Virus record (IMG/VR): IMGVR_UViG_3300027513_000017
Location: 1-58,289 of that record
DNA length: 58,289 bases
Direction: 5' to 3' (one strand)
Origin: a virus
Lineage: Duplodnaviria > Caudoviricetes
Below, in pieces: positions 1-58,289 of the stretch (positions within the stretch are counted from its first letter, which is position 1; each line of letters begins with the position of its first letter). The translations under genes were made by a program, and so were the position numbers. The notes beneath the pieces were generated by a model. That model saw nothing but the letters and a program-made list of their open reading frames with translations. It ran no database searches and was not told the DNA's origin.

Positions 1-158
1 AGAACGGGCAGATTGTTCCGTTAGGTTTGGATGAGCAGGACACGCCTCCGGTACTGACGGCAATCGTCAGAGGCCGGAAGATGCCGGTGCGTAACTCATC
101 GGGTGTTTATGGAGGTGAGGAGTGGTCTAACAATCCGGTGGATATTCTCCGTTTCATA
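1..158. repeat. Terminal direct repeat, left copy (circular-assembly overlap)
   Basis: 1-158 matches 58132-58289 except T32 vs C58163; lies inside a coding sequence. Confidence 0.95.
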
Positions 159-3100
159 ATGACGGACTCCAAGTTTGTGAATGTTGATGAAGCATTCATG
201 GACGACGCGGTTCTCCATCTAACCGCGCAACATTGCGACGCTCCGATTCTCGATGATTCGGGTTCACAGATTATCGTTATCCCAAGCATTGAGGAACCGA
301 TCGCAGGTGATGCGTTTTCCCGGTATCGAGCAACAGGAATCTATACGCCTCGTTATTTCCTCTACAACAATCTTGGAGACGGATCGCTCATTCCCGAGTT
401 TGTGGATGGGCCATATATCGGTATCGATCAGGGTGGTTCACTTCCCGATCCGAGCGTATCAACTGATCCGACGTTTCTAAGTCAGAAACCCTTAATCAAG
501 AGATACACGTTCAACTCAACGATTAGTGAGGAAGTTAGGGCCACAGACTTCATCAACAAGACTCTCCTCCCGTCCTTCAAAGGCTTTTTAAGAGTCAACA
601 AGAACGGGAAGATAGAGATCCGCTCAGAAGTCTCTTCCGACTCCACGAGACTGCGAACGGCAACGGCAGTGGGAGCGACTTCAATCCCTGTTTTAGACGT
701 GACTCCGTGGAAGACAGGGCCGGAACTCTTGAAGGGGCGAGTCCTACTAGGCTTTGGATTAACTACCAGTGAGGTTAGAACGCCCTCCGCCGCTGATTAT
801 TCCACGTCAGGTAACGCGATAACCCTCACGGCGTCGGGAAGCGGCACAGTGACCGCTACAGCGTCAGGAGCCACGCTCTCAGGTGGGTCTACATCTGTTC
901 CAGCAACGGGGACGATAACGATCGGCGGCGGTTCAACTGTTCCGGCTGGCGTGAGCTATCAGAATGACTTCGGGATGACGACTGGAGCGGGCGGAGCGAT
1001 TACCGTCACGTCAGGAGGTTGGGGTAATTCCGGTGCCGCAACAGTTGCATCAATCGCACTGGCTGATGACGGTCAATTTGGTGGCGTGTTAGGACTTGGC
1101 ACGATTGTTTTGGGCTTAGGCTATTCGGACTCTCCGACCACTAACACCGATCTGGAATATGGACTGCAGTTGAATGGGCCATCAGGCATTGCGAGTTTGA
1201 TTATCAGTGGGGCCGCTCCGGTCGCCTTGATTCCCTGCTCTCCTGGAGATCGCTTTGATGTGATCAAACAGGATGGAGTGATTCGCTTCACTAAGAACGG
1301 AGCAATCATCAATACCGGCAGCATAGCCATTCCCGCTGTCACGGGAACGCTCTACGGGAACGTGGTCGGATTCACCAATGGCGCGAATCTTACCTCTGCG
1401 GAAATGGGCACAGCAGATGTAGCAGGCGGCACGGTCAACATTGCTATTGGCGGAATTGCAGTTAGCTACGAGTTTGGGGCCGACGTGATCGAAGGCATCG
1501 CAGCCATGATCGCCGCGTACATCAATGCTAATCAGAGATTGAATAAGTTTATTCGGGCGACGTGGGATTCAAGCAATCCTGAAGTAATCACGATTACTTG
1601 TCTACACGGGGCGTTGACTGTCCCTGCTTTACTCAAAGCTCACACAACGGCACTAGCCGATCCTACTTCTGCACCCACAGCAGCAGGATCGTCAGGCGGA
1701 TCACTTCCGGCAGGCACTTATTTTCTGGCGTATTCAGATGTGAATGCGATCGGTGAGACTTATCTAACTGCTTCGGCTTCTGTAGTCGTGACGGCTAATC
1801 AGAAGATCGACGTGAGTTCCATTGCTGCGTTAGTCGGCACCTCGAGAAATTACTATCTGAGTGAGAGTGCAGGATCGACAAATCTCCGTTTCGTTGCTAA
1901 CCGCACAAACAACACTAATTTCTCGATCACTGATGTTCCTGAAGTCGGGGCCGCGCAGTCTCCAACCTGGAACCAGACCGCAGAGGAACTATTAAGAGTT
2001 GCGAAGTCCTTTGCTACTAATTCACAGGATATTTATCCCGAGTGGAAAGCATCGTTCGGGGTAACGATGAGCGACACTTATCTCCCGACTGTTTTGAATG
2101 GTCATAAGTATCAGGTCACTACCGCAGGCACGACAGGCACCACAGAACCCACTTGGCCCACAACCGCAGGAGGTACTGTTGCTAGTGGGACAGCGGTCTT
2201 CACCGAAACAGGATCGACTGTCTTAGCGCAAGCCGGACTATCACGATCGAATGTAATTAAGAACTCCTTCAAGTGGCCTTTGGGTTCAAGACAGTCGACA
2301 GTCAACCAGATCAAGACTGCATATCGCTCGGCTAAGGATGACTTCGCCCTTCAACCTCTGACAGTTAATGACTACACGCATCAAGCCTATGTAAAGAAGA
2401 AATATCCGTTGGAGATCGATCTAAGTGGTGTCGATAACTTCAACCAGGCTAAACGTCTGTGCAATTTCAATCTCTCGAAGTATCGGGAAGGCGATCATTT
2501 CCATGCTCTCGGTACTGGGCCGTCAGGTCTGGTACTCGAAGAAGGAGACGTGATTTGCACGTCTGATGATTCAGGCGGGTTGATAAACGTAGTAACAAGA
2601 ATTGAAGAATTAAGAATCACCAAAGACCATGACGTTTATATAACGCAGGCGCGTAGATACTCCACTTTAATGTTTTCTGATGACGTGGGTTCGCATCGGA
2701 TTCCTCTAGCTTCCACTCTCAGATTCGCAGCCACTAAAGACACACTAGCAGAGTTCATCGACACGATAGCTATTCGAGATTCAGATGCGATGGTGCCCGG
2801 CTTCAAGATTGCTCTGTCTCACGATCTAGCTGTCGAAGGAGACTGGCGTGGAGCTTCTGTGTGGGCCGACTTTGGTGATGGCTACAAGTTCTTAAAGAAG
2901 CATGACGTAGCAGCGACAATTGGCACGTGTGACACCACACTCGGAGCCGTCAGCGACATAGAAGTCTTCGATGAGATCAATACAGTTGATTTCACCCTTG
3001 ACTATGAGGATGGACAGTTTGGCGATGACATGACTGAAGCCGAGTTGCTAGCTAACCCTTATCGTCGGCTGTTCTTAATTGGTGATGAGTATGTACAAGC

Positions 3101-4262
3101 AGGCACTAACGTCTCGAATGGAAGCCGCTCGTACACTGAATCGGACTTCTTACGCGGTAGGTTTGAAACTGATGATGATGTGATTCATTCAGCGAGTGAG
3201 CGCGTGGTCTATATGAATGGGGCAGAGATATTTGTTGAACTGCCGATCTCTCAAGTGGGCATTCCGTTCAATATAAAAGTTGTCACTACGAATCAGGACG
3301 TTGCAGATGCGACAGCGATTCCGTTTACGTGGGCGGGGAATAATGTTCGACCGCGCAAGATTACAGAGATCTACATTGCCAAAGACGGATCGAATGATTG
3401 GTTAATTCAATTCTTGGGCCATCCGCGACCGTTTGAAATGCCCGCTGAGTATGTGGTTGAGATTTGGGAAGACCACACGCGAAACGATCCGACCAAACTA
3501 AAACGGAGACTCCCCGTTACGGAGGGAACGACGCACGCGTGCTTGCTGAATTCGTCAGGGTCAACCTATGTGCAGGAAGACGATCCCGAAGGTGTACCAG
3601 GGGGTCTTATTCGCGTTGAAGATACTCACGCTGATAAGAACAATCTACACGGAGACGGCATTGCGGATGTCAACGGTCAAACGCTCGAAGACATCAAGAA
3701 CACGTTCACTCGTTTCAGTTTCACGTTGGCGATTGAAGACTCAGGTACTGGCATAGGTAAATCGGTGAGTGCTGGACTGATTAGCGAAGATGGAGTCACA
3801 ACACCACCGACATTCAATACAAGCCTCTCGCCCGCTGTAGTGAGGTTGTCCGATGACACAGGAACAGTAAACGAGATTGTTTCTACCTACGGCACAACAG
3901 TCTCATCCAGCACACTAGGAAGTGGTGGTGATATTTCCCAACGGTACGCCATCATTCTGAGCGGCACTGAGTATCGCGTTTATCGAGACTATGAGGCCGC
4001 AGGCGGGCAAGTGCCGTTAGCAATTATCCCTGCTCCAAGCGCAGGGTTCCCGTTCCCTCTGCGATTGAAAATGAACATCGACCAAATCAACGGCGATGAA
4101 GTACACGTCACTAACGTCACCGCAGGCGGCGCACTTAGACCAACAACCATCTATTCCTTGGCGGAACAACTGGAGGATTTCGGGGTTGAGCAGAGCATGT
4201 TATTTCTCCGCATCTACCAGAAAGGCAGATATGCAGACATCGGAGATCCGGTTGACTTCTAA
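3..4262 (+). CDS. Tail hub / host-specificity (central tail fibre-like) protein, 3' part; gene starts at 57153 and spans the origin (about 1746 aa)
   Basis: In frame with the ORF from ATG 57153 (58158 equals position 27); follows tape measure and distal tail genes; NPVDILR, LEEGDVI, LRGRFET and C-terminal YSLAEQLEDFG motifs typical of J/GTA-type hub proteins. Confidence 0.85.
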   Translation, partial: NGQIVPLGLDEQDTPPVLTAIVRGRKMPVRNSSGVYGGEEWSNNPVDILRFIMTDSKFVNVDEAFMDDAVLHLTAQHCDAPILDDSGSQIIVIPSIEEPIAGDAFSRYRATGIYTPRYFLYNNLGDGSLIPEFVDGPYIGIDQGGSLPDPSVSTDPTFLSQKPLIKRYTFNSTISEEVRATDFINKTLLPSFKGFLRVNKNGKIEIRSEVSSDSTRLRTATAVGATSIPVLDVTPWKTGPELLKGRVLLGFGLTTSEVRTPSAADYSTSGNAITLTASGSGTVTATASGATLSGGSTSVPATGTITIGGGSTVPAGVSYQNDFGMTTGAGGAITVTSGGWGNSGAATVASIALADDGQFGGVLGLGTIVLGLGYSDSPTTNTDLEYGLQLNGPSGIASLIISGAAPVALIPCSPGDRFDVIKQDGVIRFTKNGAIINTGSIAIPAVTGTLYGNVVGFTNGANLTSAEMGTADVAGGTVNIAIGGIAVSYEFGADVIEGIAAMIAAYINANQRLNKFIRATWDSSNPEVITITCLHGALTVPALLKAHTTALADPTSAPTAAGSSGGSLPAGTYFLAYSDVNAIGETYLTASASVVVTANQKIDVSSIAALVGTSRNYYLSESAGSTNLRFVANRTNNTNFSITDVPEVGAAQSPTWNQTAEELLRVAKSFATNSQDIYPEWKASFGVTMSDTYLPTVLNGHKYQVTTAGTTGTTEPTWPTTAGGTVASGTAVFTETGSTVLAQAGLSRSNVIKNSFKWPLGSRQSTVNQIKTAYRSAKDDFALQPLTVNDYTHQAYVKKKYPLEIDLSGVDNFNQAKRLCNFNLSKYREGDHFHALGTGPSGLVLEEGDVICTSDDSGGLINVVTRIEELRITKDHDVYITQARRYSTLMFSDDVGSHRIPLASTLRFAATKDTLAEFIDTIAIRDSDAMVPGFKIALSHDLAVEGDWRGASVWADFGDGYKFLKKHDVAATIGTCDTTLGAVSDIEVFDEINTVDFTLDYEDGQFGDDMTEAELLANPYRRLFLIGDEYVQAGTNVSNGSRSYTESDFLRGRFETDDDVIHSASERVVYMNGAEIFVELPISQVGIPFNIKVVTTNQDVADATAIPFTWAGNNVRPRKITEIYIAKDGSNDWLIQFLGHPRPFEMPAEYVVEIWEDHTRNDPTKLKRRLPVTEGTTHACLLNSSGSTYVQEDDPEGVPGGLIRVEDTHADKNNLHGDGIADVNGQTLEDIKNTFTRFSFTLAIEDSGTGIGKSVSAGLISEDGVTTPPTFNTSLSPAVVRLSDDTGTVNEIVSTYGTTVSSSTLGSGGDISQRYAIILSGTEYRVYRDYEAAGGQVPLAIIPAPSAGFPFPLRLKMNIDQINGDEVHVTNVTAGGALRPTTIYSLAEQLEDFGVEQSMLFLRIYQKGRYADIGDPVDF

Positions 4263-4550
4263 AACTCAACAGGAAGGTTGTCAGGGTCGCTCTTGGTGCA
4301 AATTAGATTGCGCCCGACCTTGCGGCAGGTACGCTCGACGGGTAGCGGGGCGGTAACAGCTTCACCCGCAGACAGGCGACTAAAGCGGTCGCGTGATGGT
4401 TCAAATGGGTCTGCCGCAAAAGGGGCACGAAGTAGAAGCATAAACAACGTAAAGGTGTGGAACATGTGTGGAATCGACTCGTTTCTTTGAGGTTTTCAAC
4501 CTAGCACTGAGAGTACCAGCAACCTCCGCACCGTTCAAAGCGAAAGGCGT
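4263..4550 (+). ncRNA. Candidate structured non-coding RNA
   Basis: About 290 bp without a credible ORF; stem TTGCGGCAG 4320-4328/CTGCCGCAA 4411-4419 encloses internal hairpins; further hairpins 4295-4314 and 4489-4526. Confidence 0.35.
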
Positions 4551-4554
4551 ACAA

Positions 4555-4716
4555 ATGGCGGACGACATTAAAGACGTGAGACCAAGACAAGTGACTGACA
4601 TTCGGATTGAACGCGATGGGCCATACGACTTGATTTGCTTCACCTCGGAGTCTCACCCCGAAGAAGAGCCAATGGACTACACCTTAGAGATTTGGAAAGA
4701 CGATAAACGTGGCTGA
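4555..4716 (+). CDS. Small protein paralogous to a segment of the tail hub protein
   Basis: VRPRQVTDIRIERDG...YTLEIWKD aligns with hub VRPRKITEIYIAKDG...YVVEIWED; GAAAGG RBS upstream. Confidence 0.6.
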   Translation: MADDIKDVRPRQVTDIRIERDGPYDLICFTSESHPEEEPMDYTLEIWKDDKRG

Positions 4717-7471
4717 AGGAATAGGACTCACTAAAGAAGTAACTACGCTGCTGACTCCCTCGAAGTACGGGACGGTTCGCGCATGGTTCGACGCCTCACA
4801 AGAATCATTTGCTAACGATGATGCAGTAGCTAACTTCTCTGACTGGTCAGGGAATAATTACGATCTCCTCCAAGCTACGGGAGCGAATAAACCTCTCTTC
4901 AAGCTCAACGCTGCTAATGGGCGTCCAGCGTTGCTCTTTGATGGGGTCAACGACCGGATGGCTACGGCAAGTTTCGGGTCGAGTCCTCAGCCGATAACTA
5001 TCTACCTGGTTGCTAAATCCACAGGGTCAACAGCCGCGCACAGAGTCTTAGCTGATGGTATCGGGGCGAGCAATCGGCATCTCATTTACTCAGCGATCTC
5101 CACCGGACTCCCGACGTTCGGGGCGGGTTCGGCTGTTCAAGGATTTGAAGACTTCGGGGATGACTGGTTCCTGATTACCGCAGTTTTCAACGGCGCAGAT
5201 TCAAAGTTCATCGTTAATGACATTCTCTCTGCTACAGGGAACATCGGCACACAAACACTCACGGGAATAACTCTTGGTTCCGCGCACGATGGATCATCTC
5301 CGTGGGCCGGATACATTGCCCAAGCGATTTACTTTGACGGAACTCTAACCACTGACAGCGATTACACCGTCAGACGAGCCTTGCAAGCGCAGTACAAGAT
5401 TCCTTATTTCGATCCATCTTCGATCTCAGGTCTGCACAGTAAGTACATGGCCGACACGCTGAGACTCCGAGATGGAGAACTCGTAGACGAATGGGAAGAT
5501 ACTGTTAGCGCAAAGAACGTCCTGCAAGCGACAGCAGCCGATCAGCCTGCACTAATCCGTGATGAATTGAATCACCATCCGGTCTTGAGATTTGATGTAA
5601 CTAACTACCTCACGTCTGATTCGTTCACGACGATCAACCAACCAAGAACATTCTTTATAGTCGCTAAGAATAGTTCCACCGCAGCGCATCACGTTTTGTT
5701 TGATGGTGTCTCCGCTCCACCACAAAACCAGATGTACTTTGAGAACTCAACAGGAAAGTTAGTTATCTCTGCGGGTACAGAACTTAAAACTACTTACGGA
5801 GTCGGGACTGACTGGGCGGTGTGGGTAGCGGTCTACAACGGATCGTCGTCGGCCATCTATCAAAACGGGGAGCAGATAGCATCAGGAACGGCAAACACTC
5901 AAGGACTTGATCGGTTCAGAATTGGCGCGCTTCACAACGCCACGTTTCCATTTCTTGGTGACTACTACGCGCTGCTCCATTGGGACGGCGATCTGTCCGC
6001 TTCAAACAGTCTCCTTATCATTGTCGGGTGGCTAAGAGTCCTTACTGCACTTTACGATCCGATTCCTCTGCCGACGTTACCAGCCATCTTCTTTGCTGAT
6101 TACGATCTGAATCAACCGAACTATGGATCATACTCAGGTGATTCCATTCGGGTAGTAGATTCAGGAGCCGGAATACATGAGATTGGATTCGATGCGAATG
6201 GGAAACTAGACCGAGCACAGGCAGATGCCATCGAACCGGATCTAAAAGTAACAATCATTTATGACAAGTCGGGAAACGGGCGGAACGCGACGGCAACAGG
6301 TGGTGACTGGCTGTTGAAGTGGGACGTTCGCGGCGTTCCTTACCTCGAAGCGCAACACGTTGACGCTCGCTTTAAGACTGCCTCAACGTACAGTTGGGCC
6401 GCTCCAAAAGTGTTTTCCGTCGCTTCGACCAACGACGATGAGACGAACACTTATCTATGGGACTTGGGTGGCAATTTCTTTGCCTACAACGCGACCACAG
6501 AAGCAGTCTATGACTTACCTACATATCCACCGAACTTAGGGTTTGCTTATAACGGGACGCAGTTGTTTTCTCCGGTCTTCACGCCTGACAGTTTTCCTCT
6601 TTACACGAATGAGACGGCACCAGGACTACATCATCGCTATGTAAAGTTCCAAGCAGGCAATGATGAACTGTGGGCCGACGGTGCGCTACTCGTAACCGCT
6701 GGCAATGCAGGAGACACGGGACGCACAGGAGCAATCTGCATTGGCAACTTTGATACAGGAGGCTTTGGCGGCCTACAGCGTTACTACGATCTCAAGGTTG
6801 TCGAAGGCGCGATCACCGACGCTAATCGAGATACGATCATCGCTTATCAACAAGAGAACTCGCAGTGTAATCAGGAACACGTTTGCGTCGTACTTGGTGA
6901 CTCACTCGCCTATGGATATGACGGAGGATCGATCTACAGCGCACCGTTGCTAGGGAGCCTCAGCGATCATCTGCAAGACGCGTTAGGGATGGAGTGGAAC
7001 GTCTGGAACATGGGCCGGACAGGTGATACCACTGGAGAAGTCATCAGCAGTGGGATTCTGGACTATGCGATTGAAAAGTATCGTCCGGGTAAGTTGAACA
7101 AAGTCATTCTCAATGGTTGCTTTAACGACTTCAATGATGATGTTGCGGTAGCGACGACTAAAGCAAACTTGATAACCACTATCTCGACTCTACAAGCCGC
7201 AGGGTTTGAAGTTTATCTAAGGACACCCCCGCGATCGGCATTCACAAGCGAGAACTGGAAAGGCTATGACGCTTACCGTGCGGGCTTGATTACGTGGATG
7301 CTAGCGGGAACGTCCGGCGCGAATGGGATTGTTGATGAGACTGGAGATCCAAACATAGGAACCAGTGGAGACCCAACCAATACGACTTACTTCTTTAGTG
7401 ACAAGATCCACGGCAAGAGTCCTTACTATCAGATCGTTGCTGACTTAGCGTTACCGTTCATTGTTCCGTAG
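4709..7471 (+). CDS. Tail-associated protein with repeated LamG/concanavalin-like domains and a C-terminal SGNH/GDSL hydrolase
   Basis: Repeated W-x-D/DxSGN modules; GDSL block (LGDSLA), G and N blocks, DKIH catalytic motif. Confidence 0.8.
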   Translation: MAEGIGLTKEVTTLLTPSKYGTVRAWFDASQESFANDDAVANFSDWSGNNYDLLQATGANKPLFKLNAANGRPALLFDGVNDRMATASFGSSPQPITIYLVAKSTGSTAAHRVLADGIGASNRHLIYSAISTGLPTFGAGSAVQGFEDFGDDWFLITAVFNGADSKFIVNDILSATGNIGTQTLTGITLGSAHDGSSPWAGYIAQAIYFDGTLTTDSDYTVRRALQAQYKIPYFDPSSISGLHSKYMADTLRLRDGELVDEWEDTVSAKNVLQATAADQPALIRDELNHHPVLRFDVTNYLTSDSFTTINQPRTFFIVAKNSSTAAHHVLFDGVSAPPQNQMYFENSTGKLVISAGTELKTTYGVGTDWAVWVAVYNGSSSAIYQNGEQIASGTANTQGLDRFRIGALHNATFPFLGDYYALLHWDGDLSASNSLLIIVGWLRVLTALYDPIPLPTLPAIFFADYDLNQPNYGSYSGDSIRVVDSGAGIHEIGFDANGKLDRAQADAIEPDLKVTIIYDKSGNGRNATATGGDWLLKWDVRGVPYLEAQHVDARFKTASTYSWAAPKVFSVASTNDDETNTYLWDLGGNFFAYNATTEAVYDLPTYPPNLGFAYNGTQLFSPVFTPDSFPLYTNETAPGLHHRYVKFQAGNDELWADGALLVTAGNAGDTGRTGAICIGNFDTGGFGGLQRYYDLKVVEGAITDANRDTIIAYQQENSQCNQEHVCVVLGDSLAYGYDGGSIYSAPLLGSLSDHLQDALGMEWNVWNMGRTGDTTGEVISSGILDYAIEKYRPGKLNKVILNGCFNDFNDDVAVATTKANLITTISTLQAAGFEVYLRTPPRSAFTSENWKGYDAYRAGLITWMLAGTSGANGIVDETGDPNIGTSGDPTNTTYFFSDKIHGKSPYYQIVADLALPFIVP

Positions 7472-7489
7472 GACTGACAGCGTTATAAT
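7461..7489 (+). promoter_or_regulatory. Sigma70-like promoter for a two-gene moron (likely leaderless mRNA)
   Basis: TTGTTC-17 bp-TATAAT; ATG begins 8 nt downstream at 7497 with no SD. Confidence 0.55.
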
Positions 7490-7496
7490 TCAGGGC

Positions 7497-7775
7497 ATGA
7501 AAACGCTAACCCTTCAGAGTGGTACAGGCCAAACCGTAGACGTTCAACGCCCTTGCGATCTGCACGGAACTAACATGATCATCACTCAAACAATGAGTGG
7601 GCGTGAGTATGTTGATGTTAGTTGGAAATGCGAGATCGCTGGATGTGAATACGTCGTGCGGTATGAAGTTCCACCTGAGACCGCTTTCCCGAATACCTTT
7701 CCAAAAGAGACGCTAATGAGCGAGACGCTTTCGTTTGGCCGACGCGCTCCTATGCATACACTCTGGCCCTGCTAA
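7497..7775 (+). CDS. Hypothetical protein (Cys/His-containing)
   Basis: ORF directly after the promoter; CxxH and CxxxxC. Confidence 0.5.
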   Translation: MKTLTLQSGTGQTVDVQRPCDLHGTNMIITQTMSGREYVDVSWKCEIAGCEYVVRYEVPPETAFPNTFPKETLMSETLSFGRRAPMHTLWPC

Positions 7776-7780
7776 GCAAA

Positions 7781-8158
7781 ATGCAAAGACGCTCCTTCAT
7801 CGGTGCTTTAATAGGTGGTCTAGCGGCCCTGCCGTTAGTGAATCGTTTTGTGTCGGCGGCTCCGACAGAATCGGACCGTTATGTGATGGACGCTGTTCAT
7901 TTGAACGATGCTGACTACGGAAGAATGGTAGAAAGCTGGCTTGACCGCTCAGGCAATGGAAACCACCTCATACAGAACGACGTTGTGAAGCGACCACAGT
8001 ACCGCGTTGAGGTTCGCGGAATCCATGATAGTGATGACAGCGCACCAAGACGCGTTTTCCTCGTTGACGAACCTCGCGTCACTTACACCGCCAAGATGCA
8101 GGAAATGGACTTCGGTTACACTCAAGCCGAAGTTTCCCTCTACGTAGTTCCTCTCTAA
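7781..8158 (+). CDS. Twin-arginine (Tat) signal protein carrying tail-protein-like fragments
   Basis: MQRRSFIGALIGGLAALP signal; WLDRSGNGNHLIQ and TYTAKMQEMDFG segments resemble the neighbouring tail proteins. Confidence 0.65.
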   Translation: MQRRSFIGALIGGLAALPLVNRFVSAAPTESDRYVMDAVHLNDADYGRMVESWLDRSGNGNHLIQNDVVKRPQYRVEVRGIHDSDDSAPRRVFLVDEPRVTYTAKMQEMDFGYTQAEVSLYVVPL

Positions 8159-8225
8159 AACTTAAATATCTTTCCAGTTGTAGTCTGTCCTCGCAGTTAT
8201 CCAGTCTGCTTTGGAAGGTGTTTAC

Positions 8226-11200
8226 ATGGCCGTTTGCACAGTTACAGGAATAACTCAAGGTCTTGCTCTGAACTCACTCACGGGTTTAGTTGAGTTCGTC
8301 CCCGTTGCAGGCGTCAAAATCTTCGTTAAGAAGATCAATCTTTCCGGCACAATAATCCAATACAGAGAAAAGAAAGTCGCTACCTCAAACTCTCTCGGTG
8401 AGGTCGAGTTTGAGCTTCCCCGTGCTTGCAACGCACTGATTGAGGGGCCATTCATAATCGGGTCAACCGACTTCTCAAGTGGAGTGTGGGTATCAATCCC
8501 TGACGCTGCTACGGCAGACTTAGAAGACTTGGGTGAGGCTGTTGTATTAGTTCCTAATGCAATGGCCGAACATCTAGCGGCGGCTGATCCTCATGCTCAA
8601 TATCTTCTAGCCGCAGAAGGGGCCGCGTTAATCACGGCTCACGAAGCAGCGGTTAATCCACATCCGACATATCTAACGCAAGCCGAAGGCGATGGCCTAT
8701 ATGGGCCAAAACAAGACTTCATAGTTGGGGATTACGCATCACTAGCACTTGCGGTGGCAGGGGCGACGGCGGTAGGCGGAACGCTGATCATTAACTCAGC
8801 GGCGACTTGTCCGACGAACTTAACGGTTCCGGCAGATGTCACTTTGCAGTTCACGCGCAAGGGTTCAATCTCGATTACTACAGGCGCAACGCTCACTATC
8901 GTTGGTCCAATTCAAGCAAGTCCTGTTCAAATCTTTAGTAATGCCGTCAGTGGACAGGGAACGGTTTCTTTCGCAGGCAACACGTCGTTAGAAAAGGTTT
9001 ACCCGCAATGGTGGGGCGCAGTCGGTGACGGATCAACTGACATTCGTGCAGCGGCTCAGGCAGCTCTCGACGCGGTGGGAACAGCGGGGGGCGGTTCGGT
9101 ACATTTCATTGCCGCCTCAAGCGGTTATTACACGACCGGATCGCTCCGCCCGTCATCGAACACCACTGTTTCAGGAGACGGCTATCTCTCGCAAATCAAA
9201 TGCCCTACTGCGGGCTGGACGTTATCGTATCCAACGAACTACGGCATCATCAACATTGACCGGAAATCGAATGTTCGCGTCACAGGTCTGAGGATTACCG
9301 GAACCAACTCAGTCGCTACCGCAACCACAGCTCCAAAACTCATTTTCCTTGATGGAACACTAGCAAGCCCGATAACAAACATTCAGATCGACCACAATTC
9401 TTTCGACACGACAGTTGATGAGGGCATTTGGCAGGGTGGCGCTCAGGCTTACATTACCAAGATAGATATTTCAAACAACTACTTTACCAACATTGCCTAC
9501 AAGGGAACGGCCTACGGTGGCCTGCCGACGATTCAGTTCAACGCTGAAGAAGGCACGATCTCCAATAACCGTTTTTATCAAGTAGGGATGGCGATCGGGG
9601 CTTCAGGCGCGAGAATCACGATTACAGGAAACGTAGTAAAGGATGTCTCAGCCAACGCGATTTCTATTGGAGATGACACAGAGATCGGCGTCACTACTAT
9701 TACCGGAAACACCGTCGAGTTTAATGAGCAGGCCTCGGGAAGTTCGCGCTCTGGCATATTGCTAGGTGGAGGCGTAACGAATCGATCAGCAGTAGTAAGC
9801 GGCAATATGGTTCGACTCATAGGCACGGCGGGAATAGGCAGCGCACGTTGTTATTACGTTGAAAATATTGGCGATGCTTTGGTGGTGGGTAATTGGGCGG
9901 AGATTCAGGTTCGGGGCAGAGGATTTGTAGTTGTAGGAACGGCGGCGGGGTCAACTGTTGACCTTAGATCCAACACCGTGAAGATCGTCTCTGAAAGTGG
10001 AACGTCGCTAGCTTTTAACGCTCGGCCAAATGGTGGCGGACAGACTCTCAACTTAATCTCTTCTGACAATCATGTATACGGCATCAGCGGAGAAGGTCAG
10101 GGATCGTTTGCCTACGACTACAGAGACGCTGGAGGTGGAACGCTTAATTCGGTTTCACAAGGGGATTGTGCTAGCGGGGGATACATTGCCACAGGGTCTA
10201 ATCAAATCTACCAGGCCGCAAACCTGAATCTCTCTAACGTCCCTGTCTACGACAATGCGAGTATTACCGCTTATAGCGCGTTCTTAAGTAACCCTTTACT
10301 TCGCACGCTAAGTATTGCTCCACCAGTCAGCACTCAGACCATCGCTTCAGGAGTTATCACAATCACCGGAGCGGGAGTTAGTATCGCAAACAGACAAACT
10401 CGGCTCCGCATTGATACCGAGAGCGCGGCGGCGAGTGACGATCTGGACACAATCAACGGCGGGCTAGATGGTGACATTCTTATCTTACAGACCATAGTTA
10501 GCACCAGAGATGTCGTGGTTAAGGACAACACTGGAAACATTCTCTGCGGCTCAAATGTGACACTAGGCACTACGAGTGATCGACTAGTCCTTCTATATGA
10601 CGGAGGTCTAAGTAAGTGGGTACAACTCGCTAGAAGTATCGGCGGCGCGTTTCAGATCACCTCGGCGGGCACTGACTACGCTACTAAGGCGTACATCCTA
10701 AGAAATAGCAGTGGCACGGTCTTGCAAACTGTCACCAGCGATGGGCGGACTTACATCGGTGCTGACACGGGGACAGACAGCAACCTCGTTGTCACGAATC
10801 CGTCGGGCTCTAGCAAGGTCTTGTTAGCAATGAAAGATTTGAATGCTACTGGCACCCCCGAGCTAACTTTTGCGGGGGGAAGTAGCGCGGTTAGTATTTA
10901 CCTAAGCGGAAGCAGCGGCCTAATAAATTTCGGTAACTCTGGAGTTCAAACCCAACAGGTTGTCTTAAACACAGCAAATAACATTCTTAGTTTTGGTGGA
11001 GCGGCGTCTGCGTCCTTTCCAGGTCTCAAGCCAAGTTCCACTACACTCCGCGTTCGACTCGCCAACGACTCAGCCGATGCGCCGTTCTCCGCATCTAACG
11101 CTACCTTCTCAGGGTACATCTCCAACACCGCTCCAGTAACTAAGACAGCAGACTTCACTTGGGCCGCTACTGAGAATTGGATCATTGCTGACAAGGCGGC

Positions 11201-11417
11201 GGGAACACTCACTGCGACACTCCCCGCAGCCGCATCCTTCACTGGTCGGACTCTTGTAATCAAAACCATTCAAGCGCAGACCGTTGTGAGCGCGAGTTCC
11301 AATGTGGTCCCGCAAGTTGGCGGTGCGGCAGGAACGGCGATACTTGCCGCCACAGCGGGCAAATGGGCGCGACTCATTTCAGACGGCTCAAATTGGATTG
11401 TAATGGAGAGTAATTAA
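8226..11417 (+). CDS. Tail fibre/tailspike with pectin-lyase-like right-handed beta-helix (putative depolymerase)
   Basis: HxAAxDPHxQYL repeats; WWGAVGDGSTD..AAQAALDA motif; many I/V-x-G/N-N beta-helix repeats; W..ISDGSNWIV C-terminus; GGAAGG RBS. Confidence 0.85.
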   Translation: MAVCTVTGITQGLALNSLTGLVEFVPVAGVKIFVKKINLSGTIIQYREKKVATSNSLGEVEFELPRACNALIEGPFIIGSTDFSSGVWVSIPDAATADLEDLGEAVVLVPNAMAEHLAAADPHAQYLLAAEGAALITAHEAAVNPHPTYLTQAEGDGLYGPKQDFIVGDYASLALAVAGATAVGGTLIINSAATCPTNLTVPADVTLQFTRKGSISITTGATLTIVGPIQASPVQIFSNAVSGQGTVSFAGNTSLEKVYPQWWGAVGDGSTDIRAAAQAALDAVGTAGGGSVHFIAASSGYYTTGSLRPSSNTTVSGDGYLSQIKCPTAGWTLSYPTNYGIINIDRKSNVRVTGLRITGTNSVATATTAPKLIFLDGTLASPITNIQIDHNSFDTTVDEGIWQGGAQAYITKIDISNNYFTNIAYKGTAYGGLPTIQFNAEEGTISNNRFYQVGMAIGASGARITITGNVVKDVSANAISIGDDTEIGVTTITGNTVEFNEQASGSSRSGILLGGGVTNRSAVVSGNMVRLIGTAGIGSARCYYVENIGDALVVGNWAEIQVRGRGFVVVGTAAGSTVDLRSNTVKIVSESGTSLAFNARPNGGGQTLNLISSDNHVYGISGEGQGSFAYDYRDAGGGTLNSVSQGDCASGGYIATGSNQIYQAANLNLSNVPVYDNASITAYSAFLSNPLLRTLSIAPPVSTQTIASGVITITGAGVSIANRQTRLRIDTESAAASDDLDTINGGLDGDILILQTIVSTRDVVVKDNTGNILCGSNVTLGTTSDRLVLLYDGGLSKWVQLARSIGGAFQITSAGTDYATKAYILRNSSGTVLQTVTSDGRTYIGADTGTDSNLVVTNPSGSSKVLLAMKDLNATGTPELTFAGGSSAVSIYLSGSSGLINFGNSGVQTQQVVLNTANNILSFGGAASASFPGLKPSSTTLRVRLANDSADAPFSASNATFSGYISNTAPVTKTADFTWAATENWIIADKAAGTLTATLPAAASFTGRTLVIKTIQAQTVVSASSNVVPQVGGAAGTAILAATAGKWARLISDGSNWIVMESN

Positions 11418-11504
11418 CATGGACATTTCAGAATTCGATAATTTAGCAGACTGTCTTAATTCTCTGACTCCTGAAGAACGCGAAGAAGCAATCTAAACTA
11501 AACC

Positions 11505-12251
11505 GTGCCTTACTCCGAACCGCGAAAACTCAACACTAAACGCGGACAGCATAAGTACCTCAACAATGCGTGGTGTATTAAGTGTCGTCAGCCGATGGCT
11601 CGACACGCCCGCAACTTCACCTGTAGCAACTGCCATCTTGCAACCCGACTTAGTTCAGTCGCAACGGTTCGTTCTCCTCGGTCCGTTTCAACTAAAAGAA
11701 TTCAGCGGCCAGCGGCTACCCGCCCTTACTGTCTGAAAGACAGGAATCAGATGTCGCACTACGGCAAAAGGTGGCGTTGTTCAACGTGTGGCAGAGAGTT
11801 AAACAAGCATATTGTCAGGCCAATACGTCGCGGCACGATGAAGCAAAACGTAAGTCCAGAGAACCCGTGGTGTCTAACTTGTCGAATGAAGATGTATAGC
11901 AATGGCGAGAAGCGGCGCCGCTTCCGCTGTCGTCGTTGCAGGGTCAATGTGCTCCCGCAAACAACCCGCTATGTCTCATCAGTATTCAGATGGCAGACAC
12001 GCGGATTGGTAACTGATGCCAATCTCCCTAACGAGTTTTTGCAACGAATGGATCGTTCGGTTCCTTATGGATTACCACAAGAAATGCGGGAAGACATTTT
12101 GCAGGAGTTAATGATGGAAGTCTTGGAAGGCATCAACAGGGTTGTAGCGAACGTGCCTGAGTTCATTCGCAAGTACAAGAAGGAGTACCCATTCCGAATG
12201 TACTCGCTGGATGACCCGTATTCAGGTTTAGCAGAGAGGTTAGTAGGATGA
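11505..12251 (+). CDS. Multi-zinc-ribbon protein with a helical C-terminal domain (possible regulator)
   Basis: Five CxxC motifs plus one CxxD; basic N-terminus; REDILQEL...YSLDDP tail. Confidence 0.6.
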   Translation: MPYSEPRKLNTKRGQHKYLNNAWCIKCRQPMARHARNFTCSNCHLATRLSSVATVRSPRSVSTKRIQRPAATRPYCLKDRNQMSHYGKRWRCSTCGRELNKHIVRPIRRGTMKQNVSPENPWCLTCRMKMYSNGEKRRRFRCRRCRVNVLPQTTRYVSSVFRWQTRGLVTDANLPNEFLQRMDRSVPYGLPQEMREDILQELMMEVLEGINRVVANVPEFIRKYKKEYPFRMYSLDDPYSGLAERLVG

Positions 12252-12559
12252 AAACACGAACTAAAGTAGGAATTGGCATTGCAGGAGCTGTTACCGCAGG
12301 AGCGGCCTTGATGTTTCAATTACAACAGCCGGCTCCAGTAGTTATCCAGGCTAAGGAGCCTGAGTGCATCTTTGATCCGCCGAAGTCCACGAACGCGATC
12401 AACGCTCCGTGCTTCACCGTCCTTACCGCGGTGGCCAAGGATGACAAAGGCGCGACTGGCGTCCATCCCGTAGTCATTCACTTCACCCCTAAACCATCAC
12501 CGACTCCACCGTGCAAGATTGTTTCGACTGTCAACGGGCCTCGGTGCGTTCCGCTCTAG
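12248..12559 (+). CDS. Small membrane-anchored or exported Pro-rich protein
   Basis: N-terminal hydrophobic segment; ATGA overlap with the upstream gene. Confidence 0.6.
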   Translation: MKTRTKVGIGIAGAVTAGAALMFQLQQPAPVVIQAKEPECIFDPPKSTNAINAPCFTVLTAVAKDDKGATGVHPVVIHFTPKPSPTPPCKIVSTVNGPRCVPL

Positions 12560-13171
12560 TTACTCATCCTCTGCTGAACGAGCAGCGGCTCGGTCGGCAA
12601 TCCAGCGGAAGCGTTCAGCCGCGTCACTGTTAGCATCGACACACTTGGCTCCTGCTTGGGCTACTTCAACAATTCTAAGCATCACTGAACGCAACAAGAC
12701 CAAGTCCGTCTCTTCGCTAACGCTGCTGGTGAACTCACACTTGCAGCCGCACTCTTTAGATTCAGGAGCCTCGTCGTGCTCGATCCACTTTTCACAGATA
12801 CCTCCTTCGTTGTCGCTGAATCGTTCTTCGTGTCGGCACAGAACACAGCGGCGAACGGCGACGTACTCTTGCGGTGGACAAGCTATGCACTCCATCGACC
12901 ACAGGACTCCGTGTTCACACTTGCTGCTGGCTGAGTCAGCGGGAAGAACAATCGCATCCGGCGCGTCGGGGTCTAACTCCCTGCGGAGCGCGAGCATTCG
13001 GATCATCTCATCGCGTTGGTCAGCGGGAGCGGTTACGTTTACCATCCACGCCCGACATTGTTCGCAGGTTACTCCCTGAACTTTTCGCCAATTGCACTTT
13101 GGGCATTCCCAAGTAACGTGATTCTTGTTGTCAGCGGGAGCGGGTGCGTCGCAAGGTTTAGCTATCGGCAT
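12560..13171 (-). CDS. Cys-rich hypothetical early protein
   Basis: Last gene of the leftward operon; multiple CxxC; GGAGG RBS. Confidence 0.65.
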   Translation of the reverse strand: MPIAKPCDAPAPADNKNHVTWECPKCNWRKVQGVTCEQCRAWMVNVTAPADQRDEMIRMLALRRELDPDAPDAIVLPADSASSKCEHGVLWSMECIACPPQEYVAVRRCVLCRHEERFSDNEGGICEKWIEHDEAPESKECGCKCEFTSSVSEETDLVLLRSVMLRIVEVAQAGAKCVDANSDAAERFRWIADRAAARSAEDE

Positions 13172-13468
13172 TTACTTCCCTCCTTCGGCTGCAAGGGTAA
13201 TGGACTCTAACGCGGTAATGAGTCTGTTAGTCCAGTCACGCACCACCGCTTCGTACTCGGCCTTTGAAAAGGTTAGAGATGGATCGCGCAGCCGCTTTTT
13301 CACCGCTTCAATACACTTCGCCTTCATTGCTTCTGCGCTTCGTTGGCGGGATTCTCTAATTGCCTTTTGTAGCGCAATAGCTAACTCGTCTTGCATCTGG
13401 TCAATAACGTCTGCGACCACGCGATCTACCACGTAATCTTCACCGTCGATTTTGATTGTTTGATTCAT
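13172..13468 (-). CDS. Hypothetical protein
   Basis: Tightly packed ORF in the leftward operon. Confidence 0.6.
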   Translation of the reverse strand: MNQTIKIDGEDYVVDRVVADVIDQMQDELAIALQKAIRESRQRSAEAMKAKCIEAVKKRLRDPSLTFSKAEYEAVVRDWTNRLITALESITLAAEGGK

Positions 13469-13470
13469 CT

Positions 13471-13974
13471 TTAATCCCACCATTCGCCGCCATCTGGCTT
13501 GCAGTTCTTGAGTGCTTCTGACGGATTACAAAAGTCACAACGAAAGACGTGTCCCGTACCTTTGCACGTACAGTCGGCTGGATGCTCGGTTCTAATTGGG
13601 TGCTCGGTGCATAGGTAGGAACTCATTGGAACGCCCATATCGCACTTATCGCATTCAGGGTCGCGCTCGATTACTTGCGCGTCCTTCTTCATTGCTTCTC
13701 CTGCATCAGCGGGAGCGGCTGCTAGGTGGCGGGAGATGGCGTCTACAAGTTTCAAGCCTTTGGCGTAGGACGTGTCGTTGCGGACGTATTCGAGAACATC
13801 GCGCAAGTCGTCCAGCGCGGTTTGCCACTCAGCGTCTACTGTAGTTGCTCGGCGTTCTAACCATGACTCGAACACGCCTACCAGCGCATCAATGTCAGCG
13901 TTCTCCAGCGAGCATCCAGCAATATCCGACTCCGCAATAGCGCGGGTTAATTCGGTTCGTTCCGCGTCGTTCAT
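13471..13974 (-). CDS. Hypothetical protein with a C-terminal Cys-rich region
   Basis: ATGA-coupled ORF. Confidence 0.6.
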   Translation of the reverse strand: MNDAERTELTRAIAESDIAGCSLENADIDALVGVFESWLERRATTVDAEWQTALDDLRDVLEYVRNDTSYAKGLKLVDAISRHLAAAPADAGEAMKKDAQVIERDPECDKCDMGVPMSSYLCTEHPIRTEHPADCTCKGTGHVFRCDFCNPSEALKNCKPDGGEWWD

Positions 13975-14078
13975 TTCAGCCACCATATTGTTGCGACTAC
14001 GACCACCACAAAGATGAGCATCTTCAAGTATTCTTGTTGAAATCCAGTTAGATTCTTATACCAAGACCAAACTTTCAT
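13971..14078 (-). CDS. Small membrane protein (35 aa; absent from the ORF track)
   Basis: MKVWSWYKNLTGFQQEYLKMLIFVVVVVATIWWLK; ATGA overlaps at both ends. Confidence 0.55.
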   Translation of the reverse strand: MKVWSWYKNLTGFQQEYLKMLIFVVVVVATIWWLK

Positions 14079-14695
14079 TGTGGGCCATCCTTTCTCGAAT
14101 ATGCAGGACTATTCTCTATTGGCATCCAGAGTGTCGGGGTGATCGGTACGGTATTCCAGCAATCAAACTGACCGTCCCACACCGCTCCAATAAATTCTTC
14201 CCCATTGAATACGCACTCGACCGAACCCCACGGATTGAAGTCAGCGTGAACGAGTTCAGGACTGTAAGCACGAAAGGTTGTGCCATCACGCGGGATAGTT
14301 TCAAGAGGTTGCCATACTGTAGTTGCTGGTACAGGGGGAACCGTGGCGAGCAAGTCCATTGCCTTGCATATCGACTCATGCGCTTTTAGCCTTCGCTTCT
14401 GAATCTCTAGTCCGTCTTCCTTTGGTTTGAGATTCGGATCGTTTGTGAAATTGACTAAGCCATAAGTGCGAAAGTTAATGACGTGAAGATCACCCAGCAC
14501 ACTTGAAAGTAATTCGTTCACCGCTTCTCTCCCAATCAACTCACCTGGGGGAGAGACGGGAATGATTTTCATGGTTCGCATTCCTGAGCCTCCACAGTAT
14601 TTACACTCAACGGTCAGCGTGTTCATAAATGGGACTTTGCCCTTTCCCTTACACGGTTTGCACGTCTCCGGTGCTGGTTGGTTATCTGTAGTCAT
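14075..14695 (-). CDS. Hypothetical protein with a DnaJ-like Zn motif and a DUF551-like C-terminus
   Basis: CxxCxGxG twice; WQPLETIPRDGT...PTLWMP; AAAGGAG RBS. Confidence 0.65.
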   Translation of the reverse strand: MTTDNQPAPETCKPCKGKGKVPFMNTLTVECKYCGGSGMRTMKIIPVSPPGELIGREAVNELLSSVLGDLHVINFRTYGLVNFTNDPNLKPKEDGLEIQKRRLKAHESICKAMDLLATVPPVPATTVWQPLETIPRDGTTFRAYSPELVHADFNPWGSVECVFNGEEFIGAVWDGQFDCWNTVPITPTLWMPIENSPAYSRKDGPQ

Positions 14696-14903
14696 GGTTG
14701 CTCCTTTCGTATTCCGCACAATCAGCCATGAACCTGTCAGATGAATCATCAGGCGGTAGCAGGATGTTGTAGCGTGGATGGGCCACAAAGCGACGGTGGC
14801 AACGCTGACAGACGACTTCGTAAAGAATGAAAGCATTGCGTCCCGTAGCGACCGTATCATGCCCGTACCAACGACAGCGAAGCCACTTGAAAAACTTCTC
14901 CAT
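14682..14903 (-). CDS. Hypothetical protein (C-x-x-x-GH..CxRC type)
   Basis: LRCRWYGH...CQRC; purine-rich RBS. Confidence 0.55.
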   Translation of the reverse strand: MEKFFKWLRCRWYGHDTVATGRNAFILYEVVCQRCHRRFVAHPRYNILLPPDDSSDRFMADCAEYERSNHDYR

Positions 14904-14923
14904 CTACTTCCCTTCCTTTCCTG

Positions 14924-15055
14924 CTACCAAAGCGGCAGCTTCCAAACTAGCCACATCCAAGCGGCCTTTCCGACTATTGCGAGAATCAGGGCGAGCAGCG
15001 CAATTCCCGCGTGAATCCAACCGAGTTCGCTGTTATTACACCGGCAATCGGACAT
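14924..15055 (-). CDS. Small membrane protein (43 aa; absent from the ORF track)
   Basis: MSDCRCNNSELGWIHAGIALLALILAIVGKAAWMWLVWKLPLW; ATG abuts the upstream stop. Confidence 0.45.
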   Translation of the reverse strand: MSDCRCNNSELGWIHAGIALLALILAIVGKAAWMWLVWKLPLW

Positions 15056-15385
15056 CTACTTTTCCTTTCCTGCTGCTGCGGTTGCTTTCTGCGCTTGCTC
15101 GAATCGTTTAAGAATCTGGAAGCGGTCGTGTCTAACGACTTCCTCGCCCGACTCGGACAAGTATTTAGATCGCGGCGTTTCGTGTACCGCTAACGTCGCT
15201 TCAGCCCACACCTTTGCTCGCTCTGCTGCTAGAGCGGCTTCGTGTTCGGCTTCGACTTCTGCGAGCATTTCTAGTTCTCGCTCCGCACGAGTTTCTAAAG
15301 TTCGCTGGAGCATGTCTCGTTGCTTGGTTACTTTCGCTAACTCAGCGCGGAGTTCATCGTTAGGTACTGCATTGATGTCAGGCAT
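15056..15385 (-). CDS. Coiled-coil hypothetical protein
   Basis: ORF with AGAGGA RBS. Confidence 0.6.
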   Translation of the reverse strand: MPDINAVPNDELRAELAKVTKQRDMLQRTLETRAERELEMLAEVEAEHEAALAAERAKVWAEATLAVHETPRSKYLSESGEEVVRHDRFQILKRFEQAQKATAAAGKEK

Positions 15386-15387
15386 GG

Positions 15388-15690
15388 CTAGATGTCCTCT
15401 CCGGCGAGCATTTCAACAATCTCATTTTCCAACCATTCGTTCTCTTTACTGAGTTCAAGGTACGCTCTGGCAATGTCCGGCGCGGCGGCGATGAACCTGC
15501 CAGTGTCGTCACGGAGTAGATCAGTCATCCCAACAGCAAGTCGCGGGCTTTCCACTACCGTCCAAGTTAGAACCTCTCCGTTGTGTATCTCGGTACTGGT
15601 TACGCGCTCAACATCGGAGTCGTAATCCCACACTCCCTGCGTAATCTTCTCCAGCAGTGCTGCTACCGTCTCTGCATTGATGTCGGTCAT
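15388..15690 (-). CDS. Ead/Ea22-like protein
   Basis: TQGVW...RFIAAAPDI motif; AAGGAG RBS supports the 15690 start. Confidence 0.6.
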   Translation of the reverse strand: MTDINAETVAALLEKITQGVWDYDSDVERVTSTEIHNGEVLTWTVVESPRLAVGMTDLLRDDTGRFIAAAPDIARAYLELSKENEWLENEIVEMLAGEDI

Positions 15691-15700
15691 TTGAGACTCC

Positions 15701-15910
15701 TTAAAGGTCGATGTCGCGGGCTTCGTGGTATTCACATGAAGGCTCGTGGTTAGGATAGTCGGCATTACAGCACCACCAAATCCCGACATTCTCTTGCCAA
15801 ATTGCGGGATGCGGTTCTGCGATGGGAATAAGCGTGCCTGCGTGGTGCTGTTTCTCATCGCAGCGCAAACATGCCTCGGTCTCTGCATTGATGTCTTTAG
15901 TGGTGGTCAC
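15701..15910 (-). CDS. Hypothetical protein
   Basis: Coupled ORF; AAAGGAG RBS. Confidence 0.5.
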   Translation of the reverse strand: MTTTKDINAETEACLRCDEKQHHAGTLIPIAEPHPAIWQENVGIWWCCNADYPNHEPSCEYHEARDIDL

Positions 15911-16089
15911 TGAACTTGTGCTCCTTTACGTCTTTGCAACTCGCGCCACGCTCCGTAAGGGCCACGCCAAAGATTACCTTCAGGGTCTTTCCAGACGCTA
16001 AAACGCTCTTGCTTCCAGCCCGCGATTTCAAGATCGCGCTTCCACGTTTCAATGGAGTGAGAGTCGCCCACTGTTACTGATTCAGACAT
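15907..16089 (-). CDS. Hypothetical protein
   Basis: WKDPEG..WRGPYGAW; AAGGAG RBS. Confidence 0.6.
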   Translation of the reverse strand: MSESVTVGDSHSIETWKRDLEIAGWKQERFSVWKDPEGNLWRGPYGAWRELQRRKGAQVQ

Positions 16090-16092
16090 TAG

Positions 16093-16293
16093 CTACTCCT
16101 TCGGGCACATCACGCAATTCATCGCGTCTCTGGCGGTGTCGTACATTTGATCGCAGTCGTCGGACGGACACCAATACTGTTCCGCGTATTCATTGAAACA
16201 AGGCTCGCCAGCGGGTGCGTCACAGTGAAGACATTTTTCTAATAACTTGCGGTCTCGCTGCTTGGGTTTGCCGTCGATATGTACGTGCCTCAT
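16093..16293 (-). CDS. Small zinc-finger protein
   Basis: CxxCxAxxGEPC motif. Confidence 0.55.
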   Translation of the reverse strand: MRHVHIDGKPKQRDRKLLEKCLHCDAPAGEPCFNEYAEQYWCPSDDCDQMYDTARDAMNCVMCPKE

Positions 16294-16298
16294 CCCTG

Positions 16299-16751
16299 CT
16301 ACTTCCCTTTCGGCTTGTACTGTTCAGCCAAGTCTTCAAGTTCTAAGTATGTAAGTTTGCCGTGATCCCAACTGCGTCTCTCGAGTTCGTCGAATCGCTC
16401 AAGTCCTATCCTGGCTATCAACGCCAGCTTCATCGGCTCCTTATTTTCTTCATGTAAATAATTGCAGCGTTCACAGGTTGAAAGGCAGTTATCGGAATCA
16501 TATTCAGTTGCCGGAATTGCCCGACTAAAATAATGTCCGCAAGCCGTGGCGGGCGCACCGCAGTAGCAGAACGGATCTCGCTTGCGTATCCACTTGCTGA
16601 ACGCGATGGTGATCTTTTGCTTCATCCAGGCTTCCGAATTCGGGACCACCTTCCGCACAGGGCGCAGCCGCTTCCCTGATTTCTTCAAGGCTGTACGCAC
16701 CATTGGCTTGGAAGATGGTTTGATTTGAAATGTAGAGTTTGGGTAGTTCAT
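16299..16751 (-). CDS. NinG/Rap-like recombination endonuclease
   Basis: FSKWIRKRDxxCxC..CGHY.SR...NC...CxxCN; in an early operon. Confidence 0.75.
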   Translation of the reverse strand: MNYPNSTFQIKPSSKPMVRTALKKSGKRLRPVRKVVPNSEAWMKQKITIAFSKWIRKRDPFCYCGAPATACGHYFSRAIPATEYDSDNCLSTCERCNYLHEENKEPMKLALIARIGLERFDELERRSWDHGKLTYLELEDLAEQYKPKGK

Positions 16752-16754
16752 CTC

Positions 16755-16949
16755 TTATTTGCGCTTCTTCTTTTTCTTAGCGTCACTGCGTAGCTTGTCG
16801 ATTACCTTGTCCACGAACTTCCATCGAGCATCGTCGTCGTCAACCTTTGGGCGGCGAAATGTTAGGTGCCAATCAGACTCGTAGAACACGCTGAATACAG
16901 CCTCACGGATGTCACGTTCGCGTTTGGTAAAATCGCCCACTCTTTTCAC
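16755..16949 (-). CDS. Hypothetical protein
   Basis: GTGA-coupled ORF. Confidence 0.5.
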   Translation of the reverse strand: MKRVGDFTKRERDIREAVFSVFYESDWHLTFRRPKVDDDDARWKFVDKVIDKLRSDAKKKKKRK

Positions 16950-17254
16950 GCTGCGTTTGATTCCCTTCTCTGTAGCTTCTTCCCCTGCTCAACTGCGCGA
17001 ATAAACCACGCCGCGATGTGAGCACAGCACCCAAAGTGCGGACACGATCCGCCGTAGATGCGCCGACACGTTGCAAACATTCCTGACTTCGTTTCCTTGA
17101 TCGTTACCGTGTACTGTCCGTGCGGCTTGCTCTTGTCTTTGCGGGCGACAAAGTAGAGACCTTGATCCAGGTGCTTCACAGTAAACCTATCGGCCCGCGC
17201 TAATTGGACTGCGCGTCGATGAGTCTTACGGAAGTTGTTGTCGATCAGGATCAT
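16946..17254 (-). CDS. SWIM-like zinc-finger protein
   Basis: Y-x-V...C..C....CxHxxA pattern. Confidence 0.55.
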   Translation of the reverse strand: MILIDNNFRKTHRRAVQLARADRFTVKHLDQGLYFVARKDKSKPHGQYTVTIKETKSGMFATCRRIYGGSCPHFGCCAHIAAWFIRAVEQGKKLQRRESNAA

Positions 17255-17378
17255 TGTTTCTGCTTCTTGTCTCTCAAGGGTTTATAGAGACGCTTAATTT
17301 CAACGCTCAAACATGAATCACAAACCCACTCGGGCGAGTAGAGCGCGTCTACTTTCTTGTGGCACTTGGGACAGGTCA

Positions 17379-17633
17379 TTAGCGTTTCCAGTAACCGTCT
17401 TTCGTGAGCGAGTCCTTAGCAATGCGAACGTAGCCTTTAGCCTTGTAGCAAGTGGGCTTACTAGTCGGATTGATATGCGTATAGGGTGGTGGCAGGTCAA
17501 CAGGAATATCTAACTTGCTCTCCATCATCGCTGAGGCAAGGTTCCAGCACCGCGTTACACCGAGATTGTTATGTCCGTTATAGAAGTCGTCACGACAGCC
17601 GTGACAGTCTTTGACCGTTGCCTTGTTAGTCAT
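17379..17633 (-). CDS. Hypothetical protein
   Basis: CxGCxDDFYNG..CW motif; AAGGA RBS. Confidence 0.6.
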   Translation of the reverse strand: MTNKATVKDCHGCRDDFYNGHNNLGVTRCWNLASAMMESKLDIPVDLPPPYTHINPTSKPTCYKAKGYVRIAKDSLTKDGYWKR

Positions 17634-17638
17634 CTCTG

Positions 17639-18088
17639 CTATTCCTTTTCTGCTTGGGCCAACGCCGGATAAATAGGTTCCGATCTGGCTCCGTAGCCCT
17701 GAGCAACATTGACGCTGTTGGGGTCAATCCACATCAGCGTCTTGAAAGGTAGCAAGCAAAAGCCGTCTCCAATTCCAGCGGCGTTTAATGCGTCTTCAAG
17801 AATCTGATCGGGATGATAGTCAACCCCAATCACGCGTGCGCCGCTTGCCCACATCGGATCATCTTCGCGCCAAGAGTCACCAGAAAACCCGAGTGCGCTA
17901 CTTAACGCGGTTGCTAACTCGGTTTCAAATCGCTCCACTTGTTCGCTAGTCGGACGTTTGAGCATTGAAGCCGTCACTGTGGCGAACGCACTTTGGAAAG
18001 CATCTCCGTTGTCATGTTTCGGTGTATCGCGTAACTGATCGGCCCACCACTTTGCGGCTACCGCAATCTCTGGTTTGATTTCGTTCAT
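17639..18088 (-). CDS. Hypothetical phage protein
   Basis: AAKWWAD..HDNGD...VDYHPD motif; ATGA coupling. Confidence 0.65.
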   Translation of the reverse strand: MNEIKPEIAVAAKWWADQLRDTPKHDNGDAFQSAFATVTASMLKRPTSEQVERFETELATALSSALGFSGDSWREDDPMWASGARVIGVDYHPDQILEDALNAAGIGDGFCLLPFKTLMWIDPNSVNVAQGYGARSEPIYPALAQAEKE

Positions 18089-18294
18089 CGTCTCTCCCTC
18101 ACATTCTCTAACACATCGTCAAAGTTCAGTGCCGCACTCTCAAACCGTCCCATGATGTAAGCAAACCTGACCATTGTTTCTACGTCTTTACCATTGGCTA
18201 GAATGAGTCTCACAGCACGATCTTGGGGTGACTCAGCCTCGGCTAGTGAAGTGACTTGAGCAGGGCATGTTGGCTGCTGTGCTTGGTGGTTCAT
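18085..18294 (-). CDS. Hypothetical protein
   Basis: GAGGAG RBS; ATGA coupling. Confidence 0.5.
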   Translation of the reverse strand: MNHQAQQPTCPAQVTSLAEAESPQDRAVRLILANGKDVETMVRFAYIMGRFESAALNFDDVLENVRERR

Positions 18295-19049
18295 GCGAAT
18301 AACTCCTCGCTTTCTTCCTTCGTGACGCATAGAGCCATCGGGAATGGGAGCGCGTCGATTGCCGCCGACAATTCTTCATCAGGTACGCGATCAAGTAACG
18401 CTCTCGCCGCTCGCAGTACGCGCTCGAATGGTTGTGTCTCGCGGTGCTTGTCTTCCCATTGCAGATCAAAACGGGCATTCTCTTTGCATTCATCGCAAAG
18501 ATGGTTGTCTATTTCTTCGCGCAATCTTCGATACGAATACCACGCGCCCCACAGCGATTGTTCAGCACTCAGAAGTTGTGCGTCTTTAAGTTGTAGTGAT
18601 CCGACGCGGTGTTGATTTATCCGCTCTGGTAACGCCTCAGCATCAAGAATGCGTTTGGTTGCTAACGCTTGCGCGTCTCGCTGGGCATCGTCTTCGCTGG
18701 CATGTAGCATTGACTCGTTCCAGATAGTTCCTGAGCCAACGCCCGTTTCCGCACACATGTAGGTCACAGGGTTGCGAACGTCATCGGTATCTATGCGAAT
18801 ACTGCCAATAGTCAACTTCTCAACGTAAGGCTCCCAAGTTACGCGGTTAAGACTTGGTATTGATGGGCCATAAAGCGATCCGCCCGTACAGCGAGCACAT
18901 GCGTACTCCAATTCGGAGCCCGCAGGAGTGATCACCTTCCAGACTTGCGAGCCTAGACAGTCGGGACACGGGAGGCGTTCCGTTGAACTACTTTCGCGTG
19001 CCGCCCACACTGTTTGACCTTTGGTATATTTTGGTTGGGGAATATTCAT
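18291..19049 (-). CDS. Hypothetical protein with a CxxCxG zinc motif
   Basis: KYxxGQTVW..CPDCLG..CARC..YMCAETGVGSG; GGAGGT RBS. Confidence 0.7.
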   Translation of the reverse strand: MNIPQPKYTKGQTVWAARESSSTERLPCPDCLGSQVWKVITPAGSELEYACARCTGGSLYGPSIPSLNRVTWEPYVEKLTIGSIRIDTDDVRNPVTYMCAETGVGSGTIWNESMLHASEDDAQRDAQALATKRILDAEALPERINQHRVGSLQLKDAQLLSAEQSLWGAWYSYRRLREEIDNHLCDECKENARFDLQWEDKHRETQPFERVLRAARALLDRVPDEELSAAIDALPFPMALCVTKEESEELFA

Positions 19050-19348
19050 ACAACCTCCATCAACATTCGTTCTCTTTTATTCCGCTCGCACGGCTCTGAA
19101 TAACAGTCTTCAACCTCTGCTCTTGAATAGCGCGGCTCACGATCATATTGTCGCTTCCAGTAAGCAGCGGTAGCAGAATATTCCGCCTCGCAGGGATTAC
19201 AGCGATCGCCGTCTTCCGCAACCCGGTTCTGACAATCTGTGTACTCCCAGTTGGCGCACCTGTAACTGTCTTCCTCAATCGCATTACGTTCGCTTTCGAC
19301 TTCTGCAAGCGATCTCAACTGTGCGTGGTGTATCGGTAGTTGGTTCAT
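19046..19348 (-). CDS. Hypothetical Cys-containing protein
   Basis: GGAGGT RBS; ATGA coupling. Confidence 0.55.
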   Translation of the reverse strand: MNQLPIHHAQLRSLAEVESERNAIEEDSYRCANWEYTDCQNRVAEDGDRCNPCEAEYSATAAYWKRQYDREPRYSRAEVEDCYSEPCERNKRERMLMEVV

Positions 19349-19509
19349 GCACACCTCCCGCAAACATAGATCGTCGAGTAATAGCCGACGTTCGGATCAG
19401 AGTCATCAACTGCCCACGTGTTTACGTCTCTCGCTCCGCAGTTCGGGCAGTCGTGGTCTTCCGTCTCTTCGTCCGTCTCTTCAACTTCTGGTTCGTAGGT
19501 GGTTGTCAT
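19345..19509 (-). CDS. Small acidic zinc-ribbon protein (54 aa; absent from the ORF track)
   Basis: MTTTYEPEVEE...CPNCG...CGRCA; AGGAGGT RBS; ATGA overlaps at both ends. Confidence 0.6.
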   Translation of the reverse strand: MTTTYEPEVEETDEETEDHDCPNCGARDVNTWAVDDSDPNVGYYSTIYVCGRCA

Positions 19510-19745
19510 ACGACCTCCTGGTATTCATGTGCGGGCAGCCCGATCTCCGTGAGTCCATACTTCTCAACACCTGCGGCCTCAGCGGTCGGGTATTGCATGG
19601 CCCACTTCTGCCCGAAGTAGCGAACCATTGTTTCGCGGGACGTGTTCACGTCTCCGTCGATGGATACGTACTTACCCGCTAACCGCTCACCCGTTACCGG
19701 ATGCGTCTGCCCAAAACCAAATGTAAATATCCACGTGCTTGTCAT
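19506..19745 (-). CDS. Hypothetical phage protein (first gene of the leftward operon)
   Basis: FTFGFGQ.H...FGQKWAMQY motif. Confidence 0.7.
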   Translation of the reverse strand: MTSTWIFTFGFGQTHPVTGERLAGKYVSIDGDVNTSRETMVRYFGQKWAMQYPTAEAAGVEKYGLTEIGLPAHEYQEVV

Positions 19746-19790
19746 TTTGTTTCGCTCTCCGTTTCGTCCGCGTTGCTGTCAACGGAGCCT

Positions 19791-19820
19791 ATCTTAGCTT
19801 AAGAACCTTAAGGTTGTACA
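19791..19820 (-). promoter_or_regulatory. Leftward early promoter with operator in the spacer
   Basis: Minus strand TGTACA-18 bp-TAAGAT; spacer holds CTTAAG-N3-CTTAAG (19798-19812). Confidence 0.6.
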
Positions 19821-19861
19821 GAACTATTTGAACTATTAAGGAATTATTTTTAGACAACAAG

Positions 19862-19887
19862 AAAACCCGCCAATTTCAGCGGGTTTT
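19862..19887 (-). terminator. Intrinsic terminator after the umuD-like gene (potentially bidirectional)
   Basis: AAAACCCGC-caatttca-GCGGGTTTT perfect stem. Confidence 0.75.
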
Positions 19888-19908
19888 AGCGGTGGGGGTG
19901 GCTTGTCT

Positions 19909-20328
19909 TTACAGTTTGTGGATGGAGTATTTGACGATTCCCCACACGGAAAAGTCTTCATGTTTGGGCGGTGGGTAGGAACTATTAGCCGGAACCAGCC
20001 ACAGAGAACCGCTACAGCAACGGAAGCGTTTCACGGTGAATTGTCCGGCTATCTGAGCAATTACCACGTCCCCGTTCTTAGGTTCAATGTCGCGCTCAAC
20101 GACTAGCAGATCGCCTGGATTGATTCCGGCGTCAATCATGCTCTCACCTTCCACGCGAACCAAGAACGACTTTTCGGGGTGCGGGGTTAAGTGTTCGGAG
20201 AGGTCGATACGGTCTTCAACGTAGTCCTCTGCCGGTGCGGGCGGGCCTGCCGATATTTTCATAGCAAACAATCTTAAACGGATTCGGGGCTTGTCGTCGT
20301 GGGAGTCAACGACGCGGGATACTATCAT
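19909..20328 (-). CDS. umuD: UmuD-like S24 autoproteolytic peptidase (no HTH; no umuC in the genome)
   Basis: ISAG cleavage site, PAEDY, GESM (Ser), GDLLVV, TVKR (Lys), PAN..Y, WG.V. Confidence 0.85.
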   Translation of the reverse strand: MIVSRVVDSHDDKPRIRLRLFAMKISAGPPAPAEDYVEDRIDLSEHLTPHPEKSFLVRVEGESMIDAGINPGDLLVVERDIEPKNGDVVIAQIAGQFTVKRFRCCSGSLWLVPANSSYPPPKHEDFSVWGIVKYSIHKL

Positions 20329-20588
20329 TGCTTTAACTTCTTACGGCGAACCTCTTCTGTTGTTGCTTTGAACACGTCCAGTTTGTTGTCCTTAGTCTTC
20401 GGACGGAGTAGCCCATCACGGCGGAACAACTCCAGTCCGCGCTCTAGCAGCGCACCCGCCACAAAGCTCATTGAGCGTTGATCGCGTTCGGCTATCTGCT
20501 CCAGTTCGGCCTTGATCGAGCTGGGAATCATCACGCCAACCATCGCGTCGCGTTTGGTTTTCTGCATAGCGGGAATGGCTTTTAACAT
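20325..20588 (-). CDS. Ribbon-helix-helix-like DNA-binding protein (repressor position)
   Basis: VGVMIP..IKAELEQIAERDQRSMSFV..LLERGL Arc/CopG-like pattern; ATGA-coupled to umuD. Confidence 0.7.
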   Translation of the reverse strand: MLKAIPAMQKTKRDAMVGVMIPSSIKAELEQIAERDQRSMSFVAGALLERGLELFRRDGLLRPKTKDNKLDVFKATTEEVRRKKLKQ

Positions 20589-20609
20589 CCTAAACCTTCA
20601 CTTTCTACC

Positions 20610-20676
20610 TTTATATGCTTAAGAATCTTCAGGACAAAGAAAGTTGTAGACAAGATTAAGAACCTTAAGGTATAAG
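20610..20676. promoter_or_regulatory. Divergent promoters with two operator copies
   Basis: Rightward TAGACA-18 bp-TATAAG with TTAAGAACCTTAAGG in the spacer (20656-20670); leftward TTGTCC-16 bp-TATAAA with CTTAAGAATCTTCAGG (20618-20633). Confidence 0.6.
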
Positions 20677-20686
20677 TAATGCCGCA

Positions 20687-20884
20687 ATGGGCACACGAAC
20701 AAAAGATCAAACTCAAAGATTGCAGTTAGTCGCTGGTTTTGTCCCGCCTCCGGTGAAGGATTTCATTAAAGAAATCGCTGAGAAGGATGGCCGAACAGAG
20801 TCTCAAGTAGTGCGGCGATTGCTGGAACAATCTCCAGATGTTAAAGCCGAACTGCGGCGCGTTAAAAAGGTTCAAGCGGCTTAA
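20687..20884 (+). CDS. Ribbon-helix-helix-like protein (Cro position)
   Basis: VAGFVPPPVKDFIKEIAEKDGRTESQVVRRLLE; similar to the divergent RHH gene. Confidence 0.7.
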   Translation: MGTRTKDQTQRLQLVAGFVPPPVKDFIKEIAEKDGRTESQVVRRLLEQSPDVKAELRRVKKVQAA

Positions 20885-20924
20885 TCGCCCTTGATTGGTA
20901 ATTTTTGGATTGAAGGGATTCAAA

Positions 20925-21383
20925 ATGTTTCCAGTCTCTGAACTGCCAAAACTGTCAGTCGCTAACCGACATCAATTACCAAACTGCATCGCGGTTTACT
21001 TCGTGCTGTCACCTGAAGGCAACGTGCTTTATGTAGGGCAAACAACCTCTCTGTCATATCGCTGGCGGTATCGACAACACCACGTAATTACAAAGGTTTC
21101 CGATAGTGACCAGATCGCATGGATGGAAGTCGAAGCGGATTCCGCAAAAGCTAAAGAGTCTGAATTTATCCGCATGTTTCGGCCTCCGCTGAACGGGCAG
21201 ATTGGCGACAAGACGGCGCGACTTCCAGACGTTCGATTGACCAGCAGCGAGCTGCGCCAATTGCTGAGAGATGCGGAAATCGTTGGTGAAACTCCGTCTG
21301 ATTTCATTCGCAAGGCTCTTGAGGAGAAGGTCAACAGATTAGCCAGTCGGTGTCCCGAACTTGTTAGAGATGCGGCGAACTAG
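20925..21383 (+). CDS. GIY-YIG nuclease domain fused to a C-terminal RHH-like domain
   Basis: AVYF...LYVGQT..L..RW..HH...E..FI....PPLN, then VRLT..E......A...GETPSDFIRKAL. Confidence 0.7.
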   Translation: MFPVSELPKLSVANRHQLPNCIAVYFVLSPEGNVLYVGQTTSLSYRWRYRQHHVITKVSDSDQIAWMEVEADSAKAKESEFIRMFRPPLNGQIGDKTARLPDVRLTSSELRQLLRDAEIVGETPSDFIRKALEEKVNRLASRCPELVRDAAN

Positions 21384-21557
21384 GCGGGTGTCCAGATTTC
21401 CGTCTCCGCACTAGACGAAAGGCCCGAACCGAATGGACGGCATCTTGGGCCAACTTTTGAAAAATGCAAGTTGTGATTATCTAACGAAAGAATGTGGGAG
21501 CGAGTCTTTGATCGGGGCAAACGATGATTGAAGGCTCGCCCTAAAGGAGAACTAATC

Positions 21558-21779
21558 ATGGGTGTCCTACTCGGAGACGACCCAAAACTTTACAAAGCGC
21601 GAGAGAGTTACCGGCCTAGTCAGTGGTCTTTAAGACCTGAAGATCGGGAACGGATGAAACGCTGGTCAGAGAAGGACTACGAGCCACAGCCTGACCCTAA
21701 AGGCGGGATGCTGATTGTTGGGCTGACGCTGATGTTCGTGGCTGTACTTGGACTTTATCTGCTAGTGAGGGCGATGTGA
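21558..21779 (+). CDS. Small membrane protein
   Basis: AAAGGAG RBS; C-terminal transmembrane helix. Confidence 0.6.
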   Translation: MGVLLGDDPKLYKARESYRPSQWSLRPEDRERMKRWSEKDYEPQPDPKGGMLIVGLTLMFVAVLGLYLLVRAM

Positions 21780-21912
21780 ACAACGGCAAGCGTGAGGACT
21801 TAGTAGGTCTACTAATAGTCGTAATCGCTATCGGGATCATGTGGTGTTTATTCGCTTTAGCGCACTGAGTAGTTAAACCTAAACCTAATTTGACACTTAA
21901 AGGAGAAGCCTA

Positions 21913-22647
21913 ATGAGCACGAAACAGCAAGCGTTACAAACCACGTCACCTCAGCTTCCATCGGATTTAGCGGCGTATGCCAGGATCATTAGTGATGCCG
22001 CTTCCAATCCTGATGTCGATGTAAACAAGCTGGAAAAGCTCCTCGATATGCAGGAGCGGATACTAACCCGAAATGCGGAAATGGCTTTCAATGCCGCGAT
22101 GACGAAAGCACAAAGTGAAGTCAAGCGCATAGCTGCTGATGCTTCCAATCCGCAGACCCGAAGCCGCTACGCTTCTTATGCGGCTCTCGACCGAGTTCTT
22201 CGACCTGTATACACCGAGAACGGATTTGCTCTCAGCTTCAATACCGGCGATTCACCGCCTGACTACGTGCGCGTTGTTTGTGACGTGTCACACGCGGGCG
22301 GCTTTAGTCGGCAGTACCAGATTGATATGCCCGCCGACGGTAAAGGAGCAAAGGGCGGCGACGTAATGACCAAGACCCACGCGGTGGGCGCTGGAATGTC
22401 CTATGGAATGCGCTACTTGTTGAAGATGGTGTTTAACGTTGCTGTGGGAGAAGACGACGTTGACGGAAACGAAACGCAACCACTCATCACCGAGAAGCAG
22501 GCGGCTGACCTCAAGGCGTTAGCGGAAGAAGTGAAAGCTGACATTCCAAAATTCTGCGCGTATTTCAAAGTAGAAAAGCTGGCTGATATTCCGGCTGGAA
22601 AATATATCAGTGCGGTGACTGCGCTACAGAGAAAGAGAGAGAAGTAA
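21913..22647 (+). CDS. erf: ERF-family single-strand annealing protein
   Basis: KLEKLLDMQER..AFNAAM..Q..YA....RP...GF..F...H..G....GMSYGMRY...EDDVDG; precedes exonuclease and SSB. Confidence 0.85.
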   Translation: MSTKQQALQTTSPQLPSDLAAYARIISDAASNPDVDVNKLEKLLDMQERILTRNAEMAFNAAMTKAQSEVKRIAADASNPQTRSRYASYAALDRVLRPVYTENGFALSFNTGDSPPDYVRVVCDVSHAGGFSRQYQIDMPADGKGAKGGDVMTKTHAVGAGMSYGMRYLLKMVFNVAVGEDDVDGNETQPLITEKQAADLKALAEEVKADIPKFCAYFKVEKLADIPAGKYISAVTALQRKREK

Positions 22648-23276
22648 TGGAGCAACGATCTGCGGAATGGTACGCGGCACGGTGCGGCAACGTAACGGCT
22701 TCTCGAATCTCTGATGTTATCGCTCGCACAAAAACAGGTTGGGGCGCGTCCAGGCACAATTACATGGCCCAACTCGTTACCGAAAGGCTGACGGGCGCTC
22801 CCAGTGAGGGCTACGTCAGCAAGCCGATGCAGTGGGGCATAGATACCGAGCCTGAGGCGCGAGCGGCTTACGAGTTTTACGCAGGGGTAACGGTTGATGA
22901 AGTTGGATTTATCGTGCATCCGCGACTCGCTCAGTGTGGCGCATCGCCGGACGGTCATGTTGGCGCAGAAGGTTCCACGGAGATGAAATGCCCCAACACC
23001 GCGACACATATCGAACTTCTACTCTCAGGGATTATCGACAGTAACTACCTGAATCAAATGCAATTCCAAATGGCCTGTAGTGGGCGTAAGTGGTGTGACT
23101 TTGTTTCTTACGATCCACGAATGCCAGAAGAGTTGAAGTTATTCGTTCGCAGGGTCTATCGAGACGATAACTGCATAACCAAACTTGAAGACGCTGCCGT
23201 GGAATTTCTCGAGGAAGTAGATACGAAGGTTAAGCAGTTACTCAACTTGAAACTGTCACTACCGGAGGCCGCATGA
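22647..23276 (+). CDS. YqaJ/lambda-exonuclease family recombination nuclease
   Basis: QRSAEW..AR.G..TAS, MQWG...EP.AR..Y, ASPDG, E.KCP, Q.QFQM, WCDFVSYDPR. Confidence 0.9.
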   Translation: MEQRSAEWYAARCGNVTASRISDVIARTKTGWGASRHNYMAQLVTERLTGAPSEGYVSKPMQWGIDTEPEARAAYEFYAGVTVDEVGFIVHPRLAQCGASPDGHVGAEGSTEMKCPNTATHIELLLSGIIDSNYLNQMQFQMACSGRKWCDFVSYDPRMPEELKLFVRRVYRDDNCITKLEDAAVEFLEEVDTKVKQLLNLKLSLPEAA

Positions 23277-23686
23277 GCTTCAACAAAATCATTCTCGTTG
23301 GAAACCTCGGGCGCGATCCTGAATTGCGATACACAGGCAGTGGCACTCCAGTGTGTTCCTTCAGTGTCGCAACAACCGAAAAGCGGAAAGATGCCAGCGG
23401 GCAGTACACCGAAGAGACGACGTGGTTCCGCGTGACCGCGTGGCAAAAGATGGCCGAGACTGCCAGCCAGTATTTACAGAAGGGTCGTCAGGTTTATATC
23501 GAGGGACGATTGAGATCCGACAGTTACACCGATCGTGATGGCAAGGAACGTTACAACCTTGAGGTGACGGCTACTGATATGAAGTTTATCGGCGGCAATC
23601 AAAACGAGCACAGAGAGAGTCCTGTCACTGGCGGCCACAAACAGGAACCTAATCACGAACTATCAGACGAAGACGTGCCTTTTTAG
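23273..23686 (+). CDS. ssb: Single-stranded DNA-binding protein
   Basis: NKIILVGNLGRDPELRYT, KGRQVYIEGRL, acidic DEDVPF tail. Confidence 0.95.
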   Translation: MSFNKIILVGNLGRDPELRYTGSGTPVCSFSVATTEKRKDASGQYTEETTWFRVTAWQKMAETASQYLQKGRQVYIEGRLRSDSYTDRDGKERYNLEVTATDMKFIGGNQNEHRESPVTGGHKQEPNHELSDEDVPF

Positions 23687-23689
23687 CCC

Positions 23690-24376
23690 ATGCAAATCAA
23701 TCGCTGCTTAATCATCGACACCGAAACATCTGGCTTGGAAGAGTCAGCGGCTGTAATCGAGGTCGGCGCCATTCTCTACTCAGTAACGAATCGTTGTTCG
23801 ATTCAGGAACTTTCAACCCTATTACCAGCGGAGACGAACGAAGCCGAGTCGATCAATCGGATCAAGCCATCGGCACTTCAGGAGTTAATCGACGTTGGCG
23901 CTGGCTACTTACTCGAATCTCTCTACACGATGAGCAAGAAGGCAGATGTCTACGTTGCTCATAACGCTGAGTTTGACAGAAAGAAGATTCAGAACAACCC
24001 GACGTTCGTACCGATCGCGAATCTGCCCTGGGTTGACACGATGGATATGAAATGGCCGCAAGCAACACGAGAGCAAGGCTCACTAATCAATCTCGCGTTA
24101 GACCACGGTATCGGCGTAGCGAGCGCGCACAGAGCCTTAACCGACTGTCGGCTGATCGCTTCCCTCTTCGACCGCATGGAAGACTTACAGGGAATGTTCG
24201 CAATCGCGATGAGACCTAAGGGCGTCTTTCAAGCATTGGTGTCCTACGACGACCGCGAGCAGGCAAAGCAAGCGGGTTTTAAGTGGGACGGGACCGCGAA
24301 GACCTGGACGCGACGAATGGCAATCGAAGACGCCACAGCGTTGACGTTCAAAGTCAGACAGTTAGAAGCGGCTTAG
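23690..24376 (+). CDS. DEDDh 3'-5' exonuclease (DnaQ-like)
   Basis: IDTETSGL, AHNAEFD, DT, HRALTD; C-terminal AKQAGFKWD...W domain. Confidence 0.85.
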   Translation: MQINRCLIIDTETSGLEESAAVIEVGAILYSVTNRCSIQELSTLLPAETNEAESINRIKPSALQELIDVGAGYLLESLYTMSKKADVYVAHNAEFDRKKIQNNPTFVPIANLPWVDTMDMKWPQATREQGSLINLALDHGIGVASAHRALTDCRLIASLFDRMEDLQGMFAIAMRPKGVFQALVSYDDREQAKQAGFKWDGTAKTWTRRMAIEDATALTFKVRQLEAA

Positions 24377-24576
24377 TTCTTTTCACATTCAGGACGGGGT
24401 TATTCCTTTCCCCTATTCCCTGAAACGAGGCGTGTATCAATGATCGCGAGTCTCGGTATGCGCCTCTCTAAATCTCTAGGTCGTAAGGGGATGAGGTAAC
24501 GACCGGAGCGGCAAGGGAAGGCTCGACCCGATCCAATTGGGAATCTTCCCTTCCGTCACATTCTTGAAAGGTAAAC

Positions 24577-24804
24577 ATGGCGAAGAAATCAACCAAGCGT
24601 GACGTGATTCTTACTGATGCCCGAATACGACTAGAGAACGCGAAGACGAATCTAGCAGAGCAGCAACGTCTCTTATTGGCCGCTGAGTTAGTAGTCCAGG
24701 CGCATCAGGAATCTTATGACGCCCTAGAGCGTTCGTTGGCTGCTACTCCACGAAAGAAAGCAGTCAAGAAAGATCAGCCTACGCTAGTGAAGGACGTAGC
24801 GTGA
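24577..24804 (+). CDS. Hypothetical coiled-coil protein
   Basis: GAAAGGT RBS. Confidence 0.6.
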   Translation: MAKKSTKRDVILTDARIRLENAKTNLAEQQRLLLAAELVVQAHQESYDALERSLAATPRKKAVKKDQPTLVKDVA

Positions 24805-24839
24805 AAAGGTTGAATCAAATCACTGATTCTGTAGTAAGA

Positions 24840-25320
24840 TTATCCCGTTCTTTGAGAATGCTGCTAGACCCAGCACCGACTCACACCAACAGCGACTTTT
24901 CACAGTCGCGTTACGTTGCTTTTCTGACTTGTTGGCGGGTCGGTTTAGCGGTCTAACGTGCGCGACTTTGAAAGGTCGTTTTCGTTTTAGCGGCGACTTA
25001 AAAGAATAGGGCTGTGAGAATTGACCCCTAAGTCACAAAACTCACAGCCCAAAATACATCGGCTTGTTGAGGGTAACTTTACCATGTTTAAGCGTTCATC
25101 CACAACCTTGAGTGCGCGAGAAAATCAAGGTTCCTCGACAAGCAACTGTACGGGCAAACGGAAACCAGGCAACGGTGCAGTAGTTGATCTGCAAAGCGGG
25201 CTACGTCCTGGTCCTTAATCTGAGACTGGTTTATTCCAGACCCTACTAAGTTTGCTGCTGACGGTTACACGGTAAAGCCGAACCTGAGTCCCTCTCAGAA
25301 GGGAAGCCCTGTGTCTGAAA
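24840..25320 (+). ncRNA. Candidate large structured RNA / origin region
   Basis: Dense long stems 24891-24910/24961-24980, 25009-25018/25041-25050, 25062-25072/25133-25143, 25104-25111/25125-25132, plus short hairpins to about 25310. Confidence 0.4.
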
Positions 25321-25321
25321 T

Positions 25322-25582
25322 ATGATTTTCTTCACCGTAGCAAGAGCCAGATTCGAGACAGGAGAAGCATGTTGCCTCTGTTTGAAGTTCATCAACCCAG
25401 GTCAATCGTATGTGAGAACGGAATCGAGAACAGCGCATTACAAGTGCGCGAAGAACAAAGGGTGGCGCAGACGGTCACGAGCCAAGCCGAAACCGAAGCC
25501 GCAAGAGATTCGAGAGCAGTCGAGCAAGGTGTTAAAGGTCGTCAGAAGCGGCGAAGTAATCAAGCGGATTCCGCCGCCGTAA
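25322..25582 (+). CDS. Small zinc-finger protein
   Basis: CxxC...I.PG..Y......HxxC; basic tail. Confidence 0.55.
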   Translation: MIFFTVARARFETGEACCLCLKFINPGQSYVRTESRTAHYKCAKNKGWRRRSRAKPKPKPQEIREQSSKVLKVVRSGEVIKRIPPP

Positions 25583-25965
25583 AGGTGTGGCGCGAGACTT
25601 TCAAACTGAACTTAAAACTCGGATTCAAAATCGACATAGATGTCACTGTCACGAACTTGGACGCATGGCGATCATTACTAAACGAGTGGAAAGAAAAGAA
25701 GTGGAATCCTCTGAGTATCAAGGAGCAATTAAGTGAGTACGAACGTAGACAGTCGAACAGCTACACCAGAAGCGTTCAGCAACCTCCTCAGCGGAGAACG
25801 AATGCGGAAAATAATCCAGATGGGCTACCCGAACGGCGGGACTCTCGAGTGTCCGTTTTGCGGCAAAGGGAAAGAGTTGACGCTAGAACAGGTGGTCAAA
25901 CTCTTGACGACATCTTGGCCCAAGCTTTGTCGAGAGTGTCAAAAACCGGCTGACTTGAAAACGAA

Positions 25966-26220
25966 ATGAGACTCAAACTCTGTCGAGATAAAAATTGCTT
26001 GCGGCGAGGGATAGAGTTACCGATCACGGACTTCCCTAAGAACGTCAAGTATCTGACCCAGGGGGAGCGCGACGGGCGACACCCTTACTGCCGTCGATGC
26101 AGCGTCCGTCGAACAGCAGAGTACAAAGAGAACATCCGAACATTGATTGCTAGAGGTGCGATGATCACAGTTCCGCCCTCGTTCCGTACTGACTACCACA
26201 AGAAAGAGCAGGCAGCGTGA
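25966..26220 (+). CDS. Zinc-binding protein (endonuclease-associated type)
   Basis: KLC....C....PITDF...DG...YCRRC. Confidence 0.55.
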   Translation: MRLKLCRDKNCLRRGIELPITDFPKNVKYLTQGERDGRHPYCRRCSVRRTAEYKENIRTLIARGAMITVPPSFRTDYHKKEQAA

Positions 26221-26462
26221 GCGAAGCAGAACGCATAGCAGCAATCCAAGAGGCGCAGATGGAACTCTTTCAAGTTCGTTCTGAGTTTCAGGCGAAGCGA
26301 AAAGAGATCAAGCGACGACTCGAGCAGTTACGCGCTAACGGACTCAAGATGTGTCGGGCTTGCCGCTTAGATATGCCGTTCGAGCAGTTCGCGGTTGATC
26401 GTCAGAAGCTACTCCAGTTAGACAGCTATTGTCGTGAGTGTAGGAAGAAGAAAGCAGCATGA
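26217..26462 (+). CDS. Coiled-coil plus zinc-binding protein
   Basis: KMCRAC....P...F.......YCREC; GTGA coupling. Confidence 0.55.
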   Translation: MSEAERIAAIQEAQMELFQVRSEFQAKRKEIKRRLEQLRANGLKMCRACRLDMPFEQFAVDRQKLLQLDSYCRECRKKKAA

Positions 26463-26598
26463 CCCCAACACCACCACTACCGAACTACAAGTGTTTCGAG
26501 CGCGGCTCAGGTCGGGGGAAAGCGCATCTCTTTTTGAATAACGCGATTGTCTGTGAGTGTGGGGAGAGACGAAGAAAGTTTGAGAAGCAGAGATAGCA

Positions 26599-26931
26599 AT
26601 GTCCGCATCACTTCCACTATTTGACTCGATCTTTGCTGGACAGCCAGTAGCGATCCCGCGTCAAGAGTTGGAAGCAGCAAGCCGCAAGCATGATCCCGAA
26701 TCGAGCAAACGGGCGGCAAGAGAGATTGAGAGTTCCGGCGCACTCAAGGGGCAGCGGTTGATCGCGCTTCGATTGGTTGAGCAGTATCCAGGCAGAAGCA
26801 GCAAGGAACTCGCACAACTTGGGACGCTGGATAGATACCAGTTGGCCCGCAGACTTCCAGAGATGGTGAAAGAGAATCACTTGAGAGTTACGCAGGAAGG
26901 ATCAGAAGATCAAAGGTGGTGGTTGAAATGA
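26599..26931 (+). CDS. Winged-helix DNA-binding protein
   Basis: SRKHDPESS..AA...PGRSSKELA....DRY...RRLPE motif. Confidence 0.7.
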   Translation: MSASLPLFDSIFAGQPVAIPRQELEAASRKHDPESSKRAAREIESSGALKGQRLIALRLVEQYPGRSSKELAQLGTLDRYQLARRLPEMVKENHLRVTQEGSEDQRWWLK

Positions 26932-27203
26932 CTCTAATCCTGGCATCGCTAACCGTCTTGCTCTTGAGTCACGTAGGCCACTGCCTTTGGTTCGACCGTA
27001 AGCAGCTCAGCTTAAAAGAAGAAGTGAAAGAGTTGAAGGACGTGATTCTGACACTTGAATCAATGGAGTCGAAAGCAATCAAGGACTTAGCGAAACGAGA
27101 CATTGAATACGACAAGTCCGTCACAGATCACTATCGAGAGCATAGATGTATTAAGCGAGAGAGGCCGGAAGAATGGCCGGAGATTGTTGGAATAGGAGAT
27201 TGA
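26928..27203 (+). CDS. Membrane-anchored coiled-coil protein
   Basis: N-terminal transmembrane segment; directly upstream of the endolysin. Confidence 0.5.
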   Translation: MTLILASLTVLLLSHVGHCLWFDRKQLSLKEEVKELKDVILTLESMESKAIKDLAKRDIEYDKSVTDHYREHRCIKRERPEEWPEIVGIGD

Positions 27204-27683
27204 ATGTTAACCACGAAATCAAACGAACGACTAGCAAAGGTCCATCCACTTCTTGCTGAGAAGGTACGGCTAATCTGCCAGACGTTGGCCCGCGATGGTC
27301 TGGACATTCAGATAGTACAAGGACTCCGCACCTTCGCAGAGCAGGATGCCTTATTCGCTCAAGGGCGCACGAAGGCAGGACCGAAGGTGACGAACGCGAG
27401 AGGAGGGCAGAGCAATCACAACTTCGGCCTTGCAGTCGATCTATGTCCGTTCGTGAATGGCAAGCCTCAGTGGGAAGACAGCGCGACGTTTCAGAAGATC
27501 GGCAAGGAAGCGAAGTTACTCAAGTTGGAATGGGGCGGCGATTGGGTGAAGTTTAACGACAGGCCGCATGTGCAGTTGCCAGGATTAACGATGAAGGACT
27601 GCAACACGATTTACAACAAGAGCGGGCGCGTCTTACAGAAAGTTTGGGACGCAGCTACAGCAGCGTTCGTGAAGAAAGTTTAG
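27204..27683 (+). CDS. Endolysin, M15 family L-Ala-D-Glu peptidase
   Basis: GLRT..EQ..L.AQGRT..G..VTNA.GGQS.HNFGLAVD, WGGDW..F.D.PH.Q. Confidence 0.9.
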   Translation: MLTTKSNERLAKVHPLLAEKVRLICQTLARDGLDIQIVQGLRTFAEQDALFAQGRTKAGPKVTNARGGQSNHNFGLAVDLCPFVNGKPQWEDSATFQKIGKEAKLLKLEWGGDWVKFNDRPHVQLPGLTMKDCNTIYNKSGRVLQKVWDAATAAFVKKV

Positions 27684-27778
27684 CCCAATGAAACGCCTCC
27701 TACCTTACACAACTATTCCGGTGTTGATTGTATTGGTATCTATGGTGGCTTTACTGAGGGAGAAGAAGCGATAGGGAA

Positions 27779-28220
27779 AGACGCCTGACCGAGTAGCGAC
27801 GTCATGGATCGAAAGACAGAACGGAGCGTGTAGCGATGCTACCTGAAGAATTAAAAGCGGCACTACTGGCGGACGGCTGGCGCATTGAACGTGATGGTTA
27901 TCAATGGCGCAACAGTGGTGTTGATTGGTGGGCGTGGAAGCGGTTTGTCGAAACTGTCGATTGTCAGTGCAATGACAAGCCTCCGCACATAGCTATTTTG
28001 CCGTGGCATCACGAAGACAGACGTTCGGTGGAGTTCTCCATTACAGGCGAAGTGCAAGGCGGATTGTGGGTGAAGCTCGACGTGTACAGCGTAGCGATGG
28101 ATGACGCAATGGCTACGATTGAAAGTGCCAAGAGCATTTTAATAACAGCGTGGAATGCCGCCGCTTCCAAGCCCGTTGAGATTCTGCAATCTCAGGACGT
28201 AGCAACACGGTCAGGCGTCT
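27779..28220. repeat. Imperfect inverted repeats (22/25) enclosing one gene
   Basis: AGACGCCTGACCGAGTAGCGACGTC (27779-27803) vs reverse complement of 28196-28220, AGACGCCTGACCGTGTTGCTACGTC. Confidence 0.75.
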
Positions 28221-28222
28221 AG
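27836..28222 (+). CDS. Hypothetical protein inside the inverted repeats
   Basis: GGAG RBS; CQCNDKPP motif. Confidence 0.65.
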   Translation: MLPEELKAALLADGWRIERDGYQWRNSGVDWWAWKRFVETVDCQCNDKPPHIAILPWHHEDRRSVEFSITGEVQGGLWVKLDVYSVAMDDAMATIESAKSILITAWNAAASKPVEILQSQDVATRSGV

Positions 28223-28287
28223 CTTGAATCTTAGTTTTGAGGCCCACCAATGAAACCGATGACTAATCCAGAGAGGGAGCGGGAGAA

Positions 28288-28596
28288 ATGATTGTTTCAT
28301 GTAGTCAATGCGGCGGCTTGCAGACAACGAAGCCGCTAGAGTCGTTTGCGGGGAGGCCTTGCAAGTGCCCGATCCAGCCTAAGCCTATAAAGAGCTACCC
28401 AAACATGACTCCGATCTTTTCAGCGATAGCAGATCGTGATGAGCATCGGCGGCTGATTCTAGCCGTAGTAGAAGCAGCGAATCCGTGGGCGAAGGCATGG
28501 GCAACAATGGGAAGCAGTCCGACTGACTCGGAGGAGCACGCTCTAGCACAGGCAGTGTTTGCTCTCCTTCACTTTGAGGAGCTACAAGGGAAATGA
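28288..28596 (+). CDS. Hypothetical protein
   Basis: GGGAGA RBS. Confidence 0.5.
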   Translation: MIVSCSQCGGLQTTKPLESFAGRPCKCPIQPKPIKSYPNMTPIFSAIADRDEHRRLILAVVEAANPWAKAWATMGSSPTDSEEHALAQAVFALLHFEELQGK

Positions 28597-28784
28597 GTAA
28601 GGAACTGGTTTCAATCACGCGCACGATTAACGATCTGGAAATCTATGTTGACGATGAAGTGGCCGAGGACGAGATTGAGGTTGACTACTTTCTACCGCGT
28701 AACAAACATCGGATTACTGTGCGACTTAAAACAAAAGACGTGTTACCCGAATTGTGGGCACGGCTTCAACAGGATCACAAGTAA
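28593..28784 (+). CDS. Hypothetical protein
   Basis: ATGA coupling. Confidence 0.5.
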   Translation: MSKELVSITRTINDLEIYVDDEVAEDEIEVDYFLPRNKHRITVRLKTKDVLPELWARLQQDHK

Positions 28785-28987
28785 TGGAAACACGGAGTTG
28801 GATCGACTTAACACTAGATCGCAATCTCACCCCTCGTGCTGAATCAATCATGGCTGAGATACACGGAGTACGCGAAGACGAGCCAGAAGACGTACCGGAC
28901 ACGAAGTACAGCATGGCAGAGATCGCAAGCTGGATTCAGTCGGGGCAGAAGCCGCGTACATGGAGACGAGTATGGTTCGTGCGGTGA
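28784..28987 (+). CDS. Hypothetical protein
   Basis: TAATG coupling. Confidence 0.45.
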   Translation: METRSWIDLTLDRNLTPRAESIMAEIHGVREDEPEDVPDTKYSMAEIASWIQSGQKPRTWRRVWFVR

Positions 28988-29168
28988 CTCGATTAGAAAA
29001 GGCGGCATGGGTAGTGGGCCTACTCACTGTCGCGCTAATCCTGTGGTCACTAATCACGCAGGAGCCTGTCACTAACGAGCGCACCGTCATCGGCAAAACA
29101 ACCTACTACGGCGAGAATCCACCTCGGGTAACGGTCTACTACTCCGATGGAACGAAGGAAGTGGTTAA

Positions 29169-29378
29169 GTGAGCCGCAAGAATCCTAATCAAGCGGAGGC
29201 AGACAGTAAGGCACTGAAGGTCGCGTGTCCCTACTGCCACGCAGCGATAGGCGAGCCGTGTTGGATATTGAAGGCCAAGAACGGCAAGCCGCAGGAAGTT
29301 GCTTATGTTCCACACCGGCACCGAGTCAAGGAAGCGTGGCGCAAGCGATTTCAGAGGGTCAACGGCAATGGCGCATAG
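29169..29378 (+). CDS. Small zinc-finger protein
   Basis: ALKVACPYCHAAIGEPC...H..R. Confidence 0.6.
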   Translation: MSRKNPNQAEADSKALKVACPYCHAAIGEPCWILKAKNGKPQEVAYVPHRHRVKEAWRKRFQRVNGNGA

Positions 29379-29733
29379 CGATATCTGGACACCTGAACAG
29401 TTAGCTACCTATCGAGCGATGCAGGCTGAGTACATCGAGAGCACGAACAAAATGGCGAAACGAATTGACGACAACCACAAGAGCATCGTTGACGGACTCA
29501 GGGCCGTTGGTGCAACAGTGCAATCGCTCGCGGCACTTGGCAAAGGCGCACCGGACATCCTCTGCGGTTTTAGAAATCAGAACTGGACGTTTGAAATTAA
29601 GAATCCATTGATGCCGCCGTCGAAGCGAAAGCTAACTGAAGCGGAGGAGGACTGGCACGATCAATGGAAGGGACAGGTGTCAGTTATCGAGACTTTGGAC
29701 GAAGCCTTGATAGCTATTGGAGCGGCGAAATGA
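29368..29733 (+). CDS. VRR-NUC/PD-(D/E)XK nuclease
   Basis: RIDDNH..IV..LR..GA.V....GAPDILCG......EIK.......LT..E..W...W.G. Confidence 0.8.
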   Translation: MAHSDIWTPEQLATYRAMQAEYIESTNKMAKRIDDNHKSIVDGLRAVGATVQSLAALGKGAPDILCGFRNQNWTFEIKNPLMPPSKRKLTEAEEDWHDQWKGQVSVIETLDEALIAIGAAK

Positions 29734-29787
29734 ACTCAAACGAACCTCACCCGACTTAAACGATCTTAACGTGGGGAGATTAACAAA

Positions 29788-30606
29788 TTGAATGAATCAC
29801 CTGTATTCAAAGAGCTAAAAGACGGACTCCTCGAATATTGCGGGCCGACTGACGATTCCTCTCTCGCGGTGGAGAAGTGGCGCGAGTTGGACGCATCGAT
29901 CGACATCGGGATATGGGGTCAAGCCTCGATAGCCGCGGCGATTGTTCCGACCTATGGGCAGCAACAAATAGACGAGTTTGCGGGCGCAGTAGAAAAACAC
30001 CCTTCCTACGTTCGCAGAATGGCGAAGACCTACAGGTACTTCATTATTGAAAACAAGACCCGGGTCTCAAATCTCTCATTTAAGCATCACTGTATTGCCC
30101 TGCGACATCCTTACCCTCTCGAAGCGCTTGAGACCGCATCGTTAAACGGTTGGGGCTGCGCCAAGCTCGAGGAGTGGATACTTAACGAGGCACAGGCAAA
30201 CTCAGGTGTTAAGAAGGCCATCAGCCATCTGAGACAGAGCGATTATCGAGAGTTTCTTGAGCGGGTAGACAGCATTATTCTCAGCGACTTCATGCAAACG
30301 TGTCCTAATGCCAAGTGGGGCCAACGGGTCTTTAAGAACTGGCGAGATGAAATTGCGTGGGAATTAAGACAAGTTGACCACGATGACGTGGCTGGAATGA
30401 TAATGGCGGCTATGGACGAAGGTGCTCATACCGTTGCAGACATTAAATCGGCAACCGGATTAGCGGCTCGGGACATTGAAGGGGTGATCGGTATCAAAGT
30501 GGCTGAGGGTGCATGGGAATGGGTTCGAGAAGGCGGGGAAACTGATATGGCCCGGGGATCGCGGCGGGCAATTCTTCATCGCGTCGGAACGCCTGTGTTT
30601 ACTTAA
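29788..30606 (+). CDS. Putative DNA-binding regulator (LmbU/DUF1016-N-like), Q-like position
   Basis: R...LSFKHH.....L..A...GW...L motif; C-terminal HTH-like segment; directly upstream of a terminator-containing leader. Confidence 0.5.
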   Translation: MNESPVFKELKDGLLEYCGPTDDSSLAVEKWRELDASIDIGIWGQASIAAAIVPTYGQQQIDEFAGAVEKHPSYVRRMAKTYRYFIIENKTRVSNLSFKHHCIALRHPYPLEALETASLNGWGCAKLEEWILNEAQANSGVKKAISHLRQSDYREFLERVDSIILSDFMQTCPNAKWGQRVFKNWRDEIAWELRQVDHDDVAGMIMAAMDEGAHTVADIKSATGLAARDIEGVIGIKVAEGAWEWVREGGETDMARGSRRAILHRVGTPVFT

Positions 30607-30734
30607 ACATAAGAATCCTTATCCGCGCATAATCTCTTTTACGGTTCGCCGCGAAAGTACATTCCAGAAAGGTCTCAAAGCTAAGGGCTAAAGAGTAGGT
30701 TGAGATAGAAAACATTTACACAGGAACCTGAAGG

Positions 30735-30772
30735 AGACCGCCGAGGATTGATACCCCGTGGCGGTCTTTTTT
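30735..30772 (+). terminator. Intrinsic terminator ahead of the late/lysis region
   Basis: AGACCGCC...GGCGGTCT followed by a T tract. Confidence 0.75.
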
Positions 30773-30850
30773 CTTCTGCCTTGAAAACGTAAATCAGCAA
30801 ACTGAGGCATTCTTGCCTCCTCTAAGAGAGAACAGGAGACCTCTACCTAT

Positions 30851-31234
30851 ATGCTGACACTCATGTTTATTTGGTTTCAAGTCCCACAACCAGGGGGAGA
30901 GGTGGCTGACGGCGGTATGAGCGGTCAAGCCATCATTGCGGTATCGGCGGCTGTAGTCGCCCTCACACAATTACTCAAGTTTGCGAATGTTATTAACGAC
31001 CGACGCGGGCCTTTGGGTGTTTTGGTGTTGGCTGCGCTAGGAGTTGGTTTTTGGGCGTGGTCAACAGGGGATTTCACGCGAGCGTCAGCGTTTGCTTATT
31101 TCGCTGGTTGGATTGCGGTGGCAACTTCGGCGGCGGGCGTCTTTGGTTTCTCTCGCGCCTTTCCAGGGGCAGTAACGAGCACAACACCGCCTCCTGCGGG
31201 GCCACAGGGAGCAGGGTCCAACACGACTACTTAA
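30851..31234 (+). CDS. Putative holin
   Basis: Three hydrophobic helices; VVALTQLLK...AAGVF pattern; first late gene; AGGAG RBS. Confidence 0.55.
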   Translation: MLTLMFIWFQVPQPGGEVADGGMSGQAIIAVSAAVVALTQLLKFANVINDRRGPLGVLVLAALGVGFWAWSTGDFTRASAFAYFAGWIAVATSAAGVFGFSRAFPGAVTSTTPPPAGPQGAGSNTTT

Positions 31235-31733
31235 GGTGTTTCCACGAATGACCGCTACAAAGATAACTAACCATCGCGCGGTTGATACCGAAATCAGCAG
31301 CAATTGTTTTCTGAGATTCTGTGCCAGAAGCATAGCGCAGTCGAATCTCCTTCACTTGGTCAGCCGTCAGTTTAGAGGCTCCGTTCTTTTCGCCCGTCGT
31401 CCATCGTCCCTTATTAACAGCGTCCATCGAATTGTCCTGATGTGTTCCGGCAAACAGATGAGTCGGTCTTACGCAGGGACGGTTATCACAACGATGGCAA
31501 ACAAGCAGTCCATCGGGGATAGGGCCGTTAGTAAGTGCGTAAGAAAAGCGGTGAGCCTGAGTGTAAGCACTATGACTGTGGCAAAACATGCCGTAGCCGT
31601 ATCGCTTATTGATCTTGCCCGTCCAAATCCAGCACGGGCCAATTTCGGGCCGAATAATAGGACCGTCCTTATTAACCTTTGCCCAAAAGCGTTGATTGAT
31701 AGGGATGGGGCGCTTAGTATGCTGATTAGCCAT
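31227..31733 (-). CDS. Free-standing HNH homing endonuclease with a C-terminal HTH
   Basis: RFWAKV..CWIWTG..GYG..AHRFSY..G.IP...VCHRCDN..CV.P.HL..GT..DN..D..KGR; KLT..QV.EIR. Confidence 0.9.
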   Translation of the reverse strand: MANQHTKRPIPINQRFWAKVNKDGPIIRPEIGPCWIWTGKINKRYGYGMFCHSHSAYTQAHRFSYALTNGPIPDGLLVCHRCDNRPCVRPTHLFAGTHQDNSMDAVNKGRWTTGEKNGASKLTADQVKEIRLRYASGTESQKTIAADFGINRAMVSYLCSGHSWKHLK

Positions 31734-31739
31734 TGCGAG

Positions 31740-31818
31740 AACCTCCGAGATAGGTTTGAACTTTGGTCAGGCTCGTTCAGAAGCGACAACTTCTGCGCGG
31801 GCCGTTTGTATTTTAGCA
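31740..31818 (-). promoter_or_regulatory. Promoter and structured leader of the HNH gene
   Basis: Minus-strand extended -10 TGCTAAAAT; hairpin 31770-31803; AACCT/AGGTT stem over the GGAGGT SD. Confidence 0.55.
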
Positions 31819-31849
31819 CGTCCCAACAGACTGACGCGGGGTGTAACTA

Positions 31850-32080
31850 ATGGGATATTCACACACACGACCTGACCTCGTTGACCCGTGGGTGACAATG
31901 ATTTGTCCTAAGCCAGAATGTAAAGCCTGGTATCCAGTGGGAGCGAAGCACGAGTGCAGCGATCCGGTCGCGATGAAAATGCACCGACTAGCCTTGCGAT
32001 CTATCTACGAAGCAGAGCGTAAACGCGATGAGCGAACATTTGCTCGCGATCACGGTTTCGATGAATGGCTCAACCATTGA
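31850..32080 (+). CDS. Hypothetical protein
   Basis: ORF in the late region; Cys/His motif. Confidence 0.45.
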   Translation: MGYSHTRPDLVDPWVTMICPKPECKAWYPVGAKHECSDPVAMKMHRLALRSIYEAERKRDERTFARDHGFDEWLNH

Positions 32081-32103
32081 AAACTTAAACGGAGCTTCTG
32101 TGT

Positions 32104-32394
32104 ATGCAAGTACCTCCAAACCTCGCCCCACCACAAACTGAGTTCTATGAGAATCCCGCTCATGCTCAATTATGGCGTGAGGTACTGCGACTCCGCATCA
32201 CCGACACGTTTGTTGATCGAACACCGGAGTTCTCTCGCGTGTTGAGTGATATAGCTTGGAGGCTTGAGCCAATGCTTTGTAACGAATGTGAAACGCCGGT
32301 GGAGAACGTGGCAAAACACGATGGAACCCATTTGAAGTGTCCTGAGTGTGGGTGGGAGCCGATAACGGTTACTGAAAGGTGTTTAACTGATTAG
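32104..32394 (+). CDS. Zinc-ribbon protein
   Basis: CxxC...CPECGW; GGAG RBS. Confidence 0.55.
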   Translation: MQVPPNLAPPQTEFYENPAHAQLWREVLRLRITDTFVDRTPEFSRVLSDIAWRLEPMLCNECETPVENVAKHDGTHLKCPECGWEPITVTERCLTD

Positions 32395-32629
32395 GAAGCG
32401 CAACTAGCGCAGAGAGGGCAAGGTGATCCACTTGGGCGGTATTAGTTCTTGGTTATTTCCTTTGATGCAGGTAAGCGAAGCACTGAGTCACCGACACACT
32501 TTCGCTCTTGAGCGCGATGGACGCCCGACCTGCTATTGCGGAACCAACACAATCGAAGCGGCGCAGGGATGCGACGTTCTTGTGTTCGAGTTGCCGCCGA
32601 TTGCAATCAATTTCAACTGAAAGGAATTT

Positions 32630-33142
32630 ATGCAGAGGATAAGAAAGTTTGTATCGACGTTAATGCTGGGCGCATCGCTCAGTTTCGCAATTGTCTCGCC
32701 TGTAATTCTCCCGCTAGGCGTGGCGTCATTGGTAGTTACCCAAACATCCTGTGACAAGAACAAGATTCGTGAGGCTCGCAAGGCCGCATTCAGAATCCAG
32801 GTTGTCACTGGCGCCGCAATCGACACCACAGCATCTCTGTTCAATCGGGGCGTAATCACCAAAGAGCAAACAAACAAGATTGCTAACGCGCTCCTGAAGG
32901 TGAATCACGCCAACAGAATCCTAATCGAAAAGGCAGCGGCCATGACGGAGGACACCGCAGGCAATCGCGCCGCGTTGTTCGCTACTGTGAGAGACATATC
33001 CGCAGCGATTAAAGAACTGAAAGACGCAGGCGTACTCGGTGTGAAGAATCCTGACGGGAGCCTCGCGTTCGATTCGGCTATTGCTGCACTCGATACCGCT
33101 TTGGCCTTGATTGAAGCGTCACTTGCGGCAGGAGGTAACTAA
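32630..33142 (+). CDS. Putative lipoprotein (lysis accessory or spanin-like)
   Basis: Long signal peptide ending TQTSC; helical body; AAAGGA RBS. Confidence 0.6.
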   Translation: MQRIRKFVSTLMLGASLSFAIVSPVILPLGVASLVVTQTSCDKNKIREARKAAFRIQVVTGAAIDTTASLFNRGVITKEQTNKIANALLKVNHANRILIEKAAAMTEDTAGNRAALFATVRDISAAIKELKDAGVLGVKNPDGSLAFDSAIAALDTALALIEASLAAGGN

Positions 33143-33345
33143 TGCCTGACACAAATTCACTAGCGTCTATTCTCGCGTTGATTACTAAAGCACTTGAGAT
33201 TGGCGGCGACATTGTCCCAGTTGCGTTGAGAGCCTATGCCGCGTTGAAAGCGGATCACACCGACGAAGAATTCATTCAGTTGGCCCGCGAACAGAACGAT
33301 CTTGATGAGCAGAAGATTCTGGACTTGATTGAGCGTACAAAATGA
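33142..33345 (+). CDS. Small protein coupled to the lipoprotein gene
   Basis: GGAGGT RBS; TAATG coupling. Confidence 0.6.
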   Translation: MPDTNSLASILALITKALEIGGDIVPVALRAYAALKADHTDEEFIQLAREQNDLDEQKILDLIERTK

Positions 33346-33673
33346 AAGACCAACAGAAAACAGACGTGTTAGCGAAAGCCCTACGGCAGATTCGGCAGAT
33401 CCAAAAGAATTCCATTGGTCTCTATCGTGGCCGTGAGGAAGTGCGGCAGGTAGTGATCGACGGTATCGCGGAGAGTGCGCTGACAACGATCAAGAAGAAG
33501 TAAATGTGGGAACTCTTTTTAGTTGGGGTAAGCCTCTTGGTAGGACTAATGGCTGGCTTACTTATGCGCCCCAAAGCACGAAACAAGCAACGATACGCGG
33601 CAATGAGATTCAAACTAAGTAAAGCACGAGTCGCGTTGCAGCAGTCAATTAAACGAAATAAGGAGAGATAGAA

Positions 33674-33901
33674 GTGGCACAAAACATCGAAGCACTGGAG
33701 ACAGAAGTATCTGAAACCGTAGGCGTAATGCAGTCAGCTAAGACGTTGATTGATGGCTTCGCAGCGCGGCTCGCGGATGCAGGCGTGGATCCGGCGAAGT
33801 TGGAAGCGTTACGTAATGACCTGGATTCAAATTCAACATCACTGGCCGAAGCGGTAGCGGCTAATTCACCGGACGCGCCAAACGGTGGCGATGTGGTCTA
33901 A
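33674..33901 (+). CDS. Small coiled-coil phage protein
   Basis: AAGGAG RBS; V..SA..LI.G....L..A..DPAKL..L...L.....LA.AV.AN.P. Confidence 0.7.
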   Translation: MAQNIEALETEVSETVGVMQSAKTLIDGFAARLADAGVDPAKLEALRNDLDSNSTSLAEAVAANSPDAPNGGDVV

Positions 33902-34035
33902 GAAGTTTTTCAAGGCTCTGTAGAGTGTCTTGCTGGCGGGCCGATTGAACTCGTTTTGAAGGGTAAGCATGTGACTAGGGCACAGTGAGACACCTCTACA
34001 GATAAGTTTGAATTGAAAGCGTGACGCGTTGTTAG

Positions 34036-34629
34036 ATGGTAAATCAGAAGCAATCGGTGCCGGGACTGGGGGTGGACGCTCAGGGCAACGCCGTCGTGGA
34101 CCCGACAGCCAACGTCATTGCCCTGAACGAAGCGAGTCATAAGCGTCAGGACGACCTGCGCGAGATGCACAATCGCTATCTCGAAGCGAAGATTCTATGG
34201 ATGGAAGAAAAGGTCAGACGGGTCGAGCAAGTATCGGAACTGAGAGCGAGTTACTCCGAGAGCATCAGCGTTGTTCATCAGTCCCATGATCGAGAAATTC
34301 ACAAAATGGAGCAGGACAAACTGGCTGCGTTTCGAGCGAGTGACGAGATGGCCCGGATTACCGAAGCCAACCGGAGCCTAGCAGCAATTCAAGTAGTCGA
34401 GCGAACCCTGAACTCAACCGCCACCGCGCTGGCGAGCCAGAACGCGGAGAACAACGTGGAAGTCAATCGGAGATTAGCCGCACTGGAGAAGACGAGCTAT
34501 GAGGGCGCAGGCAAAGGAACAGGCGCAAAGAACACCGTCGCTTACTTATTGGTAGCGGTGGGGATGCTCGTCTCATTGATAACTATTGGTTCAGTGATCG
34601 TTGCGATAGCGTTCGCAATAAGGAAGTAA
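34036..34629 (+). CDS. Coiled-coil protein with a C-terminal transmembrane helix
   Basis: DPTANV..L.EA...RQDDLR; C-terminal hydrophobic helix. Confidence 0.7.
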   Translation: MVNQKQSVPGLGVDAQGNAVVDPTANVIALNEASHKRQDDLREMHNRYLEAKILWMEEKVRRVEQVSELRASYSESISVVHQSHDREIHKMEQDKLAAFRASDEMARITEANRSLAAIQVVERTLNSTATALASQNAENNVEVNRRLAALEKTSYEGAGKGTGAKNTVAYLLVAVGMLVSLITIGSVIVAIAFAIRK

Positions 34630-34746
34630 AAAGAGGCGGGCCAAAGCACTCGCGTGACTCTGGCCCAACCACACTCGACGGTACTCCCGCTAAGAAACAC
34701 CGCCGAGGCAGGTAGGAAGTTAATGCAACTCGCCCAGGAGAAGCAA

Positions 34747-34917
34747 ATGAAAGATCCGAAAGACAAAGATGAGCATGACCCAAAGGATCCAAAAGATCCG
34801 CAGAAGCCATCAAAGCCAGAACCGCTTGAACCCCTCGGAGATCCTCAAGGCCCAGGTCGTGAGGACGACGAAGACGAAGAGGATGGCGATCCTCAAGGGC
34901 CGGGAGGCGGTGGGTAA
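34747..34917 (+). CDS. Low-complexity D/P/K/G-rich peptide (56 aa)
   Basis: CAGGAG RBS; DPK repeats and DPQGPG twice. Confidence 0.55.
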   Translation: MKDPKDKDEHDPKDPKDPQKPSKPEPLEPLGDPQGPGREDDEDEEDGDPQGPGGGG

Positions 34918-35356
34918 GGTGGTGGCGCTTGAGCAAGACGTTGTACCGGAAGATGTTTGTCTAATGACCAACGTCCAACCGATTACTGTCTTGCCAAAGT
35001 GGGCGCAATGGATGGTGCGCTGCATCTACTTTCGTTATGGCTGGGCAGCGACAGCGAAGCGCGGCGATATGTACTACTCGGTTGAGTATCGAGGGGTGAC
35101 GCCGGACGAAGCCGAAGCGCGCTACCTATCGAGTGAAGATAATGCTTCGTACACGAAAGTACCCTGGCGATCATGCTTACCAATGGAGACGGGACAGTAC
35201 GGCACTCACGACTTTCCTTTCTCTGAAGTATCGAATGAGTATCGGAATCGAAGTCTTCCCTTCTTGCAAGTACCTCGCGTGGGAGTCGAGAGATTGAGGG
35301 AAACGATCCGAGACACCGATCCTATTGTTGAGAGGTTTAGAACAAAGACTGCATGA
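34910..35356 (+). CDS. Hypothetical protein
   Basis: GGAGG RBS before GTG 34910. Confidence 0.55.
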   Translation: MGKVVALEQDVVPEDVCLMTNVQPITVLPKWAQWMVRCIYFRYGWAATAKRGDMYYSVEYRGVTPDEAEARYLSSEDNASYTKVPWRSCLPMETGQYGTHDFPFSEVSNEYRNRSLPFLQVPRVGVERLRETIRDTDPIVERFRTKTA

Positions 35357-35363
35357 GAACCGA

Positions 35364-35738
35364 ATGCAAGAACACTCATCAGCAACCCCTCATGCGCTAC
35401 TCGATTTTCTGTACGTGTTAGCAATACCTATTGCAGGTGCGCTAGGTGCTTTAGTTAATAGATTTCTGAATCGCAGGCGGGTTAGACCAGAATTATCGAT
35501 CCTTGAAGCCAGTGCAGAGAAGACCCGAGCAGAAGTAAGAAGGCTGGACGGTGAAACAATTGACCTGGCCTACGATCGGATCCTCGAACTTGTGGAAATC
35601 AATCGGGAGTTAAGCAAGCAACTGGACTTGTGTGAGATACGCGGTCGCCACCACGAGGCCCAGGAAAAGCGGATGCTCGCAATCATGTCACTACATGGAA
35701 TCAAGTACAGCGAATTTGATGAGCCGAAAGAAAAATGA
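35364..35738 (+). CDS. Membrane-anchored coiled-coil protein
   Basis: Transmembrane helix followed by a coiled coil. Confidence 0.6.
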   Translation: MQEHSSATPHALLDFLYVLAIPIAGALGALVNRFLNRRRVRPELSILEASAEKTRAEVRRLDGETIDLAYDRILELVEINRELSKQLDLCEIRGRHHEAQEKRMLAIMSLHGIKYSEFDEPKEK

Positions 35739-35974
35739 GTCCCATCAATCAAGTTAAAGCGTCGTACTCACCGAAGGGTGAGACAGAAGACAGTGTTTGG
35801 CGCGGAGCAGAGTTGTTCGATATGAGCGAAAAGCCTAACAAATATGCTACCTCTCCACAGGGCCAGTACCCACGATCTAAGGCAGGCTATTCAACTCTGA
35901 TTGTCTTCATAATTGTGATTGGATTTGTGATCTTATTAGGCATAGGAACTTTGGTTAGTTGGTGGGTGAGGTAA
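35735..35974 (+). CDS. Small membrane protein
   Basis: C-terminal transmembrane helix; ATGA coupling. Confidence 0.5.
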   Translation: MSPINQVKASYSPKGETEDSVWRGAELFDMSEKPNKYATSPQGQYPRSKAGYSTLIVFIIVIGFVILLGIGTLVSWWVR

Positions 35975-35978
35975 CAAA

Positions 35979-36170
35979 ATGCCGTTAATAACAATAGTTG
36001 TCGTGCTCATTATTGTGGGCGTTCTTTTGTGGCTAGTGAATCAATACATTCCGATGGACGCAAAAATCAAGACCATACTCAACATCGTGGTACTCATCGC
36101 GGTAGTGCTGTGGTTGCTAAATGTGTTTGGGCTATTCGCGGGGCTGTCGCATATCAAGGTGGGAAGTTGA
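35979..36170 (+). CDS. Two-TM membrane protein (Thivi_2564-like)
   Basis: LIIVGVLLWLVN.YIPM...IK.ILN.VV.I.VVLWLL.VFG; GAGGT RBS. Confidence 0.75.
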   Translation: MPLITIVVVLIIVGVLLWLVNQYIPMDAKIKTILNIVVLIAVVLWLLNVFGLFAGLSHIKVGS

Positions 36171-36192
36171 AAGACTGAAAAAGAAATCAGAA

Positions 36193-36651
36193 ATGAAGAA
36201 CGGTGGAGCAAGGCCGGGGGCAGGCAGGAAGCCCGGAGGAAAGAACAAGGCCACACTTGAACAGCAGAAGGTCTTAGCGGCTTTCAATCAGCGAGTGATG
36301 GCTAAGGCCGATGCTCTATTCAACGCTCAATTAACACTCGCAGTTGGCTCGATGAAGGTCTTCCGTATCGACGAGGAAGAGGTAGACGGAAAGACGAAAC
36401 GAGTTCATACGCACGTCACTGACGCTGATGAAATCAAAGCGTTACTTGATGAGCATGAAGGTGGCCCGGGTGTTGTTGACGGGGTTTATTACTACTTCAC
36501 GGATATTCACCCTGACAACAGGGCGCTTGATTCGATGTTGAATAGGGCGTTTGGCAGAGCGGCAGAAACCATTAAGCATGAGAACACTGATGGCTCCCCG
36601 TTACTTCAGCCACTGGCCGAGGCGATGATGAAAGTTTATGGCGGTAAGTAG
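36193..36651 (+). CDS. terS: Terminase small subunit (putative)
   Basis: GGARPGAGRKPG.KNK.T N-terminus; RAFGRA...H...DG.PL; directly upstream of terL. Confidence 0.75.
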   Translation: MKNGGARPGAGRKPGGKNKATLEQQKVLAAFNQRVMAKADALFNAQLTLAVGSMKVFRIDEEEVDGKTKRVHTHVTDADEIKALLDEHEGGPGVVDGVYYYFTDIHPDNRALDSMLNRAFGRAAETIKHENTDGSPLLQPLAEAMMKVYGGK

Positions 36652-38053
36652 TTACGTTCCCACTAATCAAGCCTTACACAGTGCTGCTTTGCTGTTAGCG
36701 CAGACCGCTAAGACTGCCGGTGTTCCGCAAGACTCTCTCGATCGGTTTCTTCGCGCTGGTTATGTACCGCAACCCAAGCAATTAGAGTTTCATGGTGCAG
36801 CTCGTGAGTGTGACGCTCCCGATGGCCCGACACAGGTTGGTTTTGGTGGTGCGCGTGGCCCCGGTAAGTCACACGCTGTATTCGCTCAGGCAGCATTAGA
36901 TGACTGTCAGCGAGTAGCGGGGTTGAAGGTTCTCTACCTGAGAAAGATCCAGAAGAACGCCAAAGAGCAGTTTGAAGACTTGAGACGGTCAGTTCTCTTC
37001 CAGACTCCGCACACGTTCACAAACGGGGTGCTTCACTTCCCGAACTCCTCAAGGTTGTTTCTCGGTCACTTCAGAAACGAGTCAGACATCGATCAGTATC
37101 TCGGCATTGAATATGACCTGATTGTGATTGAAGAGGCTACTACTCTTTCATTGGTGAAGTATCGAGCGTTAAGAGACTCGAACAGAACATCCAAGCAAGG
37201 GTTTCGACCGCGTATCTACTCAACGACCAATCCTGGCGGTGTAGGTCATGCTTGGTTCAAGGCGACGTTCATTAAACCTGCCCGTGAGATGGGCGAAGAA
37301 GATACGCGGTTCATCTTTGGCACAGTTGAAGACAATGCTTTCAACGATCCTGACTACAAGAAGAAACTGGAAGAGAACACGGGCTGGAGACTCAAGGCGT
37401 ATCGTTACGGTGATTGGGACATTGCCGCAGGTCAGTATTTCTCCACCTGGAACCATGAAGCGATAGTCAAGAAAGACCTGAAGATTATGCCGGGGTCAGA
37501 TGTGTGGTGTTCGCTGGACTATGGCTATCAGCATCCCACGGTCTGTTATCTATTCGCTGAGTATGACGGGAAGAAGCAGGTCATAGATGAGCACTGGAGA
37601 CGCCACGCTTTAGCCGTAGACCACGCCGCTGACATCAAGAGGATGCTCGCGCGACACGGACTAACCCTAGCGTCGTTAAAGTCATTTGTAGCGAGTCCTG
37701 ACGCCTTTGCTCAACGGGGTAACGAGTCAGGGAAGACGATTGCTGATCAGTATGCAGACAACGGAATCAGGCTGACGCGAGCGAACGATGATCGAGTGAA
37801 CGGCGCCGCGTATCTCTTAAAGCTCTTAGGGCGGGTAGAGTCGCAGACCGAAAAAGCGATCGCGCCGCAGATAGAAATCTCTGACAAGTGCGTGAAGTTG
37901 ATCGAGAACATCCCTACGTTGCAGCACGATCCGCACAGGCCAGAGGACGTGTTGAAGGTGGACATTGATGATGACGGGAACGGTGGCGATGATCCTTACG
38001 ACGCAGCCCGTTATGGTCTGATGGTGAGACACCGCGAACTCCGAATGTACTAA
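36638..38053 (+). CDS. terL: Terminase large subunit
   Basis: Walker A GGARGPGKS, Walker B LIVIEEA, TTNPGG.GH.W, nuclease DYG, DD..DA.RYG. Confidence 0.95.
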   Translation: MAVSSYVPTNQALHSAALLLAQTAKTAGVPQDSLDRFLRAGYVPQPKQLEFHGAARECDAPDGPTQVGFGGARGPGKSHAVFAQAALDDCQRVAGLKVLYLRKIQKNAKEQFEDLRRSVLFQTPHTFTNGVLHFPNSSRLFLGHFRNESDIDQYLGIEYDLIVIEEATTLSLVKYRALRDSNRTSKQGFRPRIYSTTNPGGVGHAWFKATFIKPAREMGEEDTRFIFGTVEDNAFNDPDYKKKLEENTGWRLKAYRYGDWDIAAGQYFSTWNHEAIVKKDLKIMPGSDVWCSLDYGYQHPTVCYLFAEYDGKKQVIDEHWRRHALAVDHAADIKRMLARHGLTLASLKSFVASPDAFAQRGNESGKTIADQYADNGIRLTRANDDRVNGAAYLLKLLGRVESQTEKAIAPQIEISDKCVKLIENIPTLQHDPHRPEDVLKVDIDDDGNGGDDPYDAARYGLMVRHRELRMY

Positions 38054-39502
38054 ATGAAAATAATTACTCCCATACTCAATCGACTTGGCTTACAGCATAA
38101 GGCCGCGAGCGACGTACCCGATCTCGGTCCACAGAGCCTTGCTGAGCCCACTTATCGTTTTAACGGGTGGGGTTGGAATCGCTTTCGCGGGCGAATAGAC
38201 CACAGAGCCGAGGTGGGCGATCTGGATGGTAATTCACTAGCGATGGCGGTAGTAAATTACACCGCATCGAGAATCCCCGAAGCCAAGCCGGTAGTGGTTA
38301 CGACAAAGGGTGACGAGGTTATTAGTGATCCGTTTCACCCGATGGCGAAGTTAATCCGTCGTCCCAACAATCATCATGTGTGGGCGAACTATGTTCTGGC
38401 CTGTTCTATGTCGTGGTGGTTCTCAGGTAACTGCTATTTCTACAAAGCTCGTTCCGTCTCAGGTGAGGTTGTTGCCCTTTGGTATCTGCCACACTTCTTA
38501 GTCAGACCCCGCTGGCCGAATGATCGGGCTAATCCGCAAGTTCCCTCTGACGCTAAGAACGATCCGTTTCTTTCCCATTATGAGTATCGGGTGCCTGGGC
38601 GCGAGCCGGTTCTGTACCCCGCAAAGGATATTGTTCACTTAAAGCGCGGCGTGGATCTCAGTAATGCAAGGCTAGGATTGGGCGCGTTTGAGTCGTTGTT
38701 TAAGGAGTTGTATGGCGATGAAAAGATGGCCCTATATACAGCGGCGATAATGTCCAATATGGGCATTCAGGTGCCTGTAATCTCTCCGAAAGACGGGGGG
38801 ACGGTTAGCGAGACACAGGCGGGCGCAATGAAGGAGATGTGGCTATCGAAGACCACCGGGGAAAACGCGGGCGAGCCGGTAATCCTTACTGAGGCAATTG
38901 ACATTGAGAAGTTTGGGTTTAACCCTTCCGAGTTGGATCTATCTGTCTTACGGATGATCCCCGAGTCTCGAGTAGCGGCAGTGACCGGCATTCCGGCAGC
39001 GACGTTACAGTTGATGGTCGGGCTACAAAATGGGACTTCCTATGCATCGAGTGAGCAGGCAAGACAGCAAGGATATGAAGAGGTGATTATCCCGATTCAG
39101 TCTGTGTGGGCGGAAGAGTTTACGTGGCAGTTACTGGCCGACTTCAAAGGTTCACAGAACTCCGAGTTTGCGTTCGATACTTCGAGCGTGCGGGTACTGC
39201 AGGAAGATCGTGACAATCTCTTCCGTAGAGAGACAGACGCACTAAGGTCAGGTGGACAGACGCTTAACCAATTCCTGCAAGCGGTCGGAAAGAAGCCAAT
39301 AGGGCCAGAGGGTGACATCTATTATGTACCCGGTATGTGTAAGCCAATGACCGCAGAGCGAATTCTAGCCTCGGCTGATGGTTCATTAGCGCCTGATCCG
39401 ATTGATCCATCTGTTGAGGCGGCTCAACAAGCGGCTGATATTGAGAAGATGTTTGCAGACCTTGAGGCGCAGATGAAAGGCTTCCATGCAAACGCTCGCT
39501 GA
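38054..39502 (+). CDS. Portal protein (HK97 family)
   Basis: HP...L..RPN, GNCY, LW.L....V, IVH.K, GLG; follows terL. Confidence 0.9.
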   Translation: MKIITPILNRLGLQHKAASDVPDLGPQSLAEPTYRFNGWGWNRFRGRIDHRAEVGDLDGNSLAMAVVNYTASRIPEAKPVVVTTKGDEVISDPFHPMAKLIRRPNNHHVWANYVLACSMSWWFSGNCYFYKARSVSGEVVALWYLPHFLVRPRWPNDRANPQVPSDAKNDPFLSHYEYRVPGREPVLYPAKDIVHLKRGVDLSNARLGLGAFESLFKELYGDEKMALYTAAIMSNMGIQVPVISPKDGGTVSETQAGAMKEMWLSKTTGENAGEPVILTEAIDIEKFGFNPSELDLSVLRMIPESRVAAVTGIPAATLQLMVGLQNGTSYASSEQARQQGYEEVIIPIQSVWAEEFTWQLLADFKGSQNSEFAFDTSSVRVLQEDRDNLFRRETDALRSGGQTLNQFLQAVGKKPIGPEGDIYYVPGMCKPMTAERILASADGSLAPDPIDPSVEAAQQAADIEKMFADLEAQMKGFHANAR

Positions 39503-40373
39503 GAAAGTCCAGACTCTAAGACTCCATGCGTACAAGGCCGTGAAGCTGGTTCAGTTTTGGGAGTCAGCACTAAAGGAGCATGGTGAACTTCGCGCAGAGC
39601 AGTTTTACCTCCACCTCGGCCTAAATCACATTCAAAGGAAAGGTGTTGAGTGGGAAGGACTCACCCTCTCCCGTGAGCCCACCGAAGCAGAAAAGATCGC
39701 TGTCAAAGGTGTTTCAGTCACTCAGGAATCAGCTAAGGAAGCAATTAACAAAACGCTTCTAAAACTCCGCACCGAGTTGATTGATGATGGTCTGCACCAG
39801 ATAGCTAAACTTGAGCCATCGGAGTATCACGCGCTCATTCTGGAAGCCCCAAAGGATCTCGAAAAAGAATTACGTGGCAAGCTCAGTGCGATCCACAAGC
39901 AGGGCCGACAGTTAGTCGCTAACGAGTTGGGCAAGAAAGACGCGCTCCCTGATTACGATGATGAAGAACTCGATACGCTGACAGGCTTAACAAATGCGCG
40001 GGTAGCAAATGACGTGCAGTCACGTATTGCTGACGCGGCAGCAAGGCATCGACAGGCGGGACTTGAAGGCGATGAGTTGATGGTCGCGATCGCTGATGAG
40101 ATTAGCGGCGGGTCGGTGTCGTACATCGACCGGGCAAGTATTGGGCTAGGCAACAAGGTGATCGGTCTAGGTAGGAGTTGGGAGGCGCAACGCAGGTCTG
40201 ATAGTTGGGGGCGGGTAGAATATTCAGCTCTGCTTGATAACAACGTGTGTGGCCCGTGCGCGAGTGAGGACGGTAAAACCGCGAATAGTGAAGATGATTT
40301 ACAGCCCGCGCCAAATCCTGAATGTGAAGGGAGTGACTATTGCCGTTGCTTCCACGTGTACATCAATCAATGA
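39486..40373 (+). CDS. Head morphogenesis protein (SPP1 gp7/MuF-like)
   Basis: C-terminal YSALLD..VC..C...DG.....P...C....CRC; follows the portal gene. Confidence 0.75.
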   Translation: MQTLAEKVQTLRLHAYKAVKLVQFWESALKEHGELRAEQFYLHLGLNHIQRKGVEWEGLTLSREPTEAEKIAVKGVSVTQESAKEAINKTLLKLRTELIDDGLHQIAKLEPSEYHALILEAPKDLEKELRGKLSAIHKQGRQLVANELGKKDALPDYDDEELDTLTGLTNARVANDVQSRIADAAARHRQAGLEGDELMVAIADEISGGSVSYIDRASIGLGNKVIGLGRSWEAQRRSDSWGRVEYSALLDNNVCGPCASEDGKTANSEDDLQPAPNPECEGSDYCRCFHVYINQ

Positions 40374-40984
40374 ACCCCTGGCAATTCTTCGACCGCAAAG
40401 TCTGTCTTTCTCTCCAAGACCACGAGTGGCAAAAGGGTGTGGCCGAGTTTGAGCGCATTGGCCTTCATGGTGTCGAGCGGTATCAGGCAGTAAAAGAGAT
40501 TGGTCCACACCAGAGCTTTAGTCATTCAGAACGAAACATTCTCATTGACTTCTACCATTCAGACGCGGACACGCTGTTACATCTTGAGGATGACGTTGCA
40601 TTCAGGGAGATGGATCACCTTGAACGCGCTCTGGCAGAGTTACCGATGGATTGGGACATTCTTTATCTCGGGGCTAATTTGATCTGTTGGGACAATGGCG
40701 AGCCGCAACCGGAGAGATATTCACCGCACTTGTTCAGGGTGTACGCCGCATGGACAACTCACGCAGTGGCGTACAACAAGAAGTGTGTGTTTGAAATCTT
40801 AGCGAAGCAGTCAGAGTTCAGCGTGCAGATGTTCGACAATTATTTGTCGGGTAGGTTGAGTGAGTTCAACGCTTACGTTGTGGCGCCAATGGTTGCTTAT
40901 CAGAGACCACGTTACAGCAGTATTTGGGAACGAGAAGACGATTACACCCCAATCTTTGAAGCGAGTGACGGGAAACTGAAATGA
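40370..40984 (+). CDS. Glycosyltransferase family 25-like
   Basis: SH, LEDD, LPxDWDILYLG, TTHA motifs. Confidence 0.8.
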   Translation: MNPWQFFDRKVCLSLQDHEWQKGVAEFERIGLHGVERYQAVKEIGPHQSFSHSERNILIDFYHSDADTLLHLEDDVAFREMDHLERALAELPMDWDILYLGANLICWDNGEPQPERYSPHLFRVYAAWTTHAVAYNKKCVFEILAKQSEFSVQMFDNYLSGRLSEFNAYVVAPMVAYQRPRYSSIWEREDDYTPIFEASDGKLK

Positions 40985-41169
40985 CACCCGGCAAGAAAGG
41001 TTACAACCCTGAAATAGCGGAGCTATTCTTCAAGCGTCTCCGGCAGTGTGAGGGTAATGTCACTCTTGTTTGTAAGCGACTGGACATAGCCCACGCTACG
41101 CCTTACGCATGGAAGCAGAAGTATCCAGAGTTTGCGAAGCGGTGGGAGGAGTTGAAGAAGGCCGCATGA
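40981..41169 (+). CDS. Small HTH protein
   Basis: GNVT..C....I...T.Y.W....PEF...W pattern, as in terminase-small-subunit-type HTHs. Confidence 0.65.
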   Translation: MTPGKKGYNPEIAELFFKRLRQCEGNVTLVCKRLDIAHATPYAWKQKYPEFAKRWEELKKAA

Positions 41170-41942
41170 TTCATTTAGTCACATTTGCAGATGAGTCGAT
41201 GAGCAGAGCGCGTCAGTTATGTGCTGATAGCGCAATTCGCCACGGTGTTAATCAGGTGCATCTGTGTTCGCCTGAATTCCCAACAACGGAACGCGGTTAC
41301 GGCTTTTGGCGTTGGAAGCCGGAGATGATAATCGATCGCATGAACGGTACTGAGTTCGTTGACCCGCTCAAAGACGGAGAAATCTTGATCTACAGCGATG
41401 CCGGAATCGAGTTCATCAACTCCGTCTCCCACATCATCGAGCGCATGGATCAGGACATCTTTCTATTTGGAAACAACTGGGAACACGCGCATTGGTGCAA
41501 GAGAGACATTGTTCAATGCGTCTGGCCCACTGGTAACGATGCTCCACCAGATGAAACGGTCGTGTTAGATCCGCGCCCGTGGTCGGATTTCGGCAAGCAA
41601 GTGCAAGCCTCAGTAATCTTCTTTCGTGTCTCTGACTACTCTAGAAAGTTTGTGGCTGAATGGTTGCAGTGGTGCTTGTTTGAAGGTGGGCGATTGATAG
41701 ACGACTCACCAAGCAGGGTTCCAAACCATCCAGAGTTTAGAGAGAACAGACACGATCAAGCGATACTGACTACGCTGGCGTATAGGGAAGGGATTAAACT
41801 TCATTATTGGCCTAGTGTGTACAACAAGGGCGGTTCCCCTGAGTTTGTGTACGACAAGTTGCCTGAGTATCAGAGTGACGACTATCCCGTGTTGTTTTCT
41901 CACCACAGGAAACGCAATCACGAATGGAGCGAAGCTGCATGA
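41166..41942 (+). CDS. Putative glycosyltransferase or glycan-modifying enzyme
   Basis: GYGFWRWKP.II, LIY.DAG, WCKRD, F.E.RHDQ motifs; context among glycosyltransferases. Confidence 0.6.
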   Translation: MIHLVTFADESMSRARQLCADSAIRHGVNQVHLCSPEFPTTERGYGFWRWKPEMIIDRMNGTEFVDPLKDGEILIYSDAGIEFINSVSHIIERMDQDIFLFGNNWEHAHWCKRDIVQCVWPTGNDAPPDETVVLDPRPWSDFGKQVQASVIFFRVSDYSRKFVAEWLQWCLFEGGRLIDDSPSRVPNHPEFRENRHDQAILTTLAYREGIKLHYWPSVYNKGGSPEFVYDKLPEYQSDDYPVLFSHHRKRNHEWSEAA

Positions 41943-42538
41943 CATTCGTTCCACGCGTAACCCTCAACGAAGAATCACAAGCAATCTGGCAAGGTGAAAA
42001 CCTTGAGCATCTGCGCTATGAATACGACCTCAAGCCTGACGATGTTGTAATCGACATTGGGGCGCACACAGGGGAATTCAGCCAGCGGATGGTTGAGAAG
42101 TTTCATTGTAAGGCAATCGCTATCGAGCCAACGGGATTCATTACTGATGAGGTGATGGCGAATAAGTCAATCGAAGTGATTCCACAGGCGGCATCGGATT
42201 ACGATGGGCTGCAATCATTTGGCGGTCTCTCACTTTACACTTCCATTTATGAACCGTCAGCGCATCGTTACCCTTGCTTTGATATTTGCACGCTGCTTGA
42301 AAAGTATCCTGACATTGGGTTGGTCAAAATAAACATCGAGGGCGGGGAGTATCGACTGTTGAAGCACGTTCTGCAATCAGGACTACATACCAGGATAAGG
42401 AACTTACAAGTGCAGTTCCATCAGCTTGAAGATCAACCTTATGAGCGGTGGTACGCGGAGATCGCAAATGAGCTGGCAGACACGCATGTTCTGTCGTTCC
42501 AGTATGAATACTGTTGGGAGAATTGGAGGCGAATGTGA
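41939..42538 (+). CDS. FkbM-family methyltransferase
   Basis: VIDIGAHTG.F, IEP, KINIEGGEY, QVQFH. Confidence 0.85.
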   Translation: MTFVPRVTLNEESQAIWQGENLEHLRYEYDLKPDDVVIDIGAHTGEFSQRMVEKFHCKAIAIEPTGFITDEVMANKSIEVIPQAASDYDGLQSFGGLSLYTSIYEPSAHRYPCFDICTLLEKYPDIGLVKINIEGGEYRLLKHVLQSGLHTRIRNLQVQFHQLEDQPYERWYAEIANELADTHVLSFQYEYCWENWRRM

Positions 42539-42735
42539 ACGCTAATTTTGAGGTTCGAGTTGGGCAAGAATGTTTCGGGAATATCGGGCTAGGTATAGTG
42601 CCGAAGCCAGACGGCCTCAAGGCTGTGTTGGTGGAAGTAAAGAACGGCGTCACCTACTTCAACACGGTCAAGGAATTGGACGCAGCCATTGATCTACTGA
42701 CAAAGGCCCGCGCTGAGGCGTTTCCCAATGCTTAG
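42535..42735 (+). CDS. Hypothetical protein
   Basis: GGAGG RBS; GTGA coupling; fills the gap in the cluster. Confidence 0.5.
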   Translation: MNANFEVRVGQECFGNIGLGIVPKPDGLKAVLVEVKNGVTYFNTVKELDAAIDLLTKARAEAFPNA

Positions 42736-43375
42736 TTTTGTAAACAAGTACGCGAAGAACATCTACGCCTCACAAAACGGCGAAGAAGGTATTTTGATCG
42801 AGTGCTGCAAGCGTCTTGGTATCGTTAAAGGTCATTCGGTAGAAGCTGGTGGTGCGAACGGATTATTTTGCAGTAACTCCGCGTTACTACTAAAAGACCA
42901 TCAATGGTCGGGTCTATTTGTCGAAGTGTCATACGACTTGCACCAACAGAGCAAAGCAAATTGGATTGACCGACCTGACGTAAGACACCAGTGTTCAAAG
43001 GTAGATGAGAAGAACATAAACGCCTTCGTAGATGAACGCTGTGATCTCGTCAGCTTAGATACTGACGGAAGCGACTATCGAATCTTTGAAGGCATGACAG
43101 CCAAGCCGAAGATCGTCATCGTGGAGATCGACAGCCGCATCCCGCCAGATGTGGATGAATTTAGCGCGCAGGGGGGTTCAGGATTCCGGCCAATGGTGCA
43201 ACTTGGGATCTCAAAAGGCTATTTTCTCCTTTGTCACGTTGGAAACTTGATATTCGTTGATCGTCAGTATAAAGAATTATTTCCAGAGATAGATGCTGAT
43301 CCATTGGAATATCCAGAAGCGTACTTTCTCGATGCGATCCTGACAGGTGATCGCTCGTACTTAGCCAATGTTTAA
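42728..43375 (+). CDS. FkbM-like SAM methyltransferase
   Basis: SQNGEEG, VE.G...G...SN..L.....WSG..VE, DL.S.D.DG.DY. Confidence 0.75.
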   Translation: MLSFVNKYAKNIYASQNGEEGILIECCKRLGIVKGHSVEAGGANGLFCSNSALLLKDHQWSGLFVEVSYDLHQQSKANWIDRPDVRHQCSKVDEKNINAFVDERCDLVSLDTDGSDYRIFEGMTAKPKIVIVEIDSRIPPDVDEFSAQGGSGFRPMVQLGISKGYFLLCHVGNLIFVDRQYKELFPEIDADPLEYPEAYFLDAILTGDRSYLANV

Positions 43376-43964
43376 TTTTGCCGCCATCCCGAAGTATTGC
43401 ATCAACCTGGCTCGCAGGGTAGACAGACGCGAACATGCGGAGCGGGAATTCCGGCAGCACGGGCTAGACGTTGAATTCATTACCGCCATTGACGGCAACG
43501 ATATTATCCTCCCTGAACTTAGCACTAAGGCACACGAGTATTACGCAAAGGGGAATTGGGCCTGCGTTCTGTCTCACTTATCAATTATCAAACAAGCGTC
43601 TACGGAATATATCTGCATTTTTGAAGACGACGTAAAATTGTGTGACGGGTTTACTGACCGCATGGCAAATATCGAACCACCGGCCTTTGATATTTTCTAT
43701 CTTGCGGGCGGGTACAAAGAAGGTGAAGACATTGGCAACGGATTCCATTCCGTAAAGGTGATGAATGGGACGTGGGCCTACATTCTTGGAAAAACTGCAG
43801 GGGAATTTATCGCGAGAAACATTACCTATAATTGGGGGCCGGATCAATTCTATTCTGACGTGCTGCTAAGTCGGTTTAGGGGCATCACCTACTTACCGTC
43901 AATGGCCACACCTTCGGCGTTAGCCGCAGACGGCGACATAGGGGGGCCGAGTACCGCAAGATGA
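43368..43964 (+). CDS. Glycosyltransferase family 25
   Basis: YCINL.RR.DRR, AIDG, AC.LSH, IFEDD. Confidence 0.85.
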   Translation: MFNFAAIPKYCINLARRVDRREHAEREFRQHGLDVEFITAIDGNDIILPELSTKAHEYYAKGNWACVLSHLSIIKQASTEYICIFEDDVKLCDGFTDRMANIEPPAFDIFYLAGGYKEGEDIGNGFHSVKVMNGTWAYILGKTAGEFIARNITYNWGPDQFYSDVLLSRFRGITYLPSMATPSALAADGDIGGPSTAR

Positions 43965-44506
43965 GCGAGCACCTGGGAGGAGCATTCGAGGAAGGAGATC
44001 CACTCACGTTCATGCCCGACATTTGGGGCTACTTGTTGGTCAAGTATGCATTGAAATCGGTGCTTGATATTGGTTGTGGATTTGGTTATGCGTTGAAATG
44101 GTTTGCCGAGCAAGGCTGTCAGATTCTAGGTGTCGAGGGATGGCATGAAGCAGTGGAGAGGTCGCAAGTGCCGAGTGTTATTGAGCACGACTTTCAGGAC
44201 GGTATCCCTGAAATCAGCCAGTCGTTTGACCTCGTTTGGAGTGCGGAATTTTTAGAACACGTTGAGGAGCAATATCTACCGAACATCATGCCTGTTTTCC
44301 AAAAGGCGACGTATTCCTGTATTACTCATGGAGAACCAGGACAACCCGGGTATCATCACGTCAACTGTCAGTCTGACGGTTACTGGATTGATAAATTTGC
44401 TGAGTATGGAATGATCCTGAACGAACAAGAGACAGCACTGTTAAGGCGGACTGATCGAGGGGGATTGTACGGCAGACGGACGCTGATGTTGTTTACGACG
44501 CAATGA
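43961..44506 (+). CDS. Class I SAM-dependent methyltransferase
   Basis: SVLDIGCG.G, FDL..S.E..EH, PGQ.G.HH.N.Q...YW. Confidence 0.85.
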   Translation: MSEHLGGAFEEGDPLTFMPDIWGYLLVKYALKSVLDIGCGFGYALKWFAEQGCQILGVEGWHEAVERSQVPSVIEHDFQDGIPEISQSFDLVWSAEFLEHVEEQYLPNIMPVFQKATYSCITHGEPGQPGYHHVNCQSDGYWIDKFAEYGMILNEQETALLRRTDRGGLYGRRTLMLFTTQ

Positions 44507-45264
44507 CAAACCTCGTTACCTTTAACATGCTAGGCCGCTATGGGCGACTCTGCAATCAGATGTACCAGATCGCGGGAGTGATTGGCGTAGCACGCAAGAA
44601 CGGCTTTGACTTCGCCTTCCCTCAGTGGCGCAACTGGGACCACGTTGAACGCTTTGGTTCAAGCGATGACTGCGATGTCTACAAGCATTTTGTTAATCCA
44701 CTTCCCTTATACGATGGCCCGTCACTCCCTAATCAATCAGTCGAGTGGGGCTATCACGATGTCAAACTAACTCAAGCCGTAAGCCTCTCAGGTCACTTTC
44801 AGTCAGAGAAATACTTTGAACACGCGATCGATGAGGTCAAGTGGTACTTCACAATGAAGGACGAACCTCTGTGTAATGACTATGTGGCGATCCACGTTCG
44901 GCGGGGGGATTACGATGACGCCTATCACCCGCGAGTCCCTGAGAGTTACTACCGAGCGGCAATGAGTGAGTTTCCCGATGCTCAGTTTCTAGTTTTCAGT
45001 GATGACATTGCGGAATGTAAAGAAATGTTTGGCTCGGAGGTCGATTACTCCGATGGACGTGATTACCTAGAGGACTTCAAGTTACTGAAACGCTGTAGGC
45101 ACTTCATCATTGGTAACAGCTCCTACGGGGCAATGGCGGCAGTATTAGGCGAAGCGGAAGACAAGAGAGTGGTGACACCGCGTCCGTGGTTTGGCCCTAA
45201 GTACACCGGAATTACGGGTGCAGATATTTATCCTTCAGGCGCGGTGATTATTGACTACGCATGA
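44503..45264 (+). CDS. Alpha-1,2-fucosyltransferase (GT11)
   Basis: [31 protein letters not shown]. Confidence 0.9.
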
Positions 45265-46235
45265 CTAGAGCGTTAATAACCGGAATCACGGGTCAAGACG
45301 GTAGTTACTTAGCTGAACTGCTTCTGAGTAAGGGATATGAAGTACACGGCATCGTCCGACGATCTTCTTCCTTCAATACGGGTCGCATAGACCACATCTT
45401 TGAACAGTTACACCTTCACTTTGCCGATCTCACCGACTCTTGCTCGTTAATGAATCTCTTGCAGAAGGTTCAGCCTCACGAAGTCTACAACCTCGGCGCA
45501 CAGTCGCACGTACAAGTCTCGTTTGACATTCCTGAATACACCGGAAATGCCACCGGTCTTAGTGCTACTCGATTACTAGAGTCCATTCGAGGGCTACAAC
45601 TTGAACCGAAGTTCTACCAGGCATCATCTTCTGAGCTGTTTGGTCAGGTCAAAGAGATCCCACAACGGGAAACGACACCGTTCTACCCACGCTCCCCGTA
45701 TGGATGCGCGAAGGCTTATGCATATTACGTGACGGTAAACTACCGAGAAGCATTCGGGATGCAGGCGAGCAACGGGATTCTCTTTAACCATGAGTCCGAA
45801 CGGCGCGGGGAGACATTCGTATCGCGCAAGATTACGCGAGCAGCCACTAGAATTAAACTCGGCCTACAGGACAAACTGTTCTTAGGGAACCTTGATGCAC
45901 AGCGCGATTGGGGCCACGCAAAAGACTATGTGAGAGCGATGTACCTAATGCTCCAGCATGATGCGGATGACTACGTAATCGCTACAGGTGAGACGCACTC
46001 AGTCAGAGAGTTTCTGACGGCGGCATTTGGTTATCTGGATCTCGATTGGAAGCGATATGTAGAGGTTGATCAGCGATACTTCCGACCGGCAGAGGTTGAT
46101 TTCCTGCAAGGTGACGCAAGCAAGGCAAGAAGGGTTTTAGGATGGGAGCCGGAAATAGGATTCACCGACTTAGTGCAATCAATGGTTGATGCAGATCTGA
46201 AATTAGCGCGGAATGAGGTACTTCTAGCCGCGTGA
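45261..46235 (+). CDS. gmd: GDP-mannose 4,6-dehydratase
   Basis: [69 protein letters not shown]. Confidence 0.97.
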
Positions 46236-47119
46236 AGACGTATATATCAGGACATACAGGATTAGTTGGCTCTGCTTTACTCCGGCGTCTCCCTGACTCT
46301 ATCACGCGCACGCGGGCAGAACTAGACCTGACCGACCAAAGGGCTGTTGACTACTTCTTCCACAAAGAGAAACCGGAATACGTTTACCTGGCAGCGGCTA
46401 AAGTCGGCGGGATACACGCTAATCAAACCTATCCGGCAGACTTCATTAGACACAATCTCGCCATCCAAACGAACGTGGTTCATTCCGCGTGGCAGCATGG
46501 CGTAAAGAAACTAATCTTTCTTGGCTCATCATGTATCTACCCTCGTGATTGTCCACAACCGATGAAGGAAGAATATCTATTGTCAGGCCAGTTGGAACCT
46601 ACAAATCAGTGGTACGCGGTCGCCAAGATAGCCGGCTTGAAGATGTGTGAGGCTTATCGGAATCAGTATGGGTTGAATTGCGTGTCAGTGATGCCTACAA
46701 ACCTTTACGGTCCTAACGATCATTTTGATTCGGTGAACTCTCATGTAGTTCCGAGTCTGATTAGTAAGTTTGCTAAGGGTGGCAAGGTAACGGTGTGGGG
46801 AACAGGCAAGCCAAAACGCGAACTGCTTCATGTTGATGACCTGGCTGATGCGCTCTTGACCATCATGGAGTCCTACGAAGGAGACCTAATCAACATCGGT
46901 TCAGGTGATGAAGTAACGATTCGGGAACTGGCAGAAATGATCGGAGAGATAGCCGGACACAGAGGGCCGGTTGAGTTTGACGAGACGAAACCAGACGGAC
47001 CAATGAGGAAACTGGTTGACGGTTCAAAACTTAAAGCTTTCTGGCAACCTAAAATCACGTTACATGAAGGTCTCCGCGCAACCTTTCAACACTATCAAGC
47101 ACGACTGGTACTTGCTTGA
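46232..47119 (+). CDS. fcl: GDP-L-fucose synthase (epimerase/reductase)
   Basis: [50 protein letters not shown]. Confidence 0.95.
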
Positions 47120-47181
47120 TCACGGTTATGGATATTGTTTACGGTGCGGTACTGAGACTCCTGACAGTTATTGCGTAAAAG

Positions 47182-47346
47182 ATGAGTTACCCACAGAACA
47201 AAGTCCCGAACATGCCGAACATTCCGCCTCCACCTGTACGTGAAGAACGTAAGTTGTCGGAACGTGATAAGAATCTGGAGATTGAGAGTATTAAGCGCAC
47301 GTTATACAACGCGCTCGATAAGTTGGAACGATTAAAGACTAAGTAG
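47182..47346 (+). CDS. Small hypothetical protein (absent from the ORF track)
   Basis: MSYPQNKVP...LERLKTK; basic helical ORF before the capsid leader. Confidence 0.4.
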   Translation: MSYPQNKVPNMPNIPPPPVREERKLSERDKNLEIESIKRTLYNALDKLERLKTK

Positions 47347-47392
47347 TTTGACAATCATTTAGCGAGCCAGTGTACGCCTTTGAGCGTTACCC

Positions 47393-47433
47393 GCCCGCCG
47401 TGATCTTCGAAAGAGGATTGCGACGGGCTTTTT
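47393..47433 (+). terminator. Terminator-like hairpin in the leader of the prohead protease gene
   Basis: 16-bp stem (one mismatch, several G-U pairs) with GAAA loop followed by TTTTT; TTGACA at 47348. Confidence 0.65.
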
Positions 47434-47453
47434 CGTTTTGGAGCACTCCCAAG

Positions 47454-48497
47454 ATGCCCATTGAACGCAAGTCTTACCCTATTGCCGAACTCAAGAGCGA
47501 CGACGACTCAGGAATTATTGAGGCGATTGTCAGCGTGTTTTCGAACATTGATCTCGGCAACGAGAAGGTAATGCCGGGGTTCTTCGCCAAGTCGATCGAG
47601 AAGAAACTCCCTAAAGGCGTGTGGGCGCATGACTGGAAGCAGCCCATCGCAAAGACACTCGAAGCGAAAGAACTTCTTCCTGGCGATCCGCTTCTTCCTG
47701 CTCATCTGAAGAAACTCGGCGGGGCATACATCAAGGGCCAATTCAATCGAGACACCCAACGAGGACGCGAAGCCTACTCCGACATCAAGTTTGGAATCAT
47801 TGACGAATTCTCCATCGGTTACTCAGTCACTAAAGACGGCAAGGACAACGATACCGGAGCACGAGAACTGATCGAGGGTGAATGGAAAGAGTGGAGTCCA
47901 GTGCTGGTCGGAATGAACGATCAAACCGCGTTGATCTCCATCAAGTCTGACGATCACGAAGTTCAAGGTGTTCCAACTAAAGGAATGTTGGCCGAAGAGA
48001 TGGCCCAGACCACGCCTTCGACTTGGGAGGTGCAGTCGGCGTTCTCTCGTGTGATTCGCAAGATTGCCGAGTCAGCCAAAAATTCAGACATAACAGATTT
48101 AGAGTTCGATTGGAAAGCTAAAGCTACGCTGGCGTGTTCTGAGTTGGGATCGGAATTGACGCCGTTAGTCATCGCTCAGATCGAAGAATACCTGAACAGT
48201 TCAGACAGTGAGTTTTACCTCAAAGGTTCGGTAGCCGATCCCTTTGAGTCCTTCGAAAAAGCGGTAGCCGCAATTGAGAAGAACACCGCCAATTTAGAGC
48301 GCAACCACGAGAACCGGGTCAAAGAAGGCCGGATTCTCTCTTCCTCAAATCGAGCCAAAGTTCAATCCGCTTATGACGCTCTCGGAGCGTTGCTGGCCGC
48401 GTCTGAACCCCCGCCGAAAGAGAAAGAGATCGATGGTGCCGCGCTAAGGACTCAATCGCTACGGATGCAGAGCAAGGCAATAGCAGCTCTGCTATGA
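47454..48497 (+). CDS. HK97-family prohead protease with C-terminal extension
   Basis: SVF...D...E....G.F, W.HD...PI, EFSIGY, E.SPV..G.N; KEGR.LS..N. Confidence 0.9.
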   Translation: MPIERKSYPIAELKSDDDSGIIEAIVSVFSNIDLGNEKVMPGFFAKSIEKKLPKGVWAHDWKQPIAKTLEAKELLPGDPLLPAHLKKLGGAYIKGQFNRDTQRGREAYSDIKFGIIDEFSIGYSVTKDGKDNDTGARELIEGEWKEWSPVLVGMNDQTALISIKSDDHEVQGVPTKGMLAEEMAQTTPSTWEVQSAFSRVIRKIAESAKNSDITDLEFDWKAKATLACSELGSELTPLVIAQIEEYLNSSDSEFYLKGSVADPFESFEKAVAAIEKNTANLERNHENRVKEGRILSSSNRAKVQSAYDALGALLAASEPPPKEKEIDGAALRTQSLRMQSKAIAALL

Positions 48498-48508
48498 GGG
48501 ATTAAACG

Positions 48509-49807
48509 ATGCCTTTAGAGCAGGATGCCGCGCTACTGCAAACAAAAGTAGCCGAGACACGCGCTTTTTGGGACAAGGTTGGCGATGCCGATCTAACCCA
48601 AGAGCAGAAGCAGGAAATCGACGGGATCAACAAGACGGTTGAAGAGTTGAGCGCGAAGGTTTCCGAGTCAAAAAAATACCAACAAATTAGAGCAGAGCAA
48701 GAAGCGTTAGCCGCTGGCTTGAATGCACCGGTTCACACTCCTGACTTTGGTAGCAAGGATCTCAAAGGTCGCGAACCTGAGCGTGAGACCAAGAGTGTTG
48801 GTGAGCGGTTCACTGACCGCAAGGAATTCAAGGAATGGTTCAAGAGCGTTGCGCCGTCCGGCGAGATCAACGAAACCTCATCGATCGGATTCTCCTGTCC
48901 ACCGTTGACTCTCGAGGGTAAGGCTCTCGTGACTGGTTCGTCCGCTGCTTCCGGTGGCGCGTTGGTGCGACGTGACTATGCCGGTCTCGTTGATTTTCCG
49001 TTCCGTCCAATGACGTTGCGAGATGTCATTACGATTGGCCGAACGGGGTCAGATCTGATCGAGTTCCCGCGCGTAGTTAGCTACACCTCGGCTGCTGCCA
49101 CCGTGGCCGAAGCAACGACTGCTCCAACATCCTTTAGTCAGGCAAGCAACGGTTTGAAGCCTGAGTCATCGATGGTCCTAGAGAAGGTTACGGCGACAGT
49201 GAAGACCATTGCTCACTGGATACCGCTAACCCGACGCGCTCTGTCTGATGCACCGCAAATCGAAACCCTCATCAACAACTTTCTCGAGTTTGGCTTGGAT
49301 GATGCCGAGGAAACTCAGATCGTAACCGGCAACGGATCGGGCGAGAACTTCCTCGGTCTCGACAACACTCCAAACATCACTCTCCAGGCATTCGACACGG
49401 ACATCCTGACCACGACCCGCAAAGCCAGAACAGCGGCAGCCGTAACAGGTCGCGCGCGGTCTACCGCGTTTGTGATGCACCCGTATGACTGGGAAGCCTT
49501 CGACCTCTTGAAGGACGCAGAGAACCGCTACTACTGGGGTGGCCCAACGGTTCTCGGACAGAAGATGTTGTGGGGTCTCCCGGTTGTTGAGTCTGAGGCG
49601 ATGCGCCTAAAGACTTTTTACACAGGCGATCTCAAGCAGGCAATTTTGTGGGACAGAGAAATGATGACGATTCGCATGAGCGATGCGCCTAACGATTTCT
49701 TCCTGCGAAACATGTTGGCGATTCTCGCAGAACGCAGAGCGGCCTTCGGTGTGTTTAGACCGCCCGCAATCGTTCGCGGAGACCTTCTGGCAGGTCCTAA
49801 CAGTTAA
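48509..49807 (+). CDS. Major capsid protein (HK97 fold)
   Basis: N-terminal coiled-coil delta domain; KTIAHW...R.AL.DAP, G.G.G.N..G, MHP.DW, LWGLPVV, F..N...I.AE.R. Confidence 0.95.
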   Translation: MPLEQDAALLQTKVAETRAFWDKVGDADLTQEQKQEIDGINKTVEELSAKVSESKKYQQIRAEQEALAAGLNAPVHTPDFGSKDLKGREPERETKSVGERFTDRKEFKEWFKSVAPSGEINETSSIGFSCPPLTLEGKALVTGSSAASGGALVRRDYAGLVDFPFRPMTLRDVITIGRTGSDLIEFPRVVSYTSAAATVAEATTAPTSFSQASNGLKPESSMVLEKVTATVKTIAHWIPLTRRALSDAPQIETLINNFLEFGLDDAEETQIVTGNGSGENFLGLDNTPNITLQAFDTDILTTTRKARTAAAVTGRARSTAFVMHPYDWEAFDLLKDAENRYYWGGPTVLGQKMLWGLPVVESEAMRLKTFYTGDLKQAILWDREMMTIRMSDAPNDFFLRNMLAILAERRAAFGVFRPPAIVRGDLLAGPNS

Positions 49808-49844
49808 TTAACCTCGTGGCGGTCCATAGCCCGTTACGCCAGCA

Positions 49845-49878
49845 GGCGGCTTCTCTTGCTCCCGTAGGAGGAGCCGCC
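49845..49878 (+). promoter_or_regulatory. Hairpin sequestering the SD of the GT4 gene
   Basis: GGCGGCTTCTC pairs with GGAGGAGCCGCC, which contains the GGAGGAG SD upstream of ATG 49887. Confidence 0.55.
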
Positions 49879-49886
49879 CTTACTTT

Positions 49887-51191
49887 ATGAAACTACTTTT
49901 TATCCTTCACATGTATCAGCCTTACCACAATGCGGGTGGTGAGACGACCGCGCACACTGCGATGAAGGCGATGGTAGATCGAGGCCACGATGTAACGGTA
50001 GTTTTTAGGCCGCAGAATGAAACCGAAGGCGACAAGTGTCCTGACATCTATGAATACGAGGGCGTGAAATGCATTAAGAGTCCGCTGAACACCGCCCAAG
50101 CATTCATTAAGGATGTGATCACTCGCATAGATCCAGACCTCTTAATCACTCACCTCGACCTGACCACCTTAGCGATGCAGTTGAGTCTTGATACTCATAA
50201 ACCTTTGGCCCATTGGGTACACAACACAATGAGTCTTGATGTGTTTCATGTGTCCCCGCAGAAGTGCCAACTAGCAATCTTTAACTCAAATTGGGTGGCT
50301 GAGTTCTACAAGTGGAAAGGTCCACAGATCGTGATCCATCCCACGGTGGAGCCAGATCGCTATCGGTGTGAAAAAGGCACGAAGATCACGCTCGTTAATC
50401 CAACCCCAGGCAAAGGCGCGGATCAGTTTTATCAACTCTCCAAGATGCTCCCTGATTATGAATTTCTGACAGTGAAGAGTGTTTATGGCGAACAGATCGC
50501 GGTGCCGAATATATCGGCTCATCTTCACCCGAACGTGGAAACGATGGAGCACACGGCAGACATCAGGGAAGCGTTACGCAAGACAAAAGTTCTCCTGATG
50601 CCCTCGCAGTACGAGTCCTATGGTCGCGTAGCAGTCGAGGCGGCGTGTTCTGGTATTCCGACTATCGCTCACCCGACCCCCGGGCTATTGGAAGCGTTGG
50701 GTGACGCGGGAATCTTCTGCGATAGAGACGATCTCCCGTCATGGAAGAACGCTATCGAGCGGTTAATGACAGATGATGTCTATTACCGCAAACGCTCAGA
50801 TTTAGCCCTCGAACTAGCTAACAGTCTCGATCCTGAGAGCGAATTCGATCGATTGGAGGAAGCATTGTTAGTCACTAGCAGAGCATTTAACCAGGAGGAC
50901 GTAATGGAAAGAGTTTTGTACGCCAATCGAAGGTTTGGAAAGAAGCCTGATGGCAGTCTGAGCGATCAGATGCACGAGTGTCGCTCGCTCGTTTGCGGTG
51001 GTCCAGGTGCGCCAATTCCTTTCGAGTGTTTAGAGGAAGCAAAGGCGTTGGGTTATGCCGATATACCCGCAGATCAGCCGTCAGAGAAGACCGAGATTCT
51101 TCTGGACACGAAAGCACTAACTGAAGCTCCAGAGAACAAGGCGATTCAGGAACCTGAGCAGAAGAAAACAAGGAAGCGAAAGACCGCCTGA
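49887..51191 (+). CDS. GT4-family glycosyltransferase fused to a C-terminal post-capsid small-protein domain
   Basis: GGE......M..RGH.V.V, KG...F, LLMPS.YESYGRVAVEA...G.P; extra tail of about 95 aa. Confidence 0.85.
   Translation: MKLLFILHMYQPYHNAGGETTAHTAMKAMVDRGHDVTVVFRPQNETEGDKCPDIYEYEGVKCIKSPLNTAQAFIKDVITRIDPDLLITHLDLTTLAMQLSLDTHKPLAHWVHNTMSLDVFHVSPQKCQLAIFNSNWVAEFYKWKGPQIVIHPTVEPDRYRCEKGTKITLVNPTPGKGADQFYQLSKMLPDYEFLTVKSVYGEQIAVPNISAHLHPNVETMEHTADIREALRKTKVLLMPSQYESYGRVAVEAACSGIPTIAHPTPGLLEALGDAGIFCDRDDLPSWKNAIERLMTDDVYYRKRSDLALELANSLDPESEFDRLEEALLVTSRAFNQEDVMERVLYANRRFGKKPDGSLSDQMHECRSLVCGGPGAPIPFECLEEAKALGYADIPADQPSEKTEILLDTKALTEAPENKAIQEPEQKKTRKRKTA
50904..51191 (+). CDS. In-frame internal ORF (95 aa), putative post-capsid small protein
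   Basis: AGGAGG 50893-50898 five nt before in-frame ATG 50904; ends APENKAIQEPEQKKTRKRKTA. Confidence 0.55.
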   Translation: MERVLYANRRFGKKPDGSLSDQMHECRSLVCGGPGAPIPFECLEEAKALGYADIPADQPSEKTEILLDTKALTEAPENKAIQEPEQKKTRKRKTA

Positions 51192-51763
51192 TGTACGTCG
51201 AGAACGAAGATGTCAGAGATGCAGCCGAGGGGATGGCTGTTGATGAACTCGGAGAACATGAGTTGGAACAGATAATTCTCCGCGCTTCACGCATGTTCGA
51301 TCTCGCTTGCGGAGTTGAGCCTGAATACTTCGAGGCTAATGACGCCGACGCTACCGAGCGAACATTCTATGGCGATGGGTCGAACTTTCTAAGGCTTGAT
51401 CCTTATGTTCCGGGTTCTTTGAATACAACGATCACCTTTCCTGAAGGCTATTCGGATCTCAGTTTTGTTGAGCGTGATGGTTACTTAGTGAGAACAGAGA
51501 ACTCGTTTCTTGTTTCGCGTCACGTTTACGGTGGGTGGTATGTGAACGCTCCGATTACAGTGTCGGCCCAGTGGGGTCTTGAAGCCACTCCTGATGACGT
51601 AAAACAGGCGGTCATTGAACTAACGATCAACTTGTGGCGCGAGATTGATCCGGCGCATTTGAAGTTAGTCGGTGTCGATAATCAACCTCTCAGGGAGACG
51701 TTACCGCCGAGGGTATCCGCAATCGCTAAGAAGTATCGGGTTAAGAATGGAGTGATGGTTTGA
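51191..51763 (+). CDS. Head-tail connector/adaptor
   Basis: I..ASR..D..C, R.F.GDG...L, V.A.WG....P.DVKQA. Confidence 0.8.
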   Translation: MYVENEDVRDAAEGMAVDELGEHELEQIILRASRMFDLACGVEPEYFEANDADATERTFYGDGSNFLRLDPYVPGSLNTTITFPEGYSDLSFVERDGYLVRTENSFLVSRHVYGGWYVNAPITVSAQWGLEATPDDVKQAVIELTINLWREIDPAHLKLVGVDNQPLRETLPPRVSAIAKKYRVKNGVMV

Positions 51764-52260
51764 TTCGCTTCGAGCTTCAAATCGACGGGGCAACGGAGAT
51801 TGATAGAGCCTTCAATCGCATAGATCGCTTCATCTCGGATTTTAGAAATGTATGGCCGGCAGTTACGGATGAGTTCTACGCGATTGAAGAGAGTCAGTTT
51901 GCTTCTCAAGGATCTAAAGGGGCGTCAGGTAGGTGGGCACCGTTGAGCAAGGCTTATGCGGCTTACAAAGCGCAAGCGTTTCCCGGTCAACCGATATTGA
52001 GAGCAGAGAATAGTTTGTATGAATCGCTCACTAGTCCTGAAGGTTTGGACTCGATTTATCGGGCCACACAGTTTGAATTAACGATTGGGTCAAAAGCTCC
52101 TTATGCAACGGCACATCAACGCGGATCAGGAAGGATGCCAGCACGCCCTCCGATCTCTTTGACTGAGAGCGACAAGCGCAGGATGCAGAAAGCAATTCAA
52201 CAGGGGCTAGTGAGATTCACGCGCGAGTGTGGATTCCAAGTGGAAGAGAGAGCGGCCTAA
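51760..52260 (+). CDS. Virion morphogenesis (neck) protein
   Basis: W.PLS..Y, IL.....L..SL, G....YA..HQ.G...MPARP. Confidence 0.8.
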   Translation: MIRFELQIDGATEIDRAFNRIDRFISDFRNVWPAVTDEFYAIEESQFASQGSKGASGRWAPLSKAYAAYKAQAFPGQPILRAENSLYESLTSPEGLDSIYRATQFELTIGSKAPYATAHQRGSGRMPARPPISLTESDKRRMQKAIQQGLVRFTRECGFQVEERAA

Positions 52261-52286
52261 AACTTAAAGGCTGAAAGTTACCTAAG

Positions 52287-52784
52287 ATGCCGTGGACGCC
52301 GAACGCAAACGAACCTAGTGCGGTCTTTGAAGAACCGATAATCAATAACACGCTGGCGATCATTGAAAGAGATTTCAAGAACGCGCTCGATTACTTCTAC
52401 GCAAGCGATCGTCTACCAGACTTCAAAGAGCGAGCGTTAGGCCAGATACGTGATCTGGCTTTTCCCACACTGGCAATCACGCCTCGGGTAAACGACACGG
52501 AAGAAGCGGCGGATCGCTCACACATTGTCGAGGCTTGCACGCTTGATATTTACCTCGGGGTCAAGGGGAGTTCAGCGAATGAAGTTACGCGATTGATTAT
52601 GAAGTACGTCAGGGTCATGGATGCAATTTTACGAACAGCGCGAGCAGACTTCTTTACCGATATGAGCAATCCATTTGGCGTGGTCTTACAAATAAGACAT
52701 TCATACGGGCCAGTAGGCTCAAAAGAAACGCAATATTTTCGGGCGGCAATAGTAGAACTCACAGTTAACTTGAGAGAGCGATAG
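52287..52784 (+). CDS. Putative tail terminator
   Basis: Size and position between the neck and major tail genes. Confidence 0.6.
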   Translation: MPWTPNANEPSAVFEEPIINNTLAIIERDFKNALDYFYASDRLPDFKERALGQIRDLAFPTLAITPRVNDTEEAADRSHIVEACTLDIYLGVKGSSANEVTRLIMKYVRVMDAILRTARADFFTDMSNPFGVVLQIRHSYGPVGSKETQYFRAAIVELTVNLRER

Positions 52785-52794
52785 GAGATAACAC

Positions 52795-53418
52795 ATGGCA
52801 GACAATTGGCTAACTACTCGGGTGGCACTAGGGCCAGGTAAGCTCTATGCCAACTTGGGAGGCACGACAAACTCTCCGTGGGACGGAGCTTCTGGTGTTC
52901 GTCTCCTACTGGCTTCTGATGGGCAGCCAAACGCTACTCAGAACCCGAACTACCTTCATCTCGGCATGACCGAGGGCGGCGAAGAGTGGTCAGTTAAAGA
53001 CACTGCTACCCACTTTAAGGCCGACGAGTTTCCCACTCCGATCATCTCGCGCATTACCGATCAGGAAATCGTGATCACTGGGTCGCTGTTACAGATCAGT
53101 GATATGGCTGTGCAGGCGATGATGAATACCACGGCAACGAGATCGGACGTGGGCGGATCTGAGGGTCTAACTTGGGGCAGTCTGACGCCGACAATTACCT
53201 ATCGATCGTTTGCGGTGATCTGGCCTGTCGAAGGTGATACGACCAAATTCACCGTGTTCCATGTCTACAAAGCGTTTAACGACACCGGAATGGCCGCGCA
53301 AATCTCCAGCACCAAACTGGGAGCATCACCTTTTGCCATTCGTGGTTATCCGATTACCACCAGAACGGCGGGCGACATGAGTGCACGCTTCTTTAGACAA
53401 GTTTCGGGAACAAGCTGA
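52795..53418 (+). CDS. Major tail protein
   Basis: GPG.LY, LG.T.GG motifs; AGGAGA RBS; precedes chaperone and tape measure genes. Confidence 0.8.
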   Translation: MADNWLTTRVALGPGKLYANLGGTTNSPWDGASGVRLLLASDGQPNATQNPNYLHLGMTEGGEEWSVKDTATHFKADEFPTPIISRITDQEIVITGSLLQISDMAVQAMMNTTATRSDVGGSEGLTWGSLTPTITYRSFAVIWPVEGDTTKFTVFHVYKAFNDTGMAAQISSTKLGASPFAIRGYPITTRTAGDMSARFFRQVSGTS

Positions 53419-53933
53419 TGAATAAACCGATGAACGCGGCTGCTTACCGCGCACACGCAGAACAGGTAAAAGCCCAACGTCCTTCCGATTTGGTTACGTT
53501 GAAATCAGGGTCGGTGTTTGAGCTATGCCGACCCAACATTCAGACGTGGGTGATGACCGGGAGAGTGCCACAATCCCTCTTAGAAGCAGGCATAAAGGCG
53601 TGGAAGGAACAGGGTAAGGTTCCTGTGAGCGCACAGAAGGGTAGCCCGTCAATCGTCACGGACTCCGCTATCTTCTTTGTCCGACTCGTGCAGGAATGCA
53701 CTGTTAATCCCAAACTGGTTGAGTTTCCTGATCCTGATAAGAACGAGATTGGGCCAGAGACAATGTTGGATGAAGACTTTTGGGAGATTGTTGGATGGGC
53801 CATGACGGGACAGGGGGTGGCAGGCATAGACGGCCTGCAGACGTTTCGTGCAGGACGAAAACGGGGAACTTCTGGCAGTCGCTCTAAGCGCAAGAAACTT
53901 CAGCCTGAGACCGTCAGCTCTGCTGCAAATTGA
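53418..53933 (+). CDS. Tail assembly chaperone (G)
   Basis: Between major tail and tape measure genes; overlaps a second frame. Confidence 0.75.
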   Translation: MNKPMNAAAYRAHAEQVKAQRPSDLVTLKSGSVFELCRPNIQTWVMTGRVPQSLLEAGIKAWKEQGKVPVSAQKGSPSIVTDSAIFFVRLVQECTVNPKLVEFPDPDKNEIGPETMLDEDFWEIVGWAMTGQGVAGIDGLQTFRAGRKRGTSGSRSKRKKLQPETVSSAAN

Positions 53934-54126
53934 GGATGAGGTTTTAGCCTTCGATTTCGATCTGACCTGTACTACTCGGTTGCTTTATTACGATCAGGAC
54001 GCAGAGAATGTCAGATTAGACGCAATGACGATGGGTCAATTCTCGAAAGCAATGGGTTCAAGCCCGATAGGAAATGTCCCAACCAACGTCATCACACAGG
54101 CTGATTTTCGAGATCAGGGACTCTAA
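53848..54126 (+). CDS. Tail assembly chaperone extension (T), probably reached by +1 frameshift
   Basis: TTT CGT at 53844-53849 shifts to TTC GTG; RPS.LL.I.D...AFDFD motif. Confidence 0.6.
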   Translation: MQDENGELLAVALSARNFSLRPSALLQIEDEVLAFDFDLTCTTRLLYYDQDAENVRLDAMTMGQFSKAMGSSPIGNVPTNVITQADFRDQGL

Positions 54127-54289
54127 GACGGTTTTGATTTGCCAGTGTTGCGATAAGCCAATTCTCGATATTGTCGGCGGTGAGTTACAGATTATTTCCA
54201 AGCATGGGAGCGCGAAACACACAAACATTCTGAGCGTTGAATACTTAAAGATGCTCGTCTTTGAAATGGAAAGACAGAAGGGTAGTTAG
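54074..54289 (+). CDS. Small Com-like zinc-finger protein (start uncertain)
   Basis: LICQCCDKPI....GG.L.I..KH....H; directly upstream of the tape-measure leader hairpin. Confidence 0.45.
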   Translation: MSQPTSSHRLIFEIRDSKTVLICQCCDKPILDIVGGELQIISKHGSAKHTNILSVEYLKMLVFEMERQKGS

Positions 54290-54316
54290 ACAACTTAATC
54301 CTGAGTGATTCCTTGT

Positions 54317-54352
54317 GAGTCCAGTTCTCTTGAGCTGGGCTTTCTTGTTTTT
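54317..54352 (+). terminator. Hairpin plus U tract directly before the tape measure start codon
   Basis: GAGTCCAGTTC-tctt-GAGCTGGGCTT then TCTTGTTTTT-ATG. Confidence 0.5.
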
Positions 54353-56740
54353 ATGGCAGACGATCTTTCATTACTGTTTCGACTGCGCGCGCAGAACCAA
54401 GCCTCACCCGCAATCAAGCAGGTGCAGGGCGATGTCTCTAGACTCACCAAGACAACCTCCACAGAGTTCAACGCCATGCAGCAGGTCACTACCTCTGCAC
54501 TGGGCCGGATCACGTCTTCACTAACTAACTTTTCTTCTCAGATTCCGGTTGTTGGTAATGCCGTATCCGGCCTGTCAGATGAACTGACGACAATGGCAAC
54601 GTCAACAGGGGCATCGGGGAGCCAGTTTGCCGCCCTTGCGGGACCGATTGGGATCGCAGTTACGGTCATCGGAGCACTTACTGGGGCCGCAGTGTTAGGC
54701 GGTAAGGCTTTATTTGATCTAACAGTAACGACCGCAGACTTTCAGGGGAAGCTATTTGATCTTGGTCAGCAAGTCGGGGTGAGCGTCGAGACTCTTTCCA
54801 CGCTGGACATTATTGCTACGCAGACGGGCGGCAGTATTGAAACGGTCACAGCAAGCCTCGGAATCTTTCAGAAGACACTAGAAGCGGCGCAAGATCCAAC
54901 CTCAAAAGAAGCCGAACTATTAGCCGAACTCGGAATTACTTCAAGTGATACCGAAGTCGCTTTAAGACAAGCACTCAAGGCGCTTTTTGATCTAGGTGAA
55001 GGATCGGAGCAGACAGCCAAGAGTCTCGAGTTGTTCGGGCGTGGTGGCCGATTTGTTAATGCCATCATGAAAGAGAGCGGCGGCAATATCGACGTGCTCA
55101 TGGAGAAGTATCGTGACCTCGGAATCCTCATCACCACAGACGTAGCCTCCGCGTCGGATCAATTCAACGACGACCTCGACACGATCAATCGACAGGTAAG
55201 AGCACTCACGGCAGAGATCGGCAACGAGTTGATGCCGACCGTGTTGGCGGCGATTCAGCAGATAGGTCAATTCTTAGAGCAGAATCGTGGAGTCCTGGCG
55301 AATTGGGTCACGGACGTTGAAGACGCCATCAGGGGGGTATCAAGGTTCGCTGATGCTATCTATCCGTTAGTCGATGCAATCACCGCGCTCGTGGTGGTTC
55401 TCGAACGGGCCAACCTCTTACAAGGAACAATCGGCTCGCTTATCGACGCCGCGCAACTACTCGGGCAGAACCCAGAGATTGCCCCGCTCAAGATTCCCGA
55501 TCTTGCGGTCCCGATTCGGCCCAGTACGACTCTGCCAGGATCTATTTCAGCCCCTAAGAAATCGGGTAAATCAGAAGCTGATGCTTCTCTCCAATTACTA
55601 AAGCAACTTCAGACAGAGATGTTGCGACTTGAAGATGCAACGAAGACTCAAATTGTAGCGGCTGAATTACTGGACGAGAAGTACAAGAACATCAATCCAG
55701 AGATTAAGAGACAGATTGAGCTGTTGGCCCGCCTGATTGATACCAAGAAGGATCAGCAAGAAGTAGATGAGCAAATAGAAGCGGCGGCGAAGGAATTAAA
55801 GCAGGCCATCGACGCAGAGGTTAAGTCGCTTATCTCGTTTATCGAAGCGCAGAGATTAACGATTAGAGGAACACAGTCAGCTATTGACGCGGCAGATGAA
55901 TATATTTTGCGGTTTGACAATCTCAGCGGGGCAATGGATGAGGTAATTCAGGCCCATCTGCGATTTCAAGCCATCCTCATTGACTCATCCAAACACGCCC
56001 AGCAATTAGCCGAAGACTTAGCCCGAGTTGCAGAAATCACTCCACCCATCGGTGGTACTCCACCGTTTGACGGAACTACCGTTCCCGAACCTGGCACCGT
56101 CCCGATTGACATTGAGGGTGAGATTGGCCCACCACCTGAGTTAACGATTTGGGAAGAAGCGATCGGGTCTCTCCAAGATCGGATGGTGAACTTCTCTGAC
56201 TTCCTCGGCGGCACGTTTATCGACTCCCTCCACGGTGTGGCCGACGCGCTCGCGCAAGGCATTGAAGCATGGGCTTTATACGGCGGCTCGTTTGGTCAGG
56301 CAATGAAGCAAGCCCTAGCTGCACTTGCCGCGAAGATTGCCGCAGAAGCCACGTTACAAGCCGCGTTGCATGCTGCTTATGCCATCGCATCTCTCGCCTT
56401 TGGAGACTTTGGTAGCGCAGCAAGGCACGGAATTGCAGCGGCGAAGTTTGCGGCTATTGCTGGAGGCGCGGCGTTAGGCGCGCGCGCGTTAGCAGGCGGC
56501 GCATTCGATCAAGGCGGTAGTGGTTCATCATCAGGGAGTGGGAATCGATCCACCTCACGCAATAACACACAGAACCAGAATGAGAAGTTGGCACCTATCG
56601 ACATTCCGCGTAACGCTCAAGGCCAACATTTGACCGTGAAGATTCAACCGCCTGAAGGATGGGTGGGCCAAGAGTTTCGTAAGGACTACAACTTAAACGG
56701 AGTGACCCGACTAACGATCTTGACTGACGGACAGAGTTAA
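54353..56740 (+). CDS. Tape measure protein
   Basis: Ala/Leu-rich helical protein of about 795 aa; L.F.L.A.NQAS, ELFGRGG motifs; canonical position. Confidence 0.9.
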   Translation: MADDLSLLFRLRAQNQASPAIKQVQGDVSRLTKTTSTEFNAMQQVTTSALGRITSSLTNFSSQIPVVGNAVSGLSDELTTMATSTGASGSQFAALAGPIGIAVTVIGALTGAAVLGGKALFDLTVTTADFQGKLFDLGQQVGVSVETLSTLDIIATQTGGSIETVTASLGIFQKTLEAAQDPTSKEAELLAELGITSSDTEVALRQALKALFDLGEGSEQTAKSLELFGRGGRFVNAIMKESGGNIDVLMEKYRDLGILITTDVASASDQFNDDLDTINRQVRALTAEIGNELMPTVLAAIQQIGQFLEQNRGVLANWVTDVEDAIRGVSRFADAIYPLVDAITALVVVLERANLLQGTIGSLIDAAQLLGQNPEIAPLKIPDLAVPIRPSTTLPGSISAPKKSGKSEADASLQLLKQLQTEMLRLEDATKTQIVAAELLDEKYKNINPEIKRQIELLARLIDTKKDQQEVDEQIEAAAKELKQAIDAEVKSLISFIEAQRLTIRGTQSAIDAADEYILRFDNLSGAMDEVIQAHLRFQAILIDSSKHAQQLAEDLARVAEITPPIGGTPPFDGTTVPEPGTVPIDIEGEIGPPPELTIWEEAIGSLQDRMVNFSDFLGGTFIDSLHGVADALAQGIEAWALYGGSFGQAMKQALAALAAKIAAEATLQAALHAAYAIASLAFGDFGSAARHGIAAAKFAAIAGGAALGARALAGGAFDQGGSGSSSGSGNRSTSRNNTQNQNEKLAPIDIPRNAQGQHLTVKIQPPEGWVGQEFRKDYNLNGVTRLTILTDGQS

Positions 56741-56742
56741 AG

Positions 56743-57153
56743 ATGCCAGCAGAATTTCCATTTCCGAGTGTTAGTGGTTCAAACCCAATCCCGCTTTTCT
56801 ATGAGAAGTTGCCGGAGCGTTTCAATGTGGGCCGGACTATCTACGACGACAGCGGCGTCGATAAGAAACTTCAATCAGGTGGAGCGGGAGTCAAGACTTA
56901 CGTAATCCGCTATGACGGACTCACTGCCGCAGAGGCGGCCATCCTTGATAACTGGGCCGCAACGATGTTCTACAGCGAAGATGAAGGAAGCGCCTACGCC
57001 TGTAACTTCAGGGAGCACGTAGCGGGAACAGCATGGACAGACACGAGCGGAACACTCCTTTCAAATGTCTACATAGCAGCGGGTGGTTACAAGAAGTCCC
57101 ACGAGAAAACATGGTCTAACGCGCGTGAATTCCTGATGGAGAAATACGGCTAA
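56743..57153 (+). CDS. Distal tail / minor tail protein
   Basis: Small gene between tape measure and hub genes. Confidence 0.65.
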   Translation: MPAEFPFPSVSGSNPIPLFYEKLPERFNVGRTIYDDSGVDKKLQSGGAGVKTYVIRYDGLTAAEAAILDNWAATMFYSEDEGSAYACNFREHVAGTAWTDTSGTLLSNVYIAAGGYKKSHEKTWSNAREFLMEKYG

Positions 57154-58289
57154 TGCAGGCTGTGAACTCCGCGCTTCAGACCGAATTAGACAAGGGACTT
57201 GGTAGTCCTGTTGTGCTCGTAGACTTGTTCGAGTTCTACGCGGCAGACGAAGTACCAGGCGCAACCGGATTCGATCCGGCTGATGCTATCGAGACTTTTG
57301 CGGCTCAAGAGATTACGTGGAACTCCATCGCTTATCGACGCGAAGTAATCAATCGCTCGGACATCATCAAGTCGATCACTGAGAAGATCAATTCAGTAAC
57401 CCTCACCTTCAGCAACATCAGTCGTTATCTTGCAACATTGGCGCAGAGTCAGGACATGGAAGGAATGATCGTCGTCATTCGCTGTGTCGCACCCTCGGTC
57501 ACTGATGACAGTTTGGTGTTGTTTACAGGAAGATGCGGGAAACCGTCAGACATTGACAAGCAAACATTCTCGATTACCGCTACGCAGGATTTCGGCAATA
57601 TCAACATCACGATCCCGCCAAACAAGTTTGAGTCAGACGATCCAGAGGGCCGCTTACCTTCCGATCCCGAATTTGAGGGAATCCCATTTAATGCTATTGG
57701 AGGTTCTTTAACCTTCCCGCAAGTAGTCCCTGCCACTTCCTTCTTCGGGCGGCTCTTTGGGCGTCGGAAAACTGTTCAGACTACCGCGCAGTGGTCGTCT
57801 ACAGATAACACTCCTTATGGTCAGGTGATCCGAGAATGTTTTGGGCGCACCCAGGTTGAACTAATCATTTTCAACTGGGCCGATAAGGGAACACACGTGG
57901 GCTATTTGGCGGCTGTTTCACGTGGCCCGGTTGCCGCTATTACCAACATTAAATCTCGCACCGAAGGACTCAGCGATCCCGTTTGTAACTTTGCGAATCC
58001 TCCTGCTCCCGCTGTCACGCACTTAGGAAATGTGGGCACCGCGAATGGAGCGGCTACGTGTCAGTCCGATCTGGCCAGAGGTTTGTACTTCTCGAAACTG
58101 GCTTACATCGAAGGGGCTGCTATCGGCTTTCAGAACGGGCAGATTGTTCCGTTAGGTTTGGACGAGCAGGACACGCCTCCGGTACTGACGGCAATCGTCA
58201 GAGGCCGGAAGATGCCGGTGCGTAACTCATCGGGTGTTTATGGAGGTGAGGAGTGGTCTAACAATCCGGTGGATATTCTCCGTTTCATA
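57153..58289 (+). CDS. Tail hub / host-specificity protein, 5' part (continues through the repeat into 3..4262)
   Basis: TAATG-coupled ATG 57153; open frame MQAVNSALQTELDKG...VDLFEFY...NPVDILRFI to the window end. Confidence 0.85.
   Translation, partial: MQAVNSALQTELDKGLGSPVVLVDLFEFYAADEVPGATGFDPADAIETFAAQEITWNSIAYRREVINRSDIIKSITEKINSVTLTFSNISRYLATLAQSQDMEGMIVVIRCVAPSVTDDSLVLFTGRCGKPSDIDKQTFSITATQDFGNINITIPPNKFESDDPEGRLPSDPEFEGIPFNAIGGSLTFPQVVPATSFFGRLFGRRKTVQTTAQWSSTDNTPYGQVIRECFGRTQVELIIFNWADKGTHVGYLAAVSRGPVAAITNIKSRTEGLSDPVCNFANPPAPAVTHLGNVGTANGAATCQSDLARGLYFSKLAYIEGAAIGFQNGQIVPLGLDEQDTPPVLTAIVRGRKMPVRNSSGVYGGEEWSNNPVDILRFI
58132..58289. repeat. Terminal direct repeat, right copy
   Basis: Matches 1-158 with one mismatch. 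Confidence 0.95.

What the first reader, a model, noticed from the sequence alone, without database searches (positions are those of the whole stretch)
7461..8158. Moron encoding a Tat-signal chimera built from fragments of the phage's own tail proteins
Seen: a consensus-like promoter drives a leaderless ORF followed by a 125-aa protein with an RRSFI Tat motif. Its middle (VESWLDRSGNGNHLIQNDVVKRPQY) matches the repeat module of the adjacent LamG/SGNH protein (VANFSDWSGNNYDLLQATGANKPLF; IYDKSGNGRNA). Its end (YRVEVR...RRV...TYTAKMQEMDFGYTQAEVSLYV) matches hub C-terminal segments (YVVEIW...KRRLPV; IYSLAEQLEDFGVEQSMLFLRI). Inference: an exported or membrane-tethered tail mimic, possibly for superinfection exclusion, as a decoy, or for anchoring tail assembly at the membrane.
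Basis: partly seen in the sequence, partly recalled or inferred. Interest (0 to 1): 0.7.

Follow-up and report, generated by a model that had tools for sequence, protein, structure and literature searches.

The report
Phage Tat-signal protein with LamG start
A small gene between two tail-fibre genes of an uncultured groundwater/sediment phage encodes a protein with a textbook twin-arginine export signal followed by only the opening strands of a LamG lectin fold; it is probably sent to the host periplasm, and its function is untested.

Summary
The 125-aa ORF (7781-8158) is real. It has phage-typical codon usage in frame and a canonical Tat class I signal (QRRSFI, uncharged h-region, Arg in the c-region, VSA|A).

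Residues 45-77 match the start of LamG modules very strongly: 49.5 bits, E 9e-15 against a module profile, and 87 database proteins at E<=1e-3. They match the family consensus better than the neighbouring LamG/SGNH protein's own repeats do. Residues 78-125 are not detectably LamG.

The hub resemblance shrinks to one 23-residue strand-helix motif at the hub's extreme C-terminus. It is borderline: hhalign P 0.06-0.075, 1-2 of 500 shuffles, NCBIfam E 0.018, BLASTP not significant. The modelled hub C-terminal domain is itself a ConA-like lectin fold, the structural class I recall LamG belonging to, so both resemblances may reflect one fold class.

Not supported:
- an own promoter (only a TATAAT, which codes conserved Val-Ile-Ile)
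- a leaderless upstream ORF
- deviant composition
- recent copying from the phage's own genes (no DNA similarity)

The gene is absent from relatives, and sister strains swap the region at a breakpoint at 8153. Best reading: a Tat-exported accessory protein of the swappable receptor-binding cassette. Function is inferred only.

The parts
7781..8158 (+). ORF P0001, 125 aa including the signal peptide; stop TAA at 8156-8158
   Evidence: Per-codon log-likelihood is +0.146 in frame, against -0.33 and -0.40 out of frame; 22 other ORFs of the phage average +0.139 (sd 0.068). The identical protein is on record from 2 contigs.
7781..7858 (+). Predicted Tat class I signal peptide (residues 1-26): Q-R-R-S-F-I, h-region GALIGGLAALPLV, c-region NRFVSA with an Arg, predicted cleavage VSA|AP
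   Evidence: Sequence. Hand rule and hydropathy. The consensus Z-R-R-x-Phi-Phi, the AXA-like site and the positively charged c-region are taken from passages of PMC13673990. No TatP or SignalP was available. Pfam and NCBIfam listed no signal model.
7913..8011 (+). LamG-module start motif (residues 45-77, DYGRMVESWLDRSGNGNHLIQNDVVKRPQYRVE)
   Evidence: 49.5 bits, E 8.8e-15 against a profile of 86 modules; 49.9 bits against a 248-position profile of 70 modules. 360 repeat hits in the proteins cover residues 51-60. phrog_10356 E 5.4e-4.
8012..8155 (+). C-terminal 48 residues (78-125), not detectably LamG
   Evidence: -0.9 bits alone against the LamG profile. The full protein scores 49.6 bits against a mean of 49.8 for 200 versions with a shuffled C-terminal part. 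In-frame codon score is +0.154. No LamG remnant in other frames.
8069..8140 (+). Borderline hub-like motif (residues 97-120, EPRVTYTAKMQEMDFGYTQAEVSL)
   Evidence: hhalign P 0.075 and 0.062. Reached by 2 of 500 and 1 of 500 shuffles. NCBIfam GTA_megatron E 0.018, 12.8 bits against a cut-off of 800. phrog_4271 E 0.061. All of these place P0001 residue ~122 some 15-19 residues before the hub C-terminus.
8153..8153 (.). Strain-level mosaic breakpoint at the last sense codon of P0001
   Evidence: Contigs of two runs (X3 and X4, different studies) match from 8153 onward. Upstream they carry other sequence, 65 and 255 loose letters respectively (tables 7 and 8).
7461..7775 (+). Upstream ORF P0005/P0122: 104 aa from TTG 7461, or 92 aa from ATG 7497. 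Carries CxxH...CxxxxC, a possible zinc ribbon.
   Evidence: Variants P0093 and P0095 (89 and 91% identity) extend upstream and have Val at the ATG-7497 position. Codon score +0.071. No family hit.
7484..7489 (+).
   Evidence: It lies inside the codons for the V-I-I that is conserved in the variants. The promoter scan does not list it.
4709..7471 (+). P0002: three LamG modules (residues 23-233, 252-433, 507-715) plus an SGNH/GDSL esterase domain
3..4262 (+). P0004: C-terminal 1419 residues of the megatron-like hub. The gene starts at 57153 and runs over the contig ends.
   Evidence: The full-length form P0096 has 1746 aa. The contig ends overlap.
3270..4259 (+). Hub C-terminal 330 residues, modelled as a ConA-like lectin beta-sandwich
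   Evidence: AlphaFold2 with 22 sequences gives pLDDT 83.6 and pTM 0.79. Foldseek against PDB finds Emp47p CRD at E 5.5e-6 (TM by target 0.56), then legume lectins, VIP36, calreticulin and GH16; 208 matches at E<=0.001.
8226..11417 (+). P0003, tailspike-like protein immediately downstream
   Evidence: phrog_7458 tail spike, E 1.7e-7.

Best explanation
P0001 is a genuine accessory gene that is native to this phage and lies in the swappable receptor-binding region of its tail operon.

What the sequence shows:
- The product carries a class I twin-arginine signal peptide.
- The 99-residue mature part opens with the signature first strands of a LamG (ConA-like) lectin module.
- It then departs from LamG and may close with a strand-helix element of the type that ends the hub's own ConA-like domain.

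What is inferred:
- The protein is made late, together with the tail genes. Translation may be coupled to the upstream small Cys/His protein.
- It is exported folded by the host Tat system and released into the periplasm after cleavage at VSA|A.
- There it acts on the cell envelope in a way tied to the phage's receptor specificity. The most likely action is to bind or mask an envelope or glycan component, so that the infected or lysing cell stops taking up or inactivating phage of the same specificity. That would be an exclusion or progeny-protection role like those of Llp and Cor.

The architecture is shown by the sequence. Export and function are not shown.
For: REAL GENE
- In-frame codon score is +0.146. 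All three parts are positive (+0.135, +0.143, +0.154) and the off-frames are negative. The phage's other ORFs average +0.139.
- The only difference seen in another run's contig over 7628-8142 is synonymous (7954 C>T, GGC>GGT).

TAT SIGNAL
- QRRSFI fits Z-R-R-x-Phi-Phi. It is followed by 14 uncharged residues (mean hydropathy 1.64), an Arg in the c-region and VSA|A (motif definitions from passages of PMC13673990).
- Such N-termini are rare: 2 of 927 candidates in this genome, 2 hits in total across 20 shuffled genomes, and 4 hits (3 ORFs) in 37 other viral loci totalling 562 kb, against 5 hits in one shuffle of each.
- P0065, an unrelated metagenomic protein, has the same layout: a Tat signal, then SGNGNH at the same distance. 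BLASTP E 3e-15, 28 of 76 identical.

LamG START.

PART OF THE RECEPTOR-BINDING CASSETTE
- It lies between a 3xLamG-SGNH protein and a tailspike.
- It is absent downstream of the hub in 7 related viral loci and 2 MAG loci.
- Sister strains break homology at 8153.

PRECEDENT (recalled, not tested): T5 llp and T1/phi80 cor are exclusion genes encoded beside receptor-binding genes.
Against: - No homologue of the whole protein exists in 1.84 billion representatives, so conservation cannot vouch for function.
- 99 residues are too few for a full LamG sandwich. AlphaFold2 without an alignment gives pLDDT 38.7, and the ESM Atlas model has pLDDT 0.58, so a stable fold is not shown.
- No own promoter or terminator was found. 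Late co-expression with tail genes is unusual for classical exclusion genes.
- There is no lipobox, unlike Llp and Cor.
- Passages of PMC13673990 say most Tat signal peptides can also drive Sec transport, so the export route is not settled.
- No RNA contig covers the ORF. The one RNA-library run covers only 7242-7392 and 7414-7564.
- No Pfam, PHROG function or PADLOC hit gives a function.
Confidence: 0.4

Rival explanations
1. A remnant of module shuffling. P0001 is the 5' end of a once full-length, Tat-exported LamG gene. Its core was lost by recombination in the hypervariable fibre region, leaving an ORF with no function or a decaying one.
For: - Only 33 residues score as LamG and the rest does not.
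- The start motif is consensus-like, as expected for a recent derivative.
- In sister strains the sequence just before 8153 reads, by my hand translation of the 30 loose letters in P0001's frame, as V-E-A-W-L-K-G-L-T-G. It is followed by the shared Leu codon and stop. This resembles the end of the LamG module consensus (..VEGYLAAKYGI), so a LamG-type gene seems to end at the same stop there.
- No homologue exists elsewhere.
- The predicted fold is poor.
Against: - The C-terminal 48 codons have normal in-frame codon usage (+0.154, against about -0.27 and -0.29 for off-frames of real genes).
- No LamG remnant lies in other frames.
- The Tat signal is intact.
- The ORF is tightly packed in the operon.
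- The identical ORF is present in contigs from several studies.
Confidence: 0.22
2. One reading: a chimera copied from this phage's own LamG/SGNH protein and hub, acting as an exported tail mimic or decoy.
For: - BLASTP against P0002 gives E 0.002, and 0 of 300 shuffles reach the score.
- NCBIfam and PHROG hits fall at the same place.
- ESM Atlas structural neighbours of residues 67-125 include two clusters that carry Rcc01698_C.
Against: - blastn with word size 7 finds no DNA similarity to either gene.
- The LamG motif fits the family consensus better than P0002's repeats do, and identity to P0002 is 22-26%.
- The hub match is not significant pairwise: E 0.40, and 101 of 300 shuffles reach it. 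At profile level it gives P 0.06-0.075 and hhalign probability under 1%.
- The segment YRVEVR/YVVEIW has no support.
Confidence: 0.1
3. A Tat 'hitchhiker' carrier. P0001 supplies the signal peptide that takes the upstream signal-less Cys/His protein P0005 across the membrane as a folded complex.
For: - The two ORFs are 5 nt apart and lie on the same strand.
- P0005 has CxxH...CxxxxC, a possible zinc site. Proteins that bind a cofactor and fold in the cytoplasm are typical Tat cargo (general knowledge; the hitchhiker mechanism appears in the reference list of PMC13673990).
Against: - No evidence of interaction.
- P0005 occurs in variants whose flanks I could not see.
- Zinc binding is only guessed from the spacing of the residues.
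Confidence: 0.1
4. A cytoplasmic tail-assembly or fibre-adaptor protein whose hydrophobic N-terminus is not used for export.
For: - It lies inside the tail operon directly upstream of the tailspike gene.
- It has a weak likeness to the end of the megatron fibre-binding domain, which binds fibre N-termini in RcGTA and phage R4C (passages of PMC7296036 and PMC10276861).
Against: - The N-terminus has every feature of a cleavable Tat signal.
- Relatives with the same hub family lack the gene.
Confidence: 0.08

Closest known systems
Repeated LamG (Laminin_G_3 type, ConA-like) modules of phage tail-fibre proteins and giant bacterial surface proteins
   Same: Residues 45-77 carry the module's most conserved opening motif (V-x-x-W-x-D-x-S-G-N-G-N-H-x-x-Q ... 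R-P) at near-consensus quality.
   Different: Only about 35 of roughly 230 module positions are present. The protein is 99 residues after cleavage and has a Tat signal. All full modules found are internal repeats of proteins of 482-6154 aa, or signal-less tail proteins such as the 240-aa ORF of L052.
Exclusion lipoproteins encoded beside receptor-binding genes (T5 Llp; Cor of T1, phi80 and N15). Recalled from general knowledge, not tested here.
   Same: A small exported protein encoded in the tail-fibre or receptor-binding region and inherited with that module.
   Different: P0001 has no lipobox and a Tat rather than a Sec/Lol route. It has no sequence similarity to any annotated PHROG exclusion family and no own promoter was found.
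C-terminal (fibre-binding) domain of megatron-type baseplate hubs (RcGTA g15, roseophage R4C)
   Same: A 23-24-residue strand-helix motif (P-x-[TV]-x-Y-[ST]-x-x-x-Q-x-[EM]-D-F-G-x-x-Q) in the same register, 15-19 residues from the C-terminus.
   Different: The score is far below family thresholds: 12.8 bits against 800. The rest of the domain is missing. The pairwise match to this phage's own hub is not significant.
Class I Tat substrates of bacteria
   Same: Z-R-R-x-Phi-Phi motif, a moderately hydrophobic h-region, a basic c-region and an AXA-like site.
   Different: P0001 is phage-encoded, tiny and has no cofactor motif. In my reading of the 2026 Tat review, the passages that mention phages name no phage-encoded Tat substrate.

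Membership tests
Tat (twin-arginine) class I signal peptide | Z-R-R-x-Phi-Phi motif at the boundary of the n- and h-regions | tested here: met
   Q-R-R-S-F-I at residues 2-7. The motif definition comes from passages of PMC13673990.
Tat (twin-arginine) class I signal peptide | Uncharged h-region followed by a c-region with an AXA-like signal peptidase I site | tested here: met
   GALIGGLAALPLVN is uncharged, with mean hydropathy 1.64. It is followed by R-F-V-S-A|A.
Tat (twin-arginine) class I signal peptide | Recognition by a curated signal model or a dedicated predictor | tested here: inconclusive
   Pfam and NCBIfam scans at E<=10 list no Tat signal model, but short models are easily filtered out. 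TatP and SignalP were not available.
Tat (twin-arginine) class I signal peptide | Tat-dependent export of the folded protein | not testable with these tools
   Needs a reporter assay in tat+ and tat-deletion cells.
LamG / Laminin_G_3 (ConA-like) domain | N-terminal signature strands of the module | tested here: met
   49.5-49.9 bits on residues 44-78.
LamG / Laminin_G_3 (ConA-like) domain | A complete beta-sandwich of about 150-230 residues that reaches the Pfam threshold | tested here: not met
   No Pfam hit. Residues 78-125 score -0.9 bits. The mature length is 99 residues.
GTA megatron / hub fibre-binding domain | Score over the NCBIfam cut-off (800 bits) or a significant match to the domain | tested here: not met
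   12.8 bits, E 0.018. hhalign probability under 1%.
GTA megatron / hub fibre-binding domain | Local homology of the terminal strand-helix-strand element | tested here: inconclusive
   Reached by 2 of 500 and 1 of 500 shuffles. Three profile libraries agree on the register. BLASTP is not significant.
Moron (independently transcribed accessory gene in a late operon) | Own promoter and terminator, and deviant base composition | tested here: not met
   The scan lists no promoter or terminator at 7400-8230. GC is 0.48-0.52, like the flanks. Codon usage is native.
Moron (independently transcribed accessory gene in a late operon) | Present in some relatives and absent from others | tested here: met
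   0 of 7 related viral loci and 0 of 2 MAG loci have a homologue. There is a strain breakpoint at 8153.
Receptor-linked superinfection-exclusion proteins (Llp/Cor type) | Lipoprotein signal (lipobox Cys) | tested here: not met
   No Cys anywhere in P0001.
Receptor-linked superinfection-exclusion proteins (Llp/Cor type) | Blocks infection by the same phage when expressed | not testable with these tools
   The host is uncultured and unknown. The only lead is a MAG association with Pyrinomonadaceae.

The most novel reading that the evidence does not exclude
P0001 is a working 'mini-lectin'. It would consist of the N-terminal strands and the C-terminal strand-helix of a ConA-like jelly roll, elements that lie side by side in that fold, joined without the core. 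It would be exported by Tat into the periplasm, where it mimics the contact surface of the phage's own tail lectin domains. That would block a receptor or glycan-assembly component from inside, giving a Tat-dependent, non-lipoprotein class of receptor-linked exclusion or progeny-protection factor.

It may be one example of a wider and so far undescribed habit of phages: attaching a conserved Tat leader to fast-changing small periplasmic proteins, as in the four IMG/VR contigs with the MNRRSFITKALAG... leader.
Probability: 0.12. Interest if true: 0.7.

Novelty: new variant of a known kind. Interest (0 to 1): 0.4.

Why it matters
Phage genes for small exported proteins beside receptor-binding genes are known as exclusion factors. 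A Tat-routed one built on a fragment of a tail lectin fold does not appear in the papers my three searches returned (listings and abstracts only), nor in the phage passages of a 2026 Tat review.

If it is functional, it would show that phages can use the folded-protein export route to place tail-like lectin pieces in the periplasm. It would also give a compact handle on what the very conserved LamG opening motif does.

If it is a remnant, it is a clean snapshot of how module shuffling among ConA-like domains in tail-fibre regions creates new ORFs.

One by-product helps annotate this widespread hub family: the C-terminal domain of a megatron-type hub is modelled as a ConA-like lectin.

Tried and rejected
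SEARCHES THAT FOUND NO RELATIVE OF P0001
- No DNA or protein match of the region in 50,697 phage records.
- No relative of P0001, P0002 or P0093 in IMG/VR.
- The tailspike P0003 has only distant relatives there.
- The word-based protein search found only P0001 itself.
- PDB sequence search gave only chance-level hits: Rubisco at E 0.038 and a muramidase at E 1.2. The hub gave none.
- No PADLOC hit.
- PHROG scans of ten other ORFs named only an Erf-like recombinase.
- No tRNA genes.
- P0001 was not found in 2 MAGs and 151 genomes of the same family with this query; nothing rang, so this shows little.
- tblastx between the window and loci L002-L006 found nothing, so those phages are unrelated in the stretches I hold.

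STRUCTURE AND COMPLEX PREDICTIONS
- AlphaFold2 of the mature protein without an alignment gave pLDDT 38.7, which is unusable; no fold search was run on it.
- Complex prediction of P0005 with mature P0001 gave no verdict (score 0.00, controls not run). It is no evidence either way.

PROFILE COMPARISONS
- hhalign of the LamG-module profile against the hub C-terminal domain gave P 0.18. The best pair was the terminal helix of each. This is a positional hint only.
- The 240-aa LamG protein of L052 aligns to P0001 residues 11-123, but only the motif carries score.

ATTEMPTS TO FETCH THE SISTER-STRAIN SEQUENCE
- Exact-pattern scans of viral contigs and metagenome contigs found nothing.

SEQUENCING-RUN COVERAGE
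- Parts of the stretch without cover in runs X2, X3, X4 and X17 prove nothing. The RNA-library contig at 7414-7564 bridges the end of P0002 and the start of P0005, but it may be DNA carried in the library.

- Supplements of the papers were not opened. Domain tables for the megatron in the supplements of PMC7296036 and PMC10276861 might bear on the C-terminal motif.

Full report
SETTING

The window is a whole IMG/VR virus record of 58,289 bases, estimated 86% complete. Its first 30 bases recur at 58,132, so the ends overlap by about 158 bases. A 1746-aa form of the hub protein from a 58,272-base contig spans the join. The genome is therefore probably complete and circularly permuted.

The finding lies in the tail module. 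The gene order is:
- tape measure (54305-56740)
- a megatron-like hub that runs over the contig ends (57153-58289 plus 3-4262, P0004)
- P0002 (4709-7471)
- a small ORF, P0005 (7461 or 7497 to 7775)
- the 125-aa ORF P0001 (7781-8158)
- a tailspike-like protein, P0003 (8226-11417)

P0002 holds three LamG modules and an SGNH esterase domain.

The phage has no close relative among 50,697 phage records. Near-identical DNA occurs in groundwater and freshwater-sediment runs from many studies (laid runs). Hub relatives lie on two contigs binned in Pyrinomonadaceae MAGs. That is only a lead to the host.

THE ORF AND ITS SIGNAL

P0001 begins MQRRSFIGALIGGLAALPLVNRFVSAAP. This fits the general Tat motif Z-R-R-x-Phi-Phi. 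The motif is followed by an uncharged h-region, a c-region with a basic residue, and an AXA-like site (VSA|A). The definitions come from passages of the 2026 Tat review PMC13673990.

I applied a rule of my own, not a validated predictor.
- It picks P0001 and one nested minus-strand ORF out of 927 start-to-stop candidates in the window.
- Twenty shuffled windows gave 2 hits in all.
- Across 37 other viral loci (562 kb) it gave 4 hits (3 ORFs), against 5 hits in one shuffle of each locus.

Codon usage marks P0001 as coding in its own frame and native to the phage. The per-codon score is +0.146 overall. The signal, LamG part and tail score +0.135, +0.143 and +0.154. The off-frames score -0.33 and -0.40. 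The 22 other ORFs tested average +0.139, sd 0.068. GC is flat across the region. A contig from another study covers 7628-8142 with one change, 7954 C>T, which is synonymous (GGC to GGT, Gly58).

THE LamG RESEMBLANCE IS REAL BUT IS NOT A COPY OF THE NEIGHBOUR

HMMER against 1.84 billion representatives gave 88 proteins at E<=1e-3, one of them P0001 itself. Eleven of the 88 reach E<=1e-10.
- Of the 87 others, 86 are 482-6154 aa long. They match several times each on query residues of about 46-80.
- Re-scoring gave 360 repeat hits, all covering residues 51-60 and none past residue 109.

A profile of 86 such modules matches P0001 only at residues 45-77 (49.5 bits, E 8.8e-15). Residues 78-125 alone score -0.9 bits. 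The whole protein scores 49.6 bits, against a mean of 49.8 for 200 versions whose C-terminal part was shuffled.

A 248-position profile of 70 modules finds three full modules in P0002 (112.0, 75.9 and 28.1 bits). In P0001 it finds only positions 15-49 (49.9 bits). P0001's motif is close to the family consensus. Identity to P0002's repeats is 22-26%, and blastn with word size 7 finds no DNA similarity to any other part of the genome. No LamG remnant lies in the other frames of 7400-8300.

THE HUB RESEMBLANCE IS SHORT AND BORDERLINE

- BLASTP against P0004 gives E 0.40 at best, and 101 of 300 shuffles reach the Smith-Waterman score.
- Profile methods all point to one place, however.
  - NCBIfam GTA_megatron: E 0.018, 12.8 bits against a cut-off of 800, P0001 39-122 on profile positions 1199-1282 of 1299.
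  - phrog_4271: E 0.061, P0001 73-122 on 1243-1290 of 1309.
  - hhalign against two alignments of hub relatives: P 0.075 and 0.062, probability under 1%, P0001 97-120 on hub 1706-1729 of 1746.
- Against HMMs of those relatives, residues 78-125 are reached by 2 of 500 shuffles (whole hub) and 1 of 500 (last 110 residues). The whole mature part is reached by 31 of 500, and residues 27-77 by 46 of 500.
- I chose the 78-125 cut after seeing where the LamG match ends, so these figures are somewhat flattering.
- The ESM Atlas model of P0001 (pLDDT 0.58) has, among its ten listed structural neighbours of residues 67-125, two clusters whose members carry Rcc01698_C. TM-scores are low.

A UNIFYING OBSERVATION

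I modelled the hub's last 330 residues with 22 sequences. The model has pLDDT 83.6 and pTM 0.79.

Foldseek places it among ConA-like lectins. The top match is the Emp47p carbohydrate-recognition domain (E 5.5e-6, TM by target 0.56). Legume lectins, VIP36, calreticulin and GH16 enzymes follow, with 208 matches at E<=0.001. That LamG domains belong to the same structural superfamily is recalled knowledge.

They also include its closing strand-helix-strand (residues 292-317).

The best, though non-significant, hhalign pairing of the LamG-module profile with this domain is terminal helix on terminal helix (P 0.18).

So P0001 reads as the opening strands of a ConA-like module joined to something like a closing element, with the core missing. 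Whether it folds is unknown.

THE PROMOTER AND THE 'LEADERLESS' ORF

- TATAAT at 7484-7489 is perfect. The hexamer 17 bases upstream (TTGTTC) matches TTGACA at 3 of 6 positions. The scan lists no promoter or terminator between 7208 and 9428.
- Two variants of P0005 from other samples (P0093 and P0095, 89 and 91% identical) have Val where the window has the ATG-7497 Met. They continue upstream through D-x-V-I-I-Q, which is conserved with the window's frame from TTG 7461. The TATAAT letters encode that V-I-I.
- The TTG overlaps the stop of P0002, and P0001 starts 5 bases after the stop of P0005. The arrangement looks like an operon with coupled translation, not a separate transcription unit.
- A contig from an RNA library spans 7414-7564, but it may be carried-over DNA.
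- Shine-Dalgarno use in this genome is mixed, so its absence before P0001 says little.

DISTRIBUTION

- Seven viral loci with hubs at 46-61% identity (best tblastn segment), and two MAG loci (57 and 34%), have no homologue of P0001 or P0005. The seven viral loci also have no Tat-like ORF downstream of the hub (the MAG loci were not scanned for one).
- One of those loci has a P0002-like protein.
- A relative's hub carries an SGNH domain fused to it (P0099), so modules move around in this region.
- In runs X3 and X4, contigs match the window from 8153 onward and carry other sequence upstream. By my hand translation, and assuming the 30 printed letters abut the junction, these letters read V-E-A-W-L-K-G-L-T-G in P0001's frame. 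The shared Leu codon and stop follow. That resembles the end of the LamG consensus. A LamG-type gene therefore seems to end at the same stop codon in sister strains.

A SECOND TAT-LamG LAYOUT ELSEWHERE

- P0065 (111 aa, from a 1531-base contig, possibly cut short) has a very similar signal and SGNGNH at the same distance from it (BLASTP 3e-15).
- Its leader, MNRRSFITKALAG..., recurs almost unchanged on four IMG/VR contigs, in front of unrelated mature parts of 83-143 aa. Three of the four end in SSASS.
- Those phages show no similarity to this one in the stretches I hold.

MECHANISM

Shown by the sequence:
- a coding ORF
- a Tat-type signal with a cleavage site
- a consensus LamG opening
- a non-LamG tail
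- accessory status, with a strain-level mosaic boundary

Inferred: late co-expression with the tail genes, Tat export, release into the periplasm, and an envelope-directed role tied to receptor specificity.

I rate the propositions as follows:
- real gene: 0.8
- working export signal: 0.7
- true homology of the C-terminal motif with hubs: 0.4
- an exclusion or progeny-protection role: 0.3

The remnant model (0.22) is the main rival.

WHAT IS IN PRINT

My three literature searches (listings and abstracts only) returned no paper on phage-encoded Tat-signal proteins in tail modules. In the Tat review, the passages that mention phages name no phage-encoded substrate.

The megatron's C-terminal part is called the fibre-binding domain in RcGTA and in phage R4C (passages of PMC7296036 and PMC10276861).

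VERDICT

This is an orphan and an unusual variant of the small exported accessory proteins found beside receptor-binding genes. It is of moderate interest until export or a phenotype is shown.

Noticed in passing
window 1-158 and 58132-58289: The first 30 bases recur at 58132, so the contig ends overlap by about 158 bases. The hub gene runs across the join (full form P0096, 1746 aa). The record is probably a complete, circularly permuted genome rather than a linear fragment.
   Followed up: partly
window 3270-4259: The last 330 residues of the megatron-like hub are modelled with pLDDT 83.6 as a ConA-like lectin beta-sandwich. Best PDB matches are the Emp47p CRD, legume lectins, VIP36, calreticulin and GH16. 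The NCBIfam megatron profile stops matching at hub residue 1138, near the start of this domain.
   Followed up: yes
L002 4215-4595; L003 5359-5787; L004 8001-8252; L066 4001-4432: Four IMG/VR contigs carry small ORFs (83-143 aa) with an almost identical Tat-type leader (M-N/T-RRSFITKALAG...) in front of unrelated mature parts. Three of the four end in SSASS. Three of them (L002-L004) sit in clusters of small genes next to a divergently transcribed 331-aa (cut off at the contig end in L002) Cys-containing protein that I took for a head-morphogenesis (SPP1 gp7/Mu F-like) protein from its sequence; no family scan was run on it; L066's neighbours were not looked at. This looks like a conserved export leader on a fast-changing periplasmic protein. 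A fifth locus (L006) was not examined.
   Followed up: partly
window 7461-7775: P0005 has C-x2-H ... C-x4-C and a C-terminal Cys, a possible zinc ribbon. It has no family hit. It is conserved at 89-91% identity in two variants from other samples, which have a different N-terminal start.
   Followed up: partly
window 6953, 7008, 8153, 8606: Contigs of runs X3 and X4 lose similarity to the window at these places. This shows strain-level mosaicism of the fibre and spike region, with a boundary exactly at the end of P0001.
   Followed up: partly
L063 and L064 (MAG contigs): The only hub relatives among 185,579 species genomes lie on contigs binned as Pyrinomonadaceae (Acidobacteriota). In L064, ORFs that look bacterial to me by eye follow soon after the hub, which suggests a prophage or a remnant. 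This is a lead to the host, not proof.
   Followed up: partly
protein P0099 (relative's hub, 2031 aa): A related hub carries an SGNH/GDSL domain (PF13472) fused to it. In the window that domain sits on the separate LamG protein P0002.
   Followed up: no
window 4709-7471: P0002 has three LamG modules (residues 23-233, 252-433, 507-715), not two, before the SGNH domain.
   Followed up: yes
window 21913-22647: An Erf-like single-strand annealing protein (phrog_155, E 1.4e-36). Nine other ORFs I scanned against PHROGs had no family at all.
   Followed up: no

Follow-up and report, generated by a model that had tools for sequence, protein, structure and literature searches.

The window analyzed here, positions 1–58,289 of IMG/VR virus record IMGVR_UViG_3300027513_000017 (58,289 nt), contains a cassette of 11 translationally coupled genes (g1 to fcl, 40370–47119; all features described below are on the plus strand) located between a gene in the minor-head position and the prohead protease gene. 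The cassette encodes GT25-like, GT-A, GT25 and GT11 transferases, three methyltransferases, Gmd and Fcl, and is a soluble, translationally coupled gene set for building and methylating a glycan within the head operon. The minor-head-position gene (39486–40373, 295 aa, with a Cys-rich CxxxxxCRC tail) adjoined the portal gene in those type-A relatives (defined below) that extend far enough. It had been called MuF-like in an earlier note on this sequence, but it matched no Pfam or PHROG family, and profile–profile comparison (hhalign) with the true Phage_Mu_F genes of type-B relatives gave no support for the name (E 0.14). On the other side, a 250-nt gap with a putative 54-aa ORF (47182–47346), which did not convincingly resemble the small ORFs found there in loci L002 and L008, precedes the prohead serine protease gene (S78; 47370–48497; Pfam Peptidase_S78, 2e-13). 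This is followed by the gene for the HK97-fold major capsid protein (MCP; 48509–49807; Pfam Phage_capsid, 2.9e-44).

Five glycosyltransferases were recognized, four of which (g1, g3, g9 and a GT4-family enzyme) form a core that recurs in related phages. The product of g1 (40370–40984), a GT25-like GT-A enzyme with an invariant E-D-D motif, had no match in Pfam, NCBIfam or PHROG; a profile of 10 homologs matched COLGALT1 (E 0.0046), and the best Foldseek match of its AlphaFold model (pLDDT 89) was the COLGALT1 GT25 domain (E 7.7e-10, TMq 0.65–0.71), with Mimivirus R655 at 8.9e-8. The previous designation of g1 as GT25 is thus retained as "GT25-like" by profile and fold, but not by any family library. 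The g3 product (41166–41942) belongs to an unnamed family with invariant YxDAGxE and HRHDQA motifs, for which no match was found in Pfam, NCBIfam, PHROG or PDB sequences and whose 887 metagenomic homologs are all unnamed. Its predicted model (pLDDT 70, pTM 0.77) has a GT-A fold, matching GT8 LgtC and GT6 GTA/GTB/alpha3GalT in Foldseek (E ~3e-6) and GTB and BoGT6a (Z 13.0) and PBCV-1 A64R (Z 12.5) in VIA-align. The g7 product (43368–43964) is a GT25 enzyme (Pfam Glyco_transf_25, 6.3e-17, 62.5 bits against a cut-off of 24; phrog_2835, 5e-14) specific to the window, being absent from the 27 type-A loci. The g9 product (44503–45264), a candidate GT11-family fucosyltransferase with a visible HVRRGDY motif, matched Pfam GT11 in its C-terminal half only (2.9e-15, 56.7 bits against 23.9) and phrog_2644 over its full length (1.7e-44). 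The fifth enzyme, overlooked in the earlier note, is a GT4-family (GT-B) transferase encoded directly 3′ of the capsid gene (49887–51191; Glyco_trans_1_4, 1.2e-13; Glycos_transf_1, 8.7e-13; Glyco_transf_4, 6.6e-8; phrog_26352, 5.1e-69), with a charged C-terminal extension of ~100 aa. An attenuator-like hairpin with a 15-bp stem (49845–49878), detected in a promoter/terminator scan, lies between the two genes.

Among the methyltransferase genes, g4 (41939–42538) encodes an FkbM-family SAM methyltransferase (TIGR01444, 3.2e-11, 43.8 bits against a cut-off of 37.7; Pfam Methyltransf_21, 22.2 bits, slightly below cut-off), and g8 (43961–44506) a class I SAM methyltransferase (Methyltransf_11, 9.3e-12; Methyltransf_23, 5.8e-10) that is window-specific and absent from the 27 type-A loci. 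The g6 product (42728–43375), previously described as FkbM-like, is probably so: it has a glycine-rich VEIGGNDG motif, but its Methyltransf_21 match (1.5e-4, 22.4 bits) falls slightly under the 22.7 cut-off, and it showed no BLASTP similarity to g4. Most type-A relatives have kept it, as have 10 of 33 relatives of type B. Two small ORFs are window-specific. The 62-aa g2 product (40981–41169), which none of the 27 type-A loci has here, can be called only a possible HTH protein, as its matches to HTH_Tnp_1 (0.0033), an Sf6 terminase-small-like family (0.0066) and phrog_4044 (2.7e-4) were all sub-threshold; the 66-aa g5 ORF (42535–42735, GTG start), of unknown function, had no meaningful Pfam, NCBIfam or PHROG match and no homolog in related loci. 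At the end of the cassette are gmd, encoding GDP-mannose 4,6-dehydratase (45261–46235; TIGR01472, 1.2e-152, 508 bits against a cut-off of 415; Pfam GDP_Man_Dehyd, 5.3e-134), and fcl, encoding GDP-L-fucose synthase (GMER; 46232–47119, GTG start). In a phmmer search of PDB, Fcl matched 7ll6 (6.2e-93) and, over residues 2–288, E. coli 1e6u (1.5e-91), and its SSCIYP and YAVAK motifs aligned with those of solved GDP-L-fucose synthases. The names that the earlier note had given to g4, g7, g8, g9 and the gmd–fcl pair are all borne out by these matches. Its description of the pathway as self-contained was overstated: a mannose-1-phosphate guanylyltransferase was not found in the record, and GDP-mannose, UDP-sugars and SAM must therefore be supplied by the host.

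From the minor-head-position gene to fcl, neighboring genes overlapped by 4, 4, 4, 4, 4, 8, 8, 4, 4, 4 and 4 bp, in agreement with the 4 or 8 bp reported earlier from the sequence; the terS/terL overlap is 14 bp and the portal/minor-head-position overlap 17 bp. Since every junction is an overlapping stop and start, the cassette would be co-translated with the head operon. As had been noted, there was no obvious separate promoter: a scan detected no promoter or terminator belonging to the cassette genes, and promoter-like sites were not enriched (6, against 14.4 expected from shuffles), the scan being of the sigma-70 type, which may not apply to the host. Late expression, which had been put too strongly before, is suggested by the operon structure only. 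The listed contig pieces from runs X2, X3, X4 and X6 covered the region without a differing letter and bridged the g4/g5/g6, g6/g7, g8/g9 and gmd/fcl junctions, and we therefore rejected an assembly artefact as the origin of the arrangement. No cassette protein contained a 19-residue hydrophobic segment with a Kyte–Doolittle value of ≥1.6, confirming the impression that transmembrane helices were lacking, and no ORF in the whole record had more than two such segments.

The search for related genomes that the earlier note had proposed yielded at least 193 IMG/VR contigs encoding a g3 relative. Among the 80 examined, head genes flanked the cassette in 77, the remaining three being too short to judge. 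Two architectures were distinguished: type A (27 of 80), with the order portal-MuF-g1-g3-...-GT11-protease-MCP-GT4, and type B (53 of 80), with the order portal-MuF-protease-MCP-g1-g3-...-GT11-GT4-connector, in which the backbone genes were confirmed by Pfam and the GT4 gene is the last of the cassette rather than following the MCP gene. One core therefore occurs at different slots in two head modules that are distant from each other, in every case next to the MCP gene or within about 2.5 kb of it. In 17 type-A relatives whose sequence covers the interval, gmd and fcl never occurred together, and the cassette of the window, alone among these 18 in having both, is indeed more complete than those of its relatives. 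At least 599 IMG/VR stretches contained a Gmd relative; within 10 kb of the best 80 of these loci, fcl was present in 42 and a GT11 relative in 21, and the high-identity core cassette of the window was found in none of these 80.

Relatives of g3 (23–34% identity) also occurred on 19 genome contigs without a match to the cassette or head genes, for example chromosomal ones of about 30% identity in Helicobacter and Chitinophagaceae. These bear on an alternative that we consider unlikely, in which the soluble transferases act at the cytoplasmic face to extend lipid-linked intermediates of the host (LPS/LOS core, O-unit or capsule precursors), and export by host Wzx/Wzy/WaaL alters the cell surface in infection or lysogeny, with superinfection exclusion or receptor masking on debris as the benefit. 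In favor of such remodeling, enzymes typical of LOS/LPS synthesis come from the GT25, GT11, GT4 and GT8/GT6-like families. Against it, the cassette has a fixed place in the head module of 77 of 80 relatives, in two architectures, and morons usually occur sporadically. A cyanophage set of gmd, fcl and alpha-1,2-fucosyltransferase genes has been read by its authors as cell-wall modifying (PMC9602691). The temperate-like genes of the record (S24 repressor-type peptidase, Erf, exonuclease and NinG) point the same way, and with the S24 peptidase present the cassette may be expressed in lysogeny. However, the record, 86% complete, yielded neither an integrase nor any Gtr-like or other polytopic membrane protein, and the translational coupling within the head operon, without a promoter or terminator detected by the scan, likewise argues against an envelope target.

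The C-termini of the virion proteins provided further evidence. The MCP, the proposed acceptor, ends in ...DLLAGPNS, and a Gly-x-Asn-Ser end was invariant in eight aligned type-A MCPs. Among 80 relatives of the window MCP (41–62% identity), this end was present in all 23 cassette-bearing ones, which form one clade in the tree, and in none of the other 57. Another clade comprises 27 loci, in which unrelated genes (GT1/GT4-family, Methyltransf_24 or Nucleotid_trans) start 9–74 nt past the MCP stop, and 23 of the 27 MCPs end in G-S or G-x-S. The association comprises only about two independent clades of the tree, so that relatedness could explain much of it. In the grade of MCPs ending in DLTA, none of 77 ORFs from 12 sampled loci matched any glycosyltransferase or methyltransferase family. 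Exceptions were L257, whose MCP ends in DLTA but is followed at 0.6 kb by a GT4 homolog, and L232 and Mycobacterium phage Charlie, whose MCPs end in GS and near which no homolog of either enzyme set was found. The putative major tail (tube) protein (52795–53418), assigned from the location of its gene, two ORFs ahead of that for the tape-measure protein (54305–56740), and proposed as a second acceptor, ends in ...VSGTS; its complete homologs in cassette-bearing relatives had a G-x(0-2)-S end in 10 of 10 cases, a loose pattern found on 5 of the 103 window ORFs, the tape-measure protein included. The co-variation of capsid tail and cassette also weighs against envelope remodeling.

In several type-B MCPs, which end in LVGGA, LVGAM or LVGGV, the last four positions hold no hydroxyl residue, and the sequence does not reveal the acceptor. 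Both points would suit a different intracellular target, such as phage DNA with glycosylated hypermodified bases, a scaffold, decoration or minor virion protein, or a soluble metabolite, which we regard as very unlikely. The tail-motif association favors the MCP and the tube, and no thymidylate-synthase-family hydroxymethylase was found in the record. Moreover, DNA-modification genes are normally found among those for replication rather than in the portal–protease interval, and neither FkbM O-methylation nor fucosylation is known as a modification of DNA. In favor of such a target, hypermodification of DNA by phage glycosyltransferases has been described (Pyle et al. 2024, as cited in PMC12619734).

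The synteny in two architectures and the link between the cassette and the Gly-x-Asn-Ser capsid end make the virion the best-supported target. We thus consider it reasonably probable that the cassette serves O-glycosylation of a candidate virion target with a fucosylated, methylated glycan, the capsid and tail tube of the phage's own particle being most likely what the enzymes sugar-coat. The head operon would be transcribed late in infection, and Gmd and Fcl would convert host GDP-mannose to GDP-L-fucose. The four core transferases (GT25-like g1, GT-A g3, GT11 g9 and GT4) would build a short fucose-containing oligosaccharide, with g7 as an additional transferase peculiar to this phage, and the FkbM-type g4 and g6 and the class I g8 would O-methylate it. 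The flexible Gly-x-(Asn)-Ser tail at the C-terminus of the MCP and tube protein would most likely be the acceptor, in parallel with Corndog and Che8. The order and linkages of the sugars can only be surmised, and the glycan might act as a shield; the Fuc-alpha1,2-Gal "H-antigen" put forward earlier was a guess from family names, and the sequence gives no linkage. To our knowledge, such sugar-coating of capsid and tail tube has so far been proven only for a few mycobacteriophages; here, an uncultured phage carries its own activated-fucose, sugar-adding and methylating enzymes amid its head genes.

Che8-type virion O-glycosylation has reportedly been described by Freeman et al. in 2023. In the Cluster O mycobacteriophage Corndog, an O-methyltransferase (gp35) and three glycosyltransferases (gp36–38) occupy the portal–protease slot and, according to the cited report, are made in infected cells and absent from virions (PMC4351075). 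As in the window, soluble methyltransferase and glycosyltransferase genes lie between the portal and capsid-maturation-protease genes, and the MCP and major tail protein have Gly-(x)-Ser ends (VGS and GDS, respectively, in Corndog). In contrast, Corndog has three glycosyltransferases and one methyltransferase, compared with five, three and a GDP-fucose branch in the window, whose enzymes showed no significant similarity to gp35–38 (best BLASTP E 0.002); from the GC content of the window, about 50%, the host of the phage is probably not a mycobacterium. Seroconversion systems (GtrABC, O-acetylases) are also phage sugar-modifying enzymes, sometimes in temperate phages, but they depend on polytopic membrane proteins and work in the periplasm, from morons expressed in lysogeny, whereas the window has no such protein and its genes are in a presumably late head operon. 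The glycosyltransferases of the isolated cyanophage S-SCSM1 include an alpha-1,2-fucosyltransferase, and the phage also encodes Gmd and GDP-L-fucose synthase (PMC9602691); unlike the window genes, sets of this type have been read as auxiliary "cell-wall" genes and, in that account, are not reported inside a head operon. The chlorovirus PBCV-1 encodes GMD and GMER, which yield GDP-L-fucose, together with cytoplasmic glycosyltransferases, of which one is GT4-like and another contains a methyltransferase domain, and the glycan of its major capsid protein Vp54 contains fucose and methylated sugars (PMC5408694). Some chloroviruses are described as lacking gmd/gmer and yet containing fucose (PMC5408694), which parallels the relatives of the window, mostly without gmd, and g3 matched A64R of PBCV-1, among others, in structure (Z 12.5). 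PBCV-1 differs in being a giant virus of eukaryotes, its capsid of the double-jelly-roll type, its glycans N-linked to Asn and its genes dispersed instead of forming a head-operon cassette, and no sequence-level homology to it was seen; chloroviruses provide a precedent for viral GMD and GMER feeding a fucosylated, methylated capsid glycan.

In the 58,289-bp IMG/VR record, which is classed as linear and estimated to be 86% complete, a chain of plus-strand genes comprises a terS candidate, terL (Terminase_3), the portal gene (Phage_portal, 7.4e-34), a 295-aa gene at the minor-head position and the eleven genes of the cassette (40370-47119), namely g1 to g9, gmd and fcl. Beyond a 250-nt gap follow the genes for an S78 prohead protease, an HK97-type major capsid protein (MCP, 48509-49807; Phage_capsid, 2.9e-44) and a GT4-family glycosyltransferase (GT4), and then a head-tail adaptor, tail genes and the tape measure. 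The overlaps of 4 or 8 bp described in the earlier note were confirmed: with the start codon taken as overlapping the preceding stop, successive genes from the minor-head gene through to fcl shared 4, 4, 4, 4, 4, 8, 8, 4, 4, 4 and 4 bp at their eleven junctions. The GC content was approximately 50% along the whole window, and the cassette showed no compositional break. The contig pieces listed for four sequencing runs (X2, X3, X4 and X6) contained zero letters differing from the window and covered 30 of 30 bins in X2 and 28 of 30 in X3. Since identical pieces from the runs bridged the g4/g5/g6, g6/g7, g8/g9 and gmd/fcl junctions, a chimera in one assembly does not account for the gene order specific to the window. 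The mismatch-free pieces over 40000-49900 were present at low depth in all four runs, which are labelled freshwater-sediment or sediment metagenomes. A 54-aa ORF in the 250-nt gap was compared with small ORFs of two related loci, L002 and L008, and rejected as a relative, the similarity being unconvincing. Between the capsid gene and GT4, a hairpin with a 15-bp stem (49845-49878) could attenuate read-through into the latter. Elsewhere in the window, temperate-style genes (S24 peptidase, Erf, YqaJ exonuclease, SSB, RNase_T-like and NinG) occupy 19909-20328 (minus strand), 21913-24376 (plus strand) and 16299-16751 (minus strand), and a 149-aa protein of the early region (17639-18088, minus strand) matches Pfam BTG at 3.2e-9, which is odd for a phage, as this family is mainly eukaryotic.

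HMM family annotation of the ORFs upheld the gene content that had been read from the cassette, and the total came to five glycosyltransferases, three (probable) methyltransferases and a two-step GDP-fucose branch. Firm assignments were obtained for g7 (GT25; Pfam Glyco_transf_25, 62.5 bits against a cut-off of 24), g8 (class I SAM methyltransferase) and GT4, and g4 was identified as an FkbM methyltransferase (TIGR01444, 43.8 bits against 37.7). The g9 product scored 56.7 bits against Pfam GT11 (cut-off 23.9), with only profile positions 163-267 of 298 covered, and contains HVRRGDY at residues 131-137; we take HxRRGDY, a GDP-fucose motif, to define GT11 alpha-1,2-fucosyltransferases. Its family membership is firm, and g9 is a candidate fucosyltransferase. 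Gmd scored 508 bits against the Gmd equivalog TIGR01472 (cut-off 415), and residues 2-288 of Fcl matched solved GDP-L-fucose synthases (GMER) at 6e-93 in an alignment that included SSCIYP and YAVAK; these are presumably the Ser/Cys and Tyr-x3-Lys catalytic motifs of GMER-type SDR enzymes. The two genes carry the sequence features of a de novo GDP-L-fucose pathway. Other labels proved less secure. The Methyltransf_21 score of g6, previously termed FkbM-like, was 22.4 bits, 0.3 bit below the Pfam cut-off of 22.7, which makes the gene a borderline member, and g4 and g6 were rejected as paralogs, no similarity being detectable between them. The HTH label of g2 (62 aa) corresponded to sub-threshold HTH-type matches only, and g5 (66 aa) had no family match. 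The minor-head-position gene had been called MuF-like; it had no family match, and a profile-profile comparison with true Phage_Mu_F gave no support, so "MuF" is kept below merely as the name of its position. Searches of PDB sequences with the profiles of g3 and g6 and with the protein of g9 returned nothing useful.

For g1 and g3, which had no library match, structures were predicted from alignments of phage homologs. The earlier GT25 label of g1 found no backing in Pfam, NCBIfam or PHROG, and holds as "GT25-like" by profile and predicted fold. The g1 model (pLDDT 89) matched the GT25 catalytic domain of human COLGALT1, a collagen galactosyltransferase (Foldseek E 7.7e-10, TMq 0.65-0.71) and also Mimivirus R655; the g1 profile matched COLGALT1 weakly (E 0.0046), an E-D-D motif was invariant, and hhalign of g1 against g7 gave a probability of only 34%. 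The g3 model (pLDDT 70, pTM 0.77) showed a GT-A fold nearest to retaining GT8/GT6 enzymes, and g3 has a conserved Y-x-D-A-G-x-E motif. Its top Foldseek match was the GT8 enzyme LgtC (E ~3e-6), and in VIA-align GTB and the bacterial enzyme BoGT6a both scored Z 13.0, and A64R, which glycosylates the PBCV-1 capsid, scored Z 12.5. Sequence searches for membership of g3 in a family such as GT6 found no match, the likeness being at the level of the fold, and GT6 entries dominate the PDB. Because all 50 listed VIA-align rows were tied within 0.7 Z (12.3-13.0), "GT-A transferase" is the only safe prediction for g3.

Relatives of the cassette were then considered. A GT11 search yielded 14 related viral loci, and a search with the g3 alignment yielded at least 193 confirmed IMG/VR contigs, the best 80 of which were fetched; at E<=1e-3, g3 also had 887 relatives among metagenomic proteins, none of them named. 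The proteins of the window and of a second backbone were placed on the 80 loci. Related genomes carry the cassette core in their head modules, in two architectures. Type A (27 loci) reads portal-MuF-g1-g3-(FkbM)-FkbM2-(fcl)-GT11-(gmd)-protease-MCP-GT4-adaptor, where FkbM2 is the g6 type, and type B (53 loci), the backbone genes of which were confirmed by Pfam, reads portal-MuF-protease-MCP-g1-g3-(FkbM)(FkbM2)-GT11-GT4-connector. The core common to all consists of g1, g3, GT11 and GT4, and it was located inside the head module in 77 of the 80 loci, the other three being too short to include any head gene. Type-A GT4 proteins (434-439 aa) share a conserved Lys/Glu-rich C-terminal extension, at residues ~330-434 of the window protein (49887-51191), which is missing from the type-B forms (355-361 aa). 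A megablast search for the cassette in 50,697 phage records gave no match, and no relative was confirmed with the MuF-position protein, the relatives having been found via other genes. Three type-B phage contigs were binned in MAGs labelled Cyclobacteriaceae, Saprospiraceae and Terrimicrobiaceae; these labels conflict at the phylum level and were rejected for naming a host, and ARAGORN detected no tRNA in the window that might give a host clue. Genes resembling GIY-YIG/NUMOD and HNH homing endonucleases were observed in or beside the cassettes of relatives (L002, 3975-4838 and 13265-14002; L010, 5069-6130), and it is possible that such genes drive cassette shuffling.

The window differs from these relatives in its GDP-fucose branch. 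Among the 17 type-A loci spanning the interval from MuF to the protease, an fcl-like gene was present in 11 (two of them only 26% and 35% identical), gmd in one, and the two together in none; neither gene was found in the 33 type-B loci spanning MCP to GT4. The single gmd (L124, 8854-10116) encodes a 420-aa Gmd with a C-terminal extension of ~100 aa, in a locus lacking fcl, and the "orphan" GDP-fucose synthases of the fcl-only type-A relatives need a host Gmd. In addition, g2, g5, g7 and g8 had no counterpart at the same position in the 27 type-A loci. Because the relatives lack both the gmd-fcl pair and these counterparts, the window phage has, by gene content, the fullest version of the cassette among the loci compared, and it probably acquired gmd, the second GT25 and the third methyltransferase recently. 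Gmd relatives occurred in at least 599 stretches of viral contigs; within 10 kb of the best 80, fcl was found at 42 and a GT11 relative at 21, and none of the 80 came from the cassette clade of the window. In another phage lineage (L090, 3559-9271), gmd lies between a portal gene (32% identity to that of the window) and the prohead protease, which suggests that sugar genes have repeatedly landed in the slot between portal and protease. In one unrelated viral contig of 88.6 kb (L115, 498-11852), a 12-kb stretch combines GT25-like, GT11, g3-like, class I methyltransferase, gmd and fcl genes, the methyltransferase being 37.5% identical to g8.

Among the destinations weighed for the glycan, the host envelope is the main rival to the virion. 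Remodelling of the host envelope would accord with the glycosyltransferase families of the cassette, which are typical of LPS/LOS enzymes, and with the chromosomal relatives of g3, found at 23-34% identity on 19 genome contigs without a cassette or head-gene match (for example, Helicobacter and Chitinophagaceae). The phage also has a temperate-type S24 peptidase together with Erf, YqaJ, SSB and NinG, and a gmd-fcl-FucT set of a cyanophage is interpreted in this way by its authors (PMC9602691). Against envelope remodelling stand the translational coupling of the cassette to head genes, its fixed position in the head module across two architectures, and the failure to find membrane partners or an integrase in the record, which is 86% complete. 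As noted earlier, the cassette proteins have no TM helix; no hydrophobic 19-mer was found in any of them. Searches of the 58-kb record (86% complete) detected no polytopic membrane component (GtrA flippase, GtrB, GtrC or Oac/Wzy-like) and no ORF with more than two hydrophobic 19-mers; in this the window differs from Gtr-type and O-antigen seroconversion modules, of which polytopic components are the hallmark. An NTP_transferase-family enzyme was likewise absent from the record, so GDP-mannose, UDP-sugars and SAM must be supplied by the host, and the description of the pathway as self-contained was too strong.

The association of the cassette with the capsid C-terminus also argues against envelope remodelling. 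IMG/VR was searched with an alignment of type-A MCPs; the search confirmed 554 stretches, and 80 of these (41-62% identity to the window MCP) were fetched. The window MCP ends AGPNS. All 23 loci with a window-type cassette (clade 1) end G-x-N-S, an ending found in none of the other 57 fetched MCPs, and FastTree placed the window and these 23 loci in one clade of 24. In a second clade of 27 loci, where the enzymes of the window were not found, the MCP ends G-S or G-x-S in 23, LLAAT in three and GALS in one. In this clade (L227-L275), genes of the GT1/GT4 family (400-590 aa), or Methyltransf_24 genes with or without Nucleotid_trans, start 9-74 nt past the MCP stop; examples, unrelated to the genes of the window, are L244 (11197-12933), L267 (11289-12482) and L237 (11334-12524). 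The remaining grade of the capsid family ends DLTA; at 12 such loci, none of 77 neighbouring ORFs matched a glycosyltransferase or methyltransferase family, and one matched Glyphos_transf. The putative tail tube protein of the window (52795-53418) ends SGTS, and G-x(0-2)-S closes all ten complete tube homologs of relatives that bear the cassette; this loose pattern ends 5 of the 103 window ORFs. The association between tail and cassette amounts to about two independent clades, and shared ancestry could explain much of it. There were also exceptions: L257 has a GT4 homolog (8236-9087, 42% identity) 0.6 kb past an MCP ending DLTA, L232 and phage Charlie have a GS end with neither enzyme set found nearby, and LVGGA, LVGAM and LVGGV, none of which contains Ser or Thr, are the endings of several MCPs of type B. 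L266 has too little downstream sequence to be classed.

As a whole, we regard virion glycosylation by phage-encoded enzymes as the best explanation of these gene arrangements, and as somewhat better than an even bet. The virion glycan proposed in the earlier note is thus partly supported, its head-module location and the capsid-tail association speaking for it and its self-sufficiency having been dropped. A role in DNA glycosylation is unlikely because the location of the cassette is wrong for it and no gene of the thymidylate-synthase family (PF00303), whose members make hydroxymethyl-pyrimidines in phage DNA glycosylation systems, was found in the incomplete record, the control search having found PF00303 in 10 of 14 genomes. 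A more specific form of virion glycosylation, which we put forward as a long shot, is a histo-blood-group-like, O-methylated glycan, with the C-terminal Ser of the capsid and tail-tube subunits proposed as its acceptor. A GT25-type enzyme would lay down a beta-hexose, GT11 would add alpha-1,2-fucose from phage-made GDP-fucose, and the GT6-like g3 would cap the Fuc-Gal unit with an alpha-linked sugar. If this were true, a defined glycan specified by phage enzymes would coat hundreds of uncultured phages whose hosts are not actinobacteria, and the G-x-(N)-S-COOH tail would serve as a transferable glycosylation tag. To our knowledge, only a few mycobacteriophages have been shown to glycosylate their virions with enzymes of their own, and in these the glycosylation lowers antibody recognition. 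Confirmation of virion glycosylation here would make it widespread in uncultured phages, the signature gene occurring in at least 193 IMG/VR contigs and 887 protein relatives, would shed light on the ways in which phages in the environment adjust the stability, adsorption or recognition of their particles, and would provide a compact set of tools with which defined glycans could be placed on phage particles. A short Gly-x-Ser tail at the C-terminus of the capsid or tube protein, combined with an adjacent transferase gene, offers a simple, testable predictor.

A literature search found no description of the cassette and surfaced the cyanophage gene set instead (PMC9602691). In its proposed function, the cassette is closest to the virion glycosylation systems of mycobacteriophages Corndog and Che8. 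As in those phages, soluble glycosyltransferases accompanied by methyltransferases lie in or beside the structural operon, and Corndog has an O-methyltransferase gene and three glycosyltransferase genes between portal and protease, the same slot as the cassette (PMC4351075). BLASTP against these proteins, Corndog gp35-38, gave no significant homology (best, g7 to gp38 at E 0.002 and g6 to gp36 at 0.012); by this comparison the cassette does not belong to the Corndog set at the sequence level. It represents a different enzyme set, to which the window phage adds its own fucose-donor branch. The protein ends are alike: in Corndog the MCP terminates in VGS and the major tail protein in GDS, similar to the G-x-(N)-S-like ends of the window MCP and tube. 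According to PMC12619734, the capsid and tail-tube subunits of mycobacteriophages carry their glycans at the C-terminus, and according to PMC11600133, both the capsid and the tail tube are modified by the enzymes of cluster O. For the GDP-fucose donor branch, the closest comparison is the glycosylation of the chlorovirus capsid (PMC5408694).

What the first reader, a model, noticed from the sequence alone, without database searches (positions are those of the whole stretch)
49845..51191. GT4 fused in frame to a post-capsid small protein, with a masked upstream SD and a strong internal start
Seen: directly after the capsid gene, the GT4 domain ends near residue 330 and reads on into a tail of about 95 aa. 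The tail has its own AGGAGG (50893-50898) and in-frame ATG (50904) and ends APENKAIQEPEQKKTRKRK. The SD for the full-length protein is buried in a hairpin (49845-49878). From recall, small Lys-rich PENK-type proteins often follow HK97-type capsid genes. Inference: two isoforms, an abundant small head-associated protein and a rarer GT4-carrying form that tethers the priming glycosyltransferase to the prohead. That would be a targeting device for the glycan pathway.
Basis: partly seen in the sequence, partly recalled or inferred. Interest (0 to 1): 0.8.

Follow-up and report, generated by a model that had tools for sequence, protein, structure and literature searches.

The report
Phage glycosyltransferase fused to small head-module protein
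A phage sugar-adding enzyme encoded just after the capsid gene has been fused to a small, previously undescribed protein that other phages encode on its own between their capsid and head-tail connector genes, and that small protein may also be made separately from an internal start.

Summary
ORF 49887-51191 (434 aa) is a GT4 glycosyltransferase (res 1-~339) that reads on into a 95-aa tail. AGGAGG (50893-98) lies 5 nt before the in-frame ATG 50904. A 15-bp hairpin (49845-78) precedes the gene.

The fusion reading is supported.
- The tail is a ~50-aa folded mini-domain followed by a disordered end with P-x-E-N-K repeats and a basic tip.
- It is homologous (hhalign 97.3%, E 2e-11, motif excluded) to an unnamed family of 70-100-aa phage proteins (175 clusters).
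- These stand alone between HK97-type capsid and adaptor genes, in stretches without GT genes.
- Their initiator Met aligns with M340.
- The fusion is kept in 119 of the 120 best relatives.

Internal initiation is plausible but unproven.
- A Met is kept at the junction in 115/119 relatives.
- The four other AGGAGG-N4-9-ATG sites in this genome all lie at ORF starts.
- Against it, the SD is not conserved beyond what the amino acids dictate (0/21 loci).

The "masked SD" reading is not supported. The hairpin pair is conserved, belongs to the capsid gene's 3' end and looks like a terminator or attenuator.

Tethering of the enzyme to the head remains untested inference.

The parts
41924..47119 (+). 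Glycan cassette inside the head module: FkbM/FtsJ-like methyltransferases, GT25, methyltransferase, GT11, GDP-mannose 4,6-dehydratase, GDP-fucose-synthase-like epimerase
   Evidence: Pfam hits, (GMD E 5e-134; Epimerase E 1e-62; GT11 E 3e-15; GT25 E 6e-17)
47370..48497 (+). Prohead protease (S78) with a C-terminal extension
   Evidence: PF04586 E 2e-13; phrog_80 E 7e-38
48509..49807 (+). HK97-type major capsid protein
   Evidence: PF05065 E 2.9e-44; phrog_10 E 5.5e-61
49815..49838 (+). Small conserved hairpin 1 after the capsid stop
   Evidence: Fold; present in 13 of the 14 aligned relatives (missing in L018)
49845..49878 (+). Large conserved hairpin 2 (15 bp, loop 4), terminator-like; its 3' arm holds AGGAGG 49866-49871
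   Evidence: Conserved in 14/14 relatives; of the 17 predicted pairs of both hairpins, 6 have compensatory changes (4 of them in this stem). Stays with the capsid 3' end in L003, L015, L016
49887..51191 (+). Fusion ORF, 434 aa: GT4 glycosyltransferase plus small head-module protein
   Evidence: AF2 mean pLDDT 90.8
49887..50903 (+). GT4 (GT-B, retaining type) catalytic part, res 1-339, with invariant E243...E251
   Evidence: Pfam and PHROG hits; Foldseek to MshA, PglA, BshA, E 1e-17 to 1e-16; invariant columns
50893..50898 (+). Internal AGGAGG, 5 nt before ATG 50904
   Evidence: the 4 other such sites in the genome are at ORF starts
50904..51191 (+). Candidate nested gene: 95-aa small protein (M340-A434) in the GT4 frame
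   Evidence: M340 aligns with the initiator Met of stand-alone homologues; a Met is kept at the junction in 115/119 relatives
50907..51062 (+). Folded beta/alpha mini-domain (res 341-392)
   Evidence: pLDDT 85-98 in the full-length model and 76-89 when folded alone; hhalign to the stand-alone family 97.3%, E 1.9e-11
51129..51188 (+). Disordered end: PENK, then a degenerate second repeat PEQKK, then the basic tip TRKRKTA
   Evidence: pLDDT below 50 for res 396-434; motif shared with fused and stand-alone relatives; only occurrence in the genome
51191..51763 (+). Head-tail adaptor; its ATG overlaps the fusion ORF's TGA by one base
   Evidence: phrog_442 E 5e-10; sequence

Best explanation
ORF 49887-51191 is an old, conserved in-frame fusion of two genes of the head module.

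The two parts:
- Residues 1-~339 are a GT4 (GT-B) glycosyltransferase. It belongs to a phage-borne cassette for a fucose-type, methylated glycan that sits among the head genes.
- Residues 340-434 are a member of an unnamed, widespread family of 70-100-aa phage proteins. In other phages these are separate genes between the HK97-type capsid gene and the head-tail adaptor gene.
- That module is a ~50-aa beta/alpha mini-domain, followed by a disordered end with P-x-E-N-K repeats and a basic tip.

Shown: the fusion, the homology, the shared gene slot, the fold confidence, and conservation of the fusion.

Inferred, about even odds: M340, which is the old initiator Met of the small gene, still works as a start. 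It is driven here by AGGAGG at 5 nt. The phage would then make the free small protein as well as the enzyme-tagged form, as a nested in-frame gene.

Inferred, weaker: the small module is a head-assembly or head-completion accessory, and in the fusion it brings the GT4 to the assembling head.

The two hairpins upstream are a conserved 3' element of the capsid gene, probably a terminator, attenuator or RNA-stability element. It lowers read-through into everything downstream. It is not a dedicated mask of the GT4 ribosome-binding site.
For: GT4 identity:
- Pfam PF13692 scores 52 bits (cut-off 27), PF00534 48.6 (26.4), PF13439 33.2 (28.5).
- Foldseek finds MshA, PglA and BshA at E about 1e-17.

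Fusion conserved:
- 1467 hits at E <= 1e-3. 119 of the 120 best listed carry the tail by HMM.
- 21 IMG/VR loci carry it, always in the GT frame, and no separate copy occurs among 8576 frames.
- All 20 loci with upstream sequence are ordered protease-capsid-GT.

Stand-alone relatives:
- A DNA pattern for ENKA..P.ENK in IMG/VR gave 34 loci. 15 were GT fusions and 19 were not. 14 of those 19 also match the tail HMM.
- 9 of 10 upstream ORFs tested are phrog_10 major head proteins.
- 5 of 10 downstream ORFs are phrog_442 adaptors.
- GenBank MW202444.1 has a 76-aa gene between the capsid genes and the 'tail connector'.
- hhalign of the mini-domains alone gives 97.3%, E 1.9e-11, over 47 columns.
- The family has 175 clusters, many on contigs of 10-64 kb, with no Pfam family.
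- None of the 10 small proteins scanned reaches Pfam's cut-off or a PHROG at E <= 0.01.
- No relatives of the window's GT or sugar genes occur in 17 such stretches.

Internal start:
- The initiator Met of the stand-alone forms aligns with the junction Met.
- 100 of 119 fused forms have M just before the conserved W. 15 of the other 19 have M within 7 residues upstream, and 4 have none.
- 20 of 21 DNA loci have an ATG there, and L011 has a GTG.
- In this genome the 4 other AGGAGG-N4-9-ATG sites all begin ORFs, and AGGAGG is depleted.
- The junction is less structured than the gene average in 14 of 14 loci tested.

Hairpins.
Against: - SD-like strength upstream of the junction start is no greater than synonymous recoding gives in any of 21 loci (p 0.07-1.0; window p 0.43). 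The AGGAGG may therefore simply follow from the residues Q-E-D.
- The junction Met could be kept for structure, since it abuts a conserved Trp.
- The low RNA structure at the junction may reflect K/E/N-rich composition, and the loci are related.
- The mini-domain has higher confidence inside the full-length model (85-98) than alone (76-89). That fits a domain integrated into the enzyme.
- There are no data on protein N-termini, no evidence of what the small protein binds, and no known fold or family for it.
- Many genes of this phage lack any SD, so SD-based arguments are soft.
Confidence: 0.6

Rival explanations
1. There is a single fused product only. The tail is now an integral C-terminal domain of the enzyme, serving substrate recognition, oligomerisation or localisation. 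M340 and the AGGAGG are by-products of the amino-acid sequence, and no free small protein is made.
For: - Synonymous-recoding control: 0 of 21 loci exceed the null, and the window's p is 0.43.
- The mini-domain is very confident within the full-length model.
- The fusion is kept in 119 of 120 relatives, and no split form was seen among the loci.
Against: - A start codon is kept at the junction in 115/119 relatives. It is relocated upstream in 15 of the 19 that lack it at the main position.
- The junction Met aligns exactly with the initiator of the stand-alone genes.
- The other 4 strong SD+ATG sites in this genome are ORF starts.
- The phage has no other copy of a protein that relatives keep as a separate gene.
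Confidence: 0.33
2. The hairpin 49845-49878 is a translational operator. It sequesters the SD of the GT4 gene so that the full-length form is made rarely.
For: - AGGAGG 49866-71 lies in the 3' arm.
- The 3' arm is purine-rich in all relatives.
- In 17 of the 21 loci folded, the GT start lies within about 25 nt of the stem.
Against: - The AGGAGG is 15 nt from the ATG.
- In L003, L015 and L016 the same hairpin pair sits directly after the capsid stop, while the GT start is 844, 620 and 756 nt further on.
- GC-rich terminator hairpins follow the capsid gene in stand-alone-type phages without this GT.
- It meets the terminator-like criteria.
Confidence: 0.12
3. The tail is an ordinary C-terminal extension of cellular GT4 enzymes, or an assembly or frameshift artefact, with no relation to head proteins.
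For: The tail alone found nothing by phmmer against 1.84 billion representatives, and it has no Pfam or PHROG family.
Against: - Only 5 relatives were found in 185,579 species genomes, and none of the 5 matches reaches past query residue 369.
- 119 of 120 metagenomic relatives share the tail in frame, which excludes an artefact.
- Profile-level homology to the stand-alone head-module proteins.
Confidence: 0.03

Closest known systems
Virion glycosylation of actinobacteriophages (Che8, Corndog and cluster O; Freeman et al. 2023, seen only as cited in PMC11256854, PMC11600133 and PMC13313380, passages read)
   Same: - Phage-encoded glycosyltransferases and O-methyltransferases that modify capsid and tail tube proteins.
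- GT genes lie within or near the structural module.
- A GT relative (36% identity, res 2-315) sits between the capsid and major tail genes of Streptomyces phage TurkishDelight.
   Different: - Here the GT4 carries a C-terminal head-module protein, and the cassette includes GDP-fucose synthesis genes.
- No glycosylation has been shown for this phage.
- The actinophage relatives found here lack the tail.
- The primary paper could not be read.
Nested in-frame genes of phage head modules (lambda C/Nu3, Mu I/Z). The nesting is recalled from knowledge. PMC10695390, passages read, only lists C and Nu3 as protease and scaffold.
   Same: A short protein would be made from an internal in-frame start within a longer head-module gene, so that the two products share a C-terminus.
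   Different: - Here the long form is an enzyme of glycan synthesis, not a protease.
- The nested product is evidently a once-separate gene that became fused.
- Initiation has not been shown.
Lambda gpFI, a DNA packaging accessory encoded between E (capsid) and FII (head-tail joining). Gene order from PMC10695390 Table 1, passages read; domain layout recalled.
   Same: A small non-enzymatic protein in the same slot between the capsid gene and the head-tail joining gene, with a folded domain plus a flexible region (recalled).
   Different: - No sequence or fold relation was detected. Profile searches of the PDB found nothing, and Foldseek found no match.
- The analogy is positional only.
Terminal targeting peptides that load cargo into HK97-fold shells (encapsulin cargo-loading peptides, T4 capsid targeting sequence). 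Recalled, not tested.
   Same: A short disordered terminal peptide attached to an enzyme next to an HK97-fold shell gene.
   Different: - No motif similarity is known.
- Binding to the capsid is not shown here.
- The glycan would be expected on the outside of the shell.

Membership tests
GT4 glycosyltransferase (GT-B fold) | C-terminal Glycos_transf_1-type domain and N-terminal Glyco_transf_4 domain above Pfam cut-offs | tested here: met
   PF13692 52 bits (cut-off 27), PF00534 48.6 (26.4), PF13439 33.2 (28.5)
GT4 glycosyltransferase (GT-B fold) | Two-Rossmann GT-B fold like solved GT4 enzymes | tested here: met
   AF2 pLDDT 90.8; Foldseek MshA E 9.7e-18, PglA, BshA, PimA
GT4 glycosyltransferase (GT-B fold) | E-x7-E motif in the C-terminal domain (motif definition recalled) | tested here: met
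   E243 and E251 are invariant in 119 sequences
GT4 glycosyltransferase (GT-B fold) | Donor, acceptor and activity | not testable with these tools
   Needs an enzyme assay or virion glycoproteomics
Unnamed post-capsid small protein family (P-x-E-N-K repeats) | N-terminal ~50-aa mini-domain homologous to stand-alone members | tested here: met
   hhalign A7 vs A6: 97.3%, E 1.9e-11, 47 columns. The mini-domain HMM alone finds L085 at E 9.5e-4 and P0130 at E 1e-3 among 14,245 frames
Unnamed post-capsid small protein family (P-x-E-N-K repeats) | Disordered C-terminal end with two P-x-E-N-K repeats and a basic tip | tested here: met
   The window has PENK, then a degenerate PEQKK, then TRKRKTA; pLDDT below 50
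Unnamed post-capsid small protein family (P-x-E-N-K repeats) | Gene slot between the phrog_10 capsid gene and the phrog_442 adaptor gene | tested here: met
   Window. Stand-alone loci: 9/10 upstream and 5/10 downstream
Unnamed post-capsid small protein family (P-x-E-N-K repeats) | Encoded as a separate gene | tested here: not met
   Fused in frame to the GT4 in the window and in 21 loci
Nested in-frame gene (internal initiation) | In-frame start codon with SD at working distance | tested here: met
   AGGAGG, 5 nt, ATG at 50893-50906
Nested in-frame gene (internal initiation) | Start codon conserved in relatives | tested here: met
   115 of 119 proteins keep a Met at the junction; 20 of 21 DNA loci have ATG and 1 has GTG
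Nested in-frame gene (internal initiation) | Ribosome-binding signal conserved beyond coding constraint | tested here: not met
   0 of 21 loci beat synonymous recoding
Nested in-frame gene (internal initiation) | Short product observed | not testable with these tools
   Only small contig fragments in RNA libraries; no proteomics
Intrinsic terminator | GC-rich stem-loop directly followed by a U-tract | tested here: inconclusive
   Stem met (15 bp, 9 GC). Tail CTTACTTTAT passes the scan, but L013 and L014 have no T-run after the same stem
SD-sequestering translational hairpin | Sequestered SD 5-10 nt from the start codon, with the hairpin tied to the regulated gene | tested here: not met
   15-nt spacing; the hairpin stays with the capsid gene in L003, L015, L016

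The most novel reading that the evidence does not exclude
The P-x-E-N-K small protein is an unrecognised, widespread head-module component whose disordered C-terminal repeats dock onto the assembling head (capsid or portal vertex). One phage clade has co-opted it as a built-in address tag. The tag delivers a glycosyltransferase to its virion substrate, while a retained internal start still supplies the untagged protein. This would be the first described device that targets an enzyme for post-translational virion glycosylation.
Probability: 0.2. Interest if true: 0.8.

Novelty: new variant of a known kind. Interest (0 to 1): 0.6.

Why it matters
Phage virion glycosylation was recognised only recently, and how the enzymes find their structural-protein substrates is not known.

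This work offers several testable leads:
- A conserved fusion of a GT4 to a head-module protein gives a concrete hypothesis for substrate targeting.
- It defines a small protein family (175 clusters, no Pfam or PHROG family) that sits in a fixed slot of many HK97-type head modules and has no assigned role.
- It provides a candidate nested gene.
- It provides a conserved RNA element after the capsid gene whose stem base is invariant in 14 relatives whose capsid proteins are only 46-63% identical.

If the tag idea holds, the tail could be used to direct other enzymes or cargo to phage heads.

Tried and rejected
- **Tail alone (105 aa), phmmer against 1.84 billion representatives:** 0 hits. The single sequence was too short and divergent. 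Profiles were needed.
- **Tail profile A2 in the 48-174-aa range:** 10 hits. Most are contig-edge fragments of fused genes. Only P0130 and perhaps P0128 were useful.
- **ESM Atlas:** best score 0.83, small viral hypothetical proteins. A lead only.
- **Fold of the tail alone against PDB and BFVD:** no match at E <= 0.001 (best 1.4).
- **Profile searches of PDB sequences:** nothing below E 1.
- **Rfam:** no family in the whole window or at the hairpins.
- **Complex prediction, capsid alignment A9 plus tail alignment A8:** verdict 'no answer', score 0.00, controls not run (collected). This is neither for nor against binding.
- **Sequencing runs:** the stretch occurs in groundwater and sediment metagenomes. 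Three RNA libraries hold only single 200-230-nt contigs, two within the capsid gene and one within the adaptor gene, at depth 2-3. This gives no information on starts, ends or expression, and uncovered parts mean nothing.
- **Synonymous-recoding test of the internal SD:** negative.
- **RNA-structure dip at the junction:** run on 14 of the 21 loci. L006, L007, L009, L010, L014, L021 and L051 were left out as near-duplicates. The result is confounded by composition and relatedness.
- **Motif elsewhere in the genome:** P-x-E-N/T-K or ENKA occurs once only.
- **Assembly-artefact reading:** rejected.
- **Literature:** no paper describing this small protein family or such a fusion came up. Those searches were not exhaustive, and paper supplements were closed.
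Full report
**What is there.**
- The window is a complete phage genome of about 58.1 kb. Its two ends repeat 158 nt.
- The head module runs terminase (36638), portal (38054), a glycan cassette (41924-47119), prohead protease (47370), HK97-type capsid (48509-49807), the ORF in question (49887-51191), and a phrog_442 head-tail adaptor (51191-51763).
- The cassette holds methyltransferases, GT25, GT11, GDP-mannose 4,6-dehydratase and a GDP-fucose-synthase-like epimerase.

**The enzyme part.**
- Residues 17-301 hit the GT4 Pfam domains above their cut-offs. A PHROG of unknown function (phrog_26352) covers residues 1-327.
- An AlphaFold2 model built on 119 sequences has mean pLDDT 90.8. Foldseek finds the GT4 enzymes MshA, PglA, BshA and PimA at E about 1e-17 to 1e-13.
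- E243 and E251 are invariant.

**The tail is conserved, and only in phage-like contigs.**
- A search with the whole protein gave 1467 hits. 119 of the 120 best listed (355-515 aa) carry the tail by a tail HMM. The exception, P0107, is 355 aa.
- In IMG/VR, 21 loci carry the tail, always in the GT frame. No separate tail ORF occurs among 8576 frames of at least 30 aa, and the window has no second copy.
- All 20 of these loci that have upstream sequence are ordered protease-capsid-GT.
- About 28 further loci, and the 5 relatives found in 185,579 species genomes (Actinomycetes and one Myxococcales MAG), have the GT without the tail.
- Streptomyces phage TurkishDelight gp20 is such a tailless relative. 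It also lies between the capsid and major tail genes.

**Anatomy of the tail.**
- Alignments show a block M-W-x-s-D-R-x-I-Y...D-G...A...G-x-G-x-x-I-P...A...G-W.
- This is followed by a linker of variable length, then K-A-[IV]-x-x-P-x-E-N-K-A-[IV]-x-x-P-x-E-N-K, then a basic end.
- In the model, residues 341-392 are confident (pLDDT 85-98) and residues 396-434 are disordered.
- Folded alone, the first 50 residues keep pLDDT 76-89.

**Stand-alone relatives.**
- The single tail sequence found nothing. I therefore scanned IMG/VR for a degenerate DNA pattern of the repeat motif.
- Of 34 loci, 15 were GT fusions and 19 were not. 14 of those 19 also match the tail HMM. They are small ORFs that end in the same motif and basic tip. 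Five pairs are near-duplicates.
- Their position was not part of the search. Even so, 9 of 10 upstream ORFs tested are phrog_10 major head proteins, the family of the window's capsid.
- 5 of 10 downstream ORFs are phrog_442 adaptors, and 2 weakly match a head-decoration PHROG.
- An Ig-like ORF of 120-180 aa often lies between the capsid gene and the small gene.
- GenBank MW202444.1 has the order protease, capsid, hypothetical, 76-aa hypothetical, tail connector. Microcystis phage Mwe-Yong1112-1 has the mini-domain inside a 257-aa protein two genes after its capsid gene.
- With the motif left out, a profile-profile comparison of the mini-domains of fused and stand-alone forms gives 97.3% probability, E 1.9e-11, over 47 columns.
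- A profile of six stand-alone proteins finds 175 clusters of 41-181 aa, many on contigs of 10-64 kb, none with a Pfam family.
- None of the 10 small proteins scanned reaches Pfam's cut-off or a PHROG at E <= 0.01.
- The 17 stand-alone stretches held (3.8-14.5 kb each) have no relative of the window's GT4, GT11, GT25, GMD or epimerase.

**Is the small protein also made alone?**

For:
- The initiator Met of stand-alone proteins (M-I-[AS]-D) aligns with the junction Met of the fusions (M-W-x-s-D).
- Among 119 fused proteins, 100 have M directly before the conserved Trp.
- 15 of the other 19 have M within seven residues upstream, the window among them. 4 have none.
- An upstream M occurs in 15/19 of those lacking the main M against 47/100 of those that have it. 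Fisher p = 0.012, not corrected for relatedness.
- 20 of 21 DNA loci have an ATG there, and L011 has a GTG.
- In this genome AGGAGG is depleted (16 against 25 expected).
- The four other AGGAGG-N4-9-ATG sites all lie at the first or nearly first start of ORFs of 203, 54, 40 and 67 codons.
- The 50-nt window around the junction start is less structured than the gene average in 14 of 14 loci tested (mean z +1.1).

Against:
- When the codons upstream are recoded synonymously, SD-like pairing as strong as observed arises in 43% of recodings for the window. No locus of 21 reaches p < 0.05. The signal is therefore not conserved beyond the amino-acid sequence.
- Most relatives have only weak GGAG or GAGG at long spacing.
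- The structure dip can come from composition.
- Many genes of this phage have no SD at all.
- There are no data on proteins. RNA libraries hold only small contig fragments.

I put functional internal initiation at about even odds.

**The hairpins.**
- The region between the capsid stop and the GT start forms two hairpins. Both recur in 13 of the 14 aligned relatives, and the large one in all 14 (L018 lacks the small one).
- Those relatives' capsid proteins are only 46-63% identical to the window's, yet the base of the large stem is invariant.
- Six of the 17 predicted pairs show compensatory changes.
- The large stem meets the terminator-like criteria, but the T-run is absent in L013 and L014.
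- The decisive observation comes from L003, L015 and L016, where another gene lies between capsid and GT. There the hairpin pair stays directly after the capsid stop, and the GT start is 620-844 nt away.
- GC-rich hairpins also follow the capsid gene in stand-alone-type phages. Those of L085, L092 and L063 have clear T-runs.
- The element therefore belongs to the capsid gene. A terminator, attenuator or RNA-stabilising role fits best. It would lower expression of everything downstream.
- It is not a mask made for the GT4's SD, which in any case would lie 15 nt from the ATG.

**Function.**
- No fold or family match was found for the mini-domain.
- Its fixed slot, its tight coupling to the adaptor gene (overlapping stop and start in the window, L060, L066 and L085) and its absence from cellular genomes point to a head-assembly or head-completion accessory.
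- Lambda gpFI occupies the same slot (gene order from PMC10695390, passages read), but no relation was detected.
- That the fusion brings the GT4 to the head is a reasonable inference from conservation of the fusion. Phage GTs and methyltransferases are known to modify capsid and tail proteins (Freeman et al. 2023, seen only through citing papers PMC11256854, PMC11600133 and PMC13313380).

**Verdict.**
- The two-isoform reading is open.
- The masked-SD reading is replaced by a conserved post-capsid RNA element.
- The targeting idea is untested.
- This is a new variant of known kinds: phage virion-glycosylation enzymes and nested head-module genes. It also brings to light an undescribed small protein family.

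Noticed in passing
window 1-158 and 58132-58289: A 158-nt direct repeat at the two ends (99% identical). The window is a complete circularly assembled or terminally redundant genome of about 58,131 bp. The last ORF (57153-58289, open) continues into the first (3-4262).
   Followed up: partly
window 49815-49878 and relatives L002-L028: The two-hairpin element after the capsid gene has an invariant stem base in 14 relatives whose capsid proteins are only 46-63% identical to the window's. It has no Rfam family. It may deserve a covariance model and a wider search.
   Followed up: partly
window 49887 vs 49911: The public protein identical to this ORF (P0001) is 426 aa, so it was called from the ATG at 49911 (M9). 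Homologues conserve the N-terminal strand MK[IL]LF, so 49887 is the better start.
   Followed up: partly
L005 3169-3936: In one relative, a 256-aa ORF with an HNH-endonuclease-like motif (recognised by eye) is inserted between the capsid gene and the GT gene. L003, L015 and L016 have other inserted ORFs there.
   Followed up: no
L063 3604-5205: In one phage with a stand-alone small protein, the next gene encodes a 534-aa protein whose C-terminal 200 residues match a methyltransferase PHROG (phrog_6564, E 2e-68) in place of the adaptor. This is another modifying enzyme in this slot.
   Followed up: no
L067 6090-6551, L060 1436-1909, L084 3083-3598 (-), L061 2884-3285, L076 171-680: ORFs of 134-172 aa between the capsid gene and the small gene match phrog_5707 or the Ig-like ends of tail proteins. 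They are possibly Ig-like head decoration proteins occupying the place that the GT4 holds in the window's clade.
   Followed up: no
window 47370-48497: The prohead protease ORF has about 185 residues beyond the S78 domain (domain at res 41-189 of 375). This could be a scaffold-like part or another nested product. Its GTG start is uncertain, since an M-P-I-E-R-K sequence follows 28 codons in.
   Followed up: no
window 43368-47119: GT25, GT11, GDP-mannose 4,6-dehydratase and a GDP-fucose-synthase-like gene lie between portal and protease. GT11 relatives sit upstream of the protease in most tailed relatives as well.
   Followed up: partly
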